DNA of 64,000 nt, from IMG/VR virus record IMGVR_UViG_3300033075_000275, positions 1 through 64,000 of that record. One strand, 5' to 3'. Below are positions 1 through 64,000 of the stretch, one piece after another. The position numbers and the translations under genes were made by a program. This DNA comes from a virus (Duplodnaviria > Caudoviricetes). The notes beneath the pieces are model-generated. The model made no database searches and was not told where the DNA came from. It saw only the letters and a program-made list of their open reading frames with translations. How positions within the stretch are numbered: the first letter of the stretch is position 1; each line of letters opens with the position of its first letter.

Positions 1-57
1 AATCGAAACCCTTGCGGCGCACGGTGCAAGCGTGGCCTAGTACCTTACTGAACCCCC
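1..57 (-). tRNA. tRNA-Ala(TGC), 3' end cut by window edge, somewhat atypical
   Basis: Minus strand reads GGGGGTT..CCACG-CTTGCAC-CGTGC..CAAGG-GTTTCGATT; short D arm and one C-C mismatch in anticodon stem; directly downstream of a consensus promoter. Confidence 0.6.
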
Positions 58-68
58 AAGATGTAACT

Positions 69-97
69 ATTCTAGCACTATCTGATAGTCCTGTCAA
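69..97 (-). promoter_or_regulatory. sigma70/HrdB-type promoter for tRNA-Ala
   Basis: TTGACA-17 bp-TAGAAT on minus strand. Confidence 0.85.
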
Positions 98-108
98 GCA
101 AGTTTACG

Positions 109-181
109 CCTCCCCGGTAGGAATTGAACCTACGTATACTTGATCCGTAATCAAGCGCGTCATCCACTACGCTACGGAGAG
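109..181 (-). tRNA. tRNA-Arg(ACG)
   Basis: Cloverleaf; anticodon arm CTTGA-TTACGGA-TCAAG; T arm GTAGG-TTCAATT-CCTAC. Confidence 0.9.
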
Positions 182-182
182 T

Positions 183-257
183 TGGTCGGACACCGAAGAG
201 TCGAACTTCGTTCTGTTCCTTATCAGAGAACCGTACTAACCGTTATACTAGTGTCCG
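183..257 (-). tRNA. tRNA-Ile(GAT)
   Basis: Cloverleaf; GTTCT-CTGATAA-GGAAC; encoded CCA. Confidence 0.92.
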
Positions 258-379
258 TAGTAATGGGCCGGGTTTTGGTAAGCACTAGGTTCAAGGGTAC
301 CGGCCCGCTGACCTATTTTAACCATCGTGGCTGCTTTCTACTGACTCCTACATTATCGGTCATCAGTTACTCACATGCG

Positions 380-452
380 CTGCGCGGGCAGGATTCGAAC
401 CTGCGTGGCTTTGATTCAGAGTCAAAATGGGATGCCCGCAACCCTCCGCGCA
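380..452 (-). tRNA. tRNA-Gln(CTG)
   Basis: TTTGA-CTCTGAA-TCAAA anticodon arm; GCAGG-TTCGAAT-CCTGC T arm. Confidence 0.9.
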
Positions 453-453
453 T

Positions 454-525
454 TGGTGGCGGGAGCAGATTCGAACTGCAATTGGAGATTATGAGCCTCC
501 TGTGATTCCGTTTCACTATCCCGCG
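454..525 (-). tRNA. tRNA-Met(CAT), initiator-like
   Basis: CGCGGGA start with C1:A72 mismatch; GGAGG-CTCATAA-TCTCC; encoded CCA. Confidence 0.88.
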
Positions 526-532
526 AACCATA

Positions 533-541
533 AGTATAGCA
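533..541 (-). promoter_or_regulatory. extended -10 promoter (TGC-TATACT) for the fMet-Gln-Ile-Arg tRNA run
   Basis: TGnTANNNT just upstream of the tRNA 5' end at 525. Confidence 0.6.
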
Positions 542-546
542 TCAGT

Positions 547-1206
547 CTATATTACTGTCAAGAGCGGAGTATTGTCTATAGTAGATGGGATACTTCCATG
601 CTGTATGTTGACGGGTGGATGTTCCCATGGGCCAGGAGAGTATATCTGAACGATTCCAGCCCGCCCAAGTTTTGTAACAAATACATCTCCTGTAACTGTG
701 ATCGGCTCTAATTGTGCCCGCCTCAGAATTTTACGTGCGCCTGTAGGCCATACCATGATCGCTCCCAACGGCCACTCATGCCACATCGAACGAATGTATG
801 CATTATGAAATGAAGTCTCAGGTGCGTTGGGATTCACCCTGTCATATGGTGTATATAACTGGAATGCTTCCACCAGAAACCCCTTCATGCTGTGTAAATA
901 GTTGTCAAGTTCATAAATGAAAGAATGGATTGGTTCAGCATCATCCTCAAAAATAATCATCGGAGTCTCATGCTCCGAAATGTATTTGAATGTATTTATT
1001 AGTGACGCCCAATATCCTATTTCGCCCGCCCGAGTAGGGCGCCCGAAATCGAATTGATACTCTGGATTCTCTTCAAGCCATTTTGATGCATCGGCGGGTC
1101 CTACAAAATCAGGAAAGTGCTTTTTATGACCTGCCATTATTCTGTCTATGTAGTCTTTCTTTGACTTACGTGAGTCATCGACCGACATAATACAGTAATC
1201 ATACAC
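547..1206 (-). CDS. glycosyltransferase family 25-like protein
   Basis: GEIGYWASL and IIFEDDA motifs match the GT25 GExGCxxSH / xxEDDA pattern. Confidence 0.75.
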   Translation of the reverse strand: MYDYCIMSVDDSRKSKKDYIDRIMAGHKKHFPDFVGPADASKWLEENPEYQFDFGRPTRAGEIGYWASLINTFKYISEHETPMIIFEDDAEPIHSFIYELDNYLHSMKGFLVEAFQLYTPYDRVNPNAPETSFHNAYIRSMWHEWPLGAIMVWPTGARKILRRAQLEPITVTGDVFVTKLGRAGIVQIYSPGPWEHPPVNIQHGSIPSTIDNTPLLTVI

Positions 1207-1207
1207 G

Positions 1208-1278
1208 TAGCCCAGGCAAGAGTCGAACTTGCGACGAGAGGATATGAGTCTCTAGTTTTACCGTTAAACTACAGGGCC
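1208..1278 (-). tRNA. tRNA with CAT anticodon (elongator Met or Ile2)
   Basis: GGCCCTG start; AGAGA-CTCATAT-CCTCT; GCAAG-TTCGACT-CTTGC. Confidence 0.85.
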
Positions 1279-1289
1279 TTGATCTAACT

Positions 1290-1318
1290 ATTCTACTACT
1301 CCCCGCTTTTTCTGTCAA
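1290..1318 (-). promoter_or_regulatory. sigma70-type promoter for tRNA(CAT) and GT25
   Basis: TTGACA-17 bp-TAGAAT. Confidence 0.85.
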
Positions 1319-1581
1319 GCCCTTCTGTGAGCCTTTCTATGCTCACCGGCTGAGCAGACGAACAGATTTAGGTGGTGGTTGTCAGACTTTATCTCATTGA
1401 TGTGATGTACCTGCTCCCACGTCTCTAGTATGCGATCTAGTATAGCCTCCATGACAAGGCGATGCTCGTAGTACCACCCGCCCCGAAAAGACTTCGGATG
1501 CTCAGGCACCTTGACTATAACATACCCGTCAGGAGTCTGTCTAGTCTCCCTGGCCCACCATCTTTTTAGCGGGCGGTACAT
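1315..1581 (-). CDS. HNH homing endonuclease (HNH_3 type)
   Basis: YYEHRLVME...VHHINEIKSDNHHLNL; ATG at 1581 overlaps upstream TGA. Confidence 0.85.
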   Translation of the reverse strand: MYRPLKRWWARETRQTPDGYVIVKVPEHPKSFRGGWYYEHRLVMEAILDRILETWEQVHHINEIKSDNHHLNLFVCSAGEHRKAHRRA

Positions 1582-1991
1582 CAGTACCCGGTTATTGCGA
1601 CCCAAAATATCTTAATACCACGCATCTGCTGCTTGCTAGGGCTCAGAATTCTCACAGCAAAACTGGTGGCTACGGGAACTCGGGCATGGCTCACAGTGAT
1701 GTTGGCATTAGCGAGGGGCGTGAAGATTACGATGGGGGTCCACTTGGCGGTGTGAGCGACGGGGAACTTGATGACTTGCATGATGTTCCCCTTAAATGTC
1801 GGAACATTAAATATTCCAGACTGAATCCTGAACTTGTCACCAGAGTCACCAGACATAATCTGATTACCCTGCTGCATCACGATTCCTGTCGCCATTGCCT
1901 TCAAGGCATTGTCATTCTCGATCAGATCATTAATGACTTCGTAATCAACGAACCCGCCGCTAGCCAGCGGGGCTATCGACTTAAACGGCAC
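1581..1991 (-). CDS. hypothetical, probable virion/minor tail protein
   Basis: 136-aa ORF coupled to neighbours at the end of the tail module; beta-rich C-terminus. Confidence 0.55.
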   Translation of the reverse strand: MPFKSIAPLASGGFVDYEVINDLIENDNALKAMATGIVMQQGNQIMSGDSGDKFRIQSGIFNVPTFKGNIMQVIKFPVAHTAKWTPIVIFTPLANANITVSHARVPVATSFAVRILSPSKQQMRGIKIFWVAITGY

Positions 1992-2391
1992 TTAATTCTT
2001 CTCCTTCTATATGTAAATTACACTCTACAGACGAACACTCTATTACTCTGTTCCTGTCAAGGGAATAGACAGTAAAGACATCTGGACTTACGATATGTCT
2101 ACGCTTGTTGTCTGATATCAAGTATATTTTACCACTAGATATGTCTTGAATCAAAGTACCGTCTCTGAAACCTAGAGTGCCACCCTGTTTGATCCCGCTC
2201 AAACTTGACTCCCAGGCGACCACCACATCAACCCGCCAAGATTGTAGCACGCGATCACTGGCAAACTTATATCGCTTGCCATTTTTGATGTACCAAGTAT
2301 TTTTCTCTGTACGGACAACCATGCCGCCCGGCCATGCCAGCGGCTCAGCGCGAAGCGGTTGTTCTTCTATTACTTTCTTTTTCTTAAACAT
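1981..2391 (-). CDS. conserved-looking phage hypothetical protein
   Basis: Likely start MFKKKK at 2391; two internal similar units (..KRYKFASDRVLQSW / ..KRRHIVSPDVFTVY). Confidence 0.6.
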   Translation of the reverse strand: MFKKKKVIEEQPLRAEPLAWPGGMVVRTEKNTWYIKNGKRYKFASDRVLQSWRVDVVVAWESSLSGIKQGGTLGFRDGTLIQDISSGKIYLISDNKRRHIVSPDVFTVYSLDRNRVIECSSVECNLHIEGEELSAV

Positions 2392-2446
2392 AGTATCTTC
2401 TACTAGTATATATATTCTTATAGTATAAGAACATAGGGTAGCATCC

Positions 2447-2830
2447 TCACTGGTACTTGTCAAACCTCTCTAATAGATATGATCCGCCAGCCCCGACTGT
2501 CCAGGCAATAGAGGCAAAAAAACCGAACACCAGCGGGCCGCTTTCAATAGTGATAAATATGGTTCTACCGAACCAGACACACGCAGCGGTAAAAAATGCC
2601 CATGCCATGAATCGGTTAGAACGTCGCCACCAGGCCCACCAAAACATAAACGTAATAACCAGAGCAGTCCATCCAATTAGCAACTGTGCTACAATGTTCT
2701 GCACAATCCCGTCCCGAGTGATGATGTTTCCGACGAACAGCCCGAACGTCGCTATCGACACGGCCAGTGCGAATGGCCGGGCCTTGCGTCCAAATATTGA
2801 AAACGGTAGTTCTCGATTTCTACTGCCCAC
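2447..2830 (-). CDS. four-TM membrane protein, holin candidate
   Basis: Four hydrophobic segments in 127 aa; leaderless extended -10 promoter at 2837-2845. Confidence 0.55.
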   Translation of the reverse strand: MGSRNRELPFSIFGRKARPFALAVSIATFGLFVGNIITRDGIVQNIVAQLLIGWTALVITFMFWWAWWRRSNRFMAWAFFTAACVWFGRTIFITIESGPLVFGFFASIAWTVGAGGSYLLERFDKYQ

Positions 2831-2850
2831 TTGCTAATTATACCACTGTT

Positions 2851-3216
2851 TCAACAATATCTTGGATTCCATTTTGTTACTGTCCAATAATTATTTCCAC
2901 CAAGCCATACCTCAATAGTAAGCGAATGGCGTCCTCTATCTAACCTTGTATCTATACCACCATACAATGTTTTTCCAGGTCGTACCCACATCGGGAACAT
3001 AACAGAATGTGATGTGCCCTTATCAAACCATAACTCAAAGGTCCTGCCACGCGGTGCCTTTGGATCAACCGCCAAGCCCGCGATGATATCGTCACAATTA
3101 ACTGTTGTCCATGATACAGTCCAATCAATTCCTCTGTTAACTTGAATTGCCTGTGCTGGTGTAGCCACAAAGAATAGCAAAATTGATGCAATAAAAATAA
3201 TAATTGTTTTTTTCAT
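2851..3216 (-). CDS. secreted protein with Sec signal peptide
   Basis: MKK + hydrophobic stretch + AQA cleavage motif; AGGAGG RBS. Confidence 0.65.
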   Translation of the reverse strand: MKKTIIIFIASILLFFVATPAQAIQVNRGIDWTVSWTTVNCDDIIAGLAVDPKAPRGRTFELWFDKGTSHSVMFPMWVRPGKTLYGGIDTRLDRGRHSLTIEVWLGGNNYWTVTKWNPRYC

Positions 3217-3224
3217 TTTTCCTC

Positions 3225-5510
3225 CTAGATTTCTGCTGTGAATTCAAAGTAGCCGGTACCCGCTTGGTACAAGCAGGCTGGGCGGTATGCCGTTGCGCCA
3301 CCGCTCGTATTGAGGTCGAACTCCATAGTCTGCGCGGTGCAGTAGTTCGTCGCAACAGACGAGATCGACGGAGTAACAGAACCGTCGTAGAGATATATTG
3401 TACCAGAGTACGTAGGTGTAGGCGCGATCCGCATTGTAACAGGAAATGGCGCTGCACACCGAGCAGCAATACTAGAAGTAGTCCAAATCCCGCGCAATGG
3501 AGGTTGGGTCCACCTTTGATAGAATCGCTGACACCTGGCTAATTCTTCCCTCTCAGAAAGACTAACACCAAGAGTTCTTGTTTGACCAATCTCCAACTTT
3601 GGATCGGCTATTGTCATCGACACGTCCGTTGCTGACACAAACTCTACTTTTAATGTTTTTGCGGTAGAGGGAATCGTTCCAACAACCTGAAAATATGTTG
3701 GGGTTGTAGTCGCAGCCACCGTTGCGGTGATAGCGTCAGTTGTAATAGAGCCATAGGCTGTATCATCAGTTGTCGAATATCTGACTCTCATTATTACATT
3801 GGAACTGGACCCGGCTGCGATCATTGCAGACAGTACACATTTTTGCCCACGAAGCCTGTAGGCATCCTCAGACTCCAATGTCTGAACAAGTGAATTTGTG
3901 ACCGGTGTGGTGGCTCCGGTTGTGGAGATAGCGTATCTTGATTGACTTCCCGTCTGGCTGCTTGCTCTAGTAACGGTAGAATTAGATGTTGAACGCCATC
4001 TATCCGCTGTCATTGTATTTGTCGCGCCGAGACTGGAAGTTCCACGCTGCCATATTGTAAATGATGCATTATGCAAAAAGTTGTATCCTTGTTGTGGATA
4101 TCCATTACCTTGATCATCTATAATACGGCCCCAAATTCTTATAGTTCTCCCCTCGCCAGAAACAGTTTGTGTGCCAACAATATTAAGACCAGAAGAAAAA
4201 ATACCAGCCCCAAATATCCCATCATTACCGTCAGTCTGATTGGCATGACCATATTTAGTATATTTACCAGACGTAATTGATGTATTAGAGTTGAAGGTCT
4301 TGTCACCAGTGATTGTTTCTGTACCCGCCAGATGTACGACGAGAGAGTCCGTGCCGTAGACGGTCGTGTCCACGCTCCATGTGTTCGCACCATTTGTCTT
4401 TAGGAAACCCGATGTTCCGGTCAATGCGGCGATATTCGTCAGGTCCGTATCTAATGGTTGATATGAATGGGTATGGCCGGTTACTTCTAATGTTCCAGAA
4501 GCGGGAAGAGTGACGGAGGTATTCCCACTTGTGGCTAGAGTTACTGTATGTGTTGATGACCCTATTGATGTGTTTCCACTTATGGTTAGTGTCTTTCCTG
4601 TATTGGCTACTCCTGTTCCACCGTATTGTCCAGCAACTACCCCGCCGTTCCATGTTCCAGATGTTACTGTGCCTACTGTCGTTGCAGCCGCCGCGTTTAC
4701 AGCCGCCGTCGTCACTATTTCTGTCTTGACGTTTGCCAGTGTTTTTGGACGAATATATCCATCTGTAGCAGTTTCTACAAAGTAATGTGTTGCTGCCGTT
4801 GCTGTATCTGCAACCCCGGCCAAACTTATTAGTGGAATGGTTGTTGTAAGACTTGCTCCGGTCATTGTCAGTGTAGCATTCGTATGACCTATACCGATTG
4901 GAGTTGCTGATGTTCCTCCGGTAGCAAGGTTGAGGGCACCAGACGTTAACCCGGTCCCAATTGTGATAGACCCAGTTGTTACCTCGGACCATAAATCAGC
5001 GGCAGTGCCAGTAGATGCAACAATATTAGTCAAAACACCGTCTGTGAGCGTGATACCAGCAAGCGTCAGGGCTCCGGTACCACGGTTTAACGCAATGCTT
5101 GTTGTACCAATAAATACCGATGAGTTACCTAGAACTGCTGACGGAATGGTACCGGATGCAATATCAGCACCAGTAAGAGCAGCCCACGTTGGAGCCGCCG
5201 CCACGCCACCCGCCGAAACCGAACGTAGAAAACGATTGCTATTTGATGTATCACCAGCGAGCCTAGTTGGTGTACCGGATGCTCCACCATATAGTACATC
5301 TCCGAGAGTCGTCATTGGGTTCGTCATCAGGCCAGTTGTCGGATGCACATGGTCTTGTCTTGATGGTATTGTGCTTGTTCCGGGTCCAGCCGATCCTAGA
5401 GCAACGGGATTAGTAGATGAAAGCAGCGCACCGGCCAAGCCGGTCGCGCTAATAGTATCTCCTGATACTATGCCATTCTTGGTACGAAATTCCTTGTTTG
5501 TTGTTGCCAT
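3225..5510 (-). CDS. tail fibre / receptor-binding protein with C-terminal carbohydrate-binding-like domain
   Basis: 761 aa Thr/Gly/Ser-rich; NFLHNASFTIWQRG start of a CBM-like jelly roll. Confidence 0.75.
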   Translation of the reverse strand: MATTNKEFRTKNGIVSGDTISATGLAGALLSSTNPVALGSAGPGTSTIPSRQDHVHPTTGLMTNPMTTLGDVLYGGASGTPTRLAGDTSNSNRFLRSVSAGGVAAAPTWAALTGADIASGTIPSAVLGNSSVFIGTTSIALNRGTGALTLAGITLTDGVLTNIVASTGTAADLWSEVTTGSITIGTGLTSGALNLATGGTSATPIGIGHTNATLTMTGASLTTTIPLISLAGVADTATAATHYFVETATDGYIRPKTLANVKTEIVTTAAVNAAAATTVGTVTSGTWNGGVVAGQYGGTGVANTGKTLTISGNTSIGSSTHTVTLATSGNTSVTLPASGTLEVTGHTHSYQPLDTDLTNIAALTGTSGFLKTNGANTWSVDTTVYGTDSLVVHLAGTETITGDKTFNSNTSITSGKYTKYGHANQTDGNDGIFGAGIFSSGLNIVGTQTVSGEGRTIRIWGRIIDDQGNGYPQQGYNFLHNASFTIWQRGTSSLGATNTMTADRWRSTSNSTVTRASSQTGSQSRYAISTTGATTPVTNSLVQTLESEDAYRLRGQKCVLSAMIAAGSSSNVIMRVRYSTTDDTAYGSITTDAITATVAATTTPTYFQVVGTIPSTAKTLKVEFVSATDVSMTIADPKLEIGQTRTLGVSLSEREELARCQRFYQRWTQPPLRGIWTTSSIAARCAAPFPVTMRIAPTPTYSGTIYLYDGSVTPSISSVATNYCTAQTMEFDLNTSGGATAYRPACLYQAGTGYFEFTAEI

Positions 5511-5540
5511 GAGTTCACCTATCCCCCATGGGCGCCAGCG

Positions 5541-7505
5541 TTATGCTAGCGCCATACGGATTACCTTACAGTCAGTTGTGTTGTTGGCTGGCGTGATTCT
5601 TAGTCTTATATATGTTGATCCATCATAATCTGCATCAATTGTTGCAAGCGAGGCGCTCGTATATACTTCACCGTATACTGTCAAGTGAACATTGTTCGAA
5701 CTGTCCCGCGCAACCAATACCTCAGTGATATGTGTGTTTGTTGCGGTTGACAACGAAACAATGTACTTTACAGCCTTGTATGTGGCTGGTGTCCATTGAT
5801 CTGCTGTATATGGTGTCGCCGCTGTCGCCAGTGAAGTCTGAATTGCAGTGATATTGGCGTTTGCATCAATGTTAAGCCCGGTTTGGATTGTTGGCGTCGC
5901 TGGAATATCAAGCGTGATGGAGTTGGCGGCGTGCGTAACCGTTACTCTGTTCGATGTACCATTCAGGGTCTTGTATTCCTGAACGGTTGCTCCGTTGTTC
6001 ATTCCTAGCAACTGGTTTGCGGAACCCTTTGTCAACTTACCAAGAGTGTTGGCGGCGGAGGCATAAAGCAAGTCACCCTGCGCCCAGGTTGTCTGACCGG
6101 TACCACCGTTTGCGTATGTTACTGTGCCAGTTACGTTAGCAGCGTTACCGGAAATATTACCGCTGACATCAGAACCAGGAATAGATGAAACTGTTGTGAA
6201 CGCAGTTTGTGCGCTAGCCTTCAAATATCCAGCGGTAAAGGTTGTTGCTCCGGTTCCACCATTAGCAACCACTACTGTTCCAGTAACATTTGCGGCAGTT
6301 CCAGTAATGTTGCTGTCAGTGAATGCTACGGTCTTGCGTGTTGAGACGGGGGTGAAGTATAGGTTTGTACCATCGAATTCCATGGCCCCGGCTACTGCTG
6401 CTGTAAGGTTTGTTCCAGATACGAAGTACAGCGGTGCATTACCGGCACCAGCCGCACCTGTTCTCAGAGTAATAGCACCCGTCATCGTTCCGCCGCCCTT
6501 TGGCAGCGCAGCATTTGCTAGGTCATATGCAGATTTAACGGCATTAGGAGTGGCAGCGGTAGTTGTCGATGTTGATGACGTAGAATCAGTAAGTTGCAGA
6601 ATACCTGTTTGTGATGTAGAGCCAGCCCTGATGGCAGTACCACCAGCAGCAGTGATAAGACCCTTTGCGTTAACAGTGAACGTTGCAACAGTTACAGAGT
6701 CACCATATGATCCAACATTGGAGTTTACAGTAGCAAGCGTTCCAGCGGCAGTGACATTTCCACTACCATCGAAGTTTATGTTCCACGCAAGATCGCCAGT
6801 AATAGCAATATTACGTGCAGATGCCAGTGTTGCTGCTGATCCGGTCGTATTGAAGTTTGCGGTACCAACGGTTCCAGAGAATACTTCTGATGTATTGGTA
6901 GCATCTGGAATGAATGTAAGATATCCAGTGGAGTCATCGAATCCAAAGAATCCGACCTTAGCGGCAGAACCATTGTGCCATCTGAATTCTATACCACGAT
7001 CCTTGTTGTCATCTGATACCGGCGCTGTGTCTCCACCAATTGTGAATACTGGATCATCAACCGTTACTGTAGTCGAGTTAACGGTTGTTGTTGTACCATT
7101 GACAGTCAGAGTACCACTGACGGTAAGATTAGTGAATGTTGGCGAGGCAGCAACGTCGATGGTAACATCTGATCTATTGGCACCGGAGTTATCAACATTT
7201 GTAACTGTGATCTGGTTTCCACTGATAAGGTTAAGGCCGAGACGTTGTGTCTGAGCAGCACCATCATCGTAGAGTGTTTGATAGTTGCCGGAACCGGCGT
7301 GGGTATGATCACCGAGCGAAACAGTAGACGAGGATGTTCCAGTTGGTATTTGGGCAATAGGTATCTTGGTACCAGCATCAAGTGATGCTACACCATTAGC
7401 CGCCGCCTTATTAGCAACCACTAGAACCTGGCTACCATTTACTGTTGCTGTGGTGCCAGATACAACCAGTCCGGTTACCCTAAAATCCTTCACTACTGTT
7501 GCCAT
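5541..7505 (-). CDS. tail fibre protein
   Basis: Phage tail fibre repeat GILQLTDSTSSTSTTTAATPNAVKSAYDLA; GGTG repeats. Confidence 0.8.
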   Translation of the reverse strand: MATVVKDFRVTGLVVSGTTATVNGSQVLVVANKAAANGVASLDAGTKIPIAQIPTGTSSSTVSLGDHTHAGSGNYQTLYDDGAAQTQRLGLNLISGNQITVTNVDNSGANRSDVTIDVAASPTFTNLTVSGTLTVNGTTTTVNSTTVTVDDPVFTIGGDTAPVSDDNKDRGIEFRWHNGSAAKVGFFGFDDSTGYLTFIPDATNTSEVFSGTVGTANFNTTGSAATLASARNIAITGDLAWNINFDGSGNVTAAGTLATVNSNVGSYGDSVTVATFTVNAKGLITAAGGTAIRAGSTSQTGILQLTDSTSSTSTTTAATPNAVKSAYDLANAALPKGGGTMTGAITLRTGAAGAGNAPLYFVSGTNLTAAVAGAMEFDGTNLYFTPVSTRKTVAFTDSNITGTAANVTGTVVVANGGTGATTFTAGYLKASAQTAFTTVSSIPGSDVSGNISGNAANVTGTVTYANGGTGQTTWAQGDLLYASAANTLGKLTKGSANQLLGMNNGATVQEYKTLNGTSNRVTVTHAANSITLDIPATPTIQTGLNIDANANITAIQTSLATAATPYTADQWTPATYKAVKYIVSLSTATNTHITEVLVARDSSNNVHLTVYGEVYTSASLATIDADYDGSTYIRLRITPANNTTDCKVIRMALA

Positions 7506-7538
7506 TTCATCTCCATTATAGTGTTATTTTGTTATAAG

Positions 7539-7922
7539 TCAAGCCGTCATGCATGTTCTCATTATTCTTATCGAAGTGCTTGTTGATACTGGATCGAGTG
7601 TCAACTCTACGTTCGCACCGTTCACGTCTGCCGTTATTTCTCCAAGCACGGTGTTAGTCCAAACCTCACCATATATAGTTATATGAGCATCTGTGCCTGT
7701 ATGTACAACTGTTGCACATAGAGAATGAAAATCGGTTCCATGTATTATCTGAATCCAGTAGAATGCAGTTCTATATGTTGCCTTTGGGAAGGTGTCAACC
7801 ACTGTTGCCGTATCTATTGCATTTACAAGGACACCACGACCAGACGCAGCCCCGGCGAAGGATGCGTCTGTTCCTATTCCTATATCTTTTAGAACGTCTG
7901 CTCTATAGTTTCTAGATGGCAT
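7539..7922 (-). CDS. small virion protein paralogous to the C-terminal domain of the 654-aa fibre
   Basis: DTFPKATYRTAFY..HITIYGEV aligns by eye with DQWTPATYKAVKY..HLTVYGEV. Confidence 0.6.
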   Translation of the reverse strand: MPSRNYRADVLKDIGIGTDASFAGAASGRGVLVNAIDTATVVDTFPKATYRTAFYWIQIIHGTDFHSLCATVVHTGTDAHITIYGEVWTNTVLGEITADVNGANVELTLDPVSTSTSIRIMRTCMTA

Positions 7923-9985
7923 TAGTATTTGATCACGAACTTTACTACTGTATATGGGCTGTAGTTTTCTTGACCAGCCGGGCTGGACCCGCTGCCAGTG
8001 CTTGCCGTAGCACCAGAGATTGTGTGATTATGCGGAAATTGATGAGTATGATTTTCACTGGCATCTGTACTACCAGAATGATTATGTGTTTCTGAGTTGC
8101 TATTTAAAGCATCTCCACTACCACTAGTACCATCATACAAAACAGAGGCCAAGTAGGTACCGCCGCCAGGAATACCACTTAAATCTTTTGGAGTTGTGCT
8201 TGTCCATTTGATAGATACGTGTGAGTGACTTCCGCCAGTTAGACTAATAGTATGAGAATGCGCCCCCGCCCCAGTTGTTGTCGGCTCTCCGCCGCCCTGG
8301 CCTATTGCTGAGTTTACAAGTGTGCCGGGTGCGTGCGTATGTCCGACCATTGCCGCAGACCCGCCGGTTTTTCCTATAGCATCAAATTCAGTGATTGAGC
8401 CATTGATACCAACTGGCATCTTTGCTCGCATGTCTGGTACATTGAAGTGAGTGCCATCGACAGAGCCAAACTGAGTACCTATTGCTGTGAACAAATCTGG
8501 ATAGTCTGCTCTTAACAGTGATGCTCCATTACAATCCAGCCAGCCCGTAGGCGTTCCGGTACCGCACCACATCTGCATGATTCCGGCTGGCAAATCTGAC
8601 GTAACGTATCCAGTAAATAGACTACCGCTTGTTGAAATGCCTATCAGTGCTTCTATAGTTGTTACGGTAATTGTTGCACTTGAAGTTATCAACAGCCTGA
8701 TGATACTGTCGGATGAATCAGCGAACACTCTGGCATATATGTATGGGGCGGTACCATCCAGAGCCACCCTTGTCAGCCTAACCTCGTCATCACAGTCATT
8801 GATCACCGTTCCAGAACTCAACCACGGAAAATCTCCATGGTACAGAACACCATTGATATTCAACTGCATGGTATAGATACCACTATCAGGCATTCTGACA
8901 TCAGTATTGTCTATGATCGTGTACCATGTATCGGGATTAATTGTTGCTATTGATGGCTCTACCAAGAAATATGGATTAGCGCCCTCGCTTCCGTCTACCG
9001 CACTGATCCACTTTTCTGTCCCGGCATCGTATTTCAGCACATCACCGTTTGTAGGTGATGGTATGTTTACGTCTAGTAAATCTTCTAGATACTCTACACC
9101 GCCGCCAGGACTTCCACCGCCACTGATGGTAACGTCAACCCTATTTTGTCCTACATTATCATTAGCGGCAACCGATGTACCGATGAAGTTGATAATTGTT
9201 CTCTGTGCTACATTTACGCCTTCATCCTGTATGATGATGCCACCAGCCGTTGCAGGCAACGTCTGGCCGTATGTCTGCACCGAACCAGACCGTTGATTAA
9301 ACAAGTCAACTATATAAACCTTGTAATAGTAGACTGTATTCTTCAAGGGAGGATCGTCGGTATATCTCGCTGACCCGCCCTGATAAATTCGGTCGGTACC
9401 ATTTTCAAGATCAGGGGTGAAGCCAGACGACGTTCCCCTATATATCTCATAGTATTTGAGGTCATCAATTGTGCCGCCAACGTCTGTCCACGAAATCTCA
9501 ATACCATCGGATACAGTTTTTGTTGTGATATTGGTCACATTTGGGGGAACCGGGTTGGAGGCAGATGATGATACCGGAGTGGAAAGGTTATTGGTTTTGT
9601 CTCTTGCCTGTACGGTGATCAGAGTAAACACACCCGAAGCCTGGCCATTGTGCTGCGACGCATTCTCGGCAAAACTATACGTATATGTATTTGTGGTTGA
9701 GTAAACCTCTACCTGTGTCACTCCGTCATCAAGCGTGATAACATAGTCTTTAAGGTCTGTTATCGGTGTATTGTTAGTGTTCTGTGTGGTCGGGTTCCAG
9801 ATCATAGTCAGGTCTTTTTTGGTGAAGTTGGTGAAAAAGCCTGTGGGACGCTTTGGAATAGTATTGTCTGATGGGGCGGTTATCTGATAGCCGGGGCTCC
9901 ACTCGGAAACGTCATCACCAGCAGTTGACCTTATCTGCAACATGTACTTCTGTCCTGGCTGTAAATCTCTTACAAGATATTCCAT
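7922..9985 (-). CDS. minor tail protein with FN3-like domains and tail collar domain
   Basis: LQPGQKYMLQIRS (FN3); PAGIMQMWCGTGTPTGWLDCNGASL..YPDLFTAIG (collar). Confidence 0.8.
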   Translation of the reverse strand: MEYLVRDLQPGQKYMLQIRSTAGDDVSEWSPGYQITAPSDNTIPKRPTGFFTNFTKKDLTMIWNPTTQNTNNTPITDLKDYVITLDDGVTQVEVYSTTNTYTYSFAENASQHNGQASGVFTLITVQARDKTNNLSTPVSSSASNPVPPNVTNITTKTVSDGIEISWTDVGGTIDDLKYYEIYRGTSSGFTPDLENGTDRIYQGGSARYTDDPPLKNTVYYYKVYIVDLFNQRSGSVQTYGQTLPATAGGIIIQDEGVNVAQRTIINFIGTSVAANDNVGQNRVDVTISGGGSPGGGVEYLEDLLDVNIPSPTNGDVLKYDAGTEKWISAVDGSEGANPYFLVEPSIATINPDTWYTIIDNTDVRMPDSGIYTMQLNINGVLYHGDFPWLSSGTVINDCDDEVRLTRVALDGTAPYIYARVFADSSDSIIRLLITSSATITVTTIEALIGISTSGSLFTGYVTSDLPAGIMQMWCGTGTPTGWLDCNGASLLRADYPDLFTAIGTQFGSVDGTHFNVPDMRAKMPVGINGSITEFDAIGKTGGSAAMVGHTHAPGTLVNSAIGQGGGEPTTTGAGAHSHTISLTGGSHSHVSIKWTSTTPKDLSGIPGGGTYLASVLYDGTSGSGDALNSNSETHNHSGSTDASENHTHQFPHNHTISGATASTGSGSSPAGQENYSPYTVVKFVIKY

Positions 9986-10878
9986 TACACACTATCCACG
10001 TAGTATTCTATTTCAAGCAGCGCCCCGGATTTCTTTTCTATTGGACTCGTCAGTACACTTCTGGAAACCAAGCCGTAGTTTGTACTCTGTGTATCGGTAT
10101 CCTCCACTCGCAACCCATCGAATAATACATTGTCATCCACCGCCTCAAATTCTATTGCGATGATGTTACCCCACGATGGAGTGCCAGTTGCCACAAAACT
10201 ACCCTTGCTAACGCTAAATATGCCATACGATGCTGCAATAGACGTAACGGTGGCAGAGTAGTAGTTGCTGTCATCTGTTATGAATTTAAGGTTCAGGTCT
10301 GACGTGCTGGGTGATTCAAGGCAGGCAGCAATTGTGTCCTGTGGTGAGTACATCGTATAGTCACTTGGTACGCCATACAATCGGTATCTTGTCGAAGCCA
10401 ATAGTTCAACCCGGTCGTCACCTATACGCTGGCCAGTCGTACCAGAGTCAACATTTTCCCAATCTGTTCCAGTCCATATACTCCACGACTCCGACGTTTC
10501 TCCATATGAGGTAATCTGAGAACCACCATTGCCAGCATCGCTGTTCGTAACCGCCGAAAATATCCCGACCTCGTATATCCAACCAACTACAGACTGATCA
10601 ACCGATGACTTAATGACGATTTTATTGGGAGTTGGTGATGTATTGAATTCTGCCACCTTGCTTGAAATAGGAGCGCGATAGAACTCAAAATCTAACTTGG
10701 CATCTGTAACGGCAGCGGTTGTTGCGCCTACACCTATGGCAAATGCCCCAGCCCACTCACCGATGGTACCAGCCATATATGACGCTATGATGTCTTTCCC
10801 GGCATTAGTTATGACGTTCTTCGACCTGGCTATTTCTTCACCATCGAGTTTGAATACGTATGTTCCAGATGTAATCAC
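9985..10878 (-). CDS. minor tail protein
   Basis: KNVITNAGKDII..IGVG..TDAKLDFE N-terminus typical of tail proteins; position. Confidence 0.65.
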   Translation of the reverse strand: MITSGTYVFKLDGEEIARSKNVITNAGKDIIASYMAGTIGEWAGAFAIGVGATTAAVTDAKLDFEFYRAPISSKVAEFNTSPTPNKIVIKSSVDQSVVGWIYEVGIFSAVTNSDAGNGGSQITSYGETSESWSIWTGTDWENVDSGTTGQRIGDDRVELLASTRYRLYGVPSDYTMYSPQDTIAACLESPSTSDLNLKFITDDSNYYSATVTSIAASYGIFSVSKGSFVATGTPSWGNIIAIEFEAVDDNVLFDGLRVEDTDTQSTNYGLVSRSVLTSPIEKKSGALLEIEYYVDSV

Positions 10879-10917
10879 GCTTGAATTATACCATTTATCG
10901 AGATAAAGTCCAAGGTA

Positions 10918-11664
10918 CTAGTCACCGCCACCGCCGCCGGGCGCTATATATGGAGGATCAGGTTTTGGAGTCACGCTTATGTCTATCAAAGACCATGGTA
11001 GTTCTGAGTACGAATATATAAAGAACTTGTCGGTTAGCGCATCAACAACATATAACTCGTAAAACTTCACCTCTGCTATTGCTTCTTTGATACCAGCACT
11101 ACCAGTCACAGAATCAAAATATCTTACAACTGGATCGGGGTGCGGATCGCCCCAGGTTGGATACGGATATACTCCATAGTAAAAAGTATTGGCGTCAGCA
11201 GACGTTATTCTCATTGTTACATCATAGTATTTGTATCCAGCAGGGATGAGGTTGACTGTGACGACATATTTATATGCGAGTGGCCCGGCAGGAATCTCTG
11301 TGGACGTTGCATCACTGGCGTCTGTTGACGGGTCGGTTATATCAAGTACGCTATTGTTAACATTATAGGTTGTTACTGCATGAATTCCAACAACAGGGGG
11401 TTCTATTTCCACCCCCGTCTCATTTACTGGAACAACTCTAATCTCATAGTCATCAGACAAGTCTTTTGGATCAAAGGCAATAGTTACTTGTGCGGCGCGA
11501 GTGCCCTCATCGCTATATGTCAAACGCTCATTAGCAACAGTCATTGGCCACGGATACGCTAGTTCTACATTACCAACAAAATCATCAGCCGGGTCCGGTT
11601 TATGCAGATGCTCTTTGAGTTCTTTAATAGAGGATTCTGTCCATACTATCCTGTCAGCATCCAT
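10918..11664 (-). CDS. minor tail protein, paralog C (shared N-terminal domain)
   Basis: ATG at 11664 overlaps upstream TGA; IVWTESSIKELK..YPWP..FDP..DYEIR. Confidence 0.65.
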   Translation of the reverse strand: MDADRIVWTESSIKELKEHLHKPDPADDFVGNVELAYPWPMTVANERLTYSDEGTRAAQVTIAFDPKDLSDDYEIRVVPVNETGVEIEPPVVGIHAVTTYNVNNSVLDITDPSTDASDATSTEIPAGPLAYKYVVTVNLIPAGYKYYDVTMRITSADANTFYYGVYPYPTWGDPHPDPVVRYFDSVTGSAGIKEAIAEVKFYELYVVDALTDKFFIYSYSELPWSLIDISVTPKPDPPYIAPGGGGGD

Positions 11665-13817
11665 CAGCCACCACCGCCCGGCGCGGGCGGTCCAGCAATG
11701 GCAGAGCCCTCCGCCCATGCTCCTTTACCAACAGAGTTAACAGCACGAACCCGAACCGTATACTCCATATATGGAATAGCACCATAAAGATAGTACCAGT
11801 TTTCTTCTACTTTAATAATCTCTCCACCGTTAATCTGAACTTCATAGTACAGGACCGGCTCACCAGAATTAGTCGGTGGTCCCGATGTATTGTCTGGTGG
11901 CGTCCAATATGCATATATAGCCTCAGAACCAGACGTTACACTAAGCGAAACTCTTTCTGGTAACGGTTTGCCTATATCGCTACCCAAATATGTTTTAAAG
12001 ACTCTACGGAAATCAGTTAGGACCTCAAACTCAACATAAGTTCTAATATTAATACCATTCTCCGTGTGTGCTTCTTCCAATGCTCTAAAAACCTCAACGG
12101 CGTCACCGTATGCTGGCTGGCTTGGCAGTTCAGCGCCCTGTGTACCAGGAAACAGTCCGAATACAATGGAATATAGACCAGACCCCTCCCTGGCAGATGT
12201 TGAATACTGATCACCAAGATATTCCGATCCACCAGTATTCTCTAGATCATCCTGTGCGCTTAAAAATATTTGTTTTAGATTTGTTGCCGTGACCCACCCA
12301 TTATATGAATAATCAACATCATTACTGGAATTGTCGTAGTCCATAATGGCGTAGACACCATCATTAGATGCATCTGCAAATGCAGTATGAGTATCCTCGC
12401 CATCAACTATTGCTGGAACACCAAGATTACTTACTCCATATCCACCATTAGCCTCTATACCGGGATCACTACCACCAGGCCCAAAAATTTGTATTCTAGC
12501 AGTGCTACCATCCCAGCCGTAATCCTCCGGTGACATGGGACCGAGATCATATAGAATGACTCGTTTTAATCGTATCTTTGGCACGACTGTTCCACCAACA
12601 AGCGCAAATGTATTATTTGGCTCGCTCCATTCTATCTCGCCAGCCACATTATGCCCCTGACTCGTAGAAACATCGTCTCCATTAGCATTGTGATACGGTG
12701 CGAAACTGTCTATAAAACTTCTGATCATTTGATGCTGCTTGAATAGAATTTCGTGAGGATTATATGTTTTACACATACCTCCGCCGGATGCAGTTATCGT
12801 AACTTGTATTCTGCCAAATTGCTCATAATCTGATAATTCCCAATGTCTACTGAACCTAAGATCAAGACCCCACGATCCACCAAAGTTTCTACCTACTGTT
12901 TTCAGTCCGCTAGGCCCTGGGTTGGCACCCGGCGGACCACTTGATCCATGATAGTAGTCTACATGTAGAGATGGATACCCATACGTTCCAATATCAATAT
13001 CAAAATCAATGTTATATCCACCAATAATAGCCAATTTACCGGCTATTTGATTTGCTAATAGTGGAGAACTATTTACGGAGTTAATGAGGTCTTGGTCACA
13101 TTCTGGGATTTCTTCTGATTCTGGATCAAGAATACCAGTGTCACTAGCAGCAGATAAATCATACGTTTTAAACGCTGGCTTTGCCAATCCAGTACATCCT
13201 TCTGCTGTAGGCCCGCCACACTCTGATGCATTCATGAATCCACTGATAATATCTACCTTAGATGATCCAGATACAGATAAAGATGGAGGATTATATATCG
13301 TTAGCGAAGAAAAACCAAAATATGGCTCAGTCCACAAAGATTCGGGCCAACTATAAAAATTCCACCCAGCAGCAGCAGCCACGCTCTGTAAATTATCACC
13401 CATATATGCTGCATAGTAATATCCATTAACATATGAAACTACACCGTGACCAAGAAAGAATTTAGTATTTGGTACCCGAGTGTTATATCCAGTTAGATAG
13501 TTTTGAGTCCGTGGACCGTATAGATGCATCATATCTCCATACTTCCACCATTTAGTATTGATCAATGGATCAGAAACGGGGGTGATTCTGACTTCATAAT
13601 CCTCTGCGTCGATTACTGGATCAAAACCTATGGTTGACTGTACCTTGCGCTTACCTTCGTCATCCTGTGTGAATTCGTGATCCAATGTTTCAAGAGGCCA
13701 TGGATATCCAAGCAGCCGGGCTAAATCCTCGGTCAGTTCTATCTCACCCAAACGTAGTTGTCGTTTGAGTTCTTCTATTGCTGCCTCAGTCCACTTGATT
13801 TCATCTGAATTATACAT
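11664..13817 (-). CDS. minor tail protein, paralog B, C-terminal FN3 domain
   Basis: IKWTEAAIEELK..YPWP..FDP..DYEVR; C-terminal YMEYTVRVRAVNSVGKG FN3 motif. Confidence 0.7.
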   Translation of the reverse strand: MYNSDEIKWTEAAIEELKRQLRLGEIELTEDLARLLGYPWPLETLDHEFTQDDEGKRKVQSTIGFDPVIDAEDYEVRITPVSDPLINTKWWKYGDMMHLYGPRTQNYLTGYNTRVPNTKFFLGHGVVSYVNGYYYAAYMGDNLQSVAAAAGWNFYSWPESLWTEPYFGFSSLTIYNPPSLSVSGSSKVDIISGFMNASECGGPTAEGCTGLAKPAFKTYDLSAASDTGILDPESEEIPECDQDLINSVNSSPLLANQIAGKLAIIGGYNIDFDIDIGTYGYPSLHVDYYHGSSGPPGANPGPSGLKTVGRNFGGSWGLDLRFSRHWELSDYEQFGRIQVTITASGGGMCKTYNPHEILFKQHQMIRSFIDSFAPYHNANGDDVSTSQGHNVAGEIEWSEPNNTFALVGGTVVPKIRLKRVILYDLGPMSPEDYGWDGSTARIQIFGPGGSDPGIEANGGYGVSNLGVPAIVDGEDTHTAFADASNDGVYAIMDYDNSSNDVDYSYNGWVTATNLKQIFLSAQDDLENTGGSEYLGDQYSTSAREGSGLYSIVFGLFPGTQGAELPSQPAYGDAVEVFRALEEAHTENGINIRTYVEFEVLTDFRRVFKTYLGSDIGKPLPERVSLSVTSGSEAIYAYWTPPDNTSGPPTNSGEPVLYYEVQINGGEIIKVEENWYYLYGAIPYMEYTVRVRAVNSVGKGAWAEGSAIAGPPAPGGGG

Positions 13818-14569
13818 TATGATCCAATCGTCCCACCCTCAGAGTATTCTAGTGACCACGGACCAAATGCCTGCGCGGCAGTCTCAAACGCGCGGGCGCG
13901 ACCCTTTTTTAGCCATAAAAGGCCCTCTACGTCAAGCAGAGTGTTATGATCTATAAGTATCTCCACGGTATATTCTGCATAACTTAAATTAGTTACACGT
14001 GTGACCGTACTTGATACATACGACAGTGTAACGGGCACCCCCTGAAATTCTACCGAACCCGTAAACAGCGTTACAGTTGATGAACCCTCTATATACTCAC
14101 CATCGGCGTCAACATCAAACGATGCATCAATCCATTTAATAAACGGCTCCGCCTCATCAAACAATTTATACTCAGCGTAATACTCATACTTTGATGCTTT
14201 TTTGTAATCCGCCTCATCAATAAAAATGTGATATTCCATCCTGTATGTGTCAGAATCTTCCTGCCACATCTTAAACCAACGCACGGACGGCTGTATGGTT
14301 GCTTGCGGAAGCGGTGGCTCTTCTATTGGAACAAGACGAATCTCATAATCCTCCGCCCCAAAAACCTCATCGAATGCTATTGTGCCATGCACCCAGGCAT
14401 CACCATCAATACCTGTTATCGCCTGATAGTTTGTTACGCTCAGTGGCCATGGATAGTCTAGTGTCAACTGAGGCGACTCTACATCATGATCATGCTCTGG
14501 CTCAGCCAGTTGATCACGTAGTTCTTTTATAGCCGCCTCGGTCCATACTATTCTGTCTGATCTTGTCAT
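13817..14569 (-). CDS. minor tail protein, paralog A
   Basis: ATG 14569 overlaps upstream TGA; IVWTEAAIKELR..YPWP..FDE..DYEIR. Confidence 0.65.
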   Translation of the reverse strand: MTRSDRIVWTEAAIKELRDQLAEPEHDHDVESPQLTLDYPWPLSVTNYQAITGIDGDAWVHGTIAFDEVFGAEDYEIRLVPIEEPPLPQATIQPSVRWFKMWQEDSDTYRMEYHIFIDEADYKKASKYEYYAEYKLFDEAEPFIKWIDASFDVDADGEYIEGSSTVTLFTGSVEFQGVPVTLSYVSSTVTRVTNLSYAEYTVEILIDHNTLLDVEGLLWLKKGRARAFETAAQAFGPWSLEYSEGGTIGS

Positions 14570-17500
14570 AGTTCCACGCATTCTATCTGTGTTACAAGGC
14601 CCTGGTCGAAGGACTGTTTTACAGATGTCACCACAGCATTACGTGCAAGTCCAATTCTGTCAAACTTCAAGTACACCTGATCGCCCGGCTCTAACAACGG
14701 ATTGGAGAATACTCGCATCGAATGCTTACGCAACCTCTGCCCGGCTCTGTCAACTATCCACTGACAGATATGCTCTGACGTTTCGCGTGACGTAATCCAC
14801 TGATTACTTATCTCCAACTTCTTTTCACCGAACTCACCCAGGGAAGTCTTGTTTTCCTTGGATACTTCTATTTCCTCATACTGCTCAACGATGACACCGC
14901 TAATCAGTGGATAGAGTCCAGAGTCCGTCTCGGACAGAATTACGGGGATTTGTCCAAGATTAGTGACGCGAATACTCGCTCCGAATGGAGTCACATTGTC
15001 TAGGGCGGCGGCTATGTCATATGTCTTTGCCACAAATATAGAACGTACTACCTTACCAGTTGAATCCTTTTTCTCTGCAACATCAATGGTATCTCGGCCT
15101 CCCTTTTTAGGATCATCAACCCCATTGACAGTTGGGAACCAGTAATAACTTATGGCAGGATACTTTGAGAATCGCACATCAGCAACATACACCTCTTTGG
15201 CAACATCATCAAAGTTTTCTACGAATGAAATCTTCTTCGTTCTCAACGCAGTACGGCCTCGCAGCAATATCTCAATAATATCTTTCATGGTTCCTCCATG
15301 AGTAGAGTCAAACTGTAGTCCATATCCTGTAACAGCAAGATAGTTGAATCGTACATTGCTCCGCCCGGTCGCTGCGATGGATACGGCTGTTCCCGGCGTA
15401 ACGCTGTCAAGCAAATCAATGTGACCTATCTCAGTTCCATTTATCTTGATTCTGAACTGTCTATAACTTGGCAGGGTCGGGTGTATCTTTGTGTAAACGC
15501 TGACTCTATAGGGATCGCCCTCTTTTATCGAACAATCGAGGAACCCGCCTAGATTACGCTGTATTACTCCGTTCACGACCGGCATCACTGCAATCTCCTT
15601 GCTAGCCACCTTAGATGACGATATTTCCAGATAGTAACCACTTTGTACTACATTTTGTGCATCTATTGTGGCGAACATCACAATACCGCCCGAACGCTGC
15701 TTTGATGTTCCAGACAGTAACGTTATCTCGGTTGCAAACTGAGAATATGTTGAGTCAAACACCTTGCTAGCAGCGACCAAGCCCTTCGGGCTGGCTATCG
15801 GACAGTTGATATTCATATAGTAGTCTGCGTTACGTCCGGGCGTAGAAGTTATAGAGAAGTATTTACGGATAGAGGCTGGGTATTCGAACGAATCATGTGC
15901 ATTGCCATGCGCTGCCGGGCGGGTCAACAATGCACCGCGCGTCAGATTCTCAACCCTACCAGTGAAATTGACAGTACCATTGGCATCGGAGTACACTTCT
16001 GATAACTGCTGCTTACTCTTAACCGTTACAGTTTTATATGCACCCGTTGCTAGACTCAAATACTGATACTGCATCCCATCAAACTTTATGCACTCCTGAT
16101 CGTACATCATATATCCAGAAAACGACCCCCAGCGAGAACTGCTCAACGCCGTGCTGTCTATGTACATATATGTCTGTGTGTCATCCATCGCCTGAGTCAC
16201 GCGGGCTGCGCCCAGCAATACAGGGTTTTCTGGTGAGTACAACACACGATCAGCCATTCTGGAATAGGCAACGGTTGATGTGTTCTTGTACTGTCCTTCA
16301 TCCGGGTCATTGCTGCGACTCGGCTTCATCGGCTTGAATTTCATTATCGCCTTGTTTACGACTTCCAGGGGCTCCGCCTCATGCTCTTCAATATTCGCTA
16401 GAACCGCACCCTCCGTCTGTCCGTAGAAATCCCATTGAGACGAGAATGTTCTGTCATACAGATATTCTTTCGACATGATGTTCAACTTACCATAATTGTC
16501 GAATGTCACGGCGCATTGATATCCACGACATATCTCTTTTATACATTCCCAAACATTCTGCTGCGATGTAGTCCAGTACCAGTCAATTATCTGTTCAGGA
16601 ATATCCTGTACTGTTTTGATCACAACGTCATTGAATCCCACCGAGTCAAGGATACGCCATATGGCGGCTGTCGGGGTGGTCTTTGTCAGCAGCATATCCG
16701 GCGCCTGTATGCTTTGGAATTCCAGCGAGTAGTCAAACATGGATAGCGTAATCGCATCACCATCACCAGTTGAGTGCGAGTCTACATACATATCCATATC
16801 ATAGATAGTCTCATTGTTCACCACTGATGTTACTACCACGTTGGCCCAGCGCCTAGTCAGTATATTCAACGATCCAGAATCGTTGAATGCATAGTCGGTA
16901 TTGTCTAGTAGAACCTCACCATTGTTGGCGCTCACTGTTCCAAGTGGGGTCAGCGCATCATCTTCTGCAAGGTTATTGGTTGTACTCCATGAAATAAGTC
17001 TACTTGTTACATCAACAACTAGACGAGGTGAAACCTCGATAATCGCCGGATAGTGACCCTGTGTCATTGAATCGACAGAGAATCTGATTCCAGTTATCTG
17101 AATGGCATCACTTATAGCAAATGTTGTTGGTGGCGTTGTAGACCATGTGTTGTTCTTTCTATAGTAAACAATACGACCGTCTGCATCCGGCGCCGTCTCA
17201 CATAATAGATTCCAGTCTCCAAGCGTATCCCTATACTCGATATACACAGATAGCGGCTTATCGAGTGTTGCTTCGAACAACATGTAGAACTTGTTGGTAG
17301 AAACTGGTGCGTCATATGTCATCTCAACATATGGAGACTGTACCGCCGCCGCAAAATATTCGTATCTATCTTCTGATCCCACAACGTAGAGTCTTGGTAT
17401 CAGGGTCCATCCATCTATTGATGAGTTGTATGTTGCACACAGATTAACATTGTTTGCTCTTGACTGGCTCCACCATTTACCATTGATATTACCACTATAA

Positions 17501-17748
17501 TTCCTGGCACGGGGCTTCACAATTCCGGCCCGGCGGGGGCGATGAGGCTTCACTATGTTGTCTACGTTGAACTTTGCCTCAAAATATTCCTGTTCTTCAA
17601 TGTCCGCCGTTCCATAGATATCAGCCTTGTTGCCGAATGAAGAAACCGTCAGATATCTGTTCATGTTCAACTCGACCACAGCCTTGTTCGTCATATTGAC
17701 AACGTGGTTTTGTTTCACATAGTTCTTGGTTGCGGTTAAACCTCTCAT
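14566..17748 (-). CDS. large minor tail / baseplate hub (Tal-like) protein
   Basis: 1060 aa, two genes after tape measure; hub-like C-terminus (VFSNPLLEPGDQV..VVTSVKQSF). Confidence 0.7.
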   Translation of the reverse strand: MRGLTATKNYVKQNHVVNMTNKAVVELNMNRYLTVSSFGNKADIYGTADIEEQEYFEAKFNVDNIVKPHRPRRAGIVKPRARNYSGNINGKWWSQSRANNVNLCATYNSSIDGWTLIPRLYVVGSEDRYEYFAAAVQSPYVEMTYDAPVSTNKFYMLFEATLDKPLSVYIEYRDTLGDWNLLCETAPDADGRIVYYRKNNTWSTTPPTTFAISDAIQITGIRFSVDSMTQGHYPAIIEVSPRLVVDVTSRLISWSTTNNLAEDDALTPLGTVSANNGEVLLDNTDYAFNDSGSLNILTRRWANVVVTSVVNNETIYDMDMYVDSHSTGDGDAITLSMFDYSLEFQSIQAPDMLLTKTTPTAAIWRILDSVGFNDVVIKTVQDIPEQIIDWYWTTSQQNVWECIKEICRGYQCAVTFDNYGKLNIMSKEYLYDRTFSSQWDFYGQTEGAVLANIEEHEAEPLEVVNKAIMKFKPMKPSRSNDPDEGQYKNTSTVAYSRMADRVLYSPENPVLLGAARVTQAMDDTQTYMYIDSTALSSSRWGSFSGYMMYDQECIKFDGMQYQYLSLATGAYKTVTVKSKQQLSEVYSDANGTVNFTGRVENLTRGALLTRPAAHGNAHDSFEYPASIRKYFSITSTPGRNADYYMNINCPIASPKGLVAASKVFDSTYSQFATEITLLSGTSKQRSGGIVMFATIDAQNVVQSGYYLEISSSKVASKEIAVMPVVNGVIQRNLGGFLDCSIKEGDPYRVSVYTKIHPTLPSYRQFRIKINGTEIGHIDLLDSVTPGTAVSIAATGRSNVRFNYLAVTGYGLQFDSTHGGTMKDIIEILLRGRTALRTKKISFVENFDDVAKEVYVADVRFSKYPAISYYWFPTVNGVDDPKKGGRDTIDVAEKKDSTGKVVRSIFVAKTYDIAAALDNVTPFGASIRVTNLGQIPVILSETDSGLYPLISGVIVEQYEEIEVSKENKTSLGEFGEKKLEISNQWITSRETSEHICQWIVDRAGQRLRKHSMRVFSNPLLEPGDQVYLKFDRIGLARNAVVTSVKQSFDQGLVTQIECVEL

Positions 17749-18173
17749 TAGACCTCTTCTAACTCTAGGGATACGTTCACAAGGTCGAACCCGGCTGGAT
17801 GGTCAGATCGCTTTAGCACTACATATGAAAATGAAGAAATCATGCATGACTTGGTTATGCTGGTCCCGCCTCCGGGCTGGTCATATGTCAGAACTACAGT
17901 CACAACACCCGTGCTATTCTCATAGATATACTTGATATATCTAGCACCCTTGGCGCCATTGGCGGCATCAACGACATACGAGTCGTTACTAGGAAGATTC
18001 TCCCACGACACTGATATGCGCTCTTTTGTGGCAATGACATTCTTGCGTAGAGTCCCGTCTATCATCCGGCGCTTGTTCTCTATACGCTCTGGCGATATCT
18101 CTATTTCTGAACGATTATGCTCTGTGAGTTTAGTGCCACCGATTGTTATGGCTGTACCACGGGGCAGATACAT
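17748..18173 (-). CDS. distal tail (Dit-like) protein
   Basis: Immediately follows tape measure; RRMIDGTLRK motif; 141 aa. Confidence 0.6.
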   Translation of the reverse strand: MYLPRGTAITIGGTKLTEHNRSEIEISPERIENKRRMIDGTLRKNVIATKERISVSWENLPSNDSYVVDAANGAKGARYIKYIYENSTGVVTVVLTYDQPGGGTSITKSCMISSFSYVVLKRSDHPAGFDLVNVSLELEEV

Positions 18174-21100
18174 TACCTATAGCCACCCTTTTTCTTTTCC
18201 AGTAGACGCATCTTATCCATCACAAGTTTAGCCACCTTTTCCTCATCCAAGTCCTTGCCGCTAGCATTCACTATTACATTATACTGTGCTGAACCAGAAT
18301 TTCCAAACGTGGCCGGATCGTATGTAAGGCTATTAATTGCACTCATCATACCAGAACCATACTTCTGTACAGCCGCGCGTTGTTGCACGAACTCTCCCGC
18401 CTGTGCAATGATAGAAACATCACTGCCTACTCCACCGAATACTGGACCGCCAGAGTGACGAGTCGGAACAGACGGACCATGCACATTGGCATCTGGATTT
18501 CTTCCACCGCGATTTGGTCCCCATGGAACCCGTATGTCAGCAAATGTACCATTTACGATAGCCATGGTAGCGGGAGATACGCCAGCAAAGATCGCCAGCC
18601 CAGTAGCACCATTACCAATATTACGAGCAATGATACCAATGTCTCTAGTGTTTAGATGCAACTTGGCTAGATTTATGCCAATATCATTAGCCACTACCTG
18701 TATATCCTTTACCTGTGCTGCCACCATTTCCTTGAAGTTGTCCTTGATACCCTTAAACAGTGTTTTTGCATCTACACCAAGCGTTTCTAATATACCTGTA
18801 AATGGTTTAAGCAAACCATTGATTTTATCTTCGGTTAATTCTGGATGGTTCATAATGTAGGCAACAGTTTCATTGAACCTAGTCTTTAGTTTGTCTGCTG
18901 ATTCAAGTGCTGATGTAGCGGCTGTATTCTGTGCTTCCGCCGCCGCGTCAGCGGCTTCCTTCGCAGCATCGTATGCCTCTCTAGCCTTCTCGGTAAGTTT
19001 ATCGTATGCATCCTTCTGTGCCTGCAATGACTCCTTGATCTTTTCATGCTTTGCGATTTCAGCATCAATAGCATCCTGCTTGTTGTTCTGAGCAGTTTCA
19101 TTGTTGAAGTCAATACGAGCAGACTCCATATCGTTCTTTACAAGGGCGGCTGCACCGAAGTCACCCGCCGCGATTGCTTCACGGTACTTGATCTGCTGAT
19201 CACGCATAGATTTTTCGAAATCAAGTTGGCGCTTGCGGGCGTCAAATGCCTTCTTCTCGGCATCCTGCTTTTCCTTGATCTTCTTGATTTCTTTATCTTC
19301 TGCCTTGATCTTGTCATCAATGGCTTCCTTTTGTGCCTTGTATGGATCAGTGAATTTCGGAGTCTTAGCCTTCTTGGCATTTTGCATTGTCCTATTCGCT
19401 TTGTCCTGAACGCCACTGAATGCATCATTTATCAGTTTTGCAGAATCTCCAAGTGCCTGCTCTCTAGCCGCAATGATGTTGGCTTGAATTGCTCGCCCAA
19501 TTGCTGTTTGTGCTGCCAATACTCCTTCTGCATTAATCTTCGCCATATTCATCATGTCAGCGAATGACTCAGCGCCTCGATATGCCGGATCAAGTTGAGA
19601 AACGACTGCGCCCCACTCTGTTGCTGTCAGCCCGGCATCCTTTGCCCCCGCCGCAAAAGCATCGCGCATCTTTGTAAAGTCTTGTCCATTCATTTCAGCC
19701 ACATAGAAGCCAATTTGTCCAAAATTATTGGCAGCAAGTTGTAGATTCTCTGTATCAAAGAGCCTCTGGTTTGATAGTATTTGAAGGCTAGTCGTTGCCA
19801 ACGGCAACCCCGCTGGTCCGGTAAACTCCGCATTATCCCTTATTTGCTGACTAATATCATCTATCGCCGTTTTCCAATCAGTTGTCTTAAGTCTTTCACG
19901 TAGAGCGTTCACCCATTGGTCGCCATTTTTAACACCAGCCTCTTGCAATATTCTGCCAAACTCACTGATACCATCCTCAACCTTCTTTTTGTATGTACCC
20001 TTACCAAAGAATTCTATTTGCTGATCCACCCACTCCTGAGCGAATCCCTGCTTGTTTACAAGTCCACTCTTTGTTGTTGGTAGAGCCTCTATCTCTGTCT
20101 TAACTCTCAACAAATACTGTTCCTTTCCAGCCTTTTCTAGAATGGTCTGAATCATTAACTTAGTCTTTTCTGGATCAGCACCCTTTACTATCTTATCAAT
20201 ATAGAAGTCTTTTAGCGTTCCGACTATTTGATCAGCATTGTTTGACTCGGCAATCTTGCTGTACATCTGCTTGATAGCATCATTATCTGGAAGTTCGTCA
20301 ATTGCCTTGCTGAGTTCGTCCATCTTTTTCCTAGCATCATCAATGGCGGGAATCAATGAGGTTCTAATAGGCTCCGCCATCTTGCCAAGTTTATACCCAA
20401 GTTGACCAGCCATATCAGCAGAATCTCGGAATTGTGCAACGGCCTTCTGATTAAATTCCTCTGTATTATTCTTCAACCACCACAGAGCAGTGATAAGACC
20501 GGCAATAGCAACACCCCATGGCCCGAACATCAATGACGCCGCCCTTCCGACCGTTGCCATTATTCCTGGGAGCGCCTTTAGCGCACCGGCAACCATTCCA
20601 ATACCAGAAGAACCAACTTTACCAACGGCTCCAAGTGCCCCTCCCACCTTAGTTGCCCCGGTGGCAAGTATGCTCATCCTTCCAGATAGAGAGGTAATAC
20701 TTGTTGCCATATTGGAAAATGTCTTAGCCAGTTTTTCAGACTTTGCAGCCTGACCGATCATAGGAGCAATCATTGACGCCATGAAGCCGAACTGAGTTAT
20801 TGATGCCATTGCCTCGCCACCAATACCCATCATTCCAGACATTGATGCTAGCATACCAACCTGACCAACATTGGTCATTCTATCTGCAAACCTACCACGG
20901 CGCTCTGCACCAGTAGACATTGGTATTGGCATATTTGGATCAGCAGCCTGTTGAGCAGCGGCCTCTTGTTGCTTTTGTGCCGCCACGTCTTGTTTGTCCG
21001 CAGCGACCTTGTTATCCCTGGCAGCCTTTTCGTTTTTATCTGCGGCAGCCTTTTGAGTATTTGCAGACGCTTTTTCAACCTCTGCGACCGCCTTATCTCT

Positions 21101-24085
21101 TGCAGTCTCCTGCTCGGTCAAAATGCGTTTAGTATCATCCTGCGAAACAAGATGAGAAGCGTCTCCTACAACGTCGCCTGGGCTAATAACACCAACATCT
21201 TGTTGCCGTGCCAACTGCTCCATATAAACAAATCCCACCTGAGCACCACGGGTCAATCCACTATTATGTTGTGGTGCAAATACCTGATTTGGATTCAATC
21301 CAGAACCGCCACTAGTATATCTAACTCCCGCATTGGTTTGTGCCTGTGCTTTTGCTTGAATTTCTCCCAATTCTGACGCTAATACTCTCTTTATCGCCTT
21401 CTCTCGCTCTGTCGCGTCCTTAATGCCTCTTGTAGCATTCCTTATTTTTGTTTCTACATCTCTTACACGTTGCTTGATGGCTTCCTGTAATATTTCATCA
21501 TTCGCAATAAAGTCATCCATTGCCTTACTTATTACTTGCGCTCGATCTGCCTCGGTAAATGGAACTTTTTTGTCGCTAGCCTTTTTTCTCGCTGCTGTCA
21601 CTGCCGCTTTTGTAGCCTGTGTCAGTTTTGTCTCGACCCTACCAGTCTTTTCATCTGCTACAAACGTTGGAAGTTCAGAAAGCACCTGAGCCCTAGCGTT
21701 CCATTGCATTGTAACTGCCTTGCGCTCCTCTGGTGAAATTGCTAACTGGCGCATTGTAGTTCTCTGTTCAGGTGAAATATTCTTAATAGCCTCTTGAACC
21801 TTAGCAATATCCTGTGATAATATGTCACCAAGAACCTTTTTAGTTTTTGCATCTAACTTATCGGCAAATCTTTGAATCTCAGTTGCCCTTGCCATTAACA
21901 TTGCATCAGTATCTATTTTGTTACCACTATCATCCTTGGTATATCTCTTATTCTTCGCTGGTAGCGCGCCAAAACCTTCAAATGCTGTTCGTGGAAAATA
22001 TACGTCACCTATGCGCTCCTGTGCCGTCGCAACTATATTACCAACTGGCATATACATTCCAGCACCATATGCGGCTCTATCATATGAATGTACGCCCGTA
22101 GCACGACCGGTACCATTAACCGCAGCCTCCTGTGCAACCTCGGCAGCAGCCTTACGCGCAGCAGCACCAGACGCAGTAGCGGCAGTAGCACTAACACTTG
22201 TAAGTTGTTCAAGTGCTTCGACAAGTTTCCGAACCGCGTTCTCCATAACATTTGTAGCCTTTGCCTGATCGAACATACTCTTTTCAAGCAAGTCCCCCGC
22301 CTGTTTTGTTGCAACGTCCTGGGCGGTTAACATCTGGAAGGCTCCGACTCCACCGCTCACCAATGAACGCATAGTTGCAATACCCTTGATCATATATCCA
22401 AGGAAGTTACCGAAAATACCGGCCATCATAATCAGTGGACCGACAATCGCCATCGCTATTGATCCCATGATCAACATAGATTTCATCGACTCTGGCAGAG
22501 CATTAAACTTTTCTAGTAGCGAGTCAACAACACCTAGAATCTTTGTTCCAAATTCTAAGAACTGTTCACCGATTGGAATAAGTTGTGCCTGGATTCCTTC
22601 CCATGTCCGCTTGAATCTACCTGATGCCGATTCGGTTAGAATTTTGATTTCTCGATCAGCAACCGCCGCTAATTCTGCCGTGGATGCACCCATCAACTTC
22701 ATAACCTGAATGGTCTGCGAACCCTGTTCACCAATATTATTCAACAGGGCCGAGATTCTGGCGAATTGGAACTTACCGAATACCTGCTCGATAACGCGGG
22801 CGCGGGAAAGATCGTCAAGGCCAGCCAACGACTTCTTGAATGCCATAATGGTAGGAATAAGTTTTCCAGCATTGTTGTTGATGATACCAACAATATCCAC
22901 TCCGAATGTCTTTAGAACCTCGGTAGTCTGCTTTGTCGGGTTAATCAGCGAAGCCAATGATGACTTGATCGCGTTAGCGGCCTCTGATGCGGGGATACCA
23001 CCCTCGCGCATAGCAACCAGCATCAGAGTTAGGTCTTTAATGTCACCGCCAAGGCTCTTGACAACCGGCCCGGCCTTTGGAATGGCGGTCGTAATATCCT
23101 GTAGGCTGGCAGACGTCTGGTTTTCTACGGCGTTAAGGAAGTTAATGGAATTAGCGAGTTCCACCGTATTTTGCTTGAAAGCAGTTTGAATGGACAGGGT
23201 GGTTTTCATGGCGTCCTGTCTGTCAATTTCACCCAGGACGGCTAGACGTGTCGTCTGCTCTATCGAGCCCATAAGTTTCTCGCCTTCAAGGCCGGTAGCA
23301 GCCAGTTCAGCCGCCAGGCCAAGCGTTTCCTTTACGGCAATACCATATGTACTGGCAATGGATGTTGCCACTGCAAGTGTTTGTGTGCGTAGTCGATCCA
23401 TTGCCCCGGGATCAGCCATTGTCTGTAGCGAGTTACCATAAACCTTAGTAAGTCGAACTAACTGCTGATCCACTTCATAGAAGGCCTTTGCAGATGCAGC
23501 GGCGAATATCATCGTTGGAATAGTAAGACCAACCATCAACTGACGACCGGCCCATTGAGTGTTCTTACCCCAATTAATCATCGCGGTACCACCATCGGAC
23601 AGTACCTTGTTGAATATCTGCAACTGCTTGCGAGCAAGCATGGTCTTTGAGGCATGAGTTGCCATGTCTACCCCGGTCGGGGTGTATACATCAGCAGCCA
23701 GCGCACCCGTAGCAGTGCGCCCCTTCGCCACAATAATACTACGCTCCATTGCGGTCTGCTGCTTTGCTAATTTTCTGATATTACTTTCACGCTTGGAAAC
23801 AAAATTACCGAACTCCCTGGCATACTGACGGAGCGTGAGTTTCTGATCCATCAGTGATCTACCGAAAGTCTCGGTCGCATTGGCAATTTGTACCGTTTGC
23901 TTCGTATATTGACCAGACCTTGTTAAAGCAGTACCAAATGTATTCAGTGCAGTAGTGACGCCTTCTGCGTTGACAGCATTCAGCGATGCGTTCAAACGTC
24001 CGATGGACGAGTTGACAGCAGTAATGTCAGCGATAAGATCAGCGAAATGACCATTTGCCCGGAACTCAATATTAACTATTGACAT
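18173..24085 (-). CDS. tape measure protein
   Basis: 1970 aa, Ala-rich helical; tape-measure core (LMVGLTIP..AFYEVDQQL..LNAVENQT); follows tail chaperones. Confidence 0.95.
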   Translation of the reverse strand: MSIVNIEFRANGHFADLIADITAVNSSIGRLNASLNAVNAEGVTTALNTFGTALTRSGQYTKQTVQIANATETFGRSLMDQKLTLRQYAREFGNFVSKRESNIRKLAKQQTAMERSIIVAKGRTATGALAADVYTPTGVDMATHASKTMLARKQLQIFNKVLSDGGTAMINWGKNTQWAGRQLMVGLTIPTMIFAAASAKAFYEVDQQLVRLTKVYGNSLQTMADPGAMDRLRTQTLAVATSIASTYGIAVKETLGLAAELAATGLEGEKLMGSIEQTTRLAVLGEIDRQDAMKTTLSIQTAFKQNTVELANSINFLNAVENQTSASLQDITTAIPKAGPVVKSLGGDIKDLTLMLVAMREGGIPASEAANAIKSSLASLINPTKQTTEVLKTFGVDIVGIINNNAGKLIPTIMAFKKSLAGLDDLSRARVIEQVFGKFQFARISALLNNIGEQGSQTIQVMKLMGASTAELAAVADREIKILTESASGRFKRTWEGIQAQLIPIGEQFLEFGTKILGVVDSLLEKFNALPESMKSMLIMGSIAMAIVGPLIMMAGIFGNFLGYMIKGIATMRSLVSGGVGAFQMLTAQDVATKQAGDLLEKSMFDQAKATNVMENAVRKLVEALEQLTSVSATAATASGAAARKAAAEVAQEAAVNGTGRATGVHSYDRAAYGAGMYMPVGNIVATAQERIGDVYFPRTAFEGFGALPAKNKRYTKDDSGNKIDTDAMLMARATEIQRFADKLDAKTKKVLGDILSQDIAKVQEAIKNISPEQRTTMRQLAISPEERKAVTMQWNARAQVLSELPTFVADEKTGRVETKLTQATKAAVTAARKKASDKKVPFTEADRAQVISKAMDDFIANDEILQEAIKQRVRDVETKIRNATRGIKDATEREKAIKRVLASELGEIQAKAQAQTNAGVRYTSGGSGLNPNQVFAPQHNSGLTRGAQVGFVYMEQLARQQDVGVISPGDVVGDASHLVSQDDTKRILTEQETARDKAVAEVEKASANTQKAAADKNEKAARDNKVAADKQDVAAQKQQEAAAQQAADPNMPIPMSTGAERRGRFADRMTNVGQVGMLASMSGMMGIGGEAMASITQFGFMASMIAPMIGQAAKSEKLAKTFSNMATSITSLSGRMSILATGATKVGGALGAVGKVGSSGIGMVAGALKALPGIMATVGRAASLMFGPWGVAIAGLITALWWLKNNTEEFNQKAVAQFRDSADMAGQLGYKLGKMAEPIRTSLIPAIDDARKKMDELSKAIDELPDNDAIKQMYSKIAESNNADQIVGTLKDFYIDKIVKGADPEKTKLMIQTILEKAGKEQYLLRVKTEIEALPTTKSGLVNKQGFAQEWVDQQIEFFGKGTYKKKVEDGISEFGRILQEAGVKNGDQWVNALRERLKTTDWKTAIDDISQQIRDNAEFTGPAGLPLATTSLQILSNQRLFDTENLQLAANNFGQIGFYVAEMNGQDFTKMRDAFAAGAKDAGLTATEWGAVVSQLDPAYRGAESFADMMNMAKINAEGVLAAQTAIGRAIQANIIAAREQALGDSAKLINDAFSGVQDKANRTMQNAKKAKTPKFTDPYKAQKEAIDDKIKAEDKEIKKIKEKQDAEKKAFDARKRQLDFEKSMRDQQIKYREAIAAGDFGAAALVKNDMESARIDFNNETAQNNKQDAIDAEIAKHEKIKESLQAQKDAYDKLTEKAREAYDAAKEAADAAAEAQNTAATSALESADKLKTRFNETVAYIMNHPELTEDKINGLLKPFTGILETLGVDAKTLFKGIKDNFKEMVAAQVKDIQVVANDIGINLAKLHLNTRDIGIIARNIGNGATGLAIFAGVSPATMAIVNGTFADIRVPWGPNRGGRNPDANVHGPSVPTRHSGGPVFGGVGSDVSIIAQAGEFVQQRAAVQKYGSGMMSAINSLTYDPATFGNSGSAQYNVIVNASGKDLDEEKVAKLVMDKMRLLEKKKGGYR

Positions 24086-24465
24086 TATTCAACTATTTCA
24101 TATTCAAGCCCAAAGCCAATACCGAAGCCCGCTTCTTCTGCTAGCGCGCCCTTTAATCCAACGATATCGTTGACTGTTGGGTCGTCTCCTAGCGCCCGTC
24201 TGCGAACGTCCGACGCTGTAACTTCTGACTCGTCCTTTCCGAAATCCCCGCCGCCCCACGGTGCCAGCAATATTCTGTACAGTTCTTTGTCCTTTTCGTT
24301 CAATGCCTTTGCCGTAGCGAACAATTCCGGTAGTGATAAACATTCCTCCAAATCATCATAATTTTTCCATACACCGACCTTAGAGAATACTAATGACTCT
24401 ATGTATTCAAGGTCTAACTCAGCCCAGCCTGTGCCTGACTCATTATTGCTGCCTGAATTAAATTT
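24085..24465 (-). CDS. tail assembly chaperone, -1 frameshift extension (gpGT-like)
   Basis: The -1 frame is open from slippery heptamer AAATTTA (24465-24459) to stop at 24085: ..GWAELDLEYIESLVFSKVGVWKNYDDLEECLSLPEL.. Confidence 0.8.
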   Translation of the reverse strand, partial: KFNSGSNNESGTGWAELDLEYIESLVFSKVGVWKNYDDLEECLSLPELFATAKALNEKDKELYRILLAPWGGGDFGKDESEVTASDVRRRALGDDPTVNDIVGLKGALAEEAGFGIGFGLEYEIVE

Positions 24466-24758
24466 TCATCGTTCAGTTTTAACCCACCGCATATCTCTAG
24501 TACGCGATAGATAGTTTCGATATCCAGGGCCTCTTCAAGAGCGTCCCTGTCTGCTACCAAGTCCGGTAGTTCTTTTGCTAGACAAATGGCAGTAAGGTCA
24601 ACGAAAATATCAGTTGCTTGCTCATCAGTTTCGGCAGTCTTTAGACCTTCTAGCGTCTTTTGAAAAGCCTTCATAGCCTTGATGTTCAATGGCCTTAATG
24701 TAGCCACCGATCCATCCTGCAACTCGATTTCTTCAACCTGATAAACTGTCTTTGGCAT
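24414..24758 (-). CDS. tail assembly chaperone (gpG-like)
   Basis: 114 aa between tail tube and tape measure; AGGAGG RBS. Confidence 0.85.
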   Translation of the reverse strand: MPKTVYQVEEIELQDGSVATLRPLNIKAMKAFQKTLEGLKTAETDEQATDIFVDLTAICLAKELPDLVADRDALEEALDIETIYRVLEICGGLKLNDENLIQAAIMSQAQAGLS

Positions 24759-24814
24759 TAATCCTCCTAGTGTTATGTCATCATTATAGCAAGTTTGTTA
24801 GAAAACACAAATGA

Positions 24815-24840
24815 CGAGGGGCCGCGTCTGCGACCCCTCG
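24815..24840 (-). terminator. intrinsic terminator after major tail gene
   Basis: CGAGGGG..CCCCTCG stem followed by a T-rich run on minus strand. Confidence 0.65.
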
Positions 24841-24863
24841 CCTATTCAATTGTTGTTAAGTTG

Positions 24864-25475
24864 TCACCAAGCGCGGTCTACGATTTTACCATATGCGTTT
24901 GATGTTGATGCCAACGGAAGCAATCGGAATGAAACTGGGAATACTGTTGCCTCGTTACGCTTAATACCCTGCTCGGAAGCCTCCATCGAAAGTGCTCGAT
25001 GAGCGAAGTAAATACGCTCTGATACTGTCGCTGTACGCGGGGCGGGTCCAATCGCAAGAAGCGAACGCTCCTGCGGGAACTCACCCAACTGTCCCGCCTG
25101 AATCTCTAGCGATGATACTGCATCTGCTACTCCTGCGTGAGCAGTGTTGTATCCGGCAGACTGTGCATAAACAACAAACAGATTCTCTAGAGTTGCCTCT
25201 GCGAACGTTGTGTTTAGCATAACCTTCATGCCCTGCTTGAACAGCAGCGATACGTCAAGGCTCTGGTCTACCTGAACCTCACCAAAATCAGGTTCGTAAC
25301 GGAGAGTCAGACCTTCCTGCGTGAATCCTACGTCTCTCCAATTGGTTGTGTCGGCTGCTACTGTCGTAGCGGCCCTAACTCCCGCGCTCAATGTTGGGAA
25401 CGCTGGTGTAACATTTGTGTTCTTTGCTACAAAGAATGCGGCAGCACCGACGATAATATTACGCTCTAATGCCAT
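24864..25475 (-). CDS. major tail (tube) protein
   Basis: WRDVGFTQEGLTLRYEPDFGEVQVDQ tail-tube signature; position; own terminator. Confidence 0.88.
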   Translation of the reverse strand: MALERNIIVGAAAFFVAKNTNVTPAFPTLSAGVRAATTVAADTTNWRDVGFTQEGLTLRYEPDFGEVQVDQSLDVSLLFKQGMKVMLNTTFAEATLENLFVVYAQSAGYNTAHAGVADAVSSLEIQAGQLGEFPQERSLLAIGPAPRTATVSERIYFAHRALSMEASEQGIKRNEATVFPVSFRLLPLASTSNAYGKIVDRAW

Positions 25476-25568
25476 GTGAAAATTTCACCTACCTTTATTT
25501 TGTGAATTTTTTGCTGGCTAGGCACTTCCTTTATGCCAATGGTATGCCCAAATAAATTAAAATGCAAA

Positions 25569-26078
25569 TTAGGTGTATCTGCCGGATGAATCAAGTTTTC
25601 TACTGTACTTATATGAAAGTATAAGGTCAGCCGTCTGGCGTCCGCCCTCATTCTCGGATTCACCGGATGCAATAAATCCACCCACTTCTGTCGAAAAGAA
25701 TGTGAACTTTGATGCAGCCGTTATATGTGTGTTGAGGTCACGGGCGGATTCGTCCATACGACGGAACAGATCGAGCATGAAGTTACCTATCTCCATGATT
25801 TTGTTGAAGTCTGGACAGAATATCGTCATAGTGATTTCGTCATTCAGGATTGCCCACAGGTCGGGGTCCTGCTCTGTATACACCGTATATACTATGTATG
25901 GTTTATCACCCAACAGGTTATGTGTTTCTGGCTGTTCCTGTGCTGGAATAAAAGGCATCAATGTTATATCAAGATCATCAAGATAGTAGTCGGCCTGGTT
26001 CAACACCCCGGCTGCGTCAATCTTGTCCCATACATATCCAAGCACTTCGAATGCTGCTGTAGCGGAGTAATCAGCCAC
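25569..26078 (-). CDS. tail terminator / completion protein
   Basis: Position before tail tube; PYIVY motif; 169 aa. Confidence 0.65.
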   Translation of the reverse strand: MADYSATAAFEVLGYVWDKIDAAGVLNQADYYLDDLDITLMPFIPAQEQPETHNLLGDKPYIVYTVYTEQDPDLWAILNDEITMTIFCPDFNKIMEIGNFMLDLFRRMDESARDLNTHITAASKFTFFSTEVGGFIASGESENEGGRQTADLILSYKYSRKLDSSGRYT

Positions 26079-26868
26079 GAAGTCTCACCGCCCCCTCTAT
26101 TGCGGAACGAGTCGGCTTAGACTTTGGATGTGGGTTTGCAATGTGTGCCGGAACGCTGGAACTCTTCTCAATTCTACGAACCGGCTTATTGATGACGCCA
26201 GACTTGTTCAGGCGCTCCGTGAACATACGCCCACCGAAATAAGAATTGAACACCTTAGCGAATCCACCCTTAGTCATAATACCACCGGGAAGATTTACTC
26301 TGATTGGGCCAGTGCTAAACGCTATACCCCGCTTATTAGTATGACCACGAAAACTCCTAGCAATAAACGCCATATATCTACCCCCAGGAGAGCGTCTCCG
26401 CATAGTTACGGGGATACCAAGTTCCATTACGGCGGCCTTCTGCTTGAATATCTGACTCTTGGTAACTTTACGTCCGTTTGGGCCTGGTACCTTTAAGTCT
26501 GGATGAATCGGAGCCTTACGCTTTGATAGTATGAATGAATATCCAGCAACGAATCCATTGCCTTTGTTGTTCTTCTTCAACCTCCACAGACGATTGCTTC
26601 CAATAGCATTCCACTCGTATACGTGGTGCAATGCTTTCGGGTTCGTCAAGGCGCGTGCATCAACAAACTGCCCGAAATCGTCCTTAGCGAATTCGTATAC
26701 TTCGGCAGAAAACTTACGCATCTCTTTCGAACTTAACGCCTTTTCTGCAACAGCAAGTTCATAGTACAGAGTTCCAGCGATTGCCTGCCCCATGTTAGTG
26801 CTTATGTTGATTCTGCGACCAGGACGAATCGGCGTCACGGCCCGCTCAAAACCACCGACTCTAGCCAA
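26071..26868 (-). CDS. neck / tail completion protein (basic)
   Basis: Position in head-tail module; very basic composition. Confidence 0.55.
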   Translation of the reverse strand: MARVGGFERAVTPIRPGRRINISTNMGQAIAGTLYYELAVAEKALSSKEMRKFSAEVYEFAKDDFGQFVDARALTNPKALHHVYEWNAIGSNRLWRLKKNNKGNGFVAGYSFILSKRKAPIHPDLKVPGPNGRKVTKSQIFKQKAAVMELGIPVTMRRRSPGGRYMAFIARSFRGHTNKRGIAFSTGPIRVNLPGGIMTKGGFAKVFNSYFGGRMFTERLNKSGVINKPVRRIEKSSSVPAHIANPHPKSKPTRSAIEGAVRLRG

Positions 26869-27295
26869 CTGGCTGCACCTCTACTCTTTTAGCAAGAATT
26901 TCGTTCTCTATAAAATCACCGAATGGATCAAATCTCCGATAGTTACCTTGAACCTCAAACATAGTGGCCCGGCCATCAAAACTACCAACCTCATACCATA
27001 ATAGTTCTCCGTCCGCACCACGTATGTTTGTGATTCTGTATCGCTTCGATACATCTTCTACAGTAAGAATCTTTATGACTTCGAATTCTCTGTAGATGGC
27101 ATTAAACTTCTTACCACTCGATGCATCAGACACAGCATCGGTGGCAATTGATGTTGCATAGCATGGTATGGTTTTCTTGTATGTCCAGGCACGGTTGATT
27201 GCACCACTCGCCTCATCCTGCGTAACTTCAAGTTCCAGCAGATCGGCGGTCATGTTATAGTTACCAGAAACTAAACAACCGCTGAATGGCATCAT
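26861..27295 (-). CDS. head closure / head-tail joining protein
   Basis: Position; SPP1 gp16-like size and beta pattern. Confidence 0.6.
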   Translation of the reverse strand: MMPFSGCLVSGNYNMTADLLELEVTQDEASGAINRAWTYKKTIPCYATSIATDAVSDASSGKKFNAIYREFEVIKILTVEDVSKRYRITNIRGADGELLWYEVGSFDGRATMFEVQGNYRRFDPFGDFIENEILAKRVEVQPVG

Positions 27296-28221
27296 ATCAC
27301 AAACATACCTGGCGCACGGTATTCTGAAAGCAACTGATCAACCATCAAGTTTCCCGTTCCAAGGAATGCGGCGGTTGAGAAGTCTAGTTTCCAGTCTCTC
27401 ATTTGAATAGCCTTTACATACTTGGCCCGCCACTTTGCATCTCTGCACAAGAAGTCATGCATCAATAACATCGTGGCCTCGGTAATATCTACCGGAACAT
27501 ACTCATATCCGAATAATCCAGTAATATCGTACTTCCATCCAGTGCGGAATATTCCGCGAGTCCACACAACACTCTTTGTCTCGTACTCATCAATATTATG
27601 ATCTGCTACTATTCTGATAGACATTCCTGTTTCTGTAGGAACAACATCGTATCCGAATGTATTGAGCATTATTTCTGTATCTATTACAGGAACATTATTC
27701 TCGGCCAGGGCTAGTACGGACGTTACATTCTCACCGATCCATAGAACATCAGCCCCGGTCCCGTAGGCAGTAACAACTTTAGTCTCCCTACCGAACGTCT
27801 GACCACAATACTTATCAACAATATATCTGGCGTAACGTTCAGCAACTACAGTTTCTTCATATACGGCTGGATCGCCAAGGTTCAAGCCATACCGCCCGGC
27901 GAATTCCTCTGGCGTAGCATATGGTCTAACCATGTGGTGACCATCTATAAATGAAACAGTCTCGGTTGAATCCTGCGATCCCAACGGGAAAGTCCAGATC
28001 AATTCAAACGTGCCGGGATCACCAGACGGAACATCAACCGCCCATGCCTTAGAAGCACTGGCTGGCAGTTCATTCGGTACAACCAGTGTCGGCGTCAAAA
28101 CAACATCAGCCATCAGCGGTCGCCTAAACAACACATCCGGTGTGTACTGCAACCTAGTTGCGTCTACTGGATATATGTAACGATGTGCTGTTCCGCCTCT
28201 GTCACTATAAAATTCAGCCAT
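27292..28221 (-). CDS. head-tail connector (adaptor) protein
   Basis: YATPEEF..ARYIVDKYCGQTF..YEYVPVDITEATMLL adaptor pattern. Confidence 0.7.
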   Translation of the reverse strand: MAEFYSDRGGTAHRYIYPVDATRLQYTPDVLFRRPLMADVVLTPTLVVPNELPASASKAWAVDVPSGDPGTFELIWTFPLGSQDSTETVSFIDGHHMVRPYATPEEFAGRYGLNLGDPAVYEETVVAERYARYIVDKYCGQTFGRETKVVTAYGTGADVLWIGENVTSVLALAENNVPVIDTEIMLNTFGYDVVPTETGMSIRIVADHNIDEYETKSVVWTRGIFRTGWKYDITGLFGYEYVPVDITEATMLLMHDFLCRDAKWRAKYVKAIQMRDWKLDFSTAAFLGTGNLMVDQLLSEYRAPGMFVI

Positions 28222-28225
28222 TATA

Positions 28226-28624
28226 TTACGAGTAGTATTCCTCTACCTCTTTGGGGGTTGCTACTCTAAAGCCTTCCTCGTTATCAAATATTTTTTGTGC
28301 CTCTTTCTTTGACATAACCACGAACGGGTGAGTCTTTGTGAATACGTGGCCGAATGTCTCGTAATGCGGATTGGCACGTACCATTCTTACTAGAACGGTC
28401 TGCCCAGGTGTCAGAACCGGCTCGGTAGCATTAAACAGATCAAGGACATCTGTGGCTTCCTGCTCGCGGGCATCTGGCGTAAGAGCAACATACTGATCCC
28501 ATGTAACACCATCAGCCTCAATGGCAGCAATAATATCAGCCTTGTGGGTTGTTCCGTCTAACTCTACACCGAAATACTCGGCAACATCTCTTAATTCTGC
28601 AACCTTTAGTGTTTCAAACGACAT
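28226..28624 (-). CDS. hypothetical protein with N-terminal Rho-N/HeH-like helix pair
   Basis: MSFETLKVAELRDVAEYFGVEL..KADII; GGAGG RBS supports start at 28624. Confidence 0.6.
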   Translation of the reverse strand: MSFETLKVAELRDVAEYFGVELDGTTHKADIIAAIEADGVTWDQYVALTPDAREQEATDVLDLFNATEPVLTPGQTVLVRMVRANPHYETFGHVFTKTHPFVVMSKKEAQKIFDNEEGFRVATPKEVEEYYS

Positions 28625-28680
28625 ATTTTTCCTCCTATGTGTCCATCTGATTATATCATATGCCAATACAAAGACAAACT

Positions 28681-28711
28681 GCTAGGGCCGGAGATAAACC
28701 CCGGCCCTAGC
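28681..28711 (-). terminator. intrinsic terminator after major capsid gene
   Basis: GCTAGGGCCGG..CCGGCCCTAGC 11-bp stem then T-rich tail. Confidence 0.75.
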
Positions 28712-28730
28712 ATGTTAGTTGTTCAATCGA

Positions 28731-29732
28731 TCAGGATGCTACCTTGACATCCCTTACGTGTACCCATGCATCCAGGTTCTCAACCTGCACGCCTGTACGG
28801 ACATAAACTGTGTACTCGATTGCGTCCTTCTTTGGCTTGAATTCACGGTAAACCTGTACCTCACGCTTTACTCCCCAAATACGGTTCTGTGGGAACGTAA
28901 GATCAATGTCACCATGCTCTCCTACTGCACCGGAATACGATCCAGCAAGAGTCTCGTCATATAGAGGAACCTCGACTACGGGAATTCCGAACGCTAGTGC
29001 AGAGACGTTACCGGGAGCCGAAGGGCTACCGACAATCACTGATGCAGCGATTGATTCAGGCGTTACGGCAATGTTTGTCATACCGTATACGTAATCCTGA
29101 GTCAAGTTGCTTCCGGCGTAGAAGCGCAACTGGTTACGACGCTGTAGGTACTTACGAGGCATGTTCTTGATTGCCTGATTAAATACGTACTTACCGTCAG
29201 TTGCACCCGATCCAGAAAGCGTTGCTCCACCAGCCGAAATCACTCTACCACCATCTAGGGCTAACTTGCGGTAGCCATTAAATGACTTCAAAAGCGGGTC
29301 TGCTGAGTGAACGACTGTATCACCGTTGATTGCCAAGTCCTCAACATCGTTACCGAATTGAGTAGCCATCAGACGAGCGATGTGATCTTCCAGGCCTGCG
29401 CCCTCGATGTTATCTTCCAAAGACTCAGTTGTCAACTCGTAGTCCAAACGGAGTTTCGTAGTTGTAAGAGAAATCTTTGTGAATGTAGCATCTTCGTTCA
29501 CACCGTCATCGACACCCTCAGTGGCCTTGCGTACAATACGCTGACCAACATTTACCTTGTCAATATCAACCGTGTCAGCGCGCATTCTTACTGTGCGGCC
29601 TTCCTTTGCGAGAACTGTTGTATCCCACATGTAGTCGATGAAACGGTTGGACTGTTCTGCGTTCAACAGACCACCACTGTCAGCACCAACCTCTGTGGTA
29701 TTGATTACCTTCTCTAAAAGTTCGTTGCTCAT
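28731..29732 (-). CDS. major capsid protein (HK97 fold)
   Basis: GGLLNAEQSNRFIDY..ATQFGNDVEDLAINGD; follows protease; strong terminator. Confidence 0.92.
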   Translation of the reverse strand: MSNELLEKVINTTEVGADSGGLLNAEQSNRFIDYMWDTTVLAKEGRTVRMRADTVDIDKVNVGQRIVRKATEGVDDGVNEDATFTKISLTTTKLRLDYELTTESLEDNIEGAGLEDHIARLMATQFGNDVEDLAINGDTVVHSADPLLKSFNGYRKLALDGGRVISAGGATLSGSGATDGKYVFNQAIKNMPRKYLQRRNQLRFYAGSNLTQDYVYGMTNIAVTPESIAASVIVGSPSAPGNVSALAFGIPVVEVPLYDETLAGSYSGAVGEHGDIDLTFPQNRIWGVKREVQVYREFKPKKDAIEYTVYVRTGVQVENLDAWVHVRDVKVAS

Positions 29733-29767
29733 TTTGTTATTTTTCACCTACCTTTTTATTTGTAATT

Positions 29768-31018
29768 TCAGATATCGCGGGTTGAAAGGAAGCGCCCGCC
29801 CCATACACCGGTTTGTTCTGATTTGGTGATGGTTTCCTCAGACCCGCCAAGGTCTGCGGACTTCTGTACAGCAGCCTGCTTGTCAATGGCCGCTAGGCCC
29901 TTTTCCACGCGCTCAACTCCTTCGTTGAGAGCGCCAACAGACTTGCTTAAATCTTCATACTTTGCTTCGAATGCCTCAAAACGGCTCTCTACGCTCTTTT
30001 GCAGTTCATCAATTGTTGTGATTACTTCTGCCAAGCGGTCAGCACTCAATGCCTTCGCCGCCACGTCATTAACATAAGCGCGCAAATCGTCAAGGCTCTT
30101 AACAAGATCAGGCTCGCCCGACTCGTCAACCTCCGAAACCTCCGCTGCCTTTTCTTCGACAACTACTTCATCGGATACTACCTCTTCGACAACATCTGCC
30201 TTTTCTACTATTTCTGTGTCCATTTCGTTACCTCCTTCGCCAATATTCTTTTCTACCTGCGTGAGTTCCGAAACTGAGTCGGGCAGGGAGTCGTTGTGCA
30301 TCGAGGCCATGACAGCCTTAATCGCCAATACCTTTTCATTGGCTGATGCTACATCTTCAATCCATCCTATATTATTCATCTGGCACCCGCACGAAACACA
30401 TTCGGCAGATTCACTATCACTAGTCTTGGCAACGGAATCATTTTCGCAATAGAATACGTTTAATGTTTTTGTGTCTACGGCCATTCCGGTCACAACACCG
30501 TCCTTAACCTTCACAACTGACAAGACATTAGCGAGTTGATTCGCTGGTGAATCCACTAGGCTCAACTCCACCATTTCATAATCAGTTACAACGCGAATGG
30601 TCTTATCCATCTCTGCATCGTAATAAACATCTGCATCCTTGATTTGTGCGCCGATTGAGAATCCACTCAAAGTGCCGTCCAATACCTTTTCCCAAGTATC
30701 CTGGGCGCCCTTGGAAACATATGCAGTAACATAGATTCCGCTGTACATCTTTGATGTGGTCGGGTCATAGTAGGCTTCCTGTGAAAATGATAGAACCTTG
30801 CCAACTGCCACCGGGGCGTGCATCTCACGTAGATTTCCACGGAAGGTGTCAAACGCCTTCACGCTGGCCTCGTATGAAACAATGTCGTCCTGACGATCAA
30901 CATTGTCAAGGGTCGCAAATCCACTCACAGTCCGCTTTTCCTGATCTACTTTTTGAAAAGGAACGCTGAGAGAAAGACTATCTCCGTTTGTATGCCAATG
31001 ATTTTTCTCTATTTTCAT
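29768..31018 (-). CDS. HK97-type prohead protease with C-terminal scaffold-like coiled coil
   Basis: VSGFAT..DRQDD..EMH..GFSIG..ELSLVDSPAN. Confidence 0.92.
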   Translation of the reverse strand: MKIEKNHWHTNGDSLSLSVPFQKVDQEKRTVSGFATLDNVDRQDDIVSYEASVKAFDTFRGNLREMHAPVAVGKVLSFSQEAYYDPTTSKMYSGIYVTAYVSKGAQDTWEKVLDGTLSGFSIGAQIKDADVYYDAEMDKTIRVVTDYEMVELSLVDSPANQLANVLSVVKVKDGVVTGMAVDTKTLNVFYCENDSVAKTSDSESAECVSCGCQMNNIGWIEDVASANEKVLAIKAVMASMHNDSLPDSVSELTQVEKNIGEGGNEMDTEIVEKADVVEEVVSDEVVVEEKAAEVSEVDESGEPDLVKSLDDLRAYVNDVAAKALSADRLAEVITTIDELQKSVESRFEAFEAKYEDLSKSVGALNEGVERVEKGLAAIDKQAAVQKSADLGGSEETITKSEQTGVWGGRFLSTRDI

Positions 31019-31057
31019 GGTGTTTTCATAATAGTAGCAAATAAATTAAAAAGCAAA

Positions 31058-32620
31058 TTACGCCGTTGTTCTGCCACTACCTTGTGTATTTCTTCCCTCC
31101 CCTGCTGAATCTGTTTGATTATTTGTACGCTCCTGGTCGCGCGTTCTGGTCTGTCCCTGCTGGGCTCGCGCTTCGGCTGCCTGCTGTGGCTTCAAATCAA
31201 CAACCTTATCGCCGCCCTTCAATGGCGCTAGACCCTGACGGGCACGAATCTCATTCGGAGTCAACCACTGATTTCTGATTCCACGCTCGTCAATCTTTGA
31301 CTGAGTGTCCTCATCGGTCAGAGTTAATTCGTTCAACTTGACAACAAAAATGTCGGTGAACTCAGCAATGATACGATTAAGCCGCTTTTCCAAACGTGCC
31401 TGTTCTGGCCTGGTTACCTGCTCCTTGAAATTCTTGTCAGAATCTCTGGCAGCCGCCAGACCAACGCCGTCCATGATTCCAACCTTTGTCAAAGGAACAC
31501 GGTGGCTCATCAATACCTCGTCACGATTGGATTTACGATACTGATTGAATGAACTGTCCTGCGAGCCCGACTCGATTGGCTTGATTTCAAGCGACACCTT
31601 TGCTTCCGGGGTATCTGCTGGTAGAGGAATATATATGCTTCTGTGATTCTTTCCCTTCAATGTTGAAAGGAAGAACTCATGCATACTCTTCTCTGCCTTC
31701 GATCCCATCGAAATACCCTTAGACACAATCATATACTTTGGTACAGCCTTGTGTTCGAAGTAGTCAAGATTAAATCTCTGTGCGAACTCATCACCGGCAA
31801 CCGCCGACTTGGCAGCCATTACATCCGGCACACCATAGTATGTATTAGTGGGACTATATTTCTTTATATGAATTAACTCATTGGGACTTCCATCGCCATT
31901 GAGGGGGTCGGATGTCTTTCTATCGCCAAAGTTTCTGAAAAATACAGTCTTGTTTCCTACTACCTGCACGAACCCGTCTCTATTTACTCGTACTCTAATC
32001 GTAGTAGACGGAGCATGGCCAATATATCCTATTTGTCCGCCCTTAGTCCTACCAATCTCAATATATCCATTGCCAGTAGCCTCGTAGTCGATCCATGCTT
32101 TAGAAAGAACTTCTACAAGAGTATCCTCATCATTGAGAGTATCGAGAAATTCCTTCAAGCGGTTGCGCTCGCGGGTGATCTTTTTACCCATCTTTTCACG
32201 CTTACCGGAATCCTCCACCGCCTCTAGGCGTTCCTTCATGCGGGGCGACTCTATCAACTCCCACCCAAGACCGACAATGTTGGATGTCTTTGCATTTATC
32301 GCTGATCTGTTCGGTGACGAAATGTCATATATCTGGGCCAGATAGTCTAGGTTATATGGAGGCTGGACAACCTGAAAAGCATCATAGCCGGTGTACTGCC
32401 ATGACTCTAGATACTTTGACTTGGCCCCGCCCGTGCCAGTATATGCTTTTTCAATTCCACGGGATATTCTACGCTTTGCTGATAATGAAGCAACACTTAA
32501 TGTCTTAACCTCGTCTCCAGAAACAGCAAACGGATCAGCATTTTTGAATGCCTCGGTATATGTTCCAAGGCTTACTTCTATCTCCGTTGACTCAACACTA
32601 TCCACTGATTCAGCCCTCAT
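31058..32620 (-). CDS. portal protein
   Basis: DYEATGNGYIEIGR..NELIHIKKYSPTNTYYGVP..TPNEIRARQGLAP. Confidence 0.93.
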   Translation of the reverse strand: MRAESVDSVESTEIEVSLGTYTEAFKNADPFAVSGDEVKTLSVASLSAKRRISRGIEKAYTGTGGAKSKYLESWQYTGYDAFQVVQPPYNLDYLAQIYDISSPNRSAINAKTSNIVGLGWELIESPRMKERLEAVEDSGKREKMGKKITRERNRLKEFLDTLNDEDTLVEVLSKAWIDYEATGNGYIEIGRTKGGQIGYIGHAPSTTIRVRVNRDGFVQVVGNKTVFFRNFGDRKTSDPLNGDGSPNELIHIKKYSPTNTYYGVPDVMAAKSAVAGDEFAQRFNLDYFEHKAVPKYMIVSKGISMGSKAEKSMHEFFLSTLKGKNHRSIYIPLPADTPEAKVSLEIKPIESGSQDSSFNQYRKSNRDEVLMSHRVPLTKVGIMDGVGLAAARDSDKNFKEQVTRPEQARLEKRLNRIIAEFTDIFVVKLNELTLTDEDTQSKIDERGIRNQWLTPNEIRARQGLAPLKGGDKVVDLKPQQAAEARAQQGQTRTRDQERTNNQTDSAGEGRNTQGSGRTTA

Positions 32621-32939
32621 GCTGTTGCTTAAACCTCAATTCATCCTGTACTGCGCCGAAGTCATACTCATCCGGCAACAGCCCGGCTGCCATACGCTCT
32701 CGCTGATGCTGATACTCAGATTCAGATACCTTTCTGTGCCCGGCCAGGAAAACTGGCTTGCCGTCAGGGAATCCATAGTGAGCGGCCACGGTCGCCAGGC
32801 GATTCATTTTCTTCACGTCGTATTTGGTCGAGGCTATACTGAGATGATTTCCTTCATCATCCGTTAAATATCTTCCATCTGGTAACTGCCAGACGTATAG
32901 ACCATGATTGGTATGATCAACAACTTGTATTTTACTCAT
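32610..32939 (-). CDS. hypothetical protein upstream of portal
   Basis: 109-aa ORF, leaderless promoter at 32946-32954, coupled to portal. Confidence 0.6.
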   Translation of the reverse strand: MSKIQVVDHTNHGLYVWQLPDGRYLTDDEGNHLSIASTKYDVKKMNRLATVAAHYGFPDGKPVFLAGHRKVSESEYQHQRERMAAGLLPDEYDFGAVQDELRFKQQHEG

Positions 32940-32980
32940 GTGTGGATTGTATCATTTCTATTACTTTAAAGCAAAATATG

Positions 32981-35350
32981 TCAACGTGTGGCACCGGTTG
33001 TCTCCCAACTGTACGAATATGTGAAGATCGCTGGCGTAGATTCGATGTGTTGTACCTCATTTTTGTTCGGCGCTGATCGCTCATCTATCTTGATGGCATT
33101 ATCAGCACTGGCCGCGCCCCAATGCTTTAACATCATATTTTCTGTCATTGCGTAGTCATATGTTGCTATATCGAAAAAGATTACTTCTGGGCCGTCAGCG
33201 AGATTTGCTGTTCCAGTTGCCCCATACTCAATTATTGCTGCTATAGCATCGGTAAGTACCCCGATAATATGCATTGGGCGCTTATCCACAATGGCATAAC
33301 TTCCATCGAGAGTAACATCAACTCCATTGATCTGTATTGTATCAAGACCGCTCCACGTCAACTCCCCCGCGCTTGCGCGCAGGTACGGTCCATCATTGCT
33401 GGAAAAAACATCGAAGTAACCAGTTGTCGGTGGCTGCACACTGGCAACCAATTCTATAGTTCCATATACTTCTTCTGCGGAAACCAATCCACTACGAGAC
33501 TCATCTGCATATGGCAACATCCATGCTCCATCAAATACTCTGACAAGTGTGGGGTGACTATAGTTTTCTCCAAATAAGTATAGCCCGGCTCCTGGCGTTA
33601 GCACATCAGTAGAACCCTCTGACTTCAAGACGGGGCCATCAGCATTATATATCTTAAACCCTATCTTCTGAATGACACTAAAATTAGAAACTTGATACGA
33701 TATTCTGGCCGGATCAACCGTATTTCCAAATTCGCCCGTCTGTGGAATTACTAGATCAGCACTTGGTATCGTGTCGATACCATGCGGCTCTTTGAACGAA
33801 ATAAGTGGATCGAATGTTTTAGATGTTGCTTCATAATCGTCACCGGCTATAGTAATATAACCTCCGACTCCATAATGAGTAATCTGGTGGCCACTGTATA
33901 TTCCTGTACTGGGTGTATCAAAATAGACTCTTATATATGGAATCTTTAACACTGTCATCCTAGCGTTATCATCCATCAACACATACGCGGTTGCCGAGTC
34001 GGTAAGATGCGCCGCCCCAGGCGCAAATACTGTCGTTTCCATTGGAGCAATATTATTGAAATAAAGAAATCCTACCTGATAGATCGGAGTTAATCCATAA
34101 TAATCAACGTCCTGTCCGAATATCAAATTACCCGTATATCCAGACGGAAATAGTGACGGAATGTCTGGATCGGCAGAAAACTCTAACAATGTATCGCCAA
34201 CATATATATTTATCACATCATTGGTAGCAACGATTGATATAGTTGTTTCTATAAGATCATGAGTTGTATCAGATGTATATGAAACAATTGCAACGTTGTC
34301 CCATCCACTAAATTCTACAGTGATATGATCGGTGGAATCTCTGGAAATTTTAAATTTTAGCATATCACTAAGATAACTAACAAGCGTAAGAATGCGGGCT
34401 TCGCCCGGAGCGGCAGCATTGACGTAGAAAGATGTACTACCACTATTTAATGACATATATCTATGAACATCATCAATTCGTATACAACTAGATGCATCCA
34501 ACTCTATTAATCCAAGGGTGCCCCTGGTCGGCGTTGCCGCCGATCCATTTTCAAGATACTGGGCGTAACCGGGGTCATCATCCTCAACGGCCACCAAATT
34601 TCCATCTACATCTATGGACGCATTGGCAACCATTACAGCAGTGAACTCTTTGCCAGTAATCTCCTTTTCAAGAAGCAGGACCGAATCCTTGTCTGTCATT
34701 TTATAGAACTCTCCGCCGTCAGAAATACAAATATCTGAATATAGCATATTAGTCGTTGATATTGCTTCATAGCGTTCACTGATTTCGTCCAGCGAACACA
34801 CCCTGTCATACATGGAAAAATGCCCGATTCGCCTACAGTTTACACTGAATTCTAGACATTCAAGGAATGCATCTGTTCTGATTACATATTCTTCCGGCTC
34901 GCCATCAATTATGATCGCAGCCGCCTGGCCCGTGGAAACGATTGATACGAGATGAATCTCTCGCTGCGGCAATCTGATTGTAAAAATACCGAATCCTTGC
35001 ATTGTTAATTCTAGCGAACCATTTGCATATATGACCTGTAAATTATCTGATGTGATATACGACACATTATTATCAGTTCTATATACCACAAACTCTATTG
35101 TCCATGGCTTTAATTCGGCATCTATTTGGTAGACCCGCCCATCATTAGGGATGGAGTGAGTCTCATCAAAACTTGAAAAGATTGATCCTGGGAATTGCCC
35201 CACAGATGGTGGAACTGTTGACAGATGATCGACAGAGTTTGTAATATCTGCACCGATACGTCCATAGTTATTCGCCCAATCACTGTCTTGGTTCAGTTTG
35301 TAATATGCTAATGGGCTGGATGATCTTACTAAATCTTCATACTTGGACAT
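32981..35350 (-). CDS. virion protein with LamG/concanavalin A-like domain
   Basis: SSPLAYYKLNQ..WTIEFVVY..HFSMYDRVCSLDEISERY LamG-like pattern. Confidence 0.65.
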   Translation of the reverse strand: MSKYEDLVRSSSPLAYYKLNQDSDWANNYGRIGADITNSVDHLSTVPPSVGQFPGSIFSSFDETHSIPNDGRVYQIDAELKPWTIEFVVYRTDNNVSYITSDNLQVIYANGSLELTMQGFGIFTIRLPQREIHLVSIVSTGQAAAIIIDGEPEEYVIRTDAFLECLEFSVNCRRIGHFSMYDRVCSLDEISERYEAISTTNMLYSDICISDGGEFYKMTDKDSVLLLEKEITGKEFTAVMVANASIDVDGNLVAVEDDDPGYAQYLENGSAATPTRGTLGLIELDASSCIRIDDVHRYMSLNSGSTSFYVNAAAPGEARILTLVSYLSDMLKFKISRDSTDHITVEFSGWDNVAIVSYTSDTTHDLIETTISIVATNDVINIYVGDTLLEFSADPDIPSLFPSGYTGNLIFGQDVDYYGLTPIYQVGFLYFNNIAPMETTVFAPGAAHLTDSATAYVLMDDNARMTVLKIPYIRVYFDTPSTGIYSGHQITHYGVGGYITIAGDDYEATSKTFDPLISFKEPHGIDTIPSADLVIPQTGEFGNTVDPARISYQVSNFSVIQKIGFKIYNADGPVLKSEGSTDVLTPGAGLYLFGENYSHPTLVRVFDGAWMLPYADESRSGLVSAEEVYGTIELVASVQPPTTGYFDVFSSNDGPYLRASAGELTWSGLDTIQINGVDVTLDGSYAIVDKRPMHIIGVLTDAIAAIIEYGATGTANLADGPEVIFFDIATYDYAMTENMMLKHWGAASADNAIKIDERSAPNKNEVQHIESTPAIFTYSYSWETTGATR

Positions 35351-35376
35351 AGATCAATTATAGGTTCATTTGGGGG

Positions 35377-35500
35377 AAAAGGCAAGCGGTAGGATGATTG
35401 CCCCTACCGCCGCCCGTAACTAAAACCATCCTAAGTGTAACCTGCACTTAGGCCGAACGACTCCAACGCTGCCAACTCGCGGACTCCGCAGAATCGTTAC
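35377..35500 (-). ncRNA. candidate structured ncRNA (about 120 nt)
   Basis: Own TATAAT (35505-35510) and terminator; several stems; no convincing ORF. Confidence 0.45.
35386..35410 (-). terminator. intrinsic terminator
   Basis: GCGGTAGG..CCTACCGC stem followed by TTGCCTTTT. Confidence 0.7.
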
Positions 35501-35512
35501 TAGCATTATACA

Positions 35513-36025
35513 CTATTTCACGCCCCAATGATCGGGGAAGATTTCTCGTAATCTTCTACCGAATGTGTCACTTGTAGTGTGTGCGCTCATATCTTCATCC
35601 CATACAGCCACCGCAATTTCGTCAACCGTTGGTGCAGTTGAGCCGCCGCCGCCGGTTGTTGAGAACGAAATAGCCTGAACTGGCTGCTGGTAGTTTATAC
35701 GAACAACATAATTACCATCGGTGTTCTTGAACGGATCACCACCACCAGCCACAAGCAGGATACCGTCTCTGACACTCAAAGTATGGTTCGCTTCTTGTGG
35801 CTTTATCTTCCATCCATTTTGGACAAAGACATATATGGGGATATACGTACCGGCAGATGGATCAATTGGATCACCACCAGTTGATGAAAACGCAGGATAG
35901 TATTTTGAGTTATCACTAACTGCAAGCCAGTCCACCCACCGACTCCATAAATCACGTATAGAGACGTTAGTTGTTCCAGCAGTAAGTGTTATTGTCTTAG
36001 TGACTCCATCAAAAACATATCCCAT
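35513..36025 (-). CDS. hypothetical virion-associated protein
   Basis: 170-aa ORF in an operon with the two upstream structural genes. Confidence 0.55.
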   Translation of the reverse strand: MGYVFDGVTKTITLTAGTTNVSIRDLWSRWVDWLAVSDNSKYYPAFSSTGGDPIDPSAGTYIPIYVFVQNGWKIKPQEANHTLSVRDGILLVAGGGDPFKNTDGNYVVRINYQQPVQAISFSTTGGGGSTAPTVDEIAVAVWDEDMSAHTTSDTFGRRLREIFPDHWGVK

Positions 36026-36037
36026 GTCATTATCCTA

Positions 36038-37390
36038 TCACGGTAGGTAGGCGCGGTCCTGCTCAGCAACCAATGAAATACCTTGTCCAGTTGAGCGAGT
36101 GATAGTATATGTTGAAACAACTGGCTTGGCCGACCCTGGATTACCAGCAACAACTGTCACAGACGCATCTGTTCCGGCAGTTCTACCTCCCTGGACGTTA
36201 CCGTCGTAATCAAACGTGAACGGAATTGATCCAGATGATATTGTTCCAGTAATATCTGCATCTGAGGCATCCTGTACCGTAATCGCGCCAGCCAAACCGT
36301 AGTCATTTGATCCTGCTAGATCAGTGAAATACATTCTGTAATATCCCGTTCCACCAGCAGAAAGGAACGAGTTGAAGTTCAGCGTTCCAGTTGCAACGTA
36401 TGGGAATGTACGAGGCGTACCACCCTGATCAGTGAACGTCAATCTGTTCGTGTCATCGGTGTTAAAGTTATCAATGTACACGCCCTGAGTTGTTACGAGC
36501 GTATCACCGACAAAATTCAACAGCGCGGCGGCGGTGCGACCGTTGACTGTTCCAGAACCAGCATCAATATCTGAATCTTGTCGAAGCAAATACTGAACCT
36601 TGGTATAAATCTGCTCAGCCGTAGCATTTGCACCATCAATGATAACGCGGAATTGATATTCGGTTCCACCAATTGTTCTAGCCTGATCTGTCGCATAATA
36701 CGTCACATCAATACTTGTGTATGGAGCATCAGCAGCGACAGCCGTGTCATCTGCCTGGATTTTTAGATCATCTTCGTTAGACAGCAGGAGGTTAACAATA
36801 TAGGCACCAGTTGCCGTCTTACCCGTATCTGCAAGAATCGAATCACGATACTTCTTTCCATACTCTCGCACGTAGCCCTTGAAATATGTTCTAGTATCAA
36901 AATTACCATTTGTAGAATCCCCGAACACCTGAATTCCTTCATTTACCTCATCAGTAAAGGTAAAACTAGCAGCAGCGCCGCCGGATGATCGCTGATAGTA
37001 CAACTGCGCACCAGAACTTACTTCACCGAGCGATACAATACCAACATACTGTCTATTCAGTGCCCCGGCATTTGAATATTCTGACCATCCACCATCCCTC
37101 AACATCTGCCTTGTTGCATCATTTCCCGGCTTCCATCCGTTATATGAGTTACCATCGAATCCAAAAATATACTGTCCTGACAGGGCGTCAATGGTATACA
37201 TTGGGAATGGGTATTTATTATATGCGCTTGTTGTCCATAGGTCAACAAACTTAGAGTATAACGCCTGTAGCGTTACACCATCTTTCGCTACCAAATTCCC
37301 GGCAACATTTAACGTGAATGTCTTTGCTGTTGTATCCACAGTCAACTCTGTACCCACATTAATATTATCCGGGTCTATAATCTTTGCCAT
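36038..37390 (-). CDS. virion structural protein
   Basis: 450 aa, beta-rich, T/G-rich; operon context. Confidence 0.55.
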   Translation of the reverse strand: MAKIIDPDNINVGTELTVDTTAKTFTLNVAGNLVAKDGVTLQALYSKFVDLWTTSAYNKYPFPMYTIDALSGQYIFGFDGNSYNGWKPGNDATRQMLRDGGWSEYSNAGALNRQYVGIVSLGEVSSGAQLYYQRSSGGAAASFTFTDEVNEGIQVFGDSTNGNFDTRTYFKGYVREYGKKYRDSILADTGKTATGAYIVNLLLSNEDDLKIQADDTAVAADAPYTSIDVTYYATDQARTIGGTEYQFRVIIDGANATAEQIYTKVQYLLRQDSDIDAGSGTVNGRTAAALLNFVGDTLVTTQGVYIDNFNTDDTNRLTFTDQGGTPRTFPYVATGTLNFNSFLSAGGTGYYRMYFTDLAGSNDYGLAGAITVQDASDADITGTISSGSIPFTFDYDGNVQGGRTAGTDASVTVVAGNPGSAKPVVSTYTITRSTGQGISLVAEQDRAYLP

Positions 37391-37400
37391 TTTTCACTCC

Positions 37401-40400
37401 TTATGGGTTTTTGTAGTTTCTATCTATTGACTGGAATACGGGAATCGTTAGACCCGCCGATCCCAAAATCTGATTATCATATCTGATCCATTGGTATCCA
37501 ACCTTTATCACAGTTATGAACACGTTCACATCGGAACCTGTCCATGTGTATGCATAATCAAATGTACTTCCTATTGTACCTTCTGTTCCCGCTAATTCCA
37601 AACCATCTGATGTCCTATATACATGAATCTCAGAACCAGTAGAAAGACCATATAGTTGTAGGTTCGCCTCTACCGTATCAAGCGGGTAAAGATTATCTTG
37701 CGAGGCTGCTGTAGTGCTTGTTGGTATAGTAATATACGTCAACCCCATGGTCTTTCCAGGCGTATCCGCCGTAATCCTAATTTTCAGCCCGAAACCAGTG
37801 GAAGCACTTATTGTCTCGGTTGGAAGCCTGTTGAATATCAACTGCTGATTTGAATTTGTAACGTCAGCAGTTTGTGACAATGTAATTTGAGTTGCCGAAT
37901 CAATGGACTGAACTGTTACATCAGGCTTGACACCAGGAGCATATACATAATCGCCAGCCGCTATTCCTGCTGTGCTGACCATCGTAACAGTAGCGGAGCC
38001 CGAGGTCACGGCGCATCCCACTTTATATAGAACAAGATTTCGCCAAGAAGCATTGTAGCCAGTACCGGTATCAATTTTGTACTCAACCCGGACAAGACGG
38101 AACGCCGTACAGTTTCCAGATGTACCAGACCCGACCAATGAAATCGTATATGTATTCGCGGTCGGAACGGTGGCAATGGTATAAAGACCGTCCGGCAACG
38201 TACCAGAAGATGCGTCCAAAAATACCTGATCACCAGCAATTAGTCCATGGGCAGTAAATGTAACCGTCACAACGCCTGCGGACCACGTATACGTGGATGC
38301 CTGTGAGACGGGGGCACCAGTTATTATTGCCGGAATGTTAGGAAATGCCGAATGACCGATAATCGTATATGGTGACTCTATAACGGCTTCATCATTGGCG
38401 GCTGGTAGCGATAAACTTGGGGTAGAGGTAAACTGGGCGGACCCGGCCAGCGTCACATACGAAGATGTTTCTGTGGTTGCCTCATTCATAGGGAAGTGCA
38501 ATCTTCCTTGTGTAGTAAGTAGATCAGTCGGAGTAGAGGTCAGGTGTCGCCAAGAAATACAGTTTCCCGCTGTACCCGATCCGGCCAAATCAACTGTGAA
38601 TGAGTTGGCCGCTGACGACCTAACCGTATAAACACCGCTCGCCGTTGCGCCACCAGAAGTAAAATCAAGATACACCTTGTCGCCAACCACATATCCATGA
38701 GCAGTGAATGAAACCGTCACTACGTTACCAGACCACGTATAGGTGGATGCCCGCCGGAACCAATACGTAAAGCAGTCCCAAATATGGGTACCGTACACTG
38801 ATGCGTTAGCGGCAGTCGTCAGCGTCGGCGCGTAGCAGCCCTTTACAGTTGCGTTGAGCGCAGCCACCGTGAGCGTGTAAGCGAGGTTTGTGGAGAGAGA
38901 GCGAGCCGATACCGATTCGTATATGACGTTTTTGTCAGTATTAGTATCGGTGATGAGAGATGTCCTAATGGAGTTCAGATAACACCGTTGCAATTTGATG
39001 CTTGAATTATTACCACCGGAGACGTAGATCGAGGCAGGTTGGGCAGTGTTGACCGTTGCGCTGCTCAGCGGGGTCGTCCGCGTTCCAACATTTCTCATGG
39101 TGATCCGGTCGCACGATGTCACATTGAAGAATCCTGCATATGGATGAACGTCTGAGACTGTATTGCTGTACCCACAGGTGACGCCCTTGATGGCGATATC
39201 CGCGCATTTAGTAATGATTGCAAACGCATACGTAGCAGATGTGACGTTAGTTCGTCCAATGAAGCGGTCAACATGGTCATAATCGTTGACCTCGATGTTT
39301 GCACATGTTGTCATCGTGAACGCTCCGCCGTTGATGCCACGGCAGTCAGTGAACGTCAGATTACGGCAAAGTGATACGTTCCACGATACACCACTGGACC
39401 GCGCAAACTGGATAATTCCCGCTTCGCAATTGATGAAGGTTTGTCCGGCACACAAGGAGAGTGTAACGGCATGGTCGTTGGTGCCTGGGGTGTTGCCGCG
39501 AAAGAACTTCCAGCCTTCAATTGTCCCGCCTGCAAAGCACGACGTAAGAGTAAAGGTTACTAAGTCAAGTGCCTGGTTCATCGAAACGCCGCCGTCGAGC
39601 ATATCAATGGCAGTAGCACACTCCGAGATAGCCATTGCGTCGTACCCGGCCGCTACGTGTCGCAGTCTGATGGAGTACGGCTGCGAGAAATTGTAATACC
39701 AGTCTGAGTAAGCGTACTCATGATCTATAGTTCCAGCACCAGTGGTGGTGAAAGTCGGGCGCGAGGTGTGGGTCGCGTGAGGGCGTGCGTTGGTGGCGCG
39801 AGCCGCTGTCGTACACTGACGCATGATGACATTGGGGATTCGTACCTTGCATCCAGCAGGAGGAACATCACCGATGGTGACGTTCATCGTGACGTTTCCG
39901 GTATCCGATGTGCCTATCCCTGTATCGACGTAGAAATAATCGGTAACTGCGGTATGCAGGATGGTATACGTCCCATCAACACCGGCACCGGACGTGAAAT
40001 CTAGCGCGACCTTGTTACCGAGCGACATTCCGTGAGCGGTGAGGCTGCACCGGAGTCGGGACACACTCACATTGCCTGAAGTGCCCGCTCCCGGCATGGC
40101 AACAGTGAAGTTGTTGGCACCCGTCACAGTCTCGATGGTGTACGTTCCGTCAACACCGGAACCTGACGTGAAGTCAAAGTACAGAGTCTCGCCCGCGTTA
40201 AGTGCATGGCCAGTAATAGTAACGGTCAGAATGTTATTTGCCCAGTTATATGTTCCGGATTGCGTCCAGGCAAGGTACGTTCCAGAGACGCTGTACGACT
40301 GACCGATTTGAAGTTGTCCACTTCCCAGGTCCTTGACGAAACGTTGACGACGGTCTGTCCCACCAGCAGGCCCGCCCAAATGCGTGTGGAGCCAGCCGTT

Positions 40401-41087
40401 CGCAGAGGCTGCGGTAAGCGCAGGCCAATACTCGTACTCATCACTGCCTGGTGCAGTTTCGATCCACACGCCAGGACAGTAGGTGTTTGCACCACCACCG
40501 TTGGTAGGTATTTGGAGTACCTGTCCAACTGATCCACTAGTATTGTCTAGATAGAACCAATCACCACGAACCTGATGCCCGGTTCCCTTTCGGGACACTG
40601 TAATTGCAGTTGATTGATCCTGAACGACCTCGATCCAACCAGTTACATCTGCTCCGGTAGCACTAGCACCGATACCAGACAAGGCACCCGCTGTGTAGGC
40701 CCCACCGGTTACTTCACGCAATTTTATGAATCCGTCTGCTGGCATAGCGCCACCGGCAGCACTAGGAGCAGATGTTAATGTATCCCATACACCAAGAAGG
40801 TATCCTGACACTCCGCCCTGCGTAATAGACGTACCAATCGACGGAACATTCCCAGTTCCAGTATTATATGGCAGCCAGCGTACATTTCTTCCATCAATAA
40901 GGATTCCACCACCGAGGGTGGCAGAAACAGTTTGGGCTCCAAGCGATCCCGTCATGGATGCAGGACTTCCAGCGTGCCAACGTGTGTCAGTACGTATTGT
41001 TAGTTTTCCACCGTTGCATGTCCAAGCCTCACCGGCTGCTCTAGCCGTACCATCGTCAAGATATGTGTCTACTGTGATTGTAGCCAT
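37401..41087 (-). CDS. large tailspike/adhesin-like protein with four ~55-aa repeats and probable beta-helix
   Basis: Repeats of TY.W..NV.TV...AHG...GD.V.LDF.SG...DG.YT; central region with parallel beta-helix-like periodicity. Confidence 0.6.
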   Translation of the reverse strand: MATITVDTYLDDGTARAAGEAWTCNGGKLTIRTDTRWHAGSPASMTGSLGAQTVSATLGGGILIDGRNVRWLPYNTGTGNVPSIGTSITQGGVSGYLLGVWDTLTSAPSAAGGAMPADGFIKLREVTGGAYTAGALSGIGASATGADVTGWIEVVQDQSTAITVSRKGTGHQVRGDWFYLDNTSGSVGQVLQIPTNGGGANTYCPGVWIETAPGSDEYEYWPALTAASANGWLHTHLGGPAGGTDRRQRFVKDLGSGQLQIGQSYSVSGTYLAWTQSGTYNWANNILTVTITGHALNAGETLYFDFTSGSGVDGTYTIETVTGANNFTVAMPGAGTSGNVSVSRLRCSLTAHGMSLGNKVALDFTSGAGVDGTYTILHTAVTDYFYVDTGIGTSDTGNVTMNVTIGDVPPAGCKVRIPNVIMRQCTTAARATNARPHATHTSRPTFTTTGAGTIDHEYAYSDWYYNFSQPYSIRLRHVAAGYDAMAISECATAIDMLDGGVSMNQALDLVTFTLTSCFAGGTIEGWKFFRGNTPGTNDHAVTLSLCAGQTFINCEAGIIQFARSSGVSWNVSLCRNLTFTDCRGINGGAFTMTTCANIEVNDYDHVDRFIGRTNVTSATYAFAIITKCADIAIKGVTCGYSNTVSDVHPYAGFFNVTSCDRITMRNVGTRTTPLSSATVNTAQPASIYVSGGNNSSIKLQRCYLNSIRTSLITDTNTDKNVIYESVSARSLSTNLAYTLTVAALNATVKGCYAPTLTTAANASVYGTHIWDCFTYWFRRASTYTWSGNVVTVSFTAHGYVVGDKVYLDFTSGGATASGVYTVRSSAANSFTVDLAGSGTAGNCISWRHLTSTPTDLLTTQGRLHFPMNEATTETSSYVTLAGSAQFTSTPSLSLPAANDEAVIESPYTIIGHSAFPNIPAIITGAPVSQASTYTWSAGVVTVTFTAHGLIAGDQVFLDASSGTLPDGLYTIATVPTANTYTISLVGSGTSGNCTAFRLVRVEYKIDTGTGYNASWRNLVLYKVGCAVTSGSATVTMVSTAGIAAGDYVYAPGVKPDVTVQSIDSATQITLSQTADVTNSNQQLIFNRLPTETISASTGFGLKIRITADTPGKTMGLTYITIPTSTTAASQDNLYPLDTVEANLQLYGLSTGSEIHVYRTSDGLELAGTEGTIGSTFDYAYTWTGSDVNVFITVIKVGYQWIRYDNQILGSAGLTIPVFQSIDRNYKNP

Positions 41088-41530
41088 TATGGACCGTATA
41101 CGAGCAAGGCACGGCTATCCCATGCATGGGTAAACTCAGCCGTACCGCCCGCCCAATCAACTTTTGTGCTAGAGCCACTTTCGGTGATCCTGCGTATACG
41201 CCAAAATGATTGGCTGGTCGCCGTGCCGGGAGCGGCCTGGCCAACATACGTAATGCCTGGTGTACTCATATCAACTTCTACGTCATATACCATTTCTTCC
41301 TCCGAAGTCGGCGCCTCTATGATTATTGGCTTGCCGGTGATCATATCCATCGTGTATTCGTAAGCGTAGATAACTAGATTATCTCCATTTACAATTTCTA
41401 TCTCTTCACCGTCGAATTCGTTGAACAGCATGAACGCTATCGGTTCTTCTACAGACAGAAATGTCTGGATGCTGTCAGTATCCTCAAATTCGACGGTTAC
41501 CAGCGAACCATCTACTAGAAGGTCATCCAT
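41087..41530 (-). CDS. hypothetical virion protein
   Basis: TYVGQAAPGTATSQSFWRIRRI motif resembling small phage structural proteins. Confidence 0.5.
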   Translation of the reverse strand: MDDLLVDGSLVTVEFEDTDSIQTFLSVEEPIAFMLFNEFDGEEIEIVNGDNLVIYAYEYTMDMITGKPIIIEAPTSEEEMVYDVEVDMSTPGITYVGQAAPGTATSQSFWRIRRITESGSSTKVDWAGGTAEFTHAWDSRALLVYGP

Positions 41531-41898
41531 GTCGAACTCTCCTTTACTAACACCTTCCCGTCAAGGGGGCATAGCGTTGGTGAGTCATCTTTGTATAGGA
41601 ATAAATCAAAATAACCAACTCTAAATCTGAACTCTTTTGTCACTATATCGTCTATCTCAACAGCCACGGAGCCCTCCAAAGCATTTATGGTTATAGAGCC
41701 TCCCTGATCATACTCAGAGTCAAGAAAAGTATCAATATGACAGTATATTGGTGAAAACTCCGATCCGGCCTGTTTCCGTATCTGTAGGACAGCATTATAT
41801 CCAGTAAGCACAAAGGGCGACCCATCGGAATTCTTCAACCTCAATGAAAACCGATATGTCGCCCCTTGCTTTACTATAAGATTAACAGTCTTTGCCAT
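41515..41898 (-). CDS. Ig-like virion adaptor protein
   Basis: NLIVKQGATY..DG.PF.LTGYNAVLQIRK..G...V pattern. Confidence 0.55.
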   Translation of the reverse strand: MAKTVNLIVKQGATYRFSLRLKNSDGSPFVLTGYNAVLQIRKQAGSEFSPIYCHIDTFLDSEYDQGGSITINALEGSVAVEIDDIVTKEFRFRVGYFDLFLYKDDSPTLCPLDGKVLVKESSTWMTF

Positions 41899-41933
41899 GT
41901 TGACATTATATCAACATGACGGAAAAGATGCAA

Positions 41934-42551
41934 CTATCTAGGACCCGCGAAAACTCTCGCTGGCCGAATACCTCTAGGCACAACTATCTTCTCACCTGGC
42001 TTGGCCTGGCGAGTATTTAACCATGGGTTGTATGACACGATCCTGGCTGCACTGGTACCTAGTTGAGCAGCAATTAGTCCCGGCCCAATTGGGGTTCTAC
42101 CCTCGACCTTTACGGTGATATGAGCAACTCCACCATTTTCTACCCATGGGGCTGCTACTACGGCTAAGGCCTTTGCTTCAAGATACGCTGGTGTCTGATC
42201 CCGCCAGGCGTACCATGCAGACCAGTTGGTACCCTTTCTGGAAAGTTCATATGTCTTTTCACCACAAATCCATGGATTATATGCCTGTGCGTCGGTAACA
42301 TATGGCTCATCTGATTGCTCATATCCTTCTGGACCGTGCCAGTATTTAGATATCTGCCATAAACCACGATCCTCTGATGGTTTTCCGTTGGCCATTAGAC
42401 TATTTGTAAATTGCTCTGAATCAAACGACGACTCTCCGCCAGCGACCGCAACTGCTTCAACTAGGGCATTGCCCCTGAATCCAGCATTATATGCCACGAA
42501 TGCCACTTGTTTTGATGATAGGTAAAACTTTGGATAATATAATATCTTCAT
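41934..42551 (-). CDS. lysozyme-like transglycosylase with C-terminal LysM-like domain
   Basis: AGF.G..LVEAVAVAGGESS..DRGLWQI; GGAGGTG RBS supports start 42551. Confidence 0.8.
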   Translation of the reverse strand: MKILYYPKFYLSSKQVAFVAYNAGFRGNALVEAVAVAGGESSFDSEQFTNSLMANGKPSEDRGLWQISKYWHGPEGYEQSDEPYVTDAQAYNPWICGEKTYELSRKGTNWSAWYAWRDQTPAYLEAKALAVVAAPWVENGGVAHITVKVEGRTPIGPGLIAAQLGTSAARIVSYNPWLNTRQAKPGEKIVVPRGIRPARVFAGPR

Positions 42552-42555
42552 TGTT

Positions 42556-43155
42556 TCACCTCCTGGGTCCAGCATAAACTGGAACTGCTTTTACATCTAA
42601 CGGAAGTACGAGTACAGTACCAGGCTTGATCCTGGCTGGTAACCCGCCATTAAATACATCGAATCGCGCCAGGCTCATTCCTAGTTGCTTGGCCGCTGCA
42701 CTATGAGTAACGGGGGTCCTTCCAATGACGGTTGTGTAATGACGGCGTGGATTCACGGCTTCGCTCTTTAGATTAATTGATCCGCTGGGAGTCCAATCAA
42801 CCCATCCACGGAATCTATATCCCCATGCGTCCTCAAATGTGTTCCATCTCACAACATCAATCTTCCCGCGCCTTAGAATATCATTAGAATACACGTAACC
42901 ATTGTCAATGGCGAATGTGACATGGCCATATCCATATGACGTTGGGCCATAATACACTAACGATCCTGCTGGTGGTGGGGTTGAAGAATGCTTATGGTTC
43001 GACGGAATAGCATTATAGGCAAGGCGGGCGCTGGCAGCCCAGGCGTCGGCGCCCACGCATTGTCTAGAGAATGCCTGACATAAATTATCCCAACTCTGAG
43101 TCGGGTGGCGGCGCTGGCCTTCTGCGAAGGCAACTGCCTGACTATACGTTCTCAT
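42556..43155 (-). CDS. endolysin, CHAP/NlpC-P60-like peptidase with LysM-like C-terminus
   Basis: NLCQAFSR (Cys) and YGHV (His) catalytic motifs. Confidence 0.78.
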   Translation of the reverse strand: MRTYSQAVAFAEGQRRHPTQSWDNLCQAFSRQCVGADAWAASARLAYNAIPSNHKHSSTPPPAGSLVYYGPTSYGYGHVTFAIDNGYVYSNDILRRGKIDVVRWNTFEDAWGYRFRGWVDWTPSGSINLKSEAVNPRRHYTTVIGRTPVTHSAAAKQLGMSLARFDVFNGGLPARIKPGTVLVLPLDVKAVPVYAGPRR

Positions 43156-43225
43156 CCTCATCCTCTTCTATGTCCGGTAGTACCGGAGCATAATCATCTT
43201 GTATTTCTTCTACTGGCTGAGTCAT
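43142..43225 (-). CDS. 27-aa acidic micropeptide
   Basis: MTQPVEEIQDDYAPVLPDIEEDEDENV; overlaps lysin start. Confidence 0.4.
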   Translation of the reverse strand: MTQPVEEIQDDYAPVLPDIEEDEDENV

Positions 43226-43227
43226 GC

Positions 43228-43278
43228 TTATCCACCTGATTTCTTTTTCTTCGGCTTGCTCTTAGGCTTGCACGCCAT
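43228..43278 (-). CDS. 16-aa Lys-rich micropeptide
   Basis: MACKPKSKPKKKKSGG with GGGGAG RBS. Confidence 0.4.
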   Translation of the reverse strand: MACKPKSKPKKKKSGG

Positions 43279-43298
43279 GTTATGCTCCCCTGATTTTG

Positions 43299-45236
43299 TC
43301 ATACTGCGGAATCCTCCGCTTGTGTCAAATCTATGATATCACAACTTCCGGCAACACAGGCAAGTTCCTGTGATCCAGTCGTCATATCCTCAGTCTCATA
43401 CAGCGAGAGAGCATCCCATTGAATCGTCTTAGGTGTTCTGGCAACCCACTCGTCATATTCTTCTCTGGTTATCTCGATATATGGAGCCTGCTGATATACA
43501 TGATCATCATATGGAAGGAAGGAGATTCCACCAACATCGTCCCAATTCTCATTCACCCAGGCCGCTACGTCCAGCCATTCATTTTCTCTGACGTTGACGG
43601 TGATGCTTGGATTGTGTTCTGTCCAGAACTTCTTATATGTTTTCCAGATATTCAAGTGTTCTATAGCGGTCAGATCAGCCCTGGTGATAGAACCTTCCGG
43701 GGCTGCCTTCGGGAAATAGAACACGGTCGCACTAGTCGGACGCATCACATCAGGCTCCCAATAAACGCCAGAATCCTTCAAGAACACCGTCAGCGGGTCC
43801 TTGTTGTCTGCTCGTACTGTACGAATGTAATACTGTGAGTGCCATGGATGCATACCGCTGCTGACCCCGGCCAACTGGCTTACCGTGCCGGAAGGCTTTA
43901 CAGTGGTGATTGCGGCTGACGTTGGAATGCCGAGCAGCCCCGCCCATTCCTCATTTGTTGAGATTGCAACAGACTTTAAACTTGACAATGTATTTTCTAG
44001 TTCAGAAAGTCCATTATGTCCATTTAGTAACTTGTTGCCGAATTGTCCAGTAAGTGAAACTCCGAGGAGACGTTCTTCCTCGGTGTTATCACGCCAAATC
44101 TTACGAATATACTTGAAATTGGTGAGCGTTGATTGCCAAGTTCCAAGAATCGTCGTCAGTTCTACTTTTCTTTTAAGACTGACAGCATCGTCAGATTCCT
44201 TGACGATAACCTCCGAGAGATTACAGAACTGATAGGCTCTGAGGTTAATCTCTCCACAAGGATTTGTTCCAGCAATCTTGGTTCCATCGCGGCGCGGGGC
44301 GCTGCGCTGAGCCATCTCCCTATTGAAAATGCCACGTTCGCCAGACTTAGATTCATATAGGTTTCCCCACTCTCTGATAAATTGCCCGGTGCTTGGCTTT
44401 GTTGTATATACTGCTGAATTGTTTGCAAGACTACGTTGACTGTTGATGTTCCACCAAGCACCAGACTTCGCCTTCGCCATCTCAAAATCTTCAAGATCAG
44501 ATAGTGAAATCATTGCTGATCTACGCACCCCGCCGACCACGACAACCTCACCGATCTTGCACATTAGATCATGCGCCTCGATTGGCTTCAATTGACGCCC
44601 GGCTGCGGCCTTGAATGTCTTTACTGCAAACTTGAATAGATCGACCAGTGGTTCCGGTCCAGACGCGCGACCTCCGAACGTTTCCAGCCTAGCCCCAGCA
44701 GGCCTGACGCGAGAAACGTCCCACTCTGGAATCTGGCCCTGCCATAGCAAAGCCAGTAATTCTCTTAGGCCCCTAGCCCAACCGGCCTTTGAATCCTCGA
44801 TCACCAATGTTGTATTTGTCTGCTCAAAATGTTCGTTGACCACTGGAAGTTTCTCGATGTACTGAGATTCAACTGAGAATCCAACTCCGGTTCCACACAT
44901 CAGAATATACATTGCTTCATCAAATGATCTTGGGCTGTCCACCGGAATGAATGAACAGTTGTATGCTGCAACATGATCACGGGCCAGGGCGGGTCCAGCG
45001 GTCATAATGGCACGCATGGAGGGAACGATATCTCTGTTGAAGATCGCCGCCCTGATTTCTTCAACGAGGCTGCGGTCGATAGCCACGCCATAATTCTTTT
45101 CTACGTGCTTGACCATGAAATCGACATAACGATCCACGGACTCGCCCCACGTCTCACGGCGATTTTCTGCTTTAAGCCATCTTGCGTACCTGCTAACGGC
45201 AATAAAGTTTTCGAACGGTGTTTCAATGCTTGACAT
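43299..45236 (-). CDS. nrdJ: class II (adenosylcobalamin-dependent) ribonucleotide reductase
   Basis: YNCSF, GTNPCGEI, TTVKPSGTVSQL, C-terminal ACVAGSC. Confidence 0.93.
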   Translation of the reverse strand: MSSIETPFENFIAVSRYARWLKAENRRETWGESVDRYVDFMVKHVEKNYGVAIDRSLVEEIRAAIFNRDIVPSMRAIMTAGPALARDHVAAYNCSFIPVDSPRSFDEAMYILMCGTGVGFSVESQYIEKLPVVNEHFEQTNTTLVIEDSKAGWARGLRELLALLWQGQIPEWDVSRVRPAGARLETFGGRASGPEPLVDLFKFAVKTFKAAAGRQLKPIEAHDLMCKIGEVVVVGGVRRSAMISLSDLEDFEMAKAKSGAWWNINSQRSLANNSAVYTTKPSTGQFIREWGNLYESKSGERGIFNREMAQRSAPRRDGTKIAGTNPCGEINLRAYQFCNLSEVIVKESDDAVSLKRKVELTTILGTWQSTLTNFKYIRKIWRDNTEEERLLGVSLTGQFGNKLLNGHNGLSELENTLSSLKSVAISTNEEWAGLLGIPTSAAITTVKPSGTVSQLAGVSSGMHPWHSQYYIRTVRADNKDPLTVFLKDSGVYWEPDVMRPTSATVFYFPKAAPEGSITRADLTAIEHLNIWKTYKKFWTEHNPSITVNVRENEWLDVAAWVNENWDDVGGISFLPYDDHVYQQAPYIEITREEYDEWVARTPKTIQWDALSLYETEDMTTGSQELACVAGSCDIIDLTQAEDSAV

Positions 45237-45302
45237 AAATCCTCCTACCGCTAGCGCGGCTTTTCTTTAAAGTGTGTTTCCTTCTAGTATAGCACCGGGT
45301 TT

Positions 45303-46301
45303 TCATGGGATAGAAAGTTGTGAGAATCTTTTGACCAGCGGCCTGAATGCTGCTTCCGTCAATCTGTCCCAATCATATGTCTCATGCACGGCTGGCGCCT
45401 GTGCGTAGAACATATTTGCATAATGAGTGTAGTTATCAGCCACAGTACGCATCAATGTCACAAGATGGTCGGTGGACGGCTCGCACATTTTCCCGGGATG
45501 TTCTTTTGGCCATCTACTGTTCGCTGGCCTGGAATCAATACCAAGATCAAGTAGGTAGTCCGAGTAAGCCGCCCAGGCAGCGGTGCAGATCACCGGCATT
45601 CCGGTCGCCAATCCCTGCAATGGGATGAAGCCGAAGCCCTCTCCCCATGAAGGATACACCAGAACGTCATGCATATGATACAAACTCAATAATTCTTCCT
45701 GCGAAACCTCTTCCGTGATCAATTTGATATTTGGGGCGGAGGTTATCGGGCCGAGGATACTTCCGTAATGATCATATAGTCTGGTTGTGTTAACGTCATG
45801 GGCTTTGATCGTCAGACTTACATCTGATCTGTTGCCGAATGCTTTTCTGAAAGCATTTACTGTGGTTTGCCCGCCCTTGCGGCTGGCTGGCTCTCCGATG
45901 TGCAGGAATCTTATCCTTGTATCAGGCTCGCGTAGTTGTGGAGTCCAAAATTCCTCAATACCATGCTCGTAGACTTTAATGGGAACAGATACTCCGTTGT
46001 TCCTAAATACATCAGCACACCAGGGGGAGGTAGTCCAAAATTCATCAAGGTTATTGATTTCAGGCAGCCAGGTATCAGGCAATTCGGTGGACTCCCATGG
46101 AGTGTATCCAATCTTGTACTGATTCTCGTAGAAGAAATAGTATTCCGGTTGGACGAACGACAGTTGCACCAGAGCGGTCGGGTCCTCTAGTACGACCTTA
46201 TGACCAATTCTCTGTAATGCACGTATGATATTGTAACCAGCATAACCATATCCTACACTAGTGTTATAGTTACCAGGATCAGTAGAGTAAGATACTTTCA
46301 T
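45303..46301 (-). CDS. glycosyltransferase, GT-B fold (GT4/Glycos_transf_1-like)
   Basis: RKGG..YPSWGEGFGFIPLQGLATGMPVI. Confidence 0.88.
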   Translation of the reverse strand: MKVSYSTDPGNYNTSVGYGYAGYNIIRALQRIGHKVVLEDPTALVQLSFVQPEYYFFYENQYKIGYTPWESTELPDTWLPEINNLDEFWTTSPWCADVFRNNGVSVPIKVYEHGIEEFWTPQLREPDTRIRFLHIGEPASRKGGQTTVNAFRKAFGNRSDVSLTIKAHDVNTTRLYDHYGSILGPITSAPNIKLITEEVSQEELLSLYHMHDVLVYPSWGEGFGFIPLQGLATGMPVICTAAWAAYSDYLLDLGIDSRPANSRWPKEHPGKMCEPSTDHLVTLMRTVADNYTHYANMFYAQAPAVHETYDWDRLTEAAFRPLVKRFSQLSIP

Positions 46302-46389
46302 TATGTACTTCCTATTATGATATAAATACTATCTTCTTCTAGTATAAAGAACATCGTAGCACAGGTTGCGCCATGATACAATTAGTTCC

Positions 46390-46626
46390 ATGAGAATCCA
46401 ATTGATTAACGCCTACCTAAATTTGATGGATGAGGGCAAGGCACCGCTCGTCCGCTGTGGAAGTGACGTAAATCACCCTCGCGTCCAGGCCAGATTGACC
46501 GATACAGAGGAAATTGAACTCTGGTGCCTCGCCTGTAACTGGAAAATGAGGCCGGGAGTGCATACCTACGAGTCAATGAGACAGATTTTAGGCCTGTACG
46601 ACGTGAGATGGCTCACATTCGTTTAG
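46390..46626 (+). CDS. hypothetical Zn-ribbon-like protein
   Basis: CGSD..ELWCLACNW; extended -10 TGA-TACAAT 7 nt upstream. Confidence 0.55.
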   Translation: MRIQLINAYLNLMDEGKAPLVRCGSDVNHPRVQARLTDTEEIELWCLACNWKMRPGVHTYESMRQILGLYDVRWLTFV

Positions 46627-46663
46627 CGTTGCCCTAGAGAAAAAATGATGCTAGACTAGTCGG

Positions 46664-47224
46664 ATGGCTAAATTTAGCAAGGTAGCAACCCCCGTTGTAG
46701 CCCTTCTTGCGACCATCGTAATATTTATTGCGATGTTCGTATCGGTACCTACAGCCCAGGGTAGCACCCCAGTAAATCAAACCACCGCTATGATAGATGA
46801 CTCTGCTAAGCCTGTTCCGCCGAGGCCCGCGCCTCGCGCTAGCAGGGCTCAAATCAGAGCAGCGGTATTCCCCAATTTGCACAAGGCTTCACCAGCAAGA
46901 TCGAAAGCCTATGCAAAGTTCTATATCAATTGGAGATACAAGTGGGGATATGAACAATTCAAGTGCTTGGTTCCTCTTTGGGAGCGCGAGAGCGGTTGGA
47001 CATATAATTCATATGATCCGGCCCAGGGAAATCGTATGGCTGGTGGTGTCCGTAGAACGTGGGGCATCCCCCAGGCCAATCCCGGCACAAAAATGGCTAG
47101 CGAAGGAAAAGACTGGCGGACCAACACGGCCACCCAAATAAGGTGGGGTGCCAAATATATCAAAAAAACCTATAAAACACCGTGCAATGCGCTAGCCTTT
47201 TGGAATAACCACCATTGGTACTAG
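46664..47224 (+). CDS. membrane-anchored lytic transglycosylase (SLT/Rpf-like)
   Basis: N-terminal TM; CLVPLWERESGW..GIPQA..TQIRWGAKYIKKTY..C.AL.FW...HWY. Confidence 0.88.
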   Translation: MAKFSKVATPVVALLATIVIFIAMFVSVPTAQGSTPVNQTTAMIDDSAKPVPPRPAPRASRAQIRAAVFPNLHKASPARSKAYAKFYINWRYKWGYEQFKCLVPLWERESGWTYNSYDPAQGNRMAGGVRRTWGIPQANPGTKMASEGKDWRTNTATQIRWGAKYIKKTYKTPCNALAFWNNHHWY

Positions 47225-47245
47225 GAGTATGATATACATAGATGT

Positions 47246-47869
47246 ATGACACTACATCGTACATCTAAGTCTTGTGAATGGTGTGGGGCCTTGTTCCATA
47301 AAACTATAGAAAGAGACAGACATCAATTCAGTTTAAAGAAATTTTGCTCTAGAGAATGCCGCCGGGCTGCCAGAAAAACTATTGTTAGGCAAAATGGAAA
47401 CCCTGGCGAGTATTGTCTCTGTGGTTGTGGCAACAAGGCCCCCATCGCAAAAACATCATCTGTAAGAGATCAAACAATCAGGGGAATGCCAGCACGTTAC
47501 TTGCCCGGTCACGCTACCAGGCATAAGGCTGTAAAAACAGGCGGAATTGGAAAGTATGGATATGGTCGCTATTTAAACGGCCAGGGATATATTATGCTAC
47601 TGGTTTCCAGCATCCCGGCTGAGGATAGACTTTTAGTTGGTAATATGATCGCAAATTATGCTGATAAACAGTGCGTGCTTGAACATAGATACGTTATGGC
47701 AAAATATATCGGTAGACCCCTCGTGGATGGAGAAAACGTTCACCATAAAAATGGTAGACGAGACGACAACTCTATTGAAAATTTAGAACTCTGGAGAAAT
47801 AGTCAGCCCAAGGGTCAGAGAGTCCAAGACGTTTATCCTACCTGTCATGGCTCTGGACTGGTGGATTAG
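47246..47869 (+). CDS. HNH homing endonuclease with N-terminal Cys motifs
   Basis: LEHRYVMAKYIGRPL..ENVHHKNGRRDDNSIENLELW. Confidence 0.88.
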   Translation: MTLHRTSKSCEWCGALFHKTIERDRHQFSLKKFCSRECRRAARKTIVRQNGNPGEYCLCGCGNKAPIAKTSSVRDQTIRGMPARYLPGHATRHKAVKTGGIGKYGYGRYLNGQGYIMLLVSSIPAEDRLLVGNMIANYADKQCVLEHRYVMAKYIGRPLVDGENVHHKNGRRDDNSIENLELWRNSQPKGQRVQDVYPTCHGSGLVD

Positions 47870-47908
47870 AGTGTGCTATCCTAGGGGCAGGACTCTTGGA
47901 GGAAGTTA

Positions 47909-48154
47909 GTGAAAGATGAAGTAGCGGTATATGTAAAATATATCAGTGGTGAAATACAGGAAGAAACAACCGTATTGTCAAGCACGTATATGCCAAAGTC
48001 GGGAATGTATGTGTTTACTATTCTAGGCAACGACATGAGAATTCAAATTAGGACGGAGGCGTTCACTATATCCAAATTATTAGATGGAGCGGGGCTCCTC
48101 CACCCGCTCGACCAAGAGATTGCAGAGTTACTTTATGGAGAGAGAATTTTATGA
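47909..48154 (+). CDS. hypothetical protein
   Basis: GGAGG RBS; coupled to next ORF. Confidence 0.5.
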   Translation: MKDEVAVYVKYISGEIQEETTVLSSTYMPKSGMYVFTILGNDMRIQIRTEAFTISKLLDGAGLLHPLDQEIAELLYGERIL

Positions 48155-48360
48155 GGCCGGATAAAGAGGAAGAACTACGAGTCATAGACCAGCAGATAAA
48201 TACTGCTGAGAACAGTATTGCTGCACTACAGGCCCGTATCCTTGCGAAGAACAAGGAACTACAGCATTTCCAGCGAGAAATGTGGTCGATGATCATTGAC
48301 TACAATGAGCAGATGGGACGACTAATAGCAAGACGTAAGGGGATTCTAAATGAAGATTGA
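48151..48360 (+). CDS. coiled-coil hypothetical protein
   Basis: Heptad pattern; overlaps neighbours. Confidence 0.5.
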   Translation: MRPDKEEELRVIDQQINTAENSIAALQARILAKNKELQHFQREMWSMIIDYNEQMGRLIARRKGILNED

Positions 48361-49468
48361 TGTTCTAGACCATGGTTACGTCCGCCTTGTAGACCACCTT
48401 GGAGATGATCTTTCTATAGTTAACGCTGCTAGAGTATCTTATGACAAGGAGTCTAAGGACTTTAGCCCCGCCGACGCCCGACTCCTTGATTTTCTTATAC
48501 GTGAGGACCACACCTCGCCCTTACGTCACGCGGCCCTGACCTTTGAGGTTTACGCTCCACTGATGGTGGCGCGTCAGCACTGGAAGTATGCCGTGGCATC
48601 TACCTTTGTCGATGATCAGAATGGCTGGAACGAGAGTTGCTTACCGGCATGGCAAGAACTATGGTCTTATGGAAACCTAAGAGTAACTGTACAAGATATT
48701 CTGGATGAAAAAGCATTACCACTCAGATCAGTAAATGATGATGGTGTGGTTGTTCCAAATAGAGTAAAAAATATTTGGCCCTCCGGAAAGCAGGAAATTA
48801 TTACCATTATTGATGAGTTTGGTAATAAGATATCTTGTACCAAGAATCATAGAATAAAAACTCCTAGTGGCTGGGTGGAAGCCGGGGAACTTAAGGTTAA
48901 TAATCTAGTTGGTCTATGCAACGAGCATCACTACTTGATTCATGGAAAGCGCCCTCAGGTATTTGGATATGGAAAGGTTGTGTCTATTAATTCTGCTGGA
49001 ATTCATGAAACATATGATATTGAAATGGAACTAGAGTCTAATTTTGTGGCTGGCGGAATTGTTGTACATAATTCCCGTCGATATGTCACTGAAAATGAAG
49101 AGTTTTATGTTCCTGAGCATTTTCGGGAGGCACCACCCAATAGCAAGCAGGGAAGCGGCGGAAACCTTGGTGCGTGGGCTAATATGACATGGCAAACCCG
49201 TCTGGATGCACATATTAAAAACTCTCTGTATTTTTATGACATGGCTTTAAAAGAGGGACTGGCTCCTGAGCAGGCCAGACTATTCTTGCCAGCCTACGGT
49301 TTGTATGTACGGTACCGCTGGACCGTCAGCCTGGCCGGTGTGCTACACTTCCTAGACCAGCGCCTCGCCCACGACGCGCAGGTTGAGATACAGGCATACG
49401 CCGAGGCTGTGCGCGATCTGACCAAGACTGTATTTCCTAAGACATTGGAGGCTTGGCTTGCTAAGTGA
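48350..49468 (+). CDS. thyX: flavin-dependent thymidylate synthase ThyX (intein-containing)
   Basis: DLSIVNAARVS, HTSPLRH, ARQHWKY, WNES|SRRY, EQAR, HAQxEI-like HDAQVEI. Confidence 0.93.
   Translation: MKIDVLDHGYVRLVDHLGDDLSIVNAARVSYDKESKDFSPADARLLDFLIREDHTSPLRHAALTFEVYAPLMVARQHWKYAVASTFVDDQNGWNESCLPAWQELWSYGNLRVTVQDILDEKALPLRSVNDDGVVVPNRVKNIWPSGKQEIITIIDEFGNKISCTKNHRIKTPSGWVEAGELKVNNLVGLCNEHHYLIHGKRPQVFGYGKVVSINSAGIHETYDIEMELESNFVAGGIVVHNSRRYVTENEEFYVPEHFREAPPNSKQGSGGNLGAWANMTWQTRLDAHIKNSLYFYDMALKEGLAPEQARLFLPAYGLYVRYRWTVSLAGVLHFLDQRLAHDAQVEIQAYAEAVRDLTKTVFPKTLEAWLAK
48638..49072 (+). mobile_element. mini-intein (145 aa) in ThyX
   Basis: Starts CLPA, block B CTKNHRI, ends TYDIEM..NFVAGGIVVHN followed by Ser; too short for an endonuclease. 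Confidence 0.92.
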
Positions 49469-49895
49469 ACGGCATGGAAACTTGGTTGAGGAAATTTGGA
49501 AGCCTGGCGGATACATCGGCATTACTACTAATGGATTTGTCAAGAATAACGGCGAGTGCGTTATGGGACGAGGTATCGCAAAGACTCTCCGCGATCTTTG
49601 CCCAGGACTCGCAGGAGAAATAGGTTCCGCTATTCAGCAATACGGAAACCTACCACATGTGTTCCATGACTATAGAGTCTGGACATTTCCAGTGAAGCAT
49701 AACTGGTGGGAAATGGCTGATTTAGAACTTATTGCTCAGTCGGCCAGGGCTATCATGCGTCTAGAGCATAACTATGAAATGCACTTCAACAGGCCGGGGT
49801 CGGGTAACGGTAGACTCGATTGGCAGACGGTATGGAACGTTATAGAGCCAATATTCGGTCCTAGCGAGCGAAACTACTACGTGTGGAGTTTCTGA
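49458..49895 (+). CDS. macrodomain (ADP-ribose processing) protein
   Basis: TTNG..VMGRGIA..FPVKHNW..RPGSGNGRLDW. Confidence 0.75.
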   Translation: MLSERHGNLVEEIWKPGGYIGITTNGFVKNNGECVMGRGIAKTLRDLCPGLAGEIGSAIQQYGNLPHVFHDYRVWTFPVKHNWWEMADLELIAQSARAIMRLEHNYEMHFNRPGSGNGRLDWQTVWNVIEPIFGPSERNYYVWSF

Positions 49896-49978
49896 TGAGA
49901 CTAGAAGATAGCGTCGTCTTGATATCTATTGTATTTACGTTCTTGGTAATTATTCCAGGTATAATTGTGATGACGTGA
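49895..49978 (+). CDS. 27-aa single-TM peptide
   Basis: MRLEDSVVLISIVFTFLVIIPGIIVMT; ATG overlaps upstream TGA. Confidence 0.45.
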   Translation: MRLEDSVVLISIVFTFLVIIPGIIVMT

Positions 49979-50003
49979 ATAGAAAACGAAGAACGTAGAG
50001 ACG

Positions 50004-50207
50004 TTGAACGATACGAAAGGAAAAGAAATGGAAGATGGAGTAACTCCTGAACAGGAGTTGCTGTGGGCGATATACATACAGACGACCAGAATACTTGATG
50101 TACTGTATATCACAGCCGCCGCCCTTGGGGCAGATGCCGAGCAGTTAAAGCAATTGCACACTGATGGAAAGATAATATCACCGGAGGTATGGCTAGATGT
50201 TAGTTGA
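50004..50207 (+). CDS. hypothetical protein
   Basis: ORF in operon; start uncertain. Confidence 0.45.
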   Translation: MNDTKGKEMEDGVTPEQELLWAIYIQTTRILDVLYITAAALGADAEQLKQLHTDGKIISPEVWLDVS

Positions 50208-50208
50208 T

Positions 50209-50343
50209 ATGATAGGTGTCGTCATCGGTTGGATCATATTGATCGTACTGATTGCTACATTTGTCGAATATTGGCCTGTCGTACTCGTCCTGGGCGGGTT
50301 GACAATCGGCTGCCTGTATGCCAATAGATATGGGAGAGAGTAG
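50209..50343 (+). CDS. 44-aa two-TM peptide
   Basis: MIGVVIGWIILIVLIATFVEYWPVVLVLGGLTIGCLYANRYGRE. Confidence 0.5.
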   Translation: MIGVVIGWIILIVLIATFVEYWPVVLVLGGLTIGCLYANRYGRE

Positions 50344-50558
50344 TGTATACCGTAGTATCAAAGCGGGATGAGAACGGACATTGGGAGACAGTAATACGTA
50401 ATAGCCATGGTAAGGAAGTATGGCGGGAGACGATGGATCGTGGCCTACACCCTGCTATAGCATATGACGATCCAAGCCAGGCAGAAGTAGCACAACACTA
50501 TGCAATAAGAAACTTCAAGGCTCTAGGCGAATACGAAAAATGGGACATGTTTAGGTGA
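50343..50558 (+). CDS. hypothetical protein
   Basis: Translationally coupled ORF. Confidence 0.5.
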   Translation: MYTVVSKRDENGHWETVIRNSHGKEVWRETMDRGLHPAIAYDDPSQAEVAQHYAIRNFKALGEYEKWDMFR

Positions 50559-50827
50559 CACGTAACAAACTGCGTGCCGCCAAGTGGCACGCGATAGGCC
50601 AGCACAAAATAGCGCGCGGCTGCGAAGCAGCCGACTGTCCACTACCCGAAGGGTTCGATTTTCGGGCGGTGGACTTGGATTTTGACCATCTACATGATAA
50701 GCGTATGAATGTATCCAATATGATACGCAGCGACTACGGCTGGGCGGCGGTGCTTGAAGAAATAGCCAAGTGTAGAGTATTATGCAAGATATGCCATGCC
50801 AGGCATAGCGCGCGTCAGCGTGCATAG
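50555..50827 (+). CDS. small HNH-like Zn-binding endonuclease
   Basis: C...C..LDFDHL..K...S......EEIAKCRVLCKICH. Confidence 0.75.
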   Translation: MTRNKLRAAKWHAIGQHKIARGCEAADCPLPEGFDFRAVDLDFDHLHDKRMNVSNMIRSDYGWAAVLEEIAKCRVLCKICHARHSARQRA

Positions 50828-50840
50828 TCCAGCACAAATC

Positions 50841-50887
50841 CCCGATTTTTATTAATTTTGAGTATTTTCCCGATTTTTATTAATTTT
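50841..50887. repeat. AT-rich 19-bp direct repeat (x2)
   Basis: CCCGATTTTTATTAATTTT at 50841 and 50869. Confidence 0.85.
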
Positions 50888-51143
50888 CAGATATGTATGA
50901 TCCCGGTTCGGGCGCTTGGAAACGAACTTTTCGGTAGTGCGCCCATTTCCCTTGTGCCACAGGCACTTTCGGGCCTCGGATTCCCTTGTGCCGCAACGAT
51001 TTTCGGGCACGGTCACCGTGAGTTGATCCTAGATCACAGAGAGTCACTCATACTTTCGGATGATGCCCACTCATACTTTCGGTGGTTGTGGTCTGTCGGA
51101 CCTAGGGCATACCCTGGCAGTAGATAGAGAGAGGGGACAGGAC

Positions 51144-51383
51144 ATGAGCACTCTGACCACAATGGTAGCGGGAGCAAGCATTCCCGCCGCCGGAACACAA
51201 TGCGATTGGGCGCAGCACGAATACTGCCCTTGCTGCCGGTGCGAGGATGACGCGGTTGTTACTCAGCACTTTCGCACTGTCCTGACCGACTCCTACGGCA
51301 AGGTTCTGCGCGTGTCAGAATACACCGAATCATGGTGCGCGTCGCACGTTCACACTACGTCCGTCGTCACAATCGAAATCTAG
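51144..51383 (+). CDS. Cys-rich hypothetical protein
   Basis: GAGAGGGG RBS; CPCCRC motif. Confidence 0.55.
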   Translation: MSTLTTMVAGASIPAAGTQCDWAQHEYCPCCRCEDDAVVTQHFRTVLTDSYGKVLRVSEYTESWCASHVHTTSVVTIEI

Positions 51384-51395
51384 AGAGGCAAGGCA

Positions 51396-51626
51396 ATGCA
51401 CATTCTGCACAATCAGACATTCTCCGCACAGGAGAGCAGCGCCATTCGATTCATCGAATACAACGCGCGCACCTACACAATGTTGGTCGAAATGCGAAAA
51501 GGTCAGTGCTACACCGTTTCGCGCGTGCGGTACTCGGACTACGTTTCCATCATCGAGGCATACTCCATTGGCAAGGCGTGGAATGCGTTTCGCATGACGC
51601 CGGGCATCATCATCGAAAAGGCGTGA
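51396..51626 (+). CDS. KTSC domain protein
   Basis: ESSAIRFIEYN....MLVEMRKGQCY..SRV...Y.....A.SIGKAWN. Confidence 0.7.
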   Translation: MHILHNQTFSAQESSAIRFIEYNARTYTMLVEMRKGQCYTVSRVRYSDYVSIIEAYSIGKAWNAFRMTPGIIIEKA

Positions 51627-51630
51627 GACA

Positions 51631-51787
51631 AATGGCCCTCGCAATTATCGCATTGTTCGCCTCCCTCGTCCTGCTGGCAATCGCCATTGTCCTGCACATT
51701 CGGGATGAAATCGCATTCCGTCGGTCGATTGAGGCAATCGCGTTTCACTCGATCATGAACTACTACGGCACCCACCGTATCTACTGA
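51631..51787 (+). CDS. single-TM small protein
   Basis: MALAIIALFASLVLLAIAIVL.. Confidence 0.5.
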
Positions 51788-51799
51788 AAGGGAAAAGCA

Positions 51800-51934
51800 A
51801 TGCTGACCATGACGCCGGAACTGCACAGTGCGGCCATTGCTCACTGTGCAATGTTCGGAATGGAAATGTGCGATTTGGACGCTACCGATTGGGAAATCAT
51901 TTCCGCAGACGTGGATTTCGGAAAGGGTGAGTGA
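51800..51934 (+). CDS. hypothetical 44-aa protein
   Basis: AAAGGGA RBS; MLTMTPELHSAAIAHCAMFG.. Confidence 0.45.
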   Translation: MLTMTPELHSAAIAHCAMFGMEMCDLDATDWEIISADVDFGKGE

Positions 51935-51935
51935 A

Positions 51936-52160
51936 ATGGCAAGGGTTTCATGGCACAGGGACGCAAACGAAATGCGCGTTTCGGTTGACCGTGGCGCAGG
52001 AACAGCATTCCCGCTCGCAATCAATGGATATCCGTTTGAGGGGACGGCGGCATTTATCAATGCGTTTGTTTCGCCTGCCGGATACCTTTTCGCAACGTAC
52101 ATGGATTCCATTGGCAATATGGCGCAATTGCGCGCCGGATTCGTTTCCCGCTCACTCTAG
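51936..52160 (+). CDS. hypothetical protein
   Basis: Follows previous stop by 1 nt; MARVSWHRD.. Confidence 0.5.
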   Translation: MARVSWHRDANEMRVSVDRGAGTAFPLAINGYPFEGTAAFINAFVSPAGYLFATYMDSIGNMAQLRAGFVSRSL

Positions 52161-52172
52161 AAAGGTAGAACA

Positions 52173-52253
52173 ATGGATTTCCCCGACCCCATGGCCGTAA
52201 TGGCATGGTTCGCATTTTGGTTTATCCTTTTGCGGTTTATGGGTGATGACTAA
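52173..52253 (+). CDS. 26-aa TM peptide
   Basis: AAAGGT RBS; MDFPDPMAVMAWFAFWFILLRFMGDD. Confidence 0.45.
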   Translation: MDFPDPMAVMAWFAFWFILLRFMGDD

Positions 52254-52279
52254 AGTCTGGGACTAAGGTCCCGACTTTC
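52254..52279 (+). terminator. probable terminator hairpin
   Basis: AAAGTC(T)GGGAC-TAAG-GTCCC-GACTTT. Confidence 0.55.
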
Positions 52280-52291
52280 TGTTAGCTGAAT

Positions 52292-52454
52292 CTTAACCCT
52301 CCCTTAGCCTCGGCTTAGGGGAGGGTTTCTTAGCTTAATCTTAACCCCTTCTTAGCTTGGTCTTAGCTAAATCAACACGCCCGCAATCTTAGCTAAACCT
52401 TAACCACCCCTTAGCTTGCTCTTAACCGCGCGCCCGCCTTAGCTTAATCTTAAC
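52292..52454. repeat. CTTA(A/G)C hexamer array with 11-bp period
   Basis: 13 copies starting 52292, 52303, 52314 (CTTAGG), 52329, 52340, 52351, 52362, 52388, 52399, 52410, 52421, 52438, 52449. Confidence 0.9.
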
Positions 52455-52648
52455 CTTCTGTTTACGACATATTAAGAAAGCGCCGGAAAGTCCTGTGGCA
52501 CAGACACTTTCGAGGTCGTGAAAACCCTTGTGGCAGAGGCACTTTCGGCGTTGAGGCCCCAAAACCCTTGTGCCACAACGGAATCCGAGCATAGACGTGT
52601 ATCTATGCGTTCCCGACGCACTGTAACCTATTTAGCTCGTTCTTAACC

Positions 52649-52714
52649 TGTGACGCAAGTCACACTGGGAAGGGGCCTCTAGGGCTTGTGTGTGTCGGAC
52701 CCTAGGTGTACCTT
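52649..52714 (+). promoter_or_regulatory. perfect CRP-type box plus promoter
   Basis: TGTGA-cgcaag-TCACA at 52649-52664; TTGTGT-17-TACCTT starting 52686. Confidence 0.65.
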
Positions 52715-52738
52715 GTAAGTAGAGAGAAAGGGAAGATC

Positions 52739-52885
52739 ATGGGACACATGAACGTAGTTGAGAACCTTCGGCCTCTGCCCGAGCGGGTCGGTTGCGCCGT
52801 TGTGTGGCCGGATTTCGGAAAGCACGAAACGTACACTCCGGGTTGTTTCGAGTGCTTCATTGCAAATGGTGGAGGAAACGACTAA
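52739..52885 (+). CDS. hypothetical 48-aa protein
   Basis: AAAGGGA RBS after promoter; CFEC. Confidence 0.5.
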   Translation: MGHMNVVENLRPLPERVGCAVVWPDFGKHETYTPGCFECFIANGGGND

Positions 52886-53079
52886 TGTCAAAGGTGTTTA
52901 GCCCCCGATTCCGTGGCCCAAAGACCACGGTTAGCCACTACGCGGGTAATGGCGCGCATACTCCCACTCAGCACAATTGGGTTAGGCTTTCCCCCAATTC
53001 CCGGTCTCTGCGCAAGGTTGACTTTTGCGCGGAATGCCGTGCCAAAAGAATCACGACCACTTACCCCGGGGGGTACTGA
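52885..53079 (+). CDS. hypothetical Zn-finger-like protein
   Basis: TAATG overlap; HNW..FCAECR. Confidence 0.5.
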   Translation: MSKVFSPRFRGPKTTVSHYAGNGAHTPTQHNWVRLSPNSRSLRKVDFCAECRAKRITTTYPGGY

Positions 53080-53081
53080 TA

Positions 53082-53234
53082 ATGTGGTGGTTCCCGATTA
53101 GCAATGGCACTACCGTAACGGTGTGCAATGAATGCGCTAAGCATGGATCATTTGCGGAGCGGATTGACGGCGATCATTTCCTCGCGTGGCACGATAAGTG
53201 CTGCGTTTGCGGCGAAACGTTCACCGATATCTGA
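53082..53234 (+). CDS. small Cys-rich protein
   Basis: CNEC..CCVCG. Confidence 0.45.
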   Translation: MWWFPISNGTTVTVCNECAKHGSFAERIDGDHFLAWHDKCCVCGETFTDI

Positions 53235-53245
53235 AATGTGATAAA

Positions 53246-53305
53246 ATGATTCTGTGGATCGTATTTCTTTTGTTTGTCGCAACAATCCTGTTTTGGAGGC
53301 CATAA
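53246..53305 (+). CDS. 19-aa TM micropeptide ending WRP
   Basis: MILWIVFLLFVATILFWRP. Confidence 0.4.
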   Translation: MILWIVFLLFVATILFWRP

Positions 53306-53412
53306 TGGTGCTTTTCGCCGGGCGCAATGAGTGCGATCACCTTTTCGCACACATGACCATTTCCATGCATTTCGTTTGCGTGCATTGCGGAAGGGTTATC
53401 ACAACTAAATAG
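53305..53412 (+). CDS. 35-aa Zn-finger-like peptide
   Basis: TAATG overlap; ECDH..CVHCG. Confidence 0.4.
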   Translation: MVLFAGRNECDHLFAHMTISMHFVCVHCGRVITTK

Positions 53413-53413
53413 G

Positions 53414-53459
53414 CAAAATTAGGCAAATTTCCGAATTTTGGCAAATTTGCCTAATTTTG
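53414..53459. repeat. perfect 17-bp inverted repeat
   Basis: CAAAATTAGGCAAATTT-12 nt-AAATTTGCCTAATTTTG. Confidence 0.85.
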
Positions 53460-53470
53460 TGCAAATTTTT

Positions 53471-53537
53471 CTTAACTAAAATTTAACTGTCTCTTAACCT
53501 GGCCTTAACCGGGCGCCCGCCTTAACCCTTTCTTAAC
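53471..53537. repeat. second 11-bp-phased CTTAAC array
   Basis: 53471, 53482 (TTTAAC), 53493, 53504, 53521, 53532. Confidence 0.85.
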
Positions 53538-53787
53538 GTTACGATAACCTTTAAGAAGCGCCTGAAAATCCCTCTGGCACAACGACTTTCGACCCTCCAA
53601 AGCCCTTGCAGCACAGGCACTTTCAGCCACGATACTGAAAATCCTTGTGGCACAGGCGTTTTCGACATATCGATCTGAATGAATATAGCTGAGCGTAATA
53701 GGCCTAAAGTCCTATCAAAGTAGGGACCTATGGGTCTATACCGTGTCGGACCCATGGTGTAGCCTAGAGGCGAGAGAGAGGGAAGAA

Positions 53788-53976
53788 ATGACCAAGCCCA
53801 TTGCCTACGCCGTCCGCCCCTGGACCCACCGTTGCCCTACGGGCACGGGTCACGTCGATGGGCCGATCCGTTGGGAGCGGAGGATCGGTAAGCAGTGGAT
53901 CGGTGACCAGACGTGCCGTAACTGCGACGCTACTCAGCGCGTCATCGAGTACGCCGCTCACGCGCGCAACCGCTGA
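53788..53976 (+). CDS. hypothetical protein
   Basis: GAGGGA RBS; CRNC. Confidence 0.55.
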   Translation: MTKPIAYAVRPWTHRCPTGTGHVDGPIRWERRIGKQWIGDQTCRNCDATQRVIEYAAHARNR

Positions 53977-53988
53977 AAGGGAACTGAA

Positions 53989-54240
53989 ATGACCGCATAC
54001 GCCCCGCCTTGCCACCCAGTCACTAACGGAATGGCGCAGGCCGATATCGACAAACTGCTTTACTCCGAATTGCCCTCAAAGGTCGAGCGGGTAAAGCGCG
54101 AATGGTGCGCCAATTGCGCCATTGTTAGCGAATGCCACGCTCAGGGCTTTTGGGTCAACGAGGATAACAAGCGCATTGCCCTTCCCGGTATTTTCGGTGG
54201 AATGACCGAAAAGGAGCGAAAGGCTCTGGTGCGCGCGTGA
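53989..54240 (+). CDS. whiB: WhiB-like transcription factor
   Basis: Four Cys (C8, CANC, EC) and GIFGGMTEKER turn motif. Confidence 0.85.
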   Translation: MTAYAPPCHPVTNGMAQADIDKLLYSELPSKVERVKREWCANCAIVSECHAQGFWVNEDNKRIALPGIFGGMTEKERKALVRA

Positions 54241-54395
54241 TTACCGTTCCGCGTGAAATGGTATGGATTATCGGCATCCTGGCGTTTATCGCCATTTTCC
54301 TTTTCGGCCGGGTTTCGTATGAATACGGAATTATCGAGGGAAAGTGTATTGCCACGGGTGGAATACTAAATGCAAAGGAGGAATGCGTACATTAA
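54237..54395 (+). CDS. 52-aa single-TM protein
   Basis: GTGA overlap; hydrophobic N-half. Confidence 0.5.
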   Translation: MITVPREMVWIIGILAFIAIFLFGRVSYEYGIIEGKCIATGGILNAKEECVH

Positions 54396-54419
54396 CTGAA
54401 TCTTAACCTCGTCTTAACC

Positions 54420-54524
54420 GGGCGCCCGCGCGAGCGCGGGCTGTCAACCCCCTTACGATGTGATGTAGAACACGCTCAACTTTTCGGATATGGGCTTGTC
54501 TGTGTCGGACCATTCTGCTAGAGT
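54420..54524 (+). promoter_or_regulatory. composite repeat/promoter, copy 1
   Basis: GGGCG-CCCGCGCGAGCGCGGG-CTGTCAA..TTACGA-TGTGA-N6-ACAC..TTGTCT-17-TAGAGT. Confidence 0.85.
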
Positions 54525-54553
54525 TGTACCACGACCTAGGGAAAGGAACCATC

Positions 54554-54751
54554 ATGGATGACTACGCTGACTTCGCGGACTTCGCAGCGGAGGACTACTT
54601 CGATGACTACCCCGGCGACTTCGACGCCGAGCAGGACGACTGGTTCCCCGAGGACGACGACGCGCCCGAGCAGGACTGGCCCGAGGACGACGCGGAGCGG
54701 GACGCCTTCTACGCCGAGGCGTGGGCCGACAGTTATCCCGATTGGGGCTGA
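54554..54751 (+). CDS. extremely acidic 65-aa protein (DNA-mimic candidate)
   Basis: 27 of 65 residues D/E, one Arg, no Lys, 15 aromatics; AAAGGA RBS. Confidence 0.65.
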   Translation: MDDYADFADFAAEDYFDDYPGDFDAEQDDWFPEDDDAPEQDWPEDDAERDAFYAEAWADSYPDWG

Positions 54752-54758
54752 CCCTAGC

Positions 54759-54874
54759 CCGACTACTCTCCGTAGTCGGCGGGCGCCCGCGCGAGCGCGG
54801 GCTGTCAAGCCCTTACGATGTGATCTACCTCACCCCTGAAAACACTAGACCTAGGCAGATTTTTCCGATAGCCT
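54759..54874 (+). promoter_or_regulatory. composite repeat/promoter, copy 2
   Basis: CCGACTAC-TCTCC-GTAGTCGG; core at 54781; TAGACC-17-TAGCCT. Confidence 0.88.
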
Positions 54875-54907
54875 AGGGGCACAAGGTAAACGACCTAGGG
54901 AGTCAAG

Positions 54908-55270
54908 ATGGTTGACGTCACATTCACCGACCACGCCTACCGAAAGTTGGGTGGTGACGTCGATCTGGCCAAGCGTGTCGTGCTGGCAGCGAAGGCTCCC
55001 ACAGTGACCTACCCCAACGGTCGCTTCCCTGGCCAGGTCCGTTGCATCCGTGACGGCATGGTCGCCGTCGTCGCTGGCACTCGTATCGTGACGTTCTATG
55101 CGAATATCGTGGAGACGGACATTCGCCCGGACCAGACTGACGATGACGCCAAGGCGTATCAGGCGAAGCGTAACGCCGAGCGCGCGAAGCGCGACCGGAA
55201 GCGCCAGCAGAAGCGCGACGCTGACCGCGCTTTCACCGCTGCACAGAAGGCCGGAAAGGGGCGCAAGTGA
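54908..55270 (+). CDS. hypothetical protein, possible DUF4258/RelE-like fold with basic tail
   Basis: TFTDHAYRK..TVTYP..R..VAVV..IVTFY. Confidence 0.55.
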   Translation: MVDVTFTDHAYRKLGGDVDLAKRVVLAAKAPTVTYPNGRFPGQVRCIRDGMVAVVAGTRIVTFYANIVETDIRPDQTDDDAKAYQAKRNAERAKRDRKRQQKRDADRAFTAAQKAGKGRK

Positions 55271-55479
55271 CTACTCACGACAAGATCGTTGATCTTGCTA
55301 CTAAGATCGCGCGATACAGGCTGAATAACCCCTCCCAAAGGGCGGGGCAGGCATTCATGAATGTTCTTTCGGCAGAATATCCCGATCTGCATTCCGCAGT
55401 TTTTATCAGCGGTGTCGATCCATTCTACAATGACGGCTTGCTCTCCGCCGCTTGGGGCATTGTTTCGCAGAATATCTAA
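55267..55479 (+). CDS. hypothetical protein
   Basis: QRAGQAFMNVL....PDL...I...DPFY; GTGA overlap. Confidence 0.6.
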   Translation: MTTHDKIVDLATKIARYRLNNPSQRAGQAFMNVLSAEYPDLHSAVFISGVDPFYNDGLLSAAWGIVSQNI

Positions 55480-55489
55480 CAGCAATACC

Positions 55490-55603
55490 GCGATTACTCT
55501 CCGTAATCGCGGGCGCCCGGCCCAGGCCGGGCTGTCAAGTCCTTACGATGTGATGTATGTCACGCCTAAAAGTGTAGACAGACTGGCGCTCATGGTGTAA
55601 CCT
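55490..55603 (+). promoter_or_regulatory. composite repeat/promoter, copy 3
   Basis: GCGATTAC-TCTCC-GTAATCGC; core 55511; TGTGA-tgtatg-TCAC; TAGACA-17-TAACCT. Confidence 0.9.
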
Positions 55604-55622
55604 GACAGTAGGAGGTAAGGAA

Positions 55623-55898
55623 ATGATCTTGGGTATCGACCGAATCGAGCGCCGGGCCGCAGTGAATCTGCCCGCAACGTGCAACCTTTTCGGTGATTGT
55701 GGTCTGATTTTCAGTGTCGAGGTTTTCGTGCATTCCGTAAATGGTGACGTGTGGGAGGTAGAAATCCGCGATTTGCAGAGTGGGGTTTCGATTTACTCTC
55801 CGCCTGACAAGGAATGGAATTTGCTCGTACCGGAAACAATGGCCGAGGCCGAGCCTTACCTTTACCTCCACCTGTGGACGATTGGAATGATTGACTAA
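55623..55898 (+). CDS. hypothetical protein
   Basis: AGGAGG RBS after promoter. Confidence 0.6.
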   Translation: MILGIDRIERRAAVNLPATCNLFGDCGLIFSVEVFVHSVNGDVWEVEIRDLQSGVSIYSPPDKEWNLLVPETMAEAEPYLYLHLWTIGMID

Positions 55899-56185
55899 TG
55901 GGATACAAATTCACCGCGCATGGTAATTGGATGACCATGCACTTTGACGCGCCGCTGACAAGCGCGGGCGTTGTCAACGTTGGCGGTTACTGGTGGAATT
56001 CCCTTCGGGCCGACCCTTACCGGGCCGCTGCCAAATTCGCCAATGAGCGTACCCCATTCCGTAATGACCCTAATTGCCCTACGGCAATGGAATTCTGGGC
56101 CGGGGTTACCGATGATGACCTTGCCGAATTCGACAAGCGTAATCAGGAATTGTCTGATAATGTTGCTAAGTGGGGTTCTGAGTAA
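55898..56185 (+). CDS. hypothetical protein
   Basis: TAATG overlap. Confidence 0.6.
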   Translation: MGYKFTAHGNWMTMHFDAPLTSAGVVNVGGYWWNSLRADPYRAAAKFANERTPFRNDPNCPTAMEFWAGVTDDDLAEFDKRNQELSDNVAKWGSE

Positions 56186-56195
56186 TTCCAGGCCC

Positions 56196-56309
56196 GTGAT
56201 TACTCTCCGTAATCGCGGGCGCCCGGCCCAGGCCGGGCTGTCAAGTAGTTACGATGTGACATAGGACACCCCTGAAAATATTGACACAGAGACTCGCAGG
56301 GTGTAGTCT
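56196..56309 (+). promoter_or_regulatory. composite repeat/promoter, copy 4
   Basis: Core 56217; TGTGA-N6-ACAC; TTGACA-17-TAGTCT. Confidence 0.9.
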
Positions 56310-56315
56310 AAAGAC

Positions 56316-56480
56316 ACAACAGAACAGAGGATGACAGCAGGAGCGGGCTAGACCGAGGGATTTAGTCACCCCCATGAAAGCCCACTACTCCCCAAGGGTG
56401 GACGCCGGATTGACGATCACAACTCCCAGGGACATAGGGGAAAGTCGAACCCGCTTCTGCCGTGATCTTCTGTTCGGACA
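56316..56480 (+). ncRNA. candidate structured ncRNA (about 160 nt) closed by a ~26-bp terminal helix
   Basis: 56322-56347 pairs with 56450-56475; bounded by two promoters; no credible ORF. Confidence 0.65.
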
Positions 56481-56482
56481 AC

Positions 56483-56511
56483 TTGACAAGTCAATAGCGT
56501 GGCGATATACT
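56483..56511 (+). promoter_or_regulatory. promoter for tRNA cluster 2
   Basis: TTGACA-17-TATACT. Confidence 0.85.
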
Positions 56512-56557
56512 AGTCTCCTACCGGGGCGCATCCAAAGGGACCGGCCCGGTAGTGTAT

Positions 56558-56635
56558 GCCATGGGCGCTGGGACGCATACGAGTCTGTAAAACTTGTCTC
56601 ATATGGGTAGCAAGGTTCGATTCCTTGACATGGCA
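56558..56635 (+). tRNA. tRNA-Tyr(GTA)
   Basis: CGAGT-CTGTAAA-ACTTG; long variable arm; CAAGG-TTCGATT-CCTTG; ends approximate. Confidence 0.8.
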
Positions 56636-56639
56636 CAAA

Positions 56640-56699
56640 TCAAGGGTAATCCGGCTCGACGGCGACGGCTGTTGTGGTGTTCGAATCACCTCCCTTGAT
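56640..56699 (+). ncRNA. tRNA-like element lacking a normal anticodon arm
   Basis: TCAAGGG/CCCTTGA acceptor stem, T8-A9, GGTG-TTCGAAT-CACC T arm; only 26 nt in between. Confidence 0.55.
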
Positions 56700-56702
56700 T
56701 AT

Positions 56703-56777
56703 GGCCCCATCGTCTAATGGCTAGGATTGCGCCCTTTCAAGGCGCAGGAAGGGGATCGAAACCCCTTGGGGCTACCA
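56703..56777 (+). tRNA. tRNA-Glu(TTC)
   Basis: GCGCC-CTTTCAA-GGCGC; encoded CCA. Confidence 0.92.
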
Positions 56778-56803
56778 GATTAGGAATATGGTATACTAAT
56801 CAT

Positions 56804-57100
56804 ATGGCATATTCTGATATCGAAAAAAGAAATGAATGGTTTCGCAAACGCTATCAAGATAATCTTGAGTTTGTTCAAAACTATAAAATGAAAATCGGAT
56901 GTTCTGACTGTGGATGGAATGAGCATCACGCGGGGTTAGAATTTGATCACGTAAATCCTCATGTGCGCGGAACAGTTTCGTCACAATTAGGAAAGTCAAG
57001 AAGAGTTATACTAGAAGAAATATCTGCTTGTGAGGTAGTTTGTTCTAGGTGTCATTCACTTAGAACATGGAACAGAAGAGCCCAGATGGTTCAAGAGTAA
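56804..57100 (+). CDS. small HNH-like endonuclease inside tRNA cluster
   Basis: CSDCG..LEFDHV..EEISACEVVCSRCH; leaderless TGG-TATACT promoter at 56789-56797. Confidence 0.8.
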   Translation: MAYSDIEKRNEWFRKRYQDNLEFVQNYKMKIGCSDCGWNEHHAGLEFDHVNPHVRGTVSSQLGKSRRVILEEISACEVVCSRCHSLRTWNRRAQMVQE

Positions 57101-57129
57101 GATTTCGGGTTCGATTCCCGTTGGGACTA
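57090..57129 (+). pseudogene. 3' half of a second tRNA-Glu(TTC)
   Basis: TTC-AA-GAGTA-AGATT-TCGGG-TTCGATT-CCCGT-TGGGACT-A fits tRNA positions 34-73 exactly; no matching 5' half. Confidence 0.7.
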
Positions 57130-57238
57130 CGTAGCAAAACTATCGGCAAGGCCAGTCGGTAGAAAGGGAGGGCGCTGTAGCGAAAGCAGGCCCTAACAAA
57201 AACCGTCAATGACGGTAACAAAGCCTCCCAAATATAAT

Positions 57239-57312
57239 TCCGGTGTAGTGTAATGGTAACACAAGTGCTTCCAAACCATTTGATAGGGGTTCGATTCCTC
57301 TCACCGGGGCCA
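57239..57312 (+). tRNA. tRNA-Trp(CCA)
   Basis: AGTGC-TTCCAAA-CCATT (one C-C mismatch); G73; encoded CCA. Confidence 0.8.
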
Positions 57313-57313
57313 A

Positions 57314-57385
57314 GCCTCCATAGTGAATGGGTTATCATGCATCCCTGTCAAGGATGCGAAACGGGTCCGAGTCCCGTTGGAGGCG
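57314..57385 (+). tRNA. tRNA-Asp(GTC)
   Basis: CATCC-CTGTCAA-GGATG. Confidence 0.88.
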
Positions 57386-57391
57386 CGTTAA

Positions 57392-57462
57392 TCTCCTATA
57401 GTTCAATGGCAGAACGGATGGCTGTTAACCATCTAATCTAGGTTCGAATCCTGGTGGGAGAG
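57392..57462 (+). tRNA. tRNA-Asn(GTT)
   Basis: GATGG-CTGTTAA-CCATC; CTAGG-TTCGAAT-CCTGG. Confidence 0.92.
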
Positions 57463-57508
57463 CGGGCGAGAGATACCAGGGTTTAAACGTATTCCTCTCC
57501 ACCCCTAA

Positions 57509-57579
57509 GGGGGTATAGTATAATGGCAAAACCGCTGGCTCTTACCCAGCAGATCGGAGTTCGACTCTCCGTGCCCCTA
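57509..57579 (+). tRNA. tRNA-Lys(CTT)
   Basis: GCTGG-CTCTTAC-CCAGC; CGGAG-TTCGACT-CTCCG. Confidence 0.9.
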
Positions 57580-57581
57580 CT

Positions 57582-57692
57582 GTTACCGTGAGTGATCGCG
57601 GGCGCCCGGCCCAGGCCGGGCTGTCAAGTGTTTACGATGTGATCTAGGACACTTCTAAATATCTTGACAGATGACAACTTTTACTATAGCCT
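57582..57692 (+). promoter_or_regulatory. composite repeat/promoter, copy 5
   Basis: Core 57600; TTGACA-17-TAGCCT. Confidence 0.88.
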
Positions 57693-57698
57693 AGTTAC

Positions 57699-57968
57699 AT
57701 GAGCCGCACAGACAAGACCGACCCGTGGTGGACTCAGGGTACATGGGTTCCCGTACACGATCACTCTAGGGGAGCGTGTACTCTCCCTGCCAATCCGCCC
57801 TGTCACCACATCACCACGTCATACCGTCACGGTAAGTGCCACTGGACTAAGCGTTGGGATGAGGTCAAGTGGTCCCGTGACAAGTCGGCTGATCGTGCCG
57901 AGCGGGAATGGCTTACTCGCAAGACCCGCTATCGTCGTAACCGTTTGCAGAACGATGATTGGGATTGA
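57699..57968 (+). CDS. hypothetical Cys/His-rich phage protein, leaderless
   Basis: ATG 6 nt after -10; MSRTDKTDPW.. Confidence 0.65.
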   Translation: MSRTDKTDPWWTQGTWVPVHDHSRGACTLPANPPCHHITTSYRHGKCHWTKRWDEVKWSRDKSADRAEREWLTRKTRYRRNRLQNDDWD

Positions 57969-58078
57969 TTACTCTCAGTAATCACGGGCGCCCGGCCCAG
58001 GCCGGGCTGTCAAGTGTTTACGATGTGACTTAGATCACCTGGAAATATCTAGACCGTCACAGTGAATCGTGGTATAGT
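57966..58078 (+). promoter_or_regulatory. composite repeat/promoter, copy 6
   Basis: Core 57986; TGTGA-cttaga-TCAC; TAGACC-17-TATAGT. Confidence 0.9.
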
Positions 58079-58084
58079 CTAACT

Positions 58085-58231
58085 ATGAGTAGCCGACCGA
58101 ATCCTCGCCGGGCAAGTGAACACCAGCGTATCGTTATTGAGCGCCGTCGATCCAGCGCCGCATCCCCTCATGTCAACCGCGTCCGATATGATCGCAACCG
58201 TTCTAATAGGGAATGGAAGCGTGATGCCTGA
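58085..58231 (+). CDS. 48-aa Arg-rich protein, leaderless
   Basis: MSSRPNPRRASEHQRIVIERRRSSAASPHVNRVRYDRNRSNREWKRDA. Confidence 0.6.
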   Translation: MSSRPNPRRASEHQRIVIERRRSSAASPHVNRVRYDRNRSNREWKRDA

Positions 58232-58392
58232 CTCTATAAATCCAATGCATGAACCGCCACACGCGCACGGTATTGCTCTCAGCCCCGCCGATGTGAGGCA
58301 ACTAGAGGCAGCGCTAGACGCGCCTCCTGCCGTGATCGAATCGTTACGCAAACTTCTTGACACCCCCCCCCTCAATCTGATAGGGTACTCGT

Positions 58393-59100
58393 ATGGCACT
58401 CACCCGATCCAAGGACCGCAAGGTTACTAACGCTGTTTCGCCTAATGGAAAGACGGCAGTAATTGCTAATTCATTCGGCCTTCCTGCCGGAAAGGCATTT
58501 AGTTGCCCCGGCGCTACCCCATTCTGCGAGCGTATTTGCTACGCTGGCAAATTGGAAAAGGTTTACAAGGGTGTGCGTAATGTCCTTATGTCCAACTGGA
58601 ATCAATTGCAGAATGTCACGTTTTCGGAAATGGTCGAATTGCTCGACCGTATGATTACCGATTTCGAGGCGGAATGCGATAAGCGCGGGGCCGATAAGGC
58701 ATTCCGTATCCATTGGGATGGGGATTTCTTTAGCAACGATTACACTATCGCATGGCGCGAGGTTATCAACCTTCACCCCGATACTCATTTCTGGGTTTAC
58801 ACGCGGGTAAAGGATGCGGCAATGATGCTGCACAATGCCAACCTTTCTAACCTTTCGCTTTACTTTAGCGCCGACCGCGACAATATCTACAATGCCCGGT
58901 TGCTTTCTAGCGTCGGTATCAACGTTGCATATGTCGATGACACTTTCGCACAGGGTAAGGCAGAATTTCCGAAGGCTGCCCGGTGCCCTGAGAATAACAA
59001 GGCTATCCCCCTCATTTCCACTAAGGGTAGCGCGTGCATTGTTTGCGGCCTTTGCGTGAATGGTCGGAATGACGTGCTGTTTGCGGTGAAAAAGCGATGA
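58393..59100 (+). CDS. mycobacteriophage gp88-like protein
   Basis: RSKDRKV..NSFGLPAG..SCPGAT..C..ICYAGKLE..FRIHWDGDFFS; promoter TTGACA-18-TAGGGT at 58357-58386. Confidence 0.8.
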   Translation: MALTRSKDRKVTNAVSPNGKTAVIANSFGLPAGKAFSCPGATPFCERICYAGKLEKVYKGVRNVLMSNWNQLQNVTFSEMVELLDRMITDFEAECDKRGADKAFRIHWDGDFFSNDYTIAWREVINLHPDTHFWVYTRVKDAAMMLHNANLSNLSLYFSADRDNIYNARLLSSVGINVAYVDDTFAQGKAEFPKAARCPENNKAIPLISTKGSACIVCGLCVNGRNDVLFAVKKR

Positions 59101-59171
59101 ATAGTTTTGTCACCTTTCTAGTTATCCTGGGAATTGCATTCTTTTGGATGGTCTATTGGAAACCACGCTAA
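59097..59171 (+). CDS. 24-aa TM micropeptide ending WKPR
   Basis: ATGA overlap; MNSFVTFLVILGIAFFWMVYWKPR. Confidence 0.5.
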   Translation: MNSFVTFLVILGIAFFWMVYWKPR

Positions 59172-59179
59172 GTAACCCC

Positions 59180-59293
59180 GCCGTCACTCTCTGTGACGGC
59201 GGGCGCCCGGCCCAGGCCGGGCTGTCAACCCCTTACGATGTGACGTGGATCACCCATAAAACTATAGACTCCCGACCCCTGATCATGTATGCT
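59180..59293 (+). promoter_or_regulatory. composite repeat/promoter, copy 7
   Basis: GCCGTCAC-TCTCT-GTGACGGC; core 59201; TGTGA-cgtgga-TCAC; TAGACT-17-TATGCT. Confidence 0.9.
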
Positions 59294-59324
59294 TGCATCA
59301 TCACCTAGAGAAAGAGGTAATACA

Positions 59325-59456
59325 ATGGCTCTGTCCGTTCTCATCGCCGCCGAGGTTTGGAATCGTAAGGACGGCGCGGTTGTCAAGTCCGTCGTTCGTA
59401 CCGAGGATGGCCGATTCGTCGGCGTGACCAACCAGACGCGGGAGGTCAAGGCATGA
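59325..59456 (+). CDS. hypothetical 43-aa protein
   Basis: GAGGT RBS; MALSVLIAAEVWNRKDG.. Confidence 0.55.
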   Translation: MALSVLIAAEVWNRKDGAVVKSVVRTEDGRFVGVTNQTREVKA

Positions 59457-59668
59457 GCGAGAAGTACGCTCTTGACGTAATGCCGGGGGACATTCTCGAT
59501 CTTGACGAGCGTGGCCCCGTGCTGGTCGATTACGTTTTCCAACCTAGCGATGACTACTCCGCCGTTGTCATTAGCGGTTATGACCCCGATGGTGATGAAT
59601 TCGATGAGGAATTCGACCCCGATGACGTGCTGACCGTTCGTCATAACCTCGCCTATCTTTGGGACTGA
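59453..59668 (+). CDS. acidic hypothetical protein
   Basis: ATGA overlap. Confidence 0.55.
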   Translation: MSEKYALDVMPGDILDLDERGPVLVDYVFQPSDDYSAVVISGYDPDGDEFDEEFDPDDVLTVRHNLAYLWD

Positions 59669-59669
59669 T

Positions 59670-59858
59670 ATGCCTACCCCGTTCGAAATCCTGTTCCCCG
59701 CCGAGGCGGCAATGCGTGATATGCGTATCTGCCCGCTCTGCCAGGTTGCCATCAACCCCGGCGATTTCCGCGATGCTATTTCGCTGCGAGAGTCAGAGAT
59801 TAGCGGCATGTGCCAGACGTGCCAGGACAACTTTTTCACCGATGGAGACGAGTGGTAA
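59670..59858 (+). CDS. small Zn-finger protein
   Basis: CPLC..FRDAISLRESEISGMCQTCQD. Confidence 0.65.
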   Translation: MPTPFEILFPAEAAMRDMRICPLCQVAINPGDFRDAISLRESEISGMCQTCQDNFFTDGDEW

Positions 59859-60079
59859 TGACCATTCTGTGTGGTAAGACCCGTCCGCAAGCCGACCCGT
59901 ATGAGATTTGGGTCGATGGTGACTGGACGTGGCTGGTGCTGAAAAAGTATCAGAACGACGACCGCAAGCCTTATGCACGCTGGCTTTGTGCGGTAAAGTC
60001 CCCGTTCACCTTCGGTTCGTATGAGGTTGGCGACGTGTATGCTGCCGAGGTCATGGATTCTGCGGAGCGGGTTCTCTAA
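59858..60079 (+). CDS. hypothetical phage protein
   Basis: TAATG overlap; CGKTR..PYEIW..WTWLVLKKYQ..YARWLCAVKSP. Confidence 0.6.
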   Translation: MTILCGKTRPQADPYEIWVDGDWTWLVLKKYQNDDRKPYARWLCAVKSPFTFGSYEVGDVYAAEVMDSAERVL

Positions 60080-60252
60080 TGGATAGGCAATGGCGTCGGA
60101 CATTCTTTCTGTCCCTCGCCATTTGCTTTATCCTATTCAGTGTGTTTCGTGCCGTTCTACTGGTCTATATTGCTGAGCAGGAAAAGGTGACGGGCGAACC
60201 TAACTACAATTGTACAATTTGTACAACTGTCCCCCCTGATTACTCTCCGTAA
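60079..60252 (+). CDS. 57-aa single-TM protein
   Basis: TAATG overlap; stop lies within repeat copy 8. Confidence 0.45.
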   Translation: MDRQWRRTFFLSLAICFILFSVFRAVLLVYIAEQEKVTGEPNYNCTICTTVPPDYSP

Positions 60253-60350
60253 TCACGGGCGCCCGGCCTAGGCCGGGCTGTCAAGTCTTTTACGATATGA
60301 CATAGAGCACGCCTAAAACTATAGACTGTCACTCTGCCACATGCTATTCT
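60238..60350 (+). promoter_or_regulatory. composite repeat/promoter, copy 8
   Basis: Core 60257 with perfect CCCGGCCTAGGCCGGG; TAGACT-17-TATTCT. Confidence 0.9.
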
Positions 60351-60378
60351 TGACCTACCAACCGAGAAAGGAACCCAA

Positions 60379-60609
60379 ATGTCATCATCCCCCGGAGTGT
60401 TCATCGTCAAGGACGGTCGGCCCTTCATCGACGTTCTCACCGTTACCGAAAACATGTGCCAGTTCGCGGTGAATATGCTTCGATCCAACAACGCCCCCGT
60501 TCCCCGCGAGATGCTTGAGTTTTTCGGTGAGGCTGCGACGATGCGGGCGGAATACATCATTGTAGAGGCCGACCTCGCCATGCTCGACCCCGATACTGTG
60601 ATCGTCTGA
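60379..60609 (+). CDS. hypothetical protein
   Basis: AAAGGA RBS. Confidence 0.6.
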   Translation: MSSSPGVFIVKDGRPFIDVLTVTENMCQFAVNMLRSNNAPVPREMLEFFGEAATMRAEYIIVEADLAMLDPDTVIV

Positions 60610-60616
60610 GGAGAGC

Positions 60617-60880
60617 ATGATGACTGATATTCCCGAGGGTGTAATCGGATCATACAAGGTCACCCTTCTAGTAGATCGGAAGCCTTGGATGCTCGACCCG
60701 GCTGATTGGGATTGGGAGGCTCTGTGTGGTCCCGATACCAAGGTTGTCGATTGCCACCTCGTAGGGGTTCGACTGGATGATGATGAGTTATATGCCCGGC
60801 TGGATGAAACCCGCCAGACTTGCGGTCAGCCAGACAATTGTGGCGACTGCGACCACACTTCTGGGAATGGAAATCTGTGA
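60617..60880 (+). CDS. hypothetical protein with C-terminal Cys cluster
   Basis: GAGGAG RBS; CG..DNCGDCD. Confidence 0.55.
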   Translation: MMTDIPEGVIGSYKVTLLVDRKPWMLDPADWDWEALCGPDTKVVDCHLVGVRLDDDELYARLDETRQTCGQPDNCGDCDHTSGNGNL

Positions 60881-61371
60881 ACAGTAACAAGACTCAGATT
60901 CATCGCAAGCGTATATCACGCCCTATGCTATGGCTTGTGAATAACGTGCGAGTGTTTGAGAATGCACGTGTGCTTCATTTCGGTGAGGGCCGCGCGTTTC
61001 TCGACACCCAGGCCCTTATTGATGAGGGAGCATATGTAACTGCGTATGACCCTTATTCCCCCGCGCCTGCTCAGCGTGACGATGTTGTCATCTACAACTA
61101 CTACGACTATGTAATTGCAGTCTACGTATTTAACGCTCTGGAACCGGGAGAGCGCATTCAGGCCTACTCCGATTTCATTACCGCCAAGATGGGTGGAGTC
61201 GGATACATTGCCTTGCGTACTGACAAAATCGCCGGGGTACCCTATGAGGATGGCGTCATTACCCAAAAGTATACCTTTCAGAAGTCTTACACCCCCGAGT
61301 CAGCGGTCGAGGAATTCGGCGGCAAGGTAATTCACAAGGGTTCCGGCTTTCTCATTCTGGAGATTTCATAA
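60877..61371 (+). CDS. SAM-dependent methyltransferase-like protein resembling the phosphorothioation-associated MTase domain
   Basis: ISRP..VLHFGEGRAFLD..AYDPY..YVFNAL..ER..DGVITQKYTFQKSYT. Confidence 0.7.
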   Translation: MNSNKTQIHRKRISRPMLWLVNNVRVFENARVLHFGEGRAFLDTQALIDEGAYVTAYDPYSPAPAQRDDVVIYNYYDYVIAVYVFNALEPGERIQAYSDFITAKMGGVGYIALRTDKIAGVPYEDGVITQKYTFQKSYTPESAVEEFGGKVIHKGSGFLILEIS

Positions 61372-61390
61372 CTAACGACGATCTTATCCG

Positions 61391-61500
61391 GTCCATTCTG
61401 GACGGCGGGCGCCCGCGCCAGCGCGGGCTGTCAAGTCTTTTACGATAAGTTAAATATTTCCCCTAAAAACCTTGACATCCACCCTGGCAGCATGTAGAAT
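61391..61500 (+). promoter_or_regulatory. composite repeat/promoter, copy 9
   Basis: Core 61407 with CCCGCGC-CA-GCGCGGG; TTGACA-17-TAGAAT. Confidence 0.88.
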
Positions 61501-61506
61501 GACCCC

Positions 61507-61575
61507 ATGGACCTACTATTGATGATCTTGTTAGGTGTGACCCTCGTCATACTCGCAGTCACTTGGAAGCCCTAG
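61507..61575 (+). CDS. 22-aa TM micropeptide ending WKP, leaderless
   Basis: MDLLLMILLGVTLVILAVTWKP; ATG 6 nt after -10. Confidence 0.55.
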   Translation: MDLLLMILLGVTLVILAVTWKP

Positions 61576-61632
61576 ACATAGCCGCCCGAATCTGCTAGAC
61601 TTGCATCACAAGCCAATCAAGGAAGGAACAAC

Positions 61633-62640
61633 ATGCCTGCTGCTGTCGAAACCTCCGGTCGCCTCGCGGCCTTTGCTTCCCGTGAGGTGCCCGCGTGGCA
61701 CGCGCTGGGAACTGTCTTTGAGGGTAACCTCAACACTCAGGAAATGCTCGCTCTCGCTCACCTGAATGGATGGAACGTTCGGCTCGTCCCGTTTGAGGCT
61801 GTCCTCGACTTCGACACCTATGCCAAGCCGCAGTTTCTCGTCGTCCGCGATAACCCGTTCGGTGACGGCCAGGGCGTTCTCGGCACGGTCGGCTCCCGCT
61901 ACAATGTCGTGCAGAACGAACAACTGTTCGACTTCGGTGACCTCATCCTCGATGGTGGTGGCCGCTGGGAGACTGCCGGGTCCATCAAGGGCGGAACCCA
62001 GGTGTTCGGCTCTCTCGCCTTCGATGAAAAGACCATCACGCTCGACCCCGATGGTCGCTCTGACGAGGTAAAGACGTTCCTCCTGGTCGTGACCGGCCAC
62101 GACGGCTCATGTGCCGTTACTGCTATCGTGACTCCTGTTCGTGTCGTGTGCGCGAACACGCTGGCCGTTGCCCTCGGTGGGGCCAAGTCTAAGTTCACGA
62201 TTCGTCACACTTCCACGGTCGATGGCAAGATCGCTGCCGCTCGTAAGGCGCTCGGTGTGACCTTCGGTTACATGGACGCTTTCCAGGCAGAGGCTCAGGC
62301 CATGATCGAGAAGGAAATCACTAAGGCCACCTTCGATGACCTTGTGACCTCTCTCTACCCGATGCCCGAGAAGGACGCCAAGGGATCGGTGAAGAAGTGG
62401 ACGACCAAGATCGACCAGATCGAGGCAATTTATCTCGGTCAGGCTGACGGTCCCGACACGACCTCCGCCATTCGCGGAACGGTTTGGGGCGCGTACAATG
62501 CCCTTACCGAAAATCTGGACTGGTACGGTAAGATTCGGGCGGGTAACGTCGAATCCCTTACCCTTGGTGCTGCTGGTCTGGATATCGCTAAGGCTGCTGA
62601 GAAGGAGCGGATTCACTCCCGCGTCCTGGCTCTGCTCTGA
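61633..62640 (+). CDS. DUF932 / TIGR03299-type phage-plasmid protein
   Basis: PAWHALG..VVQNEQLFDF..WETAGSIKGG..HDGS..TPVRVVCANTL..IRHT..GTVWGAYNALTE. Confidence 0.88.
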   Translation: MPAAVETSGRLAAFASREVPAWHALGTVFEGNLNTQEMLALAHLNGWNVRLVPFEAVLDFDTYAKPQFLVVRDNPFGDGQGVLGTVGSRYNVVQNEQLFDFGDLILDGGGRWETAGSIKGGTQVFGSLAFDEKTITLDPDGRSDEVKTFLLVVTGHDGSCAVTAIVTPVRVVCANTLAVALGGAKSKFTIRHTSTVDGKIAAARKALGVTFGYMDAFQAEAQAMIEKEITKATFDDLVTSLYPMPEKDAKGSVKKWTTKIDQIEAIYLGQADGPDTTSAIRGTVWGAYNALTENLDWYGKIRAGNVESLTLGAAGLDIAKAAEKERIHSRVLALL

Positions 62641-62709
62641 CATTCCATCCTGGGCATGATGTAAAACTGCCTCCACACTTTGTACCATTCAGCATCCACA
62701 TAATGTACC

Positions 62710-62835
62710 GCGATTACTGAGAGTAATTGCGGGCGCCCGGCCTAGGCCGGGCTGTCAAGTCCTATTACGATAGATTACGAAAATCACTGAAATTCGCAGA
62801 AAATCCTTGACACGCTGGCCTGTAGGGTGTACCCT
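62710..62835 (+). promoter_or_regulatory. composite repeat/promoter, copy 10
   Basis: GCGATTAC-TGAGA-GTAATTGC; core 62731; TTGACA-17-TACCCT. Confidence 0.88.
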
Positions 62836-62876
62836 AGGGGTAGTCAATGAGATGAAACCGACGGACTACAAGAAGG

Positions 62877-63107
62877 ATGGCTGACTGTATGACATTTCGT
62901 ATTGACACCGCTAAGTTTGGTGACATGCTGCCCAACGGAGCCACCTTCATCGGTAGCCGGTGCAGGGCTAAGGGCGAGTGGATCGTCCTTGCCAACTATC
63001 GGGGAGAGTTTGTAACCTGGGCTTCTACCGTCAACGGTGAAACTTTTTGGGGTAGGTACTTCCAAACCCACATCGTTGACGCCGTTTCCGATTTTCAGAC
63101 GCGGTAA
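62877..63107 (+). CDS. hypothetical protein
   Basis: GAAGG RBS; EFVTW......G.TFWG.YF. Confidence 0.55.
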   Translation: MADCMTFRIDTAKFGDMLPNGATFIGSRCRAKGEWIVLANYRGEFVTWASTVNGETFWGRYFQTHIVDAVSDFQTR

Positions 63108-63209
63108 AGATAGTCCGAAGTGACTAGGCCAAAACCCTAGACAACCCCCCACCAAGCGTGTATCATAGTACACATAAGAGCAAGACCCACCACCATAGTA
63201 GGAGGAACA

Positions 63210-63458
63210 ATGGCCACCACGGTCAAGCCCACCCCGTCCCTCGTCCGCGCGTTCGCTGCGGCTGCCAAGGATCAGGGCCTCGCTCCTGACGACCTGGCTG
63301 TCCACCAGCGCGGCAAGGTTTCCAAGGCGGAGGTCATCTTCTACCTCCACCAGCACCCCGCGACTACGCGCGAACTTGCTACCGGCCTTGGCCTGGAAAT
63401 CGGCAAGCGCGGCGTGATCGCTGAGTCCGTTTTCGCTGCCGTTGCCGACTCTCTCTGA
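63210..63458 (+). CDS. protein with two divergent Lsr2-like DNA-binding motifs
   Basis: VRAFA..QG..V.QRGKVS and TRELATGLGLEIGKRGVIAESV; AGGAGG RBS. Confidence 0.6.
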   Translation: MATTVKPTPSLVRAFAAAAKDQGLAPDDLAVHQRGKVSKAEVIFYLHQHPATTRELATGLGLEIGKRGVIAESVFAAVADSL

Positions 63459-63487
63459 GGGTTGGCACGGCCCAACCCGATTGGAGA

Positions 63488-64000
63488 ATGATGGCAACTA
63501 AGAGAGAGTGGCTAGCGGCTCAGGGCCTAGCAAAGCCCGGCACCCGTGGCCGATTCGGTAAGGCAGCGCATGAGGCTCTAGAGCAGGCAGAAAAGGACGG
63601 CATCGTTTTCGATGACCCGACTCCCAAGCCTGCTAAGGAGGTGGCGACGGAGGGAGCGGAGGCTCCCTCCAAGCCTAGTCGGCCCACGTCTGAGAACGCA
63701 GAAATTAGGGCGTGGGCCAGGGATAACGGATTTACTATCGGTGAGCGCGGCAGAATCTCGGCAGAAATTCTAGCCGCCTACCATGGTGATCCTATTCCAG
63801 ATAATGACTATGTACCACCGCCACCCCAGGTCCGGGTCCGCCCGGCGCGGGTGATGTACGGATTCGACAATGACGGACATAAGATCGGGTTTGCTACCTG
63901 TGGACGATGCGCAGAACACATCTCGTACTGCGAGTGTTCAGAGGGAATCAAGACACCTTTCGGCGTGAACGCTATTGACGAGTCCCTTACGGAGTGGTAC
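63488..64000 (+). CDS. lsr2: Lsr2-like DNA-binding protein, runs off window
   Basis: AEIRAWARDNGFTIGERGRISAEILAAY canonical Lsr2 C-domain plus N-terminal KREWLAAQG..TRGRF; frame open to 64000. Confidence 0.8.
   Translation, partial: MMATKREWLAAQGLAKPGTRGRFGKAAHEALEQAEKDGIVFDDPTPKPAKEVATEGAEAPSKPSRPTSENAEIRAWARDNGFTIGERGRISAEILAAYHGDPIPDNDYVPPPPQVRVRPARVMYGFDNDGHKIGFATCGRCAEHISYCECSEGIKTPFGVNAIDESLTEWY

Follow-up and report, generated by a model that had tools for sequence, protein, structure and literature searches.

Helically phased CRP/GlxR-type dyads upstream of small-gene promoters in an uncultured actinophage

The window analysed here is the whole stretch of 64,000 nucleotides that forms positions 1 to 64,000 of IMG/VR record IMGVR_UViG_3300033075_000275, and its right-hand part carries a series of very small genes that are each equipped with a strong promoter and a terminator of their own. 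In this respect the array resembles the host-takeover modules that large lytic phages (SPO1, the T5 pre-early region) have in their terminal repeats, although the promoters of those modules are not known to depend on CRP-type upstream sites. A similar small-gene array lies around a DUF932 homologue (gp2) at the left genome end of phage Angela, and the terminal repeats of BE1 phages are about 11 kb long (PMC5764925). The block in our window probably consists of early genes, the majority of them without known function. Copy 4 of the repeated cassette is followed by a non-coding stretch and then by six tRNA genes, and an Rfam scan of 52-64 kb returned nothing but tRNAs. Megablast found no near relatives among GenBank phages. 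The capsid protein is 62% identical to capsid proteins of Streptomyces phages, and this identity, together with a WhiB-like gene at 53989-54240, places the host within the Actinobacteria. The phage itself has not been cultured and is related to the large Streptomyces phages.

In seven of the ten cassettes, TGTGA-N6-(T/A)CAC stands immediately 3′ of an invariant TTACGA, the box reading TGTGA-N6-TCAC in copies 2, 3, 6, and 7 (box starts 54819, 55549, 58024, and 59239) and TGTGA-N6-ACAC in copies 1, 4, and 5 (54459, 56255, and 57638). The box of copy 8 is TATGA-N6-GCAC (start 60296), those of copies 9 and 10 are degenerate, and a perfect 16-bp palindrome, TGTGAcgcaagTCACA, occupies 52649-52664. 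On rechecking the sequence, we found these classes and the palindrome to be exactly as the initial annotation had given them. The boxes and their promoters are as follows (window coordinates).

52649..52664, plus strand: perfect CRP-type palindrome TGTGACGCAAGTCACA without TTACGA; box start to -10, 60 bp; centre about -64.5
52693..52714, plus strand: PafBC-type promoter TGTCGG-N10-TACCTT, 3′ of the 52649 box; motif tGTCgg(N10)tA(N3)T (PMC8635444)
54453..54474, plus strand: copy 1, TTACGA + TGTGATGTAGAACACG; box start to -10, 60 bp; centre -64.5
54503..54524, plus strand: copy 1 PafBC-type promoter TGTCGG-N10-TAGAGT
54813..54874, plus strand: copy 2, TTACGA + TGTGATCTACCTCACC, A-tract, -35 TAGACC (54846), -10 TAGCCT (54869); centre -54.5
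55543..55603, plus strand: copy 3, TTACGA + TGTGATGTATGTCACG, A-tract, -35 TAGACA (55575), -10 TAACCT (55598); centre -53.5
56249..56309, plus strand: copy 4, TTACGA + TGTGACATAGGACACC, -35 TTGACA (56281), -10 TAGTCT (56304)
57632..57692, plus strand: copy 5, TTACGA + TGTGATCTAGGACACT, -35 TTGACA (57664), -10 TAGCCT (57687), ATG 57699
58018..58078, plus strand: copy 6, TTACGA + TGTGACTTAGATCACC, -35 TAGACC (58050), -10 TATAGT (58073), ATG 58085
59233..59293, plus strand: copy 7, TTACGA + TGTGACGTGGATCACC, -35 TAGACT (59265), -10 TATGCT (59288)
60290..60350, plus strand: copy 8, TTACGA + weakened box TATGACATAGAGCACG, -35 TAGACT (60322), -10 TATTCT (60345)
61440..61500, plus strand: copy 9, TTACGA, box absent (TAAGTTAAATATTTCC), -35 TTGACA (61472), -10 TAGAAT (61495), ATG 61507
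62765..62835, plus strand: copy 10, TTACGA twice (62765, 62775), box absent, -35 TTGACA (62807), -10 TACCCT (62830)

The window contains 9 occurrences of TGTGA-N6-TCAC where 0.65 would be expected, and 0 of 100 shuffles reached 9. Eight window sites have the form of the CRP/GlxR-type 16-bp dyad (TGTGA-N6-TCACA, with conserved G2 and G4 and C13 and C15), and the half-site nearer the promoter is frequently ACAC rather than TCAC. Since the cassette copies are paralogues, this count is not independent evidence, and the independent support comes from other phages. Pattern scans of IMG/VR were dominated by chance matches, and true kin were chosen by context. In this way the box was located ahead of promoters in no fewer than 14 contigs of uncultured kin (35-57% GC), often with TTACGA missing; boxes with or without TTACGA lie 5′ of promoters in genomes G001 and G004-G008 as well as in further IMG/VR contigs. 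The cultured Rhodococcus phage Trina has three perfect boxes in the 49-bp register, all within intergenic gaps of small-gene arrays and devoid of the phage-specific flanks. In four cultured Streptomyces BE phages (Angela, Mildred21, Blueeyedbeauty, and Naboo), box counts were at background only, indicating that phages whose hosts have Crp do not all share the trait.

We then aligned 34 sites from about 13 phages, whose GTG and CAC were set by the site-picking pattern. In the columns free of that selection, a Y was present at position 6 in 31 of the 34 sites and an R at position 11 in 32; position 8 was T in 29 sites and position 9 was A in 23, while position 5 was A in 32 and its partner, position 12, was T in 14. 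The resulting symmetric consensus, TGTGAYnTAnR(T/A)CACA, equals the GlxR consensus TGTGANNTANNTCACA (PMC4254451), central TA included, and its spacer is symmetric as in GlxR and in E. coli TGTGATCTAGATCACA, position 6 mirroring 11 and position 8 mirroring 9. It is also compatible with the CRP-Mt motif NGTGNNANNNNNCACA (PMC2844151) and with the GTG(N)6GNCAC motif of S. coelicolor Crp (PMC3520106). CAP contacts G2 and G4 through R180, E181, and R185 (PMC10187061), but the invariance of these bases in our set is not independent evidence, because the site-picking pattern fixed them. The half-sites are constant, and positions 2, 5, and 7 of the N6-region spacer vary freely. These data indicated that the motif, judged from its columns, is a selected, symmetric CRP/GlxR-type dyad, and the initial claim of a CRP/GlxR-type consensus was borne out by the symmetry of the free columns. 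The sites share their consensus with the GlxR regulon sites of Corynebacterium glutamicum and the host group, Actinobacteria, is the same; the host is probably not Corynebacterium itself, because the closest relatives in culture are phages of Streptomyces and Rhodococcus.

The box starts 26 bp before the -35 start in copies 3-9 and 27 bp before it in copy 2. The interval grows to 36 bp in copy 10 and to 37 bp both in copy 1 and at the 52649 site; in the last two, the -35 is nominal because the promoter downstream belongs to another class (TGTCGG-N10-TAnnnT); all of these distances had been given correctly. The initial annotation had taken the longer ones as one extra helical turn. This holds for the 37 bp at copy 1 and 52649, albeit with a PafBC-type promoter, but not for copy 10, whose extra 10 bp are a tandem duplication (TTACGATAGA followed by TTACGAAAAT) without a box, the second TTACGA standing in the usual 26-bp register. 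Box centres in this phage lie at -53.5/-54.5 and -64.5, with -53.5 the commonest, and those in kin also at -75, -85, and -96. In cassettes 5, 6, and 9 the -10 is exactly 7 nt from the ATG, which suggests that their mRNAs are leaderless, and this reading supports the +1 used for the centres.

When 43-56 sites from about 15 phages were analysed, the box-to-(-10) distances fell into classes of 49-50, 59-61, 70-72, 79-81, and 91-93 bp, with a best period of 10.5-10.6 bp (Rayleigh R 0.62-0.69), and none of 20,000 random sets matched the observed phasing, whether or not paralogues were collapsed. The phasing was kept at sigma-A-type and PafBC-type promoters alike. Thus, the fixed helical phase first noted among the cassettes extends beyond paralogous copies, and the boxes are spaced by whole helical turns, as placement on the same face as RNA polymerase would require. 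The PafBC-type motif tGTCgg(N10)tA(N3)T (PMC8635444) was matched exactly at 51094, 52693, 53744, and 54503, and occurred 6 times in the genome against 1.4 expected. These four exact matches, and many more in kin, resemble the PafBC-dependent (RecA-NDp) promoters of Actinobacteria, and two of the promoters here have a CRP-type box one extra turn upstream. CRP sites are not a known feature of PafBC promoters. The likeness to PafBC promoters bears on the core promoter, not on the box.

The arrangement shares several properties with class I CRP promoters such as E. coli lac and M. tuberculosis whiB1 (CRP1 at -58.5), namely, a 16-bp dyad of the TGTGA-N6-TCACA type upstream of the -35, several permitted positions one helical turn apart, and an A-rich stretch between box and -35 that could serve as a docking site for the alpha C-terminal domain. 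Unlike class I promoters, however, these are phage-borne putative sites, some of them serving PafBC-type promoters, and their centres coincide with neither the class I (-61.5, -71.5, -81.5, and -91.5) nor the class II (-41.5) positions of E. coli (PMC2844151), as had been cautioned from the outset. The whole series is displaced by 3-4 bp (about 100-130 degrees) from the class I register. Class II sites were not detected among the strong-promoter sites by a scan that began 35 bp past the box start and hence included the roughly 37-bp spacing of that class. The nearest phage class, at -53.5, has just 10 bp between box and -35 and lies near -51.5, a position described as non-activating in E. coli.

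Sites located upstream are typical of activation; in M. tuberculosis, CRP is an activator when bound upstream (whiB1, -58.5) and a repressor when bound near the start site. We reasoned that the boxes could be operators read by a host Crp/GlxR-type dimer acting as a face-of-helix activator, a reading that we rate at about even probability. The likeliest reader of a dyad of this specificity would be the actinobacterial host's own Crp/GlxR-family protein, as characterized in Mycobacterium, Corynebacterium, Gordonia, and Streptomyces (PMC10187061). Bound on one helix face upstream of each cassette core promoter, with centres near -54, -64.5, -75, -85, and -96, the dimer would touch RNA polymerase, possibly through the alpha C-terminal domain and/or sigma region 4, and would raise transcription, so that small, probably early genes might be tied to the cAMP or growth state of the host. 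As related phages share the phased boxes, control of these genes probably involves a CRP-type regulator of the host. Of the proposal in the initial annotation, the CRP/GlxR-type dyad and its phasing in about 15 phages are upheld, with a CRP-family protein and cAMP as its putative components; the closest cultured Streptomyces phages, with their background box counts, do not share the boxes. Also weighing against the host reading are the off-register series of centres, the frequent ACAC half-site and, in this phage, the fusion of the cassette boxes to TTACGA.

A phage-encoded dimeric DNA-binding protein that is not homologous to CRP could instead read the dyad, activating middle promoters or modulating early ones from the phased upstream sites. 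The off-register position relative to the E. coli CRP classes, the confinement of the boxes to part of the phage family, and their junction in this phage to the phage-specific elements TTGTCAAG and TTACGA would all agree with this, and among cassette genes of largely unknown function a regulator could be encoded. Yet in the box-bearing genomes G000, G001, G004, G006, G007, and G008 (three of these six are at least 90% complete, and G000 is about 63% complete) nothing matched HTH_Crp_2 above the family cut-off, and there was no cNMP-binding match in G000, G001, G004, G007, or G008; the single weak HTH_Crp_2 match was, as judged by eye from its sequence, an HNH-type endonuclease. Likewise, Cro/C1-type HTH_3 was not found in five box-bearing genomes. 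A tblastn phyletic profile, which would miss small fast-evolving phage proteins, was used to pick out ORFs that the box-bearing G000, G001, G004, and G008 have in common and that the box-less Angela and Blueeyedbeauty lack. It yielded no regulator-like ORF; the three recovered encode a peptidase resembling HslV, a pyrimidine-dimer glycosylase, and an Ig-like protein. The HTH_17-like protein (Angela gp69 homologues) is family-wide and might serve as reader, but it also occurs in box-less phages and is therefore not a specific candidate. Moreover, the box has remained constant while hairpins, spacers, promoters, and G+C content diverged, and Trina has it without phage-specific flanks, so that a conserved host factor fits better. 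We consider a phage reader possible but less likely than the host protein.

Several CRP/FNR-family proteins are often present in one actinobacterium, and a second paralogue of this kind, or Rex, might bind a similar dyad, which we regard as very improbable. Although TGTGA-N6-TCACA is likewise part of the Rex operator TTGTGAANNNNTTCACAA, that operator reads TTGTGAA-N4-TTCACAA, with A at position 6, T at position 11, and T before the box (PMC5355995), while the 34 sites have A at position 6 in 2, T at position 11 in 0, and A as the preceding base in 29. Rex is also a repressor, and phased far-upstream sites suit no repressor; its candidacy was rejected on sequence. The dyad might also have no regulatory role, being either filler inherited with a duplicated cassette or a hairpin of the preceding terminator region, but we hold this to be scarcely probable. 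Fixed spacing and shared sequence among the paralogous copies of this genome could reflect descent, but filler would not keep its half-sites constant while spacer positions 2, 5, and 7 vary, nor would it recur in a 10.5-bp phase at non-homologous promoters of many phages. As for a hairpin, covariation is absent, in that position 5 is nearly always A while position 12 is T in only 14 of 34 sites, with no compensating change.

Returning to the host Crp/GlxR reading, a literature search found no paper on CRP-type sites in actinophage promoters. If host Crp reads the boxes, lytic actinophages would, across a family, have placed their first genes under a global regulator of the host, with an activation geometry (-54 plus whole turns) distinct from the E. 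coli paradigm; if a phage protein does so, it would be a new regulator mimicking CRP specificity. It is conceivable, though we hold this broader proposal only tentatively, that a whole clade, the uncultured kin of Stanwilliamsviridae plus Trinavirus, has wired its small-gene (host-takeover) promoters of both the sigma-A and PafBC types to host Crp in this geometry. Infection would then be gated by the cAMP level, germination, or growth of the host, and PafBC, the activator of the DNA-damage response, might take part in the gating.

All cassette boxes in this phage are fused to the asymmetric TTACGA, and the 52649 palindrome lacks it. Because many kin boxes are without TTACGA and many TTACGA copies are without a box, TTACGA is, at the sequence level, an element separate from the box. 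It was rejected as the -35 of a second promoter (TTACGA-N18-TAAAAN), since the corresponding hexamers have no conserved T6 and are replaced by T-tracts in G001, and a leftward promoter from the reverse TTGACA in GCTGTCAAG was rejected as well, no -10 being found downstream. The A-tract between box and -35 is better read as a putative UP-like element.

The 79,872-bp IMG/VR record whose first 64 kb make up the window has a G+C content of 48% and an estimated completeness of 63%, and its major capsid protein shares 62% identity with that of large Streptomyces BE/BK-cluster phages (Stanwilliamsviridae) and 44% with the counterpart in Rhodococcus phage Trina. Very small genes fill a + strand block at 52.7-64.6 kb; they include six tRNA genes and genes for an Lsr2-like protein, a gp88-family protein, a DUF932 protein and a WhiB-like factor, the last of which places the host among Actinobacteria. 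The DUF932 homologue (gp2) of Streptomyces phage Angela lies at the left genome end amid a similar small-gene array, and BE1 phages carry terminal repeats of ~11 kb (PMC5764925).

53989-54240, within the + strand block at 52.7-64.6 kb: WhiB-like factor
56554-57580, between cassettes 4 and 5: six tRNA genes (Tyr, Glu, Trp, Asp, Asn, Lys)
56804-57100, between tRNA-Glu and tRNA-Trp: 98-aa HNH-like ORF, slightly under the Pfam HNH cut-off

Ten copies of the intergenic promoter cassette were confirmed in the window, each consisting of a variable hairpin, a G+C-rich hairpin, GGGCTGTCAAG, 3-5 nt, an invariant TTACGA(T), a 16-bp slot, a CCTrAAA A-tract, a -35 element (T[T/A]GACN), 17 nt and a -10 element (TAnnnT). 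The initial annotation had recognized CRP/GlxR-type boxes in the slot, and its calls were correct: copies 2, 3, 6 and 7 have TGTGA-N6-TCAC in the slot, copies 1, 4 and 5 have TGTGA-N6-ACAC, copy 8 has TATGA-N6-GCAC, and the slots of copies 9 and 10 are degenerate. A perfect TGTGACGCAAGTCACA sits at 52649. All of its distances were reproduced on re-measurement, with two corrections to their reading. The "extra turn" of copy 10 is not a shifted box, since a 10-bp tandem duplication there yields two TTACGA motifs, the second of which stands in the usual 26-bp register with no box. The distances hold for copy 1 and the 52649 site, but there the promoter belongs to another class, TGTCGG-N10-TAnnnT.

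62765-62780, cassette 10: 10-bp tandem duplication (TTACGATAGA / TTACGAAAAT), adding one helical turn

In cassettes 5, 6 and 9, an ATG lies exactly 7 nt past the -10 element (window 57699, 58085 and 61507), which suggests that their mRNAs are leaderless and thereby supports the assumed +1, relative to which the box centre falls at -53.5 (-54.5 in copy 2). Leaderless mRNAs are common in Actinobacteria. Leaders in the remaining cassettes are 20-35 nt long and include ribosome-binding sites. In cassette 4, the product of the box-bearing promoter appears to be non-coding RNA, not the transcript of a protein gene.

Four window promoters fit exactly the motif of the DNA-damage activator PafBC, tGTCgg(N10)tA(N3)T. 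All four have TGTCGGACC in common, and downstream of each lies a short leader that contains a GAGAGARGGAAG-type ribosome-binding site. Promoters of this type form the majority of those in the cassettes of G001, a related contig, and of other kin.

51094-51115, + strand: PafBC-type promoter, motif match checked against the published motif
52693-52714, + strand: the same
53744-53765, + strand: the same
54503-54524, + strand: the same

Upstream of the first PafBC-type promoters, iteron-like direct repeats of 22-28 bp (CCTTGTGGCACAGGCACTTTCG type, spacing ~34 bp) are clustered at window 50947-51008, 52490-52590 and 53570-53670. Of the promoter regions, the first three have runs of short CTTAGCT/CTTAACC repeats instead of hairpin 1 (window 52282-52475, 53472-53540 and 54392-54428). 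An inserted direct repeat, GGTTGCAGAAYGGTTGCA, separates the box from the PafBC-type promoter in G001 (L021, which is G001 44001-64000; 5490-5510, 6895-6915 and 11020-11040), adding whole helical turns to give distances of 70 and 81 bp.

TGTGA-N6-TCAC occurs nine times in the window against 0.65 expected. As the cassette copies are paralogues, the element was sought in other phages, and pattern scans of IMG/VR revealed at least 14 contigs (35-57% G+C) carrying the same composite of terminator-like hairpin, TTGTCAAG, TTACGA, box, A-tract and promoter; DNA similarity makes all of these contigs, those of low G+C included, relatives of the Streptomyces BE phages. When the same loci were scanned more widely, many further boxes emerged that lack TTACGA and are still upstream of good promoters, indicating that the box is an independent module. 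In Trina, three perfect palindromes (NC_042040 positions 861, 129621 and 131233) occupy intergenic gaps in the small-gene arrays, and for two of them the box start is exactly 49 bp from the -10, the same spacing as in the present phage. Boxes are present at background numbers only in four cultured Streptomyces phages, Angela, Mildred21, Blueeyedbeauty and Naboo. We found no paper that describes CRP-type sites in the promoters of actinophages.

To define the site, 34 boxes were aligned, only the columns unused for site selection being taken as informative. Position 5 is A in 32 of the 34 sites, position 6 a pyrimidine in 31, position 8 T in 29, position 9 A in 23 and position 11 a purine in 32, with no constraint on positions 2, 5 and 7 of the spacer. 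These symmetric preferences in unselected columns identify the site as a symmetric dyad, TGTGAYnTAnRwCACA. Its consensus equals that of GlxR of C. glutamicum, TGTGANNTANNTCACA (PMC4254451), and contains those of M. tuberculosis CRP, NGTGNNANNNNNCACA (PMC2844151), and of the S. coelicolor Crp footprint, GTG(N)6GNCAC (PMC3520106), the last fitting exactly in 4 of 8 window sites. G2 and G4, the bases contacted by CAP residues R180, E181 and R185 (PMC10187061), are present in every site, an invariance that is fixed by the selection pattern and is not independent evidence.

Helical phase was measured as the distance between the first base of the box and that of the -10 wherever a strong promoter lay downstream, using a promoter finder blind to phase. 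The distances fall into five classes (48-51, 58-61, 70-73, 79-81 and 91-93 bp) with few outliers, giving a Rayleigh R of 0.69 for all 56 sites and of 0.62 for the 43 values left once paralogues and orthologues were collapsed; a period of 10.5-10.6 bp fits best, and none of 20,000 random sets reached the observed value. The phasing is common to sigma-A-type (-35/-10) and TGTC[A/G]G-N10-TAnnnT promoters. Thus, the fixed helical phase proposed from the paralogous copies is supported by evidence independent of them. Box centres lie at -53.5/-54.5 and -64.5 in the present phage and at about -75, -85 and -96 in its kin. Like class I activator sites, these boxes lie upstream, on one helix face and at any of several whole-turn distances; they fall outside the positional definition of the E. 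coli classes, as the initial annotation had also remarked of the box centre. In E. coli, class II sites are centred at -41.5 and class I sites at -61.5, -71.5, -81.5 or -91.5 (PMC2844151), and the phage series is 3-4 bp out of the class I register. In the nearest member of the series only 10 bp, the A-tract, separates box and -35, and the activating site of M. tuberculosis whiB1 is at -58.5 (PMC2844151). The phage register may be the native actinobacterial Crp register or the signature of a different protein.

The 34-site consensus and the 10.5-bp phasing uphold the initial interpretation in part: the box is a selected, phased CRP/GlxR-type operator. Its predicted reader is a host Crp/GlxR-type protein, a reading to which we give about even odds. 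That a phage-encoded protein reads the boxes is less probable: searches of G000 (the whole record) and the related contigs G001, G004, G006, G007 and G008 gave no CRP-family HTH (HTH_Crp_2) above the family cut-off, at least 90% completeness applying to three of these six records and an estimated 63% to G000; no cNMP-binding domain was found in G000, G001, G004, G007 and G008, and no Cro/C1-type HTH in five box-bearing genomes. A phyletic profile of ORFs that four box-bearing genomes share and two BE phages without boxes lack, an approach that would miss small fast-evolving proteins, yielded only an Ig-like protein and two enzymes, the latter undetected by tblastn in Angela and Blueeyedbeauty.

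G000 65256-65897, minus strand (1256-1897 of L325, a locus cut from this record): HslV/proteasome-like peptidase
G000 69850-70344, minus strand (L325 5850-6344): pyrimidine-dimer DNA glycosylase

Moreover, hairpins, spacers, promoters and base composition have diverged around a box sequence that did not change, and in Trina the box is found again with the phage-specific flanks missing; judged on these comparisons, a conserved host factor would fit better than a co-evolving phage one. Like the searches above, this is an indirect argument. Another host factor as reader is very improbable, and Rex in particular is excluded, its operator, TTGTGAANNNNTTCACAA (PMC5355995), being incompatible with positions 6 and 11 and the 5′ flank of the 34 boxes. 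Boxes without any regulatory role are very improbable: the hairpin form of the dyad was rejected, since A at position 5 faces T at position 12 in only 14 of 34 sites, with no compensating change. A 175-183-aa HTH_17-like protein (Angela gp69) was considered and rejected as a box-specific reader because it is family-wide.

The phyletic spread of TTACGA(T) is that of this HTH_17-like protein. The motif, which is preceded by (T)TGTCAAG and lies in all cassettes (window 54453 to 62775), had no match among known regulator motifs. It also occurs without a CRP-type box, and the box-less kin Angela and contig G002 retain it, followed ~15 nt later by a different motif, (T)CACGGGAAT or CCAGGGATTT.

Window 52462 and 53539: further TTACGA(T) sites
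G000 64718, 64730, 64778 and 65165 (L325 718-1165): further TTACGA(T) sites

Box and A-tract are often followed by a further short, conserved sequence, TGTCCG(A/T)TT or its complement ATCGGACAT (relatives' loci L028, L046, L066, L074, L082 and L089; G000 64700-64760), and in one contig it reads TGTCCACA, which is DnaA box-like. A lone partial cassette (GGGCGCCCGGCCTCGCCCGGGCTGTCAAGG) lies reversed, on the minus strand, at the end of the + strand block (G000 64660-64690; L325 660-690), where it may be a shared bidirectional terminator.

Follow-up and report, generated by a model that had tools for sequence, protein, structure and literature searches.

A repeated hairpin-promoter unit predicted to divide the early genes of an uncultured actinobacterial phage into separate transcription units

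Overview of the array

Judged from the sequence, ten units of about 115 bp appear to split the early genes of an uncultured actinobacterial phage into separate transcription units. The window, that is, the whole stretch of DNA that was analysed, comprises 64,000 nucleotides. The parts of a unit follow each other in the order hairpin A, hairpin B, CTGTCAA, TTACGA, usually a TGTGA-N6-TCAC box and an A-tract, and the promoter. Each copy is probably a composite transcription boundary, closing one transcript and opening the next from a regulated early promoter. The upstream module (hairpin A, GGGCG, hairpin B and CTGTCAA) would be transcribed as the 3'-terminal part of the cassette before it, folding into two neighbouring RNA hairpins, which would end, attenuate or stabilise the preceding transcript and guard the next unit from read-through. 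The downstream module would be a regulated early promoter, read by the host principal-sigma RNA polymerase. A composite boundary with its own promoter in every unit would thus allow independent expression of about ten small early operons. The cassettes contain mostly small genes of unknown function, plus GP88, DUF932 and Lsr2-like proteins and tRNAs. The array follows a known phage design in a new form and is not an integron.

The repeated core

The 28-nt core, GGGCGCCCG(GC/CG)C-N-AG(GC/CG)CGGGCTGTCAA, is followed 4–6 nt downstream by TTACGA. Its ten copies, from 54420 to 62731, are all found where the initial annotation had placed them, on the plus strand and oriented with the genes, and the 28-nt core GGGCGCCCGSSCNAGSSCGGGCTGTCAA is exact in every one (Table 1). 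The combination CTGTCAA-N3-6-TTACGA has exactly ten matches, on the plus strand only, against 0.01 expected, and none of 100 shuffles reaches ten. Both degenerate copies, annotated at 52428 and 53511, are present as well. Whole-copy identity is only 50–82%, yet the core and TTACGA are invariant, which points to selection on the blocks and not to recent duplication. A simple terminator would not need GGGCG, CTGTCAA and the outer part of hairpin B to be as nearly invariant as they are.

The copies had been described as always intergenic. This holds strictly for the core alone, since hairpin A runs into the upstream gene in two copies, covering its stop codon in copy 6 and its final codons in copy 8.

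Elsewhere in the 79.9-kb record there is only an inverted copy of the core. This eleventh core (genome positions 64661–64688, 661 nt beyond the window end) has one mismatch and lies where the array is met by genes running leftward (from 65256). It retains CTGTCAA, and its own strand has neither TTACGA nor a promoter; thus the core and the promoter are separable modules.

Table 1. Positions and features of the ten units and two degenerate copies (window coordinates).
Copy	Span	Strand	Core	TTACGA	-35	-10	Other features
1	54404..54524	+	54420-54447	54453	TTGTCT 54496	TAGAGT 54519	TGTGA-N6-ACAC box; CTTAAC repeats where hairpin A would be; model hit 39 bits; promoter of GTGTCGGACC class, 37 nt from TTACGA
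2	54752..54874	+	54781	54813	TAGACC 54846	TAGCCT 54869	hairpin A CCGACTAC/GTAGTCGG; hairpin B GCGC-type
3 (exemplar)	55488..55603	+		55543-55548	TAGACA 55575	TAACCT 55598	hairpin A 55488-55512; hairpin B 55515-55532; CTGTCAA 55532-55538; TGTGATGTATGTCACG 55549-55564; A-tract; fold z -5.98; covariance model 84.6 bits
4	56192..56309	+	56217		TTGACA 56281	TAGTCT 56304	hairpin A 12 bp incl. one U·G pair; fold z -6.35; predicted promoter target non-coding stretch and tRNA genes
5	57586..57692	+	57600		TTGACA 57664	TAGCCT 57687	hairpin A weak, directly 3' of tRNA-Lys
6	57966..58078	+	57986		TAGACC 58050	TATAGT 58073	hairpin A begins on stop codon of upstream gene; cassette with GP88-family gene
7	59177..59293	+	59201		TAGACT 59265	TATGCT 59288	hairpin A 11 bp, GCCGTCAC/GTGACGGC; fold z -6.60
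8	60233..60350	+	60257		TAGACT 60322	TATTCT 60345	hairpin A covers last codons of upstream gene; hairpin B loop TA
9	61388..61500	+	61407		TTGACA 61472	TAGAAT 61495	promoter 11/12 consensus positions; hairpin A divergent; hairpin B GCGC-type; no TGTGA box; cassette with DUF932 gene
10	62708..62835	+	62731	62765, 62775	TTGACA 62807	TACCCT 62830	second TTACGA 26 nt from -35; hairpin A with flipped loop TGAGA and one G·U pair
degenerate	53511..53545	+		TTACGAT 53539			GGGCGCCCGCC; CTTAAC repeats; no hairpin B
degenerate	52428..52469	+		TTTACGA 52463			GCGCGCCCGCC; CTTAGC/CTTAAC repeats

The promoter module

The promoter reported behind each copy is found in all ten cases: the pattern T(T/A)G(A/T)C(A/C/T)-17 nt-TANNNT lies downstream of every core, with a 17-nt spacer throughout. 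An A-tract resembling an UP element is situated upstream of the −35 box. The gap between TTACGA and the −35 box is 26 nt in eight of the ten copies and 27 nt in one; in two copies it is 36–37 nt, that is, one extra helical turn, copy 10 having a second box at 26 nt. TTACGA lies at about −67 to −62, where it would be bound by a protein regulating transcription that presumably takes place early. A CRP/GlxR-like box, TGTGA-N2-TA-N2-TCAC, occurs in eight of the ten copies, centred near −53.5. This is not a classical activating position for a CRP-type box, and the box is absent from the relatives.

In distant relatives, whose DUF932 protein is about 55% identical, TTACGA is kept 27 nt from the −35 box, and the order of parts matches: GC hairpin or box, TTACGA, A/T-rich stretch, −35, −10. 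There TTACGA is often doubled, at a distance of 11–14 nt, and is three to four times over-represented on the gene strand. Two of these relatives (L038 and L058) retain CCCGGCCCG...TTGTCAAG-cat-TTACGA.

Analogous units in cluster BE phages

In the nearest cultured relatives, Streptomyces phages of cluster BE, the corresponding region is part of a direct terminal repeat, about 11 kb long, in which Lsr2-like and DUF932 genes are also found. A roughly twofold depth step suggests that the array studied here is likewise in a terminal repeat. The terminal repeat of Jay2Jay has an analogous double GC palindrome and a promoter between nearly all genes. The units of Jay2Jay and Samisti12 share with ours the hairpin past the stop codon, the second GC palindrome, the A/T-rich stretch, the −35 and −10 boxes (TAGACT) and the related gene context. 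Their sequences differ (GGGCCC-TTCG-GGGCCC, GTCCG-N3-CGGAC, AAACGGACAT), they have no TTACGA, and the covariance model built from our copies gave no match to them. In the set of papers searched we found no description of the cluster BE intergenic unit, and PMC5764925 does not mention it.

Hairpins as RNA or DNA

In eight of the 18 stem pairs both partners change; shuffles give 3.4 (none of 500 reaches eight) and slid registers 0–2. Hairpin B has only two forms, GGCC/GGCC or GCGC/GCGC, its arms switching from GC to CG together. The proposed covariation of both palindromes is thus confirmed, with two corrections for hairpin A: its stem does covary, but copy 1 has no hairpin A, and the stem reaches into the invariant GGGCG. 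Of nine copies folded in silico as RNA, six give z-scores from −3.3 to −6.6. Hairpin A adjoins or overlaps the upstream stop codons, and the hairpins sit exactly at gene 3' ends.

Copy 10 (loop TGAGA) and copy 6 (loop TCTCA) indeed have reverse-complementary loops. The initial annotation took this as an argument for function as DNA rather than RNA, which does not follow: the same stem is kept in the RNA when the loop is flipped, hence the flip cannot separate the two. Among non-Watson–Crick pairs in well-folded stems, the plus strand has G·U in copies 4 and 10 and three more in copy 5, against only one A·C pair in the correctly aligned stems, a count based on few pairs. The G·U pairs together with the strict covariation favour predicted sense-strand RNA hairpins over DNA cruciforms.

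We consider it unlikely that the core acts as double-stranded DNA, either as a palindrome recognised by a dimeric protein of the phage or the host (repressor, roadblock, ParB-like protein, nicking enzyme) or as a cruciform. Such a site would agree with the perfect and almost invariant palindromes GGGCGCCC and hairpin B, with the retention of GGGCGCCCGCC in two degenerate copies having no hairpins, with the relatives' own GC palindromes in the same place (GGGGCTAGCCCC; GTCCG-N3-CGGAC in the BE phages), with one box occurring in both orientations in relative L031, and with the flipped loop of copy 10, which shows that loop orientation is unconstrained. A precedent is the repeated regulatory motif of Cluster O mycobacteriophages, a 17-bp palindrome (TGTTCGG-N3-CCGAACA) in 34 copies, thought to be bound by a dimer (PMC4351075). 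However, hairpin A covaries freely and hairpin B changes from GC to CG in its two arms at once, which fits pairing and not base-specific contacts, and each plus-strand G·U pair would be an A·C mismatch on the other cruciform strand. Moreover, GC-rich arms of 7–8 bp with a 2-nt centre are not readily extruded, and in one copy in relative L029 the GGGCTAGCCC palindrome is interrupted by a 9-nt loop, as a hairpin allows.

Termination or processing

The statement that the palindromes, having no U-tract, are not terminators holds for the missing U-tract; the conclusion is weakened by the location of the hairpins at gene 3' ends and by the inverted core, which lies where leftward transcription would meet the array. 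Purified mycobacterial RNA polymerase requires a U-tract for termination, with or without NusA or NusG (PMC3993855), so unaided termination at hairpin B is doubtful. Since the U-tract is missing, the hairpins would probably act with a factor (Rho, a nuclease or a phage protein) and not by pure intrinsic termination. They may also serve in RNA processing or stabilisation only.

It is rather improbable that the two hairpins are an RNA element acting on RNA polymerase or a protein (put- or nut-like antitermination), or an RNase III/E processing site, and not a stop. A pair of neighbouring hairpins that lacks a U-tract and has invariant flanks would suit this role, and RNase III cuts the early mRNA of T7 at hairpins between genes. 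On the other hand, the loop of hairpin A is flipped or replaced in copies 5, 9 and 10, which argues against boxB-like loop recognition, and no Rfam family match was found for the hairpins. Read-through is also not needed, because each unit is directly followed by its own promoter.

Recombination and cassette change

In addition to the boundary role, and not as a substitute for it, the copies could be PeSL-like recombination modules: homologous exchange between them would delete or duplicate cassettes, swap them or turn them into circles, and this would drive the early region's plasticity; we regard this as possible but tentative. The 50–100 bp of shared sequence make the copies substrates for ordinary homologous recombination too. 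Few array genes have homologues in relatives (GP88, DUF932 and one small gene), and units flank both the GP88 and the DUF932 gene, here as well as in relative L033. All four combinations of hairpin B variants and spacer variants occur among the copies, as expected from exchange between copies. In environmental variants an extra unit of about 211 nt is present at the degenerate core 53510–53520, flanked by an 11-nt core repeat. In cluster BE, the gp4 and gp16 cassettes of Jay2Jay are missing from Samisti12, where each site is occupied by a single chimeric unit whose crossover falls within the shared core.

However, near-identical environmental variants show four well-supported indels, and three of these are inside cassettes (56637–57105, 60783–61260, 62853–62903). 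Variant contigs end at almost every copy, as expected of a 31-mer assembler at exact repeats, and whole-cassette changes are invisible for the same reason. The BE units are analogous and not sequence homologues, and gene-sized indels end between genes anyway. Only one of the four indels in this phage lies at a core; in cluster BE, two gene indels fall at the analogous units. Since the latter are crossover points, ordinary homologous recombination between copies is plausible.

The array had also been called integron-like, in the sense that promoterless cassettes would be excised and inserted site-specifically at the repeat. Only the appearance, regular short cassettes bounded by a structured repeat, speaks for this. 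Each cassette has its own promoter, unlike integron cassettes, and carries one to five genes or tRNAs; most variant indels are away from the copies. No match to a tyrosine or serine recombinase (Phage_integrase, Resolvase) was found in the 79.9-kb record, which is 63% complete. With no integrase found and one of four indels at the core, this reading is not supported and we consider it extremely improbable.

Comparison with known systems

We read the units as likely to work like the PeSL (promoter-early stem-loop) units of T4-type phages (Arbiol et al. 2010, PMC2839356; Comeau et al. 2014, PMC4122927) and like the host-takeover module of SPO1. The PeSL analogy, proposed in the initial annotation, is apt. 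In both cases about 100 bp of conserved intergenic sequence comprise a GC stem-loop, an A/T-rich tract (A-rich here) and a sigma70-type (here sigma70/SigA-type) early promoter, in many copies around small, non-essential genes that have no known function and form part of a variable region, and the shared homology can mediate cassette indels, here seen for the analogous BE units. There is no sequence relationship, and our units belong to an actinobacterial siphovirus, the PeSLs to T4-type myoviruses. Our units have two predicted hairpins, one of them almost invariant, and additional conserved boxes: GGGCG, CTGTCAA, TTACGA at a constant 26 nt, and TGTGA-N6-TCAC.

The host-takeover module in the terminal redundancy of the Bacillus phage SPO1 and the pre-early region of T5 (PMC10531801), whose comparison with BE phages was made in PMC5764925, similarly contain clustered small early genes of unknown function in many short operons; unlike our array, the SPO1 units lack a single repeated composite sequence as their building block.

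Actinobacteriophages have other repeated regulatory motifs besides that of Cluster O. These are short, conserved, in many intergenic copies per lineage, and in some cases palindromic and tied to promoters. They include the stoperators of Cluster A, the start-associated sequences of Cluster K and the phiC31 early promoters with conserved inverted repeats. Such motifs are single short sites, mostly read as protein-binding DNA, whereas the unit described here, 115 bp long, is composed of several parts, covarying hairpins among them, and occurs in one 10-kb array only.

Array of units and its conservation

The pattern CTGTCAA-N3-6-TTACGA occurs ten times in the window (0.01 in shuffled sequences), always on the + strand, and each of the ten copies reported in the initial annotation was found. 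All ten contain the exact core GGGCGCCCG(SS)C-N-AG(SS)CGGGCTGTCAA. The two degenerate copies mentioned there are also present; they keep G(C/G)GCGCCCGCC and TTACGA and have no hairpins. An eleventh, inverted core has one mismatch. The window covers bases 1–64,000 of an IMG/VR virus record of 79,872 bp, with an estimated completeness of 63%, and pattern searches yielded no further copies in the remainder of this record. The covariance model built from nine copies matches only the ten plus one sites in the window and genome positions 50–70 kb. The copies are 50–82% identical to each other over about 130 nt, with the core and TTACGA invariant, hence selection acts on these conserved blocks, and they do not simply date from a recent duplication.

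Megablast of the array against 50,697 phage records produced no match, and neither did a search for the exact motif in the IMG/VR and JGI metagenome contigs. Neither 30 related loci nor the Streptomyces phages of cluster BE gave a hit with the two-hairpin covariance model. By these comparisons, the motif is unique to this phage lineage.

Coordinates of the array, its surroundings and the variants (genome positions unless another sequence is named)
Feature	Position	Remarks
Cores of copies 1–10	54420–62731	+ strand
Degenerate copies	52428; 53511
Inverted 11th core	64661–64688
Variant indel	56637–57105	tRNA-Glu and HNH endonuclease replaced by 52 nt, two runs
Variant indel	60783–61260	478 nt deleted inside cassette 8
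Variant indel	62853–62903	51 nt past copy 10 promoter replaced by 228 nt
Variant indel	53510–53520	degenerate core; extra unit of ~211 nt, 11-nt core repeat at flanks
Disregarded joints	8578>8983; 8679>11900; 9016>12268; 11939>12497	L065 (this record from genome 50 kb on)
GP88		array protein, PF17338, E 2e-54
DUF932		array protein, PF06067, E 3e-53
HNH endonuclease		array protein, family match
Lsr2 DNA-binding domain	63491–64012	PF23359, E 8e-16
Neighbour of the Lsr2 protein	63210–63458
Acidic protein	54554–54751	65 residues
Proteins with a common repeat	59325–59456; 64309–64530
T-arm and acceptor look-alike	57101–57131
Heptamer runs	52250–52470; 53440–53540; 54395–54420
Direct repeats of ~22 nt	52480–52600; 53560–53680	three in each
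Second promoter class	52680–52715; 53735–53770; 54496–54524
Non-coding stretch	64530–65260	L065 14530–15260
14-mer in Jay2Jay	10652–10665	Jay2Jay coordinates

Layout of the unit and its predicted promoter

The layout was derived from the ten-copy alignment, the folds and the position table. Hairpin A has a stem of 7–12 bp and a loop that is usually the 5-nt TCTCN, and its 3' arm enters the invariant GGGCG. Copy 1 has no hairpin A; in copy 6 the hairpin starts on the stop codon of the preceding gene, and in copy 8 the final codons of the gene before it lie within the hairpin. Hairpin B is GCCCGGC-CCAG-GCCGGGC or its GCGC version, followed by CTGTCAA, 4–6 variable nucleotides and TTACGA; directly 3' of the latter, eight of the ten copies have T(G/A)TGA-N2-T(A/G)-N2-(T/A/G)CAC. 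Then come an A-tract and a promoter, with the -35 box T(T/A)G(A/T)C(A/C/T), exactly 17 nt, and the -10 box TANNNT. This arrangement is seen in all ten copies, and thus the assertion that each is followed by a -35/17/-10 promoter holds at the sequence level. The gap between TTACGA and the -35 box is 26 nt in eight copies, 27 nt in copy 2, and 36–37 nt in copies 1 and 10, the latter with a further TTACGA box 26 nt from the -35 box.

Other promoter assignments were considered. CTGTCAA and TTACGA do not form a -35/-10 pair, as the spacing of 4–6 nt is far too short, and TGTCAA was rejected as the -35 box of a divergent minus-strand promoter, since no -10 box follows it. TACGAT was considered as the -10 box of a second, upstream promoter; no -35-like hexamer is present. 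No gene with the sigma70 region 2 was found in the record.

The TGTGA box is in its sequence a good likeness of CRP/GlxR sites and is a candidate operator, with the centre near -53.5 in an unusual, not classical position. It is particular to this phage, and the relatives have no such box.

Several other repeats occur nearby. Runs of the heptamers (T)CTTAAC and CTTAGC, more than 15 copies in total, precede both degenerate copies and copy 1, where they replace hairpin A; these runs are possible binding sites for another protein. Direct repeats of about 22 nt (CCTTGTGGCACAGGCACTTTCG-like) sit in non-coding stretches of about 200 nt between TTACGA and the next promoter. Promoters of a second class have GTGTCGGACC between the -35 and -10 boxes. 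Related motifs ATGTCGG, TGTCTGACC and CTGTCCGACC occupy the same promoter place in distant relatives (DUF932-carrying contigs L029–L038), and CGGACAT boxes are found upstream of promoters of Jay2Jay, a cluster BE phage.

Probable RNA hairpins and transcript ends

The initial annotation described both palindromes as covarying, and this is confirmed: 8 of 18 stem pairs change on both sides, compared with 3.4 in shuffled alignments (none of 500 reaches 8), while registers slid by 1–3 columns give only 0–2 such pairs. Hairpin B exists only as GGCC/GGCC or GCGC/GCGC, and this four-base compensatory change is explained by base pairing, not by base-specific contacts of a protein. On the other hand, GGGCG, CTGTCAA and the outer part of hairpin B are strictly conserved, and this is what chiefly speaks for retaining the alternative that the core is bound by a protein as DNA, which we consider improbable.

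In well-folded stems, G·U pairs on the + strand are seen in copy 4, copy 10 and, three of them, copy 5, whereas correctly aligned stems contain a single A·C pair; the counts are small, and they point to sense-strand RNA. The fold z-scores range from -3.3 to -6.6 in six of nine copies. The flipped loop of copy 10, previously used to argue for function as DNA, is real; however, it leaves the RNA stem equally unchanged and shows only that the loop orientation is unconstrained. With the loop not discriminating, the covariation, G·U pairs and folds suggest that A and B fold as hairpins in the RNA, at the 3' end of each cassette transcript. In the Rfam search only tRNAs passed, and the best hit on a copy was anti-hemB (20 bits, the threshold being 49.5).

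As proposed earlier, the palindromes have no U-tract: hairpin B is directly followed by CUGUCAAGU. Of the two parts of a canonical intrinsic terminator, a GC-rich hairpin and an immediate U-tract of 7–9 nt, only the hairpin is present. Purified mycobacterial RNA polymerase depends on the U-tract whether NusA or NusG is present or not (PMC3993855); the hairpins may therefore act with the assistance of a factor, or may just stabilise or process the 3' end.

TTACGA in distant relatives

Contigs with DUF932 proteins at 54–59% identity and GC content of 42–51% feature the same intergenic layout as this phage. Its first part is a GC hairpin or short palindrome, GGGGCTAGCCCC in L029 and L030, (G/A)GCGCC in L033, and CCCGGCCCG in L038 and L058. 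TTACGA lies 15–35 nt after it, often doubled at a distance of 11–14 nt (roughly one helical turn), and then come an A/T-rich stretch and the -35 and -10 boxes. L038 and L058 also retain TTGTCAAG-cat-TTACGA, and in L033 both GP88 and DUF932 are flanked by units, as they are here. On the gene strand of these contigs TTACGA is over-represented 3–4 times, and the gap that most often separates it from a TTGACA-like hexamer is 27 nt. The position of TTACGA, 26–27 nt upstream of the -35 box, is the same in phages that share only about 55% identity in DUF932 and range from 42 to 53% in GC content. The conserved layout and spacing show that TTACGA, at about -64, is a cis-element of long standing in these phages and is constrained in its position. 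Nothing relevant on TTACGA in phage promoters emerged from the literature search.

Some relatives with low GC content (L016, L020, L021) have four to five copies of a perfect DnaA-box-like GTTATCCACA in the DUF932 neighbourhood.

Possible exchange of cassettes

Near-identical variants of the stretch were found in activated-sludge and wastewater runs, and runs X1 and X2 contain 99% of the stretch. The variant contigs (environmental runs X3–X6) end at almost every copy. This was not taken as a sign of recombination, since a k-mer assembly is expected to break at any exact repeat of 31 nt or longer. Joints with the shorter side below 35 nt were disregarded as likely repeat or foreign matches, and only the four indels supported within contigs were counted. 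One of the four is at a core; the other three are inside cassettes.

In the terminal repeat of Jay2Jay, nearly all genes are separated by an analogous unit, a double palindrome with a promoter. These BE units (L026, that is, Jay2Jay 1–10778, and L066–L069) contain GGGCCC-TTCG-GGGCCC, GTCCG-N3-CGGAC, AAACGGACAT and a promoter with a TAGACT -10 box. The Jay2Jay cassettes of gp4 and gp16 are absent from Samisti12, a second cluster BE phage, and at each of the two sites there is instead one chimeric unit, whose upstream half matches one flanking Jay2Jay unit and the downstream half the other, the switch being inside the shared core. The breakpoint test suggested in the initial annotation, when run on the BE phages, therefore identifies the analogous units as the crossover points of the gp4 and gp16 indels. 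This is homologous exchange of the PeSL type and not site-specific recombination (PMC2839356).

The array was also likened to an integron. This is not supported: the record, although incomplete, contains no match to PF00589 or PF00239 for a tyrosine or serine recombinase, and each cassette carries a predicted promoter, whereas integron cassettes are promoterless. An integron-like mechanism is thus extremely improbable. A real additional role of the units in cassette shuffling is possible, though less likely than not.

Inverted core and a possible terminal repeat

The inverted core retains CTGTCAA and has neither TTACGA nor a promoter on its own strand. It sits in a non-coding stretch of 730 nt, the place where the array and the leftward genes (from 65256) converge. 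Hence the core is a separate transcript-end module, and TTACGA goes with the promoter. The same stretch contains four TTACGAT boxes, ATGTCCGTTT twice, and a GC hairpin followed by a T-run.

A 14-mer of this stretch, TATATCCCATATGT, is shared only with Jay2Jay, where it is located about 115 bp inside the terminal-repeat boundary, and in three runs the contig depth drops about twofold past ~65.3 kb. Based on these two observations, the array may lie in a collapsed direct terminal repeat, which would extend from about 46–52 kb to about 65 kb. In cluster BE phages, DUF932 and an Lsr2-like gene are in a 10.8-kb direct terminal repeat (PMC5764925).

Comparison with PeSLs

The units resemble the PeSLs of T4-type phages in having a stem-loop, an A/T-rich tract and a host-type early promoter around small genes of unknown function. 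A predicted promoter is present in all ten copies; the possible counterparts of the stem-loop terminator or attenuator are predicted, covarying hairpins with no U-tract. The gene context is that of a hyperplastic region, with one in four variant indels at a core and the BE units being junctions. However, there is no sequence relationship to the T4-type PeSL consensus, and the phage is a siphovirus related to Stanwilliamsviridae, not a T4-type phage. The units further differ in having two hairpins, one of them invariant in sequence, extra boxes at fixed spacing, and TTACGA conserved beyond the genome. Thus the proposed analogy is valid for the order of parts and the gene context, but not for membership by sequence or lineage. 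The array also resembles the SPO1 host-takeover module (PMC10531801). In the literature searched, such units are not described for BE-like phages. The general design is already known; the actinophage version is new.

We consider the regulatory reading of the units probable. A broader scheme, in which TTACGA is the operator of an early-promoter regulator across a wide, mostly uncultured set of DUF932/GP88 phages, the U-tract-less double hairpin (GGGCG...CTGTCAA) is a factor-dependent transcript-end signal, and the unit both regulates genes and is the recombination joint of a hyperplastic early region in a long terminal repeat, is tentative and, taken as a whole, rather unlikely.

The design of repeated terminator–promoter units around small early genes, known in T4-type phages, would also exist in large actinobacterial siphoviruses, and for an uncultured wastewater phage the array supplies some ten candidates for early promoters and for transcript-end signals. 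The fixed distance of TTACGA from the -35 box could be of use in the search for the regulator and in early-gene prediction for related phages from metagenomes, and the U-tract-less double hairpin bears on how actinobacterial transcription units end.

Phage affiliation and genes of the cassettes

The genome is related to the Stanwilliamsviridae siphoviruses. The best cultured matches of its DUF932 protein, at 53–54% identity, are from the Streptomyces cluster BE phages of this family (~133 kb), and protein-anchored searches of IMG/VR, JGI metagenomes and GenBank phages yielded no relative with DUF932 identity above 59%. Apart from GP88, DUF932, the HNH endonuclease and the protein with the Lsr2 domain, no array protein has a family match.

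The 65-residue protein, the sole gene of cassette 1, is very acidic and aromatic-rich and could be a DNA mimic. Two neighbouring proteins have Lsr2-type DNA-binding repeats; in the first, the RGK/KRG-type repeats were seen by eye only. Two small proteins have the common repeat (E)VWN-K-G--V--V(V)R-E-GRF(L/V)GVTN and hence are paralogues within the array; homologues of the upstream one are encoded beside DUF932 in contigs L033 and L009.

Just after the HNH element there is a look-alike of a T-arm and acceptor 3' half, with a weak match to a tmRNA 3' end (E 0.048); the element may have split an RNA gene. The BE phages carry one tmRNA.

Follow-up and report, generated by a model that had tools for sequence, protein, structure and literature searches.

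A rare inverted repeat between two promoters of a Streptomyces-type phage: a possible MITE-like foldback insertion ahead of a tRNA cluster

Between the promoter of the fourth early-region cassette (P4) and the promoter of the tRNA cluster behind it lies an inverted repeat that is both real and rare. We tentatively regard it, at somewhat less than even probability, as a single-copy, MITE-like foldback insertion that is passively transcribed from P4 as a hairpin leader. The window analysed is the whole 64,000-nucleotide stretch, corresponding to bases 1-64000 of a 79,872-bp IMG/VR virus contig with a CheckV completeness of 63%.

With regard to the genome, the portal protein (59% amino acid identity) and the ribonucleotide reductase (62%) have their best matches in the Streptomyces BE-cluster phages, family Stanwilliamsviridae, and the contig has, as these phages do, a GC content of about 48%, numerous tRNAs and a tmRNA. 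The early region (54.4-62.8 kb) is partitioned by a cassette repeat of about 110 bp, present in about 10 copies across window positions 54418-62800. Each copy consists of a hairpin, a GC hairpin, a TGTGA-N6-TCAC-type box and a promoter. The -35 hexamer is found at repeat offset 87 in five of the copies, including copy 4 and those at 55488, 57577, and 57963, and the cargo of the other cassettes begins a few bases past the -10 box. In cassette 6, the first promoter is followed by a small gene and then by a second promoter ahead of the leaderless GP88 gene. This internal promoter (TTGACA-18-TAGGGT, window positions 58358-58395, + strand) lies within the preceding small ORF, 6 nt upstream of the GP88 ATG; GP88, like the cassette 5 and 6 genes, appears to be leaderless. 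The early-region cassettes resemble the gene-shuffling promoter-stem-loop cassettes of T4-type phages. The closest relative found, a 103-kb IMG/VR contig (G001) with conserved genes of 65-75% nucleotide identity, shares the cassette repeats, with a different cargo order.

Table 1. Features of cassette 4 around the inverted repeat; positions are those of the window.
Feature	Position	Strand	Remarks
Cassette repeat copy 4: hairpin 1, GC hairpin 2, TGTGA-N6-ACAC box at 56255-56269	56194-56280	+	Repeat families D1, D2, D4
Cassette promoter P4: TTGACA, 17 nt, TAGTCT	56281-56309	+	Putative; predicted start near 56316
Direct repeat ACAAC, left copy	56316-56320	.	Or ACAA, 56316-56319, if the first base of the element is C56320
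Inverted repeat, left arm, 26 nt (5' strand of the helix)	56322-56347	+	Sequence, folding, inverted-repeat scan
Interior, 102 nt; contains runs of G and C, not significantly structured by itself	56348-56449	+	Folding compared with shuffles
Inverted repeat, right arm (3' strand of the helix)	56450-56475	+	Sequence, folding, inverted-repeat scan
Direct repeat ACAAC, right copy, immediately 5' of the next -35 box	56478-56482	.	
Second promoter, tRNA cluster: TTGACA, 17 nt, TATACT	56483-56511	+	11/12 matches
Leader hairpin immediately 5' of tRNA-Tyr	56518-56552	+	-22.1 kcal/mol, z -2.3
tRNA cluster Tyr, Glu, Trp, Asp, Asn, Lys and HNH gene (56804-57100), same cassette and strand	56554-57580	+	

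The two arms of the inverted repeat form 22 Watson-Crick pairs, 2 G.U pairs and 2 mismatches over 26 positions, arranged as 11 bp, a 1x1 G-G mismatch, 2 bp, a 1x1 A-C mismatch and 11 bp. When the ends are counted with the outer C and G, 23 of 28 positions match. A preliminary description of this DNA had given the near-continuous 26-bp pairing around 102 nt, the copy 4 promoter, a new promoter at 56483 and, as the only plus-strand ORFs, a 6-codon peptide (56331-56351) and an implausible frame crossing the promoter and tRNA-Tyr (78 codons, 56374-56610). All of these are confirmed, and its account of the sequence feature is accurate. The element contains no credible ORF.

In a scan of the whole 79.9-kb contig for ungapped 26-nt inverted repeats with spacers of 10-300 nt, this pair of arms scored highest and was the only one with at least 21 Watson-Crick matches. 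Its 22 Watson-Crick pairs were reached in none of 60 block-shuffled genomes, whereas 24 pairs including G.U were reached in 5 of the 60; the significance of the repeat comes from Watson-Crick complementarity, and the RNA-specific G.U pairs contribute none. The binomial expectation for a 22/26 match in the contig is about 0.007 by our own calculation, in agreement with the shuffles. About 956 kb of other actinophage DNA yielded three inverted repeats with at least 22 of 26 matches, two of which are direct repeats of palindromes, which the foldback element is not. A further actinophage locus (L068, positions 1909-2250) has a genuine, non-palindromic inverted repeat of about 33 bp that surrounds about 290 bp. 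This may be another foldback element, and its sequence is unrelated to that of the element described here.

The whole 176-nt stretch folds with -66 kcal/mol (z -4.4) on the plus strand and -74.9 kcal/mol (z -5.0) on the minus strand, and the helix is retained in a joint fold of 325 nt. Taken by itself, the 102-nt interior folds more weakly on the plus strand than 198 of 200 shuffles (z +1.86) and at chance level on the minus strand (z -0.35). When 170-nt windows were compared across the contig after regression on GC content, the plus-strand window fell outside the top 40 of 5,314 (z about -1.9) and the minus-strand window ranked 12th. The term "structured RNA" used earlier is consequently too strong: it holds for the helix, but not for the interior, and the total energy is unexceptional on the plus strand. 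The predicted helix of 11 + 2 + 11 bp provides the approximately two turns of near-continuous double-stranded RNA expected of an RNase III substrate. The element shows no complementarity above chance to the phage genome. Two motifs were considered and not retained: on the minus strand, GGGTTCGAC, similar to a T-loop, which shares sequence with the closing helix and lacks a matching stem, and GGGTGGAC in the core, which resembles a T-box motif and on which the Rfam T-box model is silent.

It can fairly be inferred that the stretch is transcribed from P4, because P4 occupies the same register as the other cassette promoters, and in those cassettes the cargo starts soon after the -10 box. The helix begins about 6 nt past the predicted P4 start and stops 7 nt short of the next -35 box. 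No terminator-like site was found at or past the helix, where the tail reads GGACAACTTGAC, and the element lacks the combination of a GC-rich stem and a U run that characterizes an intrinsic terminator. The next cassette repeat is at 57577, with no boundary between the element and the tRNA cluster. P4 transcripts are expected to enter the tRNA cluster, because no terminator-like site follows the helix, and the earlier view of an independently expressed RNA goes further than the sequence shows. To call the element the only cargo of the cassette was also too strong, as cassette 4 holds in addition the second promoter, the leader hairpin, six called tRNAs and the HNH gene.

The two ACAAC copies, which are absent from the preliminary description, are separated from the helix ends by 1 and 2 nt and are indicative of an inserted DNA element. 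In an alternative parsing, ACAA directly abuts an element running from C56320 to G56477. When a 154-nt span was placed at every position of the contig, a repeat of at least 5 nt within 2 nt of both ends occurred in 0.9% of placements, a value qualified by the fact that the repeat was looked for post hoc, after the insertion hypothesis had been formed; for a 4-nt repeat, the value was 3.5%. The ends of the element differ at the second base (CAG versus CCG). Judged from their sequence and position, the ACAAC flanks point to an insertion signature.

We infer the following sequence of events. A foldback DNA element of about 157-158 bp, extending from 56320/56321 to 56477, with imperfect terminal inverted repeats of 26-28 bp and a non-coding 102-bp core, would have inserted into the space of about 11 bp between the P4 -10 box and the -35 box of the tRNA-cluster promoter, with ACAA or ACAAC as the target-site duplication. 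The predicted empty site comprises the P4 -10 box, AAAGACACAAC and TTGACAAG. Transcripts from P4 would carry the element as the 5' leader of the tRNA precursor, because it lies just past the P4 start and no termination is seen behind it. The ends of the element would then pair as a 26-bp duplex, which RNase III could probably recognize and cleave. Whatever its origin, an insert transcribed from P4 forms a hairpin, so this reading and those discussed below are not mutually exclusive.

Several properties favour the insertion. The inverted repeat and the direct repeat are jointly rare; the lack of structure in the interior is more in keeping with arbitrary filler flanked by transposon ends than with a compact RNA; it is Watson-Crick matches that make the repeat significant; no Rfam family is matched; and the stretch is dispensable in the lineage, because in G001 the matching repeat (87% identical to the copy 4 core) runs directly into GP88, both the element and the tRNA cluster being absent there. 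In insertion sequences, 22 of 26 matches between the left and right ends are ordinary. The terminal inverted repeats exceed the 10-15 bp minimum of MITEs (22 of 26 positions Watson-Crick), ACAAC or ACAA abutting the ends falls within the 2-10 bp of their target-site duplications, and the non-coding element of about 158 bp falls within their 50-800 bp. MITEs also occur in several copies with different flanks, and no such further copies were seen in the collections searched, where the searches detect near-identity only; we describe the element as MITE-like and not as a MITE because no second copy was found. Other points count against the insertion. No second copy and no parent insertion sequence with matching ends was found by these insensitive searches, the relatives found offer no empty site, the GC content of the element (57%) is near that of the phage early region (52-55%), the repeat was sought post hoc and the second end bases mismatch. 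In addition, an ancestor without the element would have had its two promoters at a distance of only 44 bp and with an empty gap, which is odd because cassette 6 has an intervening gene.

The closest likeness is to the Correia elements (NEMIS/CREE) and other bacterial MITEs (ERIC, RUP), which are likewise non-coding and about 100-200 bp long, end in inverted repeats of about 26 bp and are flanked by a short direct repeat. Correia elements occur just downstream of promoters, some copies immediately past them and co-transcribed, and RNase III cuts the duplex of their ends at the inverted repeats in Neisseria transcripts (PMC10969869). In contrast, Correia elements are present in more than 100 copies per genome and duplicate TA, whereas the phage element occurs once, is flanked by ACAA(C), resembles no known element in sequence and has no known transposase. 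Its host replicon is also different, being a lytic-type actinophage; MITEs are present in phage genomes but rare, at about 0.2% of the viruses surveyed (PMC11602168).

Copies and homologues of the element were sought widely. The only other occurrence is a second assembly of the same phage (L120, 100% identical). No second copy or insertion sequence with matching ends was detected in the contig, in G001, in Streptomyces BE-cluster phages or in other relatives, nor in IMG/VR (exact and two-arm patterns), JGI metagenomes, GTDB (one genome per species) or plasmids (blastn), in searches that required near-identity over 20-26 nt. A blastn search of 50,697 phage genomes at E<=10 returned no homologue, and neither did nhmmer and blastn on 80 GP88 loci. 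The same was true of a single-sequence covariance model (R1) applied to these 80 loci, G001, three BE-cluster phages, five portal relatives and four HNH loci. The homology search that had been proposed as a source of covariation thus found no homologue in the collections searched. The element is likewise absent from the tRNA clusters that contain HNH homologues in unrelated phages. For the 95-aa ORF upstream, a single relative was found (82% identity); it lies on an 833-bp contig and is followed there by a different gene.

With regard to known RNA families, the Rfam search proposed earlier, run at the gathering score and at E<=10 with the 64 kb, 1.4 kb and 201 nt as queries, returned tRNAs and noise only; even the 201-nt query at E<=10 matched no family. 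The preliminary description had compared the element with 6S, Ms1 and Y RNAs, a comparison that failed all the tests run and is not supported. Like 6S RNA and Ms1, which are RNAs of about 160-300 nt, the element has a long closing stem formed from its 5' and 3' ends, but it lacks the second long stem beyond a central bubble and consists of a single long stem with a weak 102-nt interior, not a rod; the 6S and Ms1 covariance models gave no match at E<=10. With the bacterial Y RNAs (YrlA, with Ro60/Rsr) the element shares a long terminal stem and, within a phage, a location next to tRNA genes. In contrast to them, the element has no Rfam match and no T-loop or tRNA-like module in 56316-56480 (ARAGORN and Rfam), and no Ro60/TROVE gene (PF05731), which usually adjoins a Y RNA, was found in the 79.9-kb, 63%-complete contig, while control genomes were positive. 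The contig gave no match to reverse transcriptase (PF00078), the partner gene of a retron ncRNA.

A function at the RNA level, be it as a stand-alone ncRNA or as a processing stalk or cis-acting leader, is possible overall, if doubtful. A stand-alone phage ncRNA gene transcribed from P4, in which a 26-bp stalk carries a weakly structured working loop of about 100 nt rich in purines and C runs, seems unlikely to us. The loop might serve, for example, to sequester a protein or RNAs in the manner of a decoy or sponge, and RNase III might release the RNA. The element fits exactly into a two-promoter gene slot, as does the small gene of cassette 6, since the helix reaches nearly from the P4 start to the next -35 box. 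It has no credible ORF, two of its four imperfect positions are G.U on the transcribed plus strand, and the helix persists in the 325-nt fold with a whole-element z of -4.4; an RNA gene, or a leader, would also avoid the odd ancestral state of two bare promoters 44 bp apart. However, a stand-alone ncRNA leaves the flanking direct repeat unaccounted for (0.9% null), lacks a terminator behind it and has an interior below shuffles in structure; it has no Rfam family and no homologue, hence no covariation, it is absent from G001, and the G.U evidence is non-significant. In a variant of this reading, again unlikely in our view, the element would be an undescribed kind of promoter-driven phage RNA, whose RNase III-type stalk presents or releases a deliberately unstructured loop of about 100 nt as a decoy or sponge in early infection. 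The loop is rich in GGA, Shine-Dalgarno-like motifs and C runs, and entry as a mobile RNA-gene module may account also for the flanking repeat. The cis-acting alternative, a tRNA-operon leader that evolved in place as an RNase III processing stalk or as a put-like element modifying RNA polymerase, is distinctly improbable. It would agree with the location, as the element directly follows a promoter and precedes, without an intervening terminator, a tRNA cluster rich in structure, and with a duplex long enough for RNase III, but the leader is bypassed by the second promoter directly behind it, the other phage tRNA clusters examined showed no comparable long-range stem, and the direct repeat is left unexplained. 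The RNase III stems of rRNA precursors and T7 early transcripts are similar in that a duplex of at least 20 bp flanks an RNA segment after strong promoters; these stems, however, flank a functional RNA or are compact hairpins, whereas the RNA enclosed here has no recognizable identity. The RNase III sites so far described are compact hairpins and not stems enclosing 102 unstructured nt, which speaks against such a leader. In T4, the stable RNAs species 1 and 2, to which no role is assigned, lie within the tRNA gene cluster. The element shares with them the description of a small non-tRNA RNA on common transcripts with phage tRNAs, a likeness by description only; species 1 and 2 are inside the cluster, whereas the element is located between two promoters.

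Three further readings were weighed. A functionless, immobile inverted repeat, arising by chance or as a relic of local inverted duplication or of recombination between cassettes, is improbable. Such an origin would be in line with the excess of long-range inverted repeats in actinophage DNA over shuffles (the three cases of at least 22/26 in about 956 kb) and with the unexceptional energy of the whole window for the contig. Nevertheless, two of the three are directly repeated palindromes, unlike the element, the binomial expectation is low, and the flanking repeat at 0.9% of placements is independent of the arms. Known small invertons are similar in size and repeat length, which would suit a recombinase inverting the 102-bp core between the 26-bp inverted repeats. 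Correia elements can themselves invert (PMC10969869). Inversion is very improbable here, though, as no serine recombinase/resolvase (PF00239) or tyrosine recombinase (PF00589) was matched in the 63%-complete contig and the core contains no promoter-like site. That the stretch codes for a protein, in the 78-codon frame or in a minus-strand frame, is scarcely credible: open frames are present, but the plus-strand frame traverses the promoter into tRNA-Tyr, its GAGGGA motif stands 13 nt from the ATG, and translated searches in three collections confirmed no relative. These used the stop-free frame as degenerate peptide patterns against IMG/VR, metagenomes and GTDB genomes; the sole match (L095) was spurious, being part of a coding region of an Anaerolineales MAG.

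If the element is a MITE-like insertion, it would be among the few known in a lytic-type actinophage, its ends could lead to the host and to an active transposase in it, and the leader of a phage tRNA operon would evidently tolerate a foldback. Should it instead be a genuine ncRNA, the tRNA and tmRNA tool-kit of large Streptomyces-type phages would gain a new small RNA. As an orphan sequence with no comparative support, its value is that of a lead for RNA-seq.

The surrounding DNA exhibits several further features. tRNA-Tyr(GTA), at 56554-56634 on the plus strand, is called by ARAGORN; it falls under the Rfam tRNA threshold and is seen by Rfam only as tRNA-Sec, at 26.8 bits. Between tRNA-Tyr and tRNA-Glu, window positions 56638-56700 on the plus strand encode a tRNA-like RNA (-24.4 kcal/mol, z -3.1) that neither ARAGORN nor Rfam calls. 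It has a 9-bp acceptor-like stem, a T-arm (GGTG-TTCGAAT-CACC) and a 7-bp hairpin with a 4-nt loop, thus no anticodon loop, and no D-arm; it may represent a degenerate tRNA or mimic one. The free-standing HNH endonuclease gene (plus strand) immediately follows tRNA-Glu and is itself followed, at 57101-57130, by what looks like the remnant of a T-arm, with 89% likeness to that of tRNA-Asp (57362-57380). Homologues of this HNH gene occupy tRNA clusters of unrelated phage contigs, in one case (L121) likewise right behind tRNA-Glu, which suggests homing into tRNA clusters. Another unrelated phage-like contig (L123, NCBI JACCDR010023901.1) carries at 2189-3805 a Ro60/TROVE and vWA protein beside tRNAs and an HNH homologue; Rfam detected no Y RNA there at the gathering score, and an uncalled Y-like RNA may lie nearby.

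Elsewhere in the window, two paralogous intergenic blocks lie about 1.05 kb apart (52280-52475 and 53470-53540; 52484-52575 and 53563-53664). Both contain iteron arrays of the TCTTAGCT/AATCTTAACC type and AAAACCCTTGTGGCA repeats, and they may represent a replication origin or arrays of regulator-binding sites. The ThyX thymidylate synthase gene (window positions 48350-49468, + strand) is interrupted by an intein (Pfam Thy1 and Intein_splicing). Outside the window, positions 77968-78230 of the full contig (G000, minus strand) hold a short tmRNA of 263 nt with the tag ANQSQLALAA; ARAGORN calls it, along with two tRNA-Leu genes.
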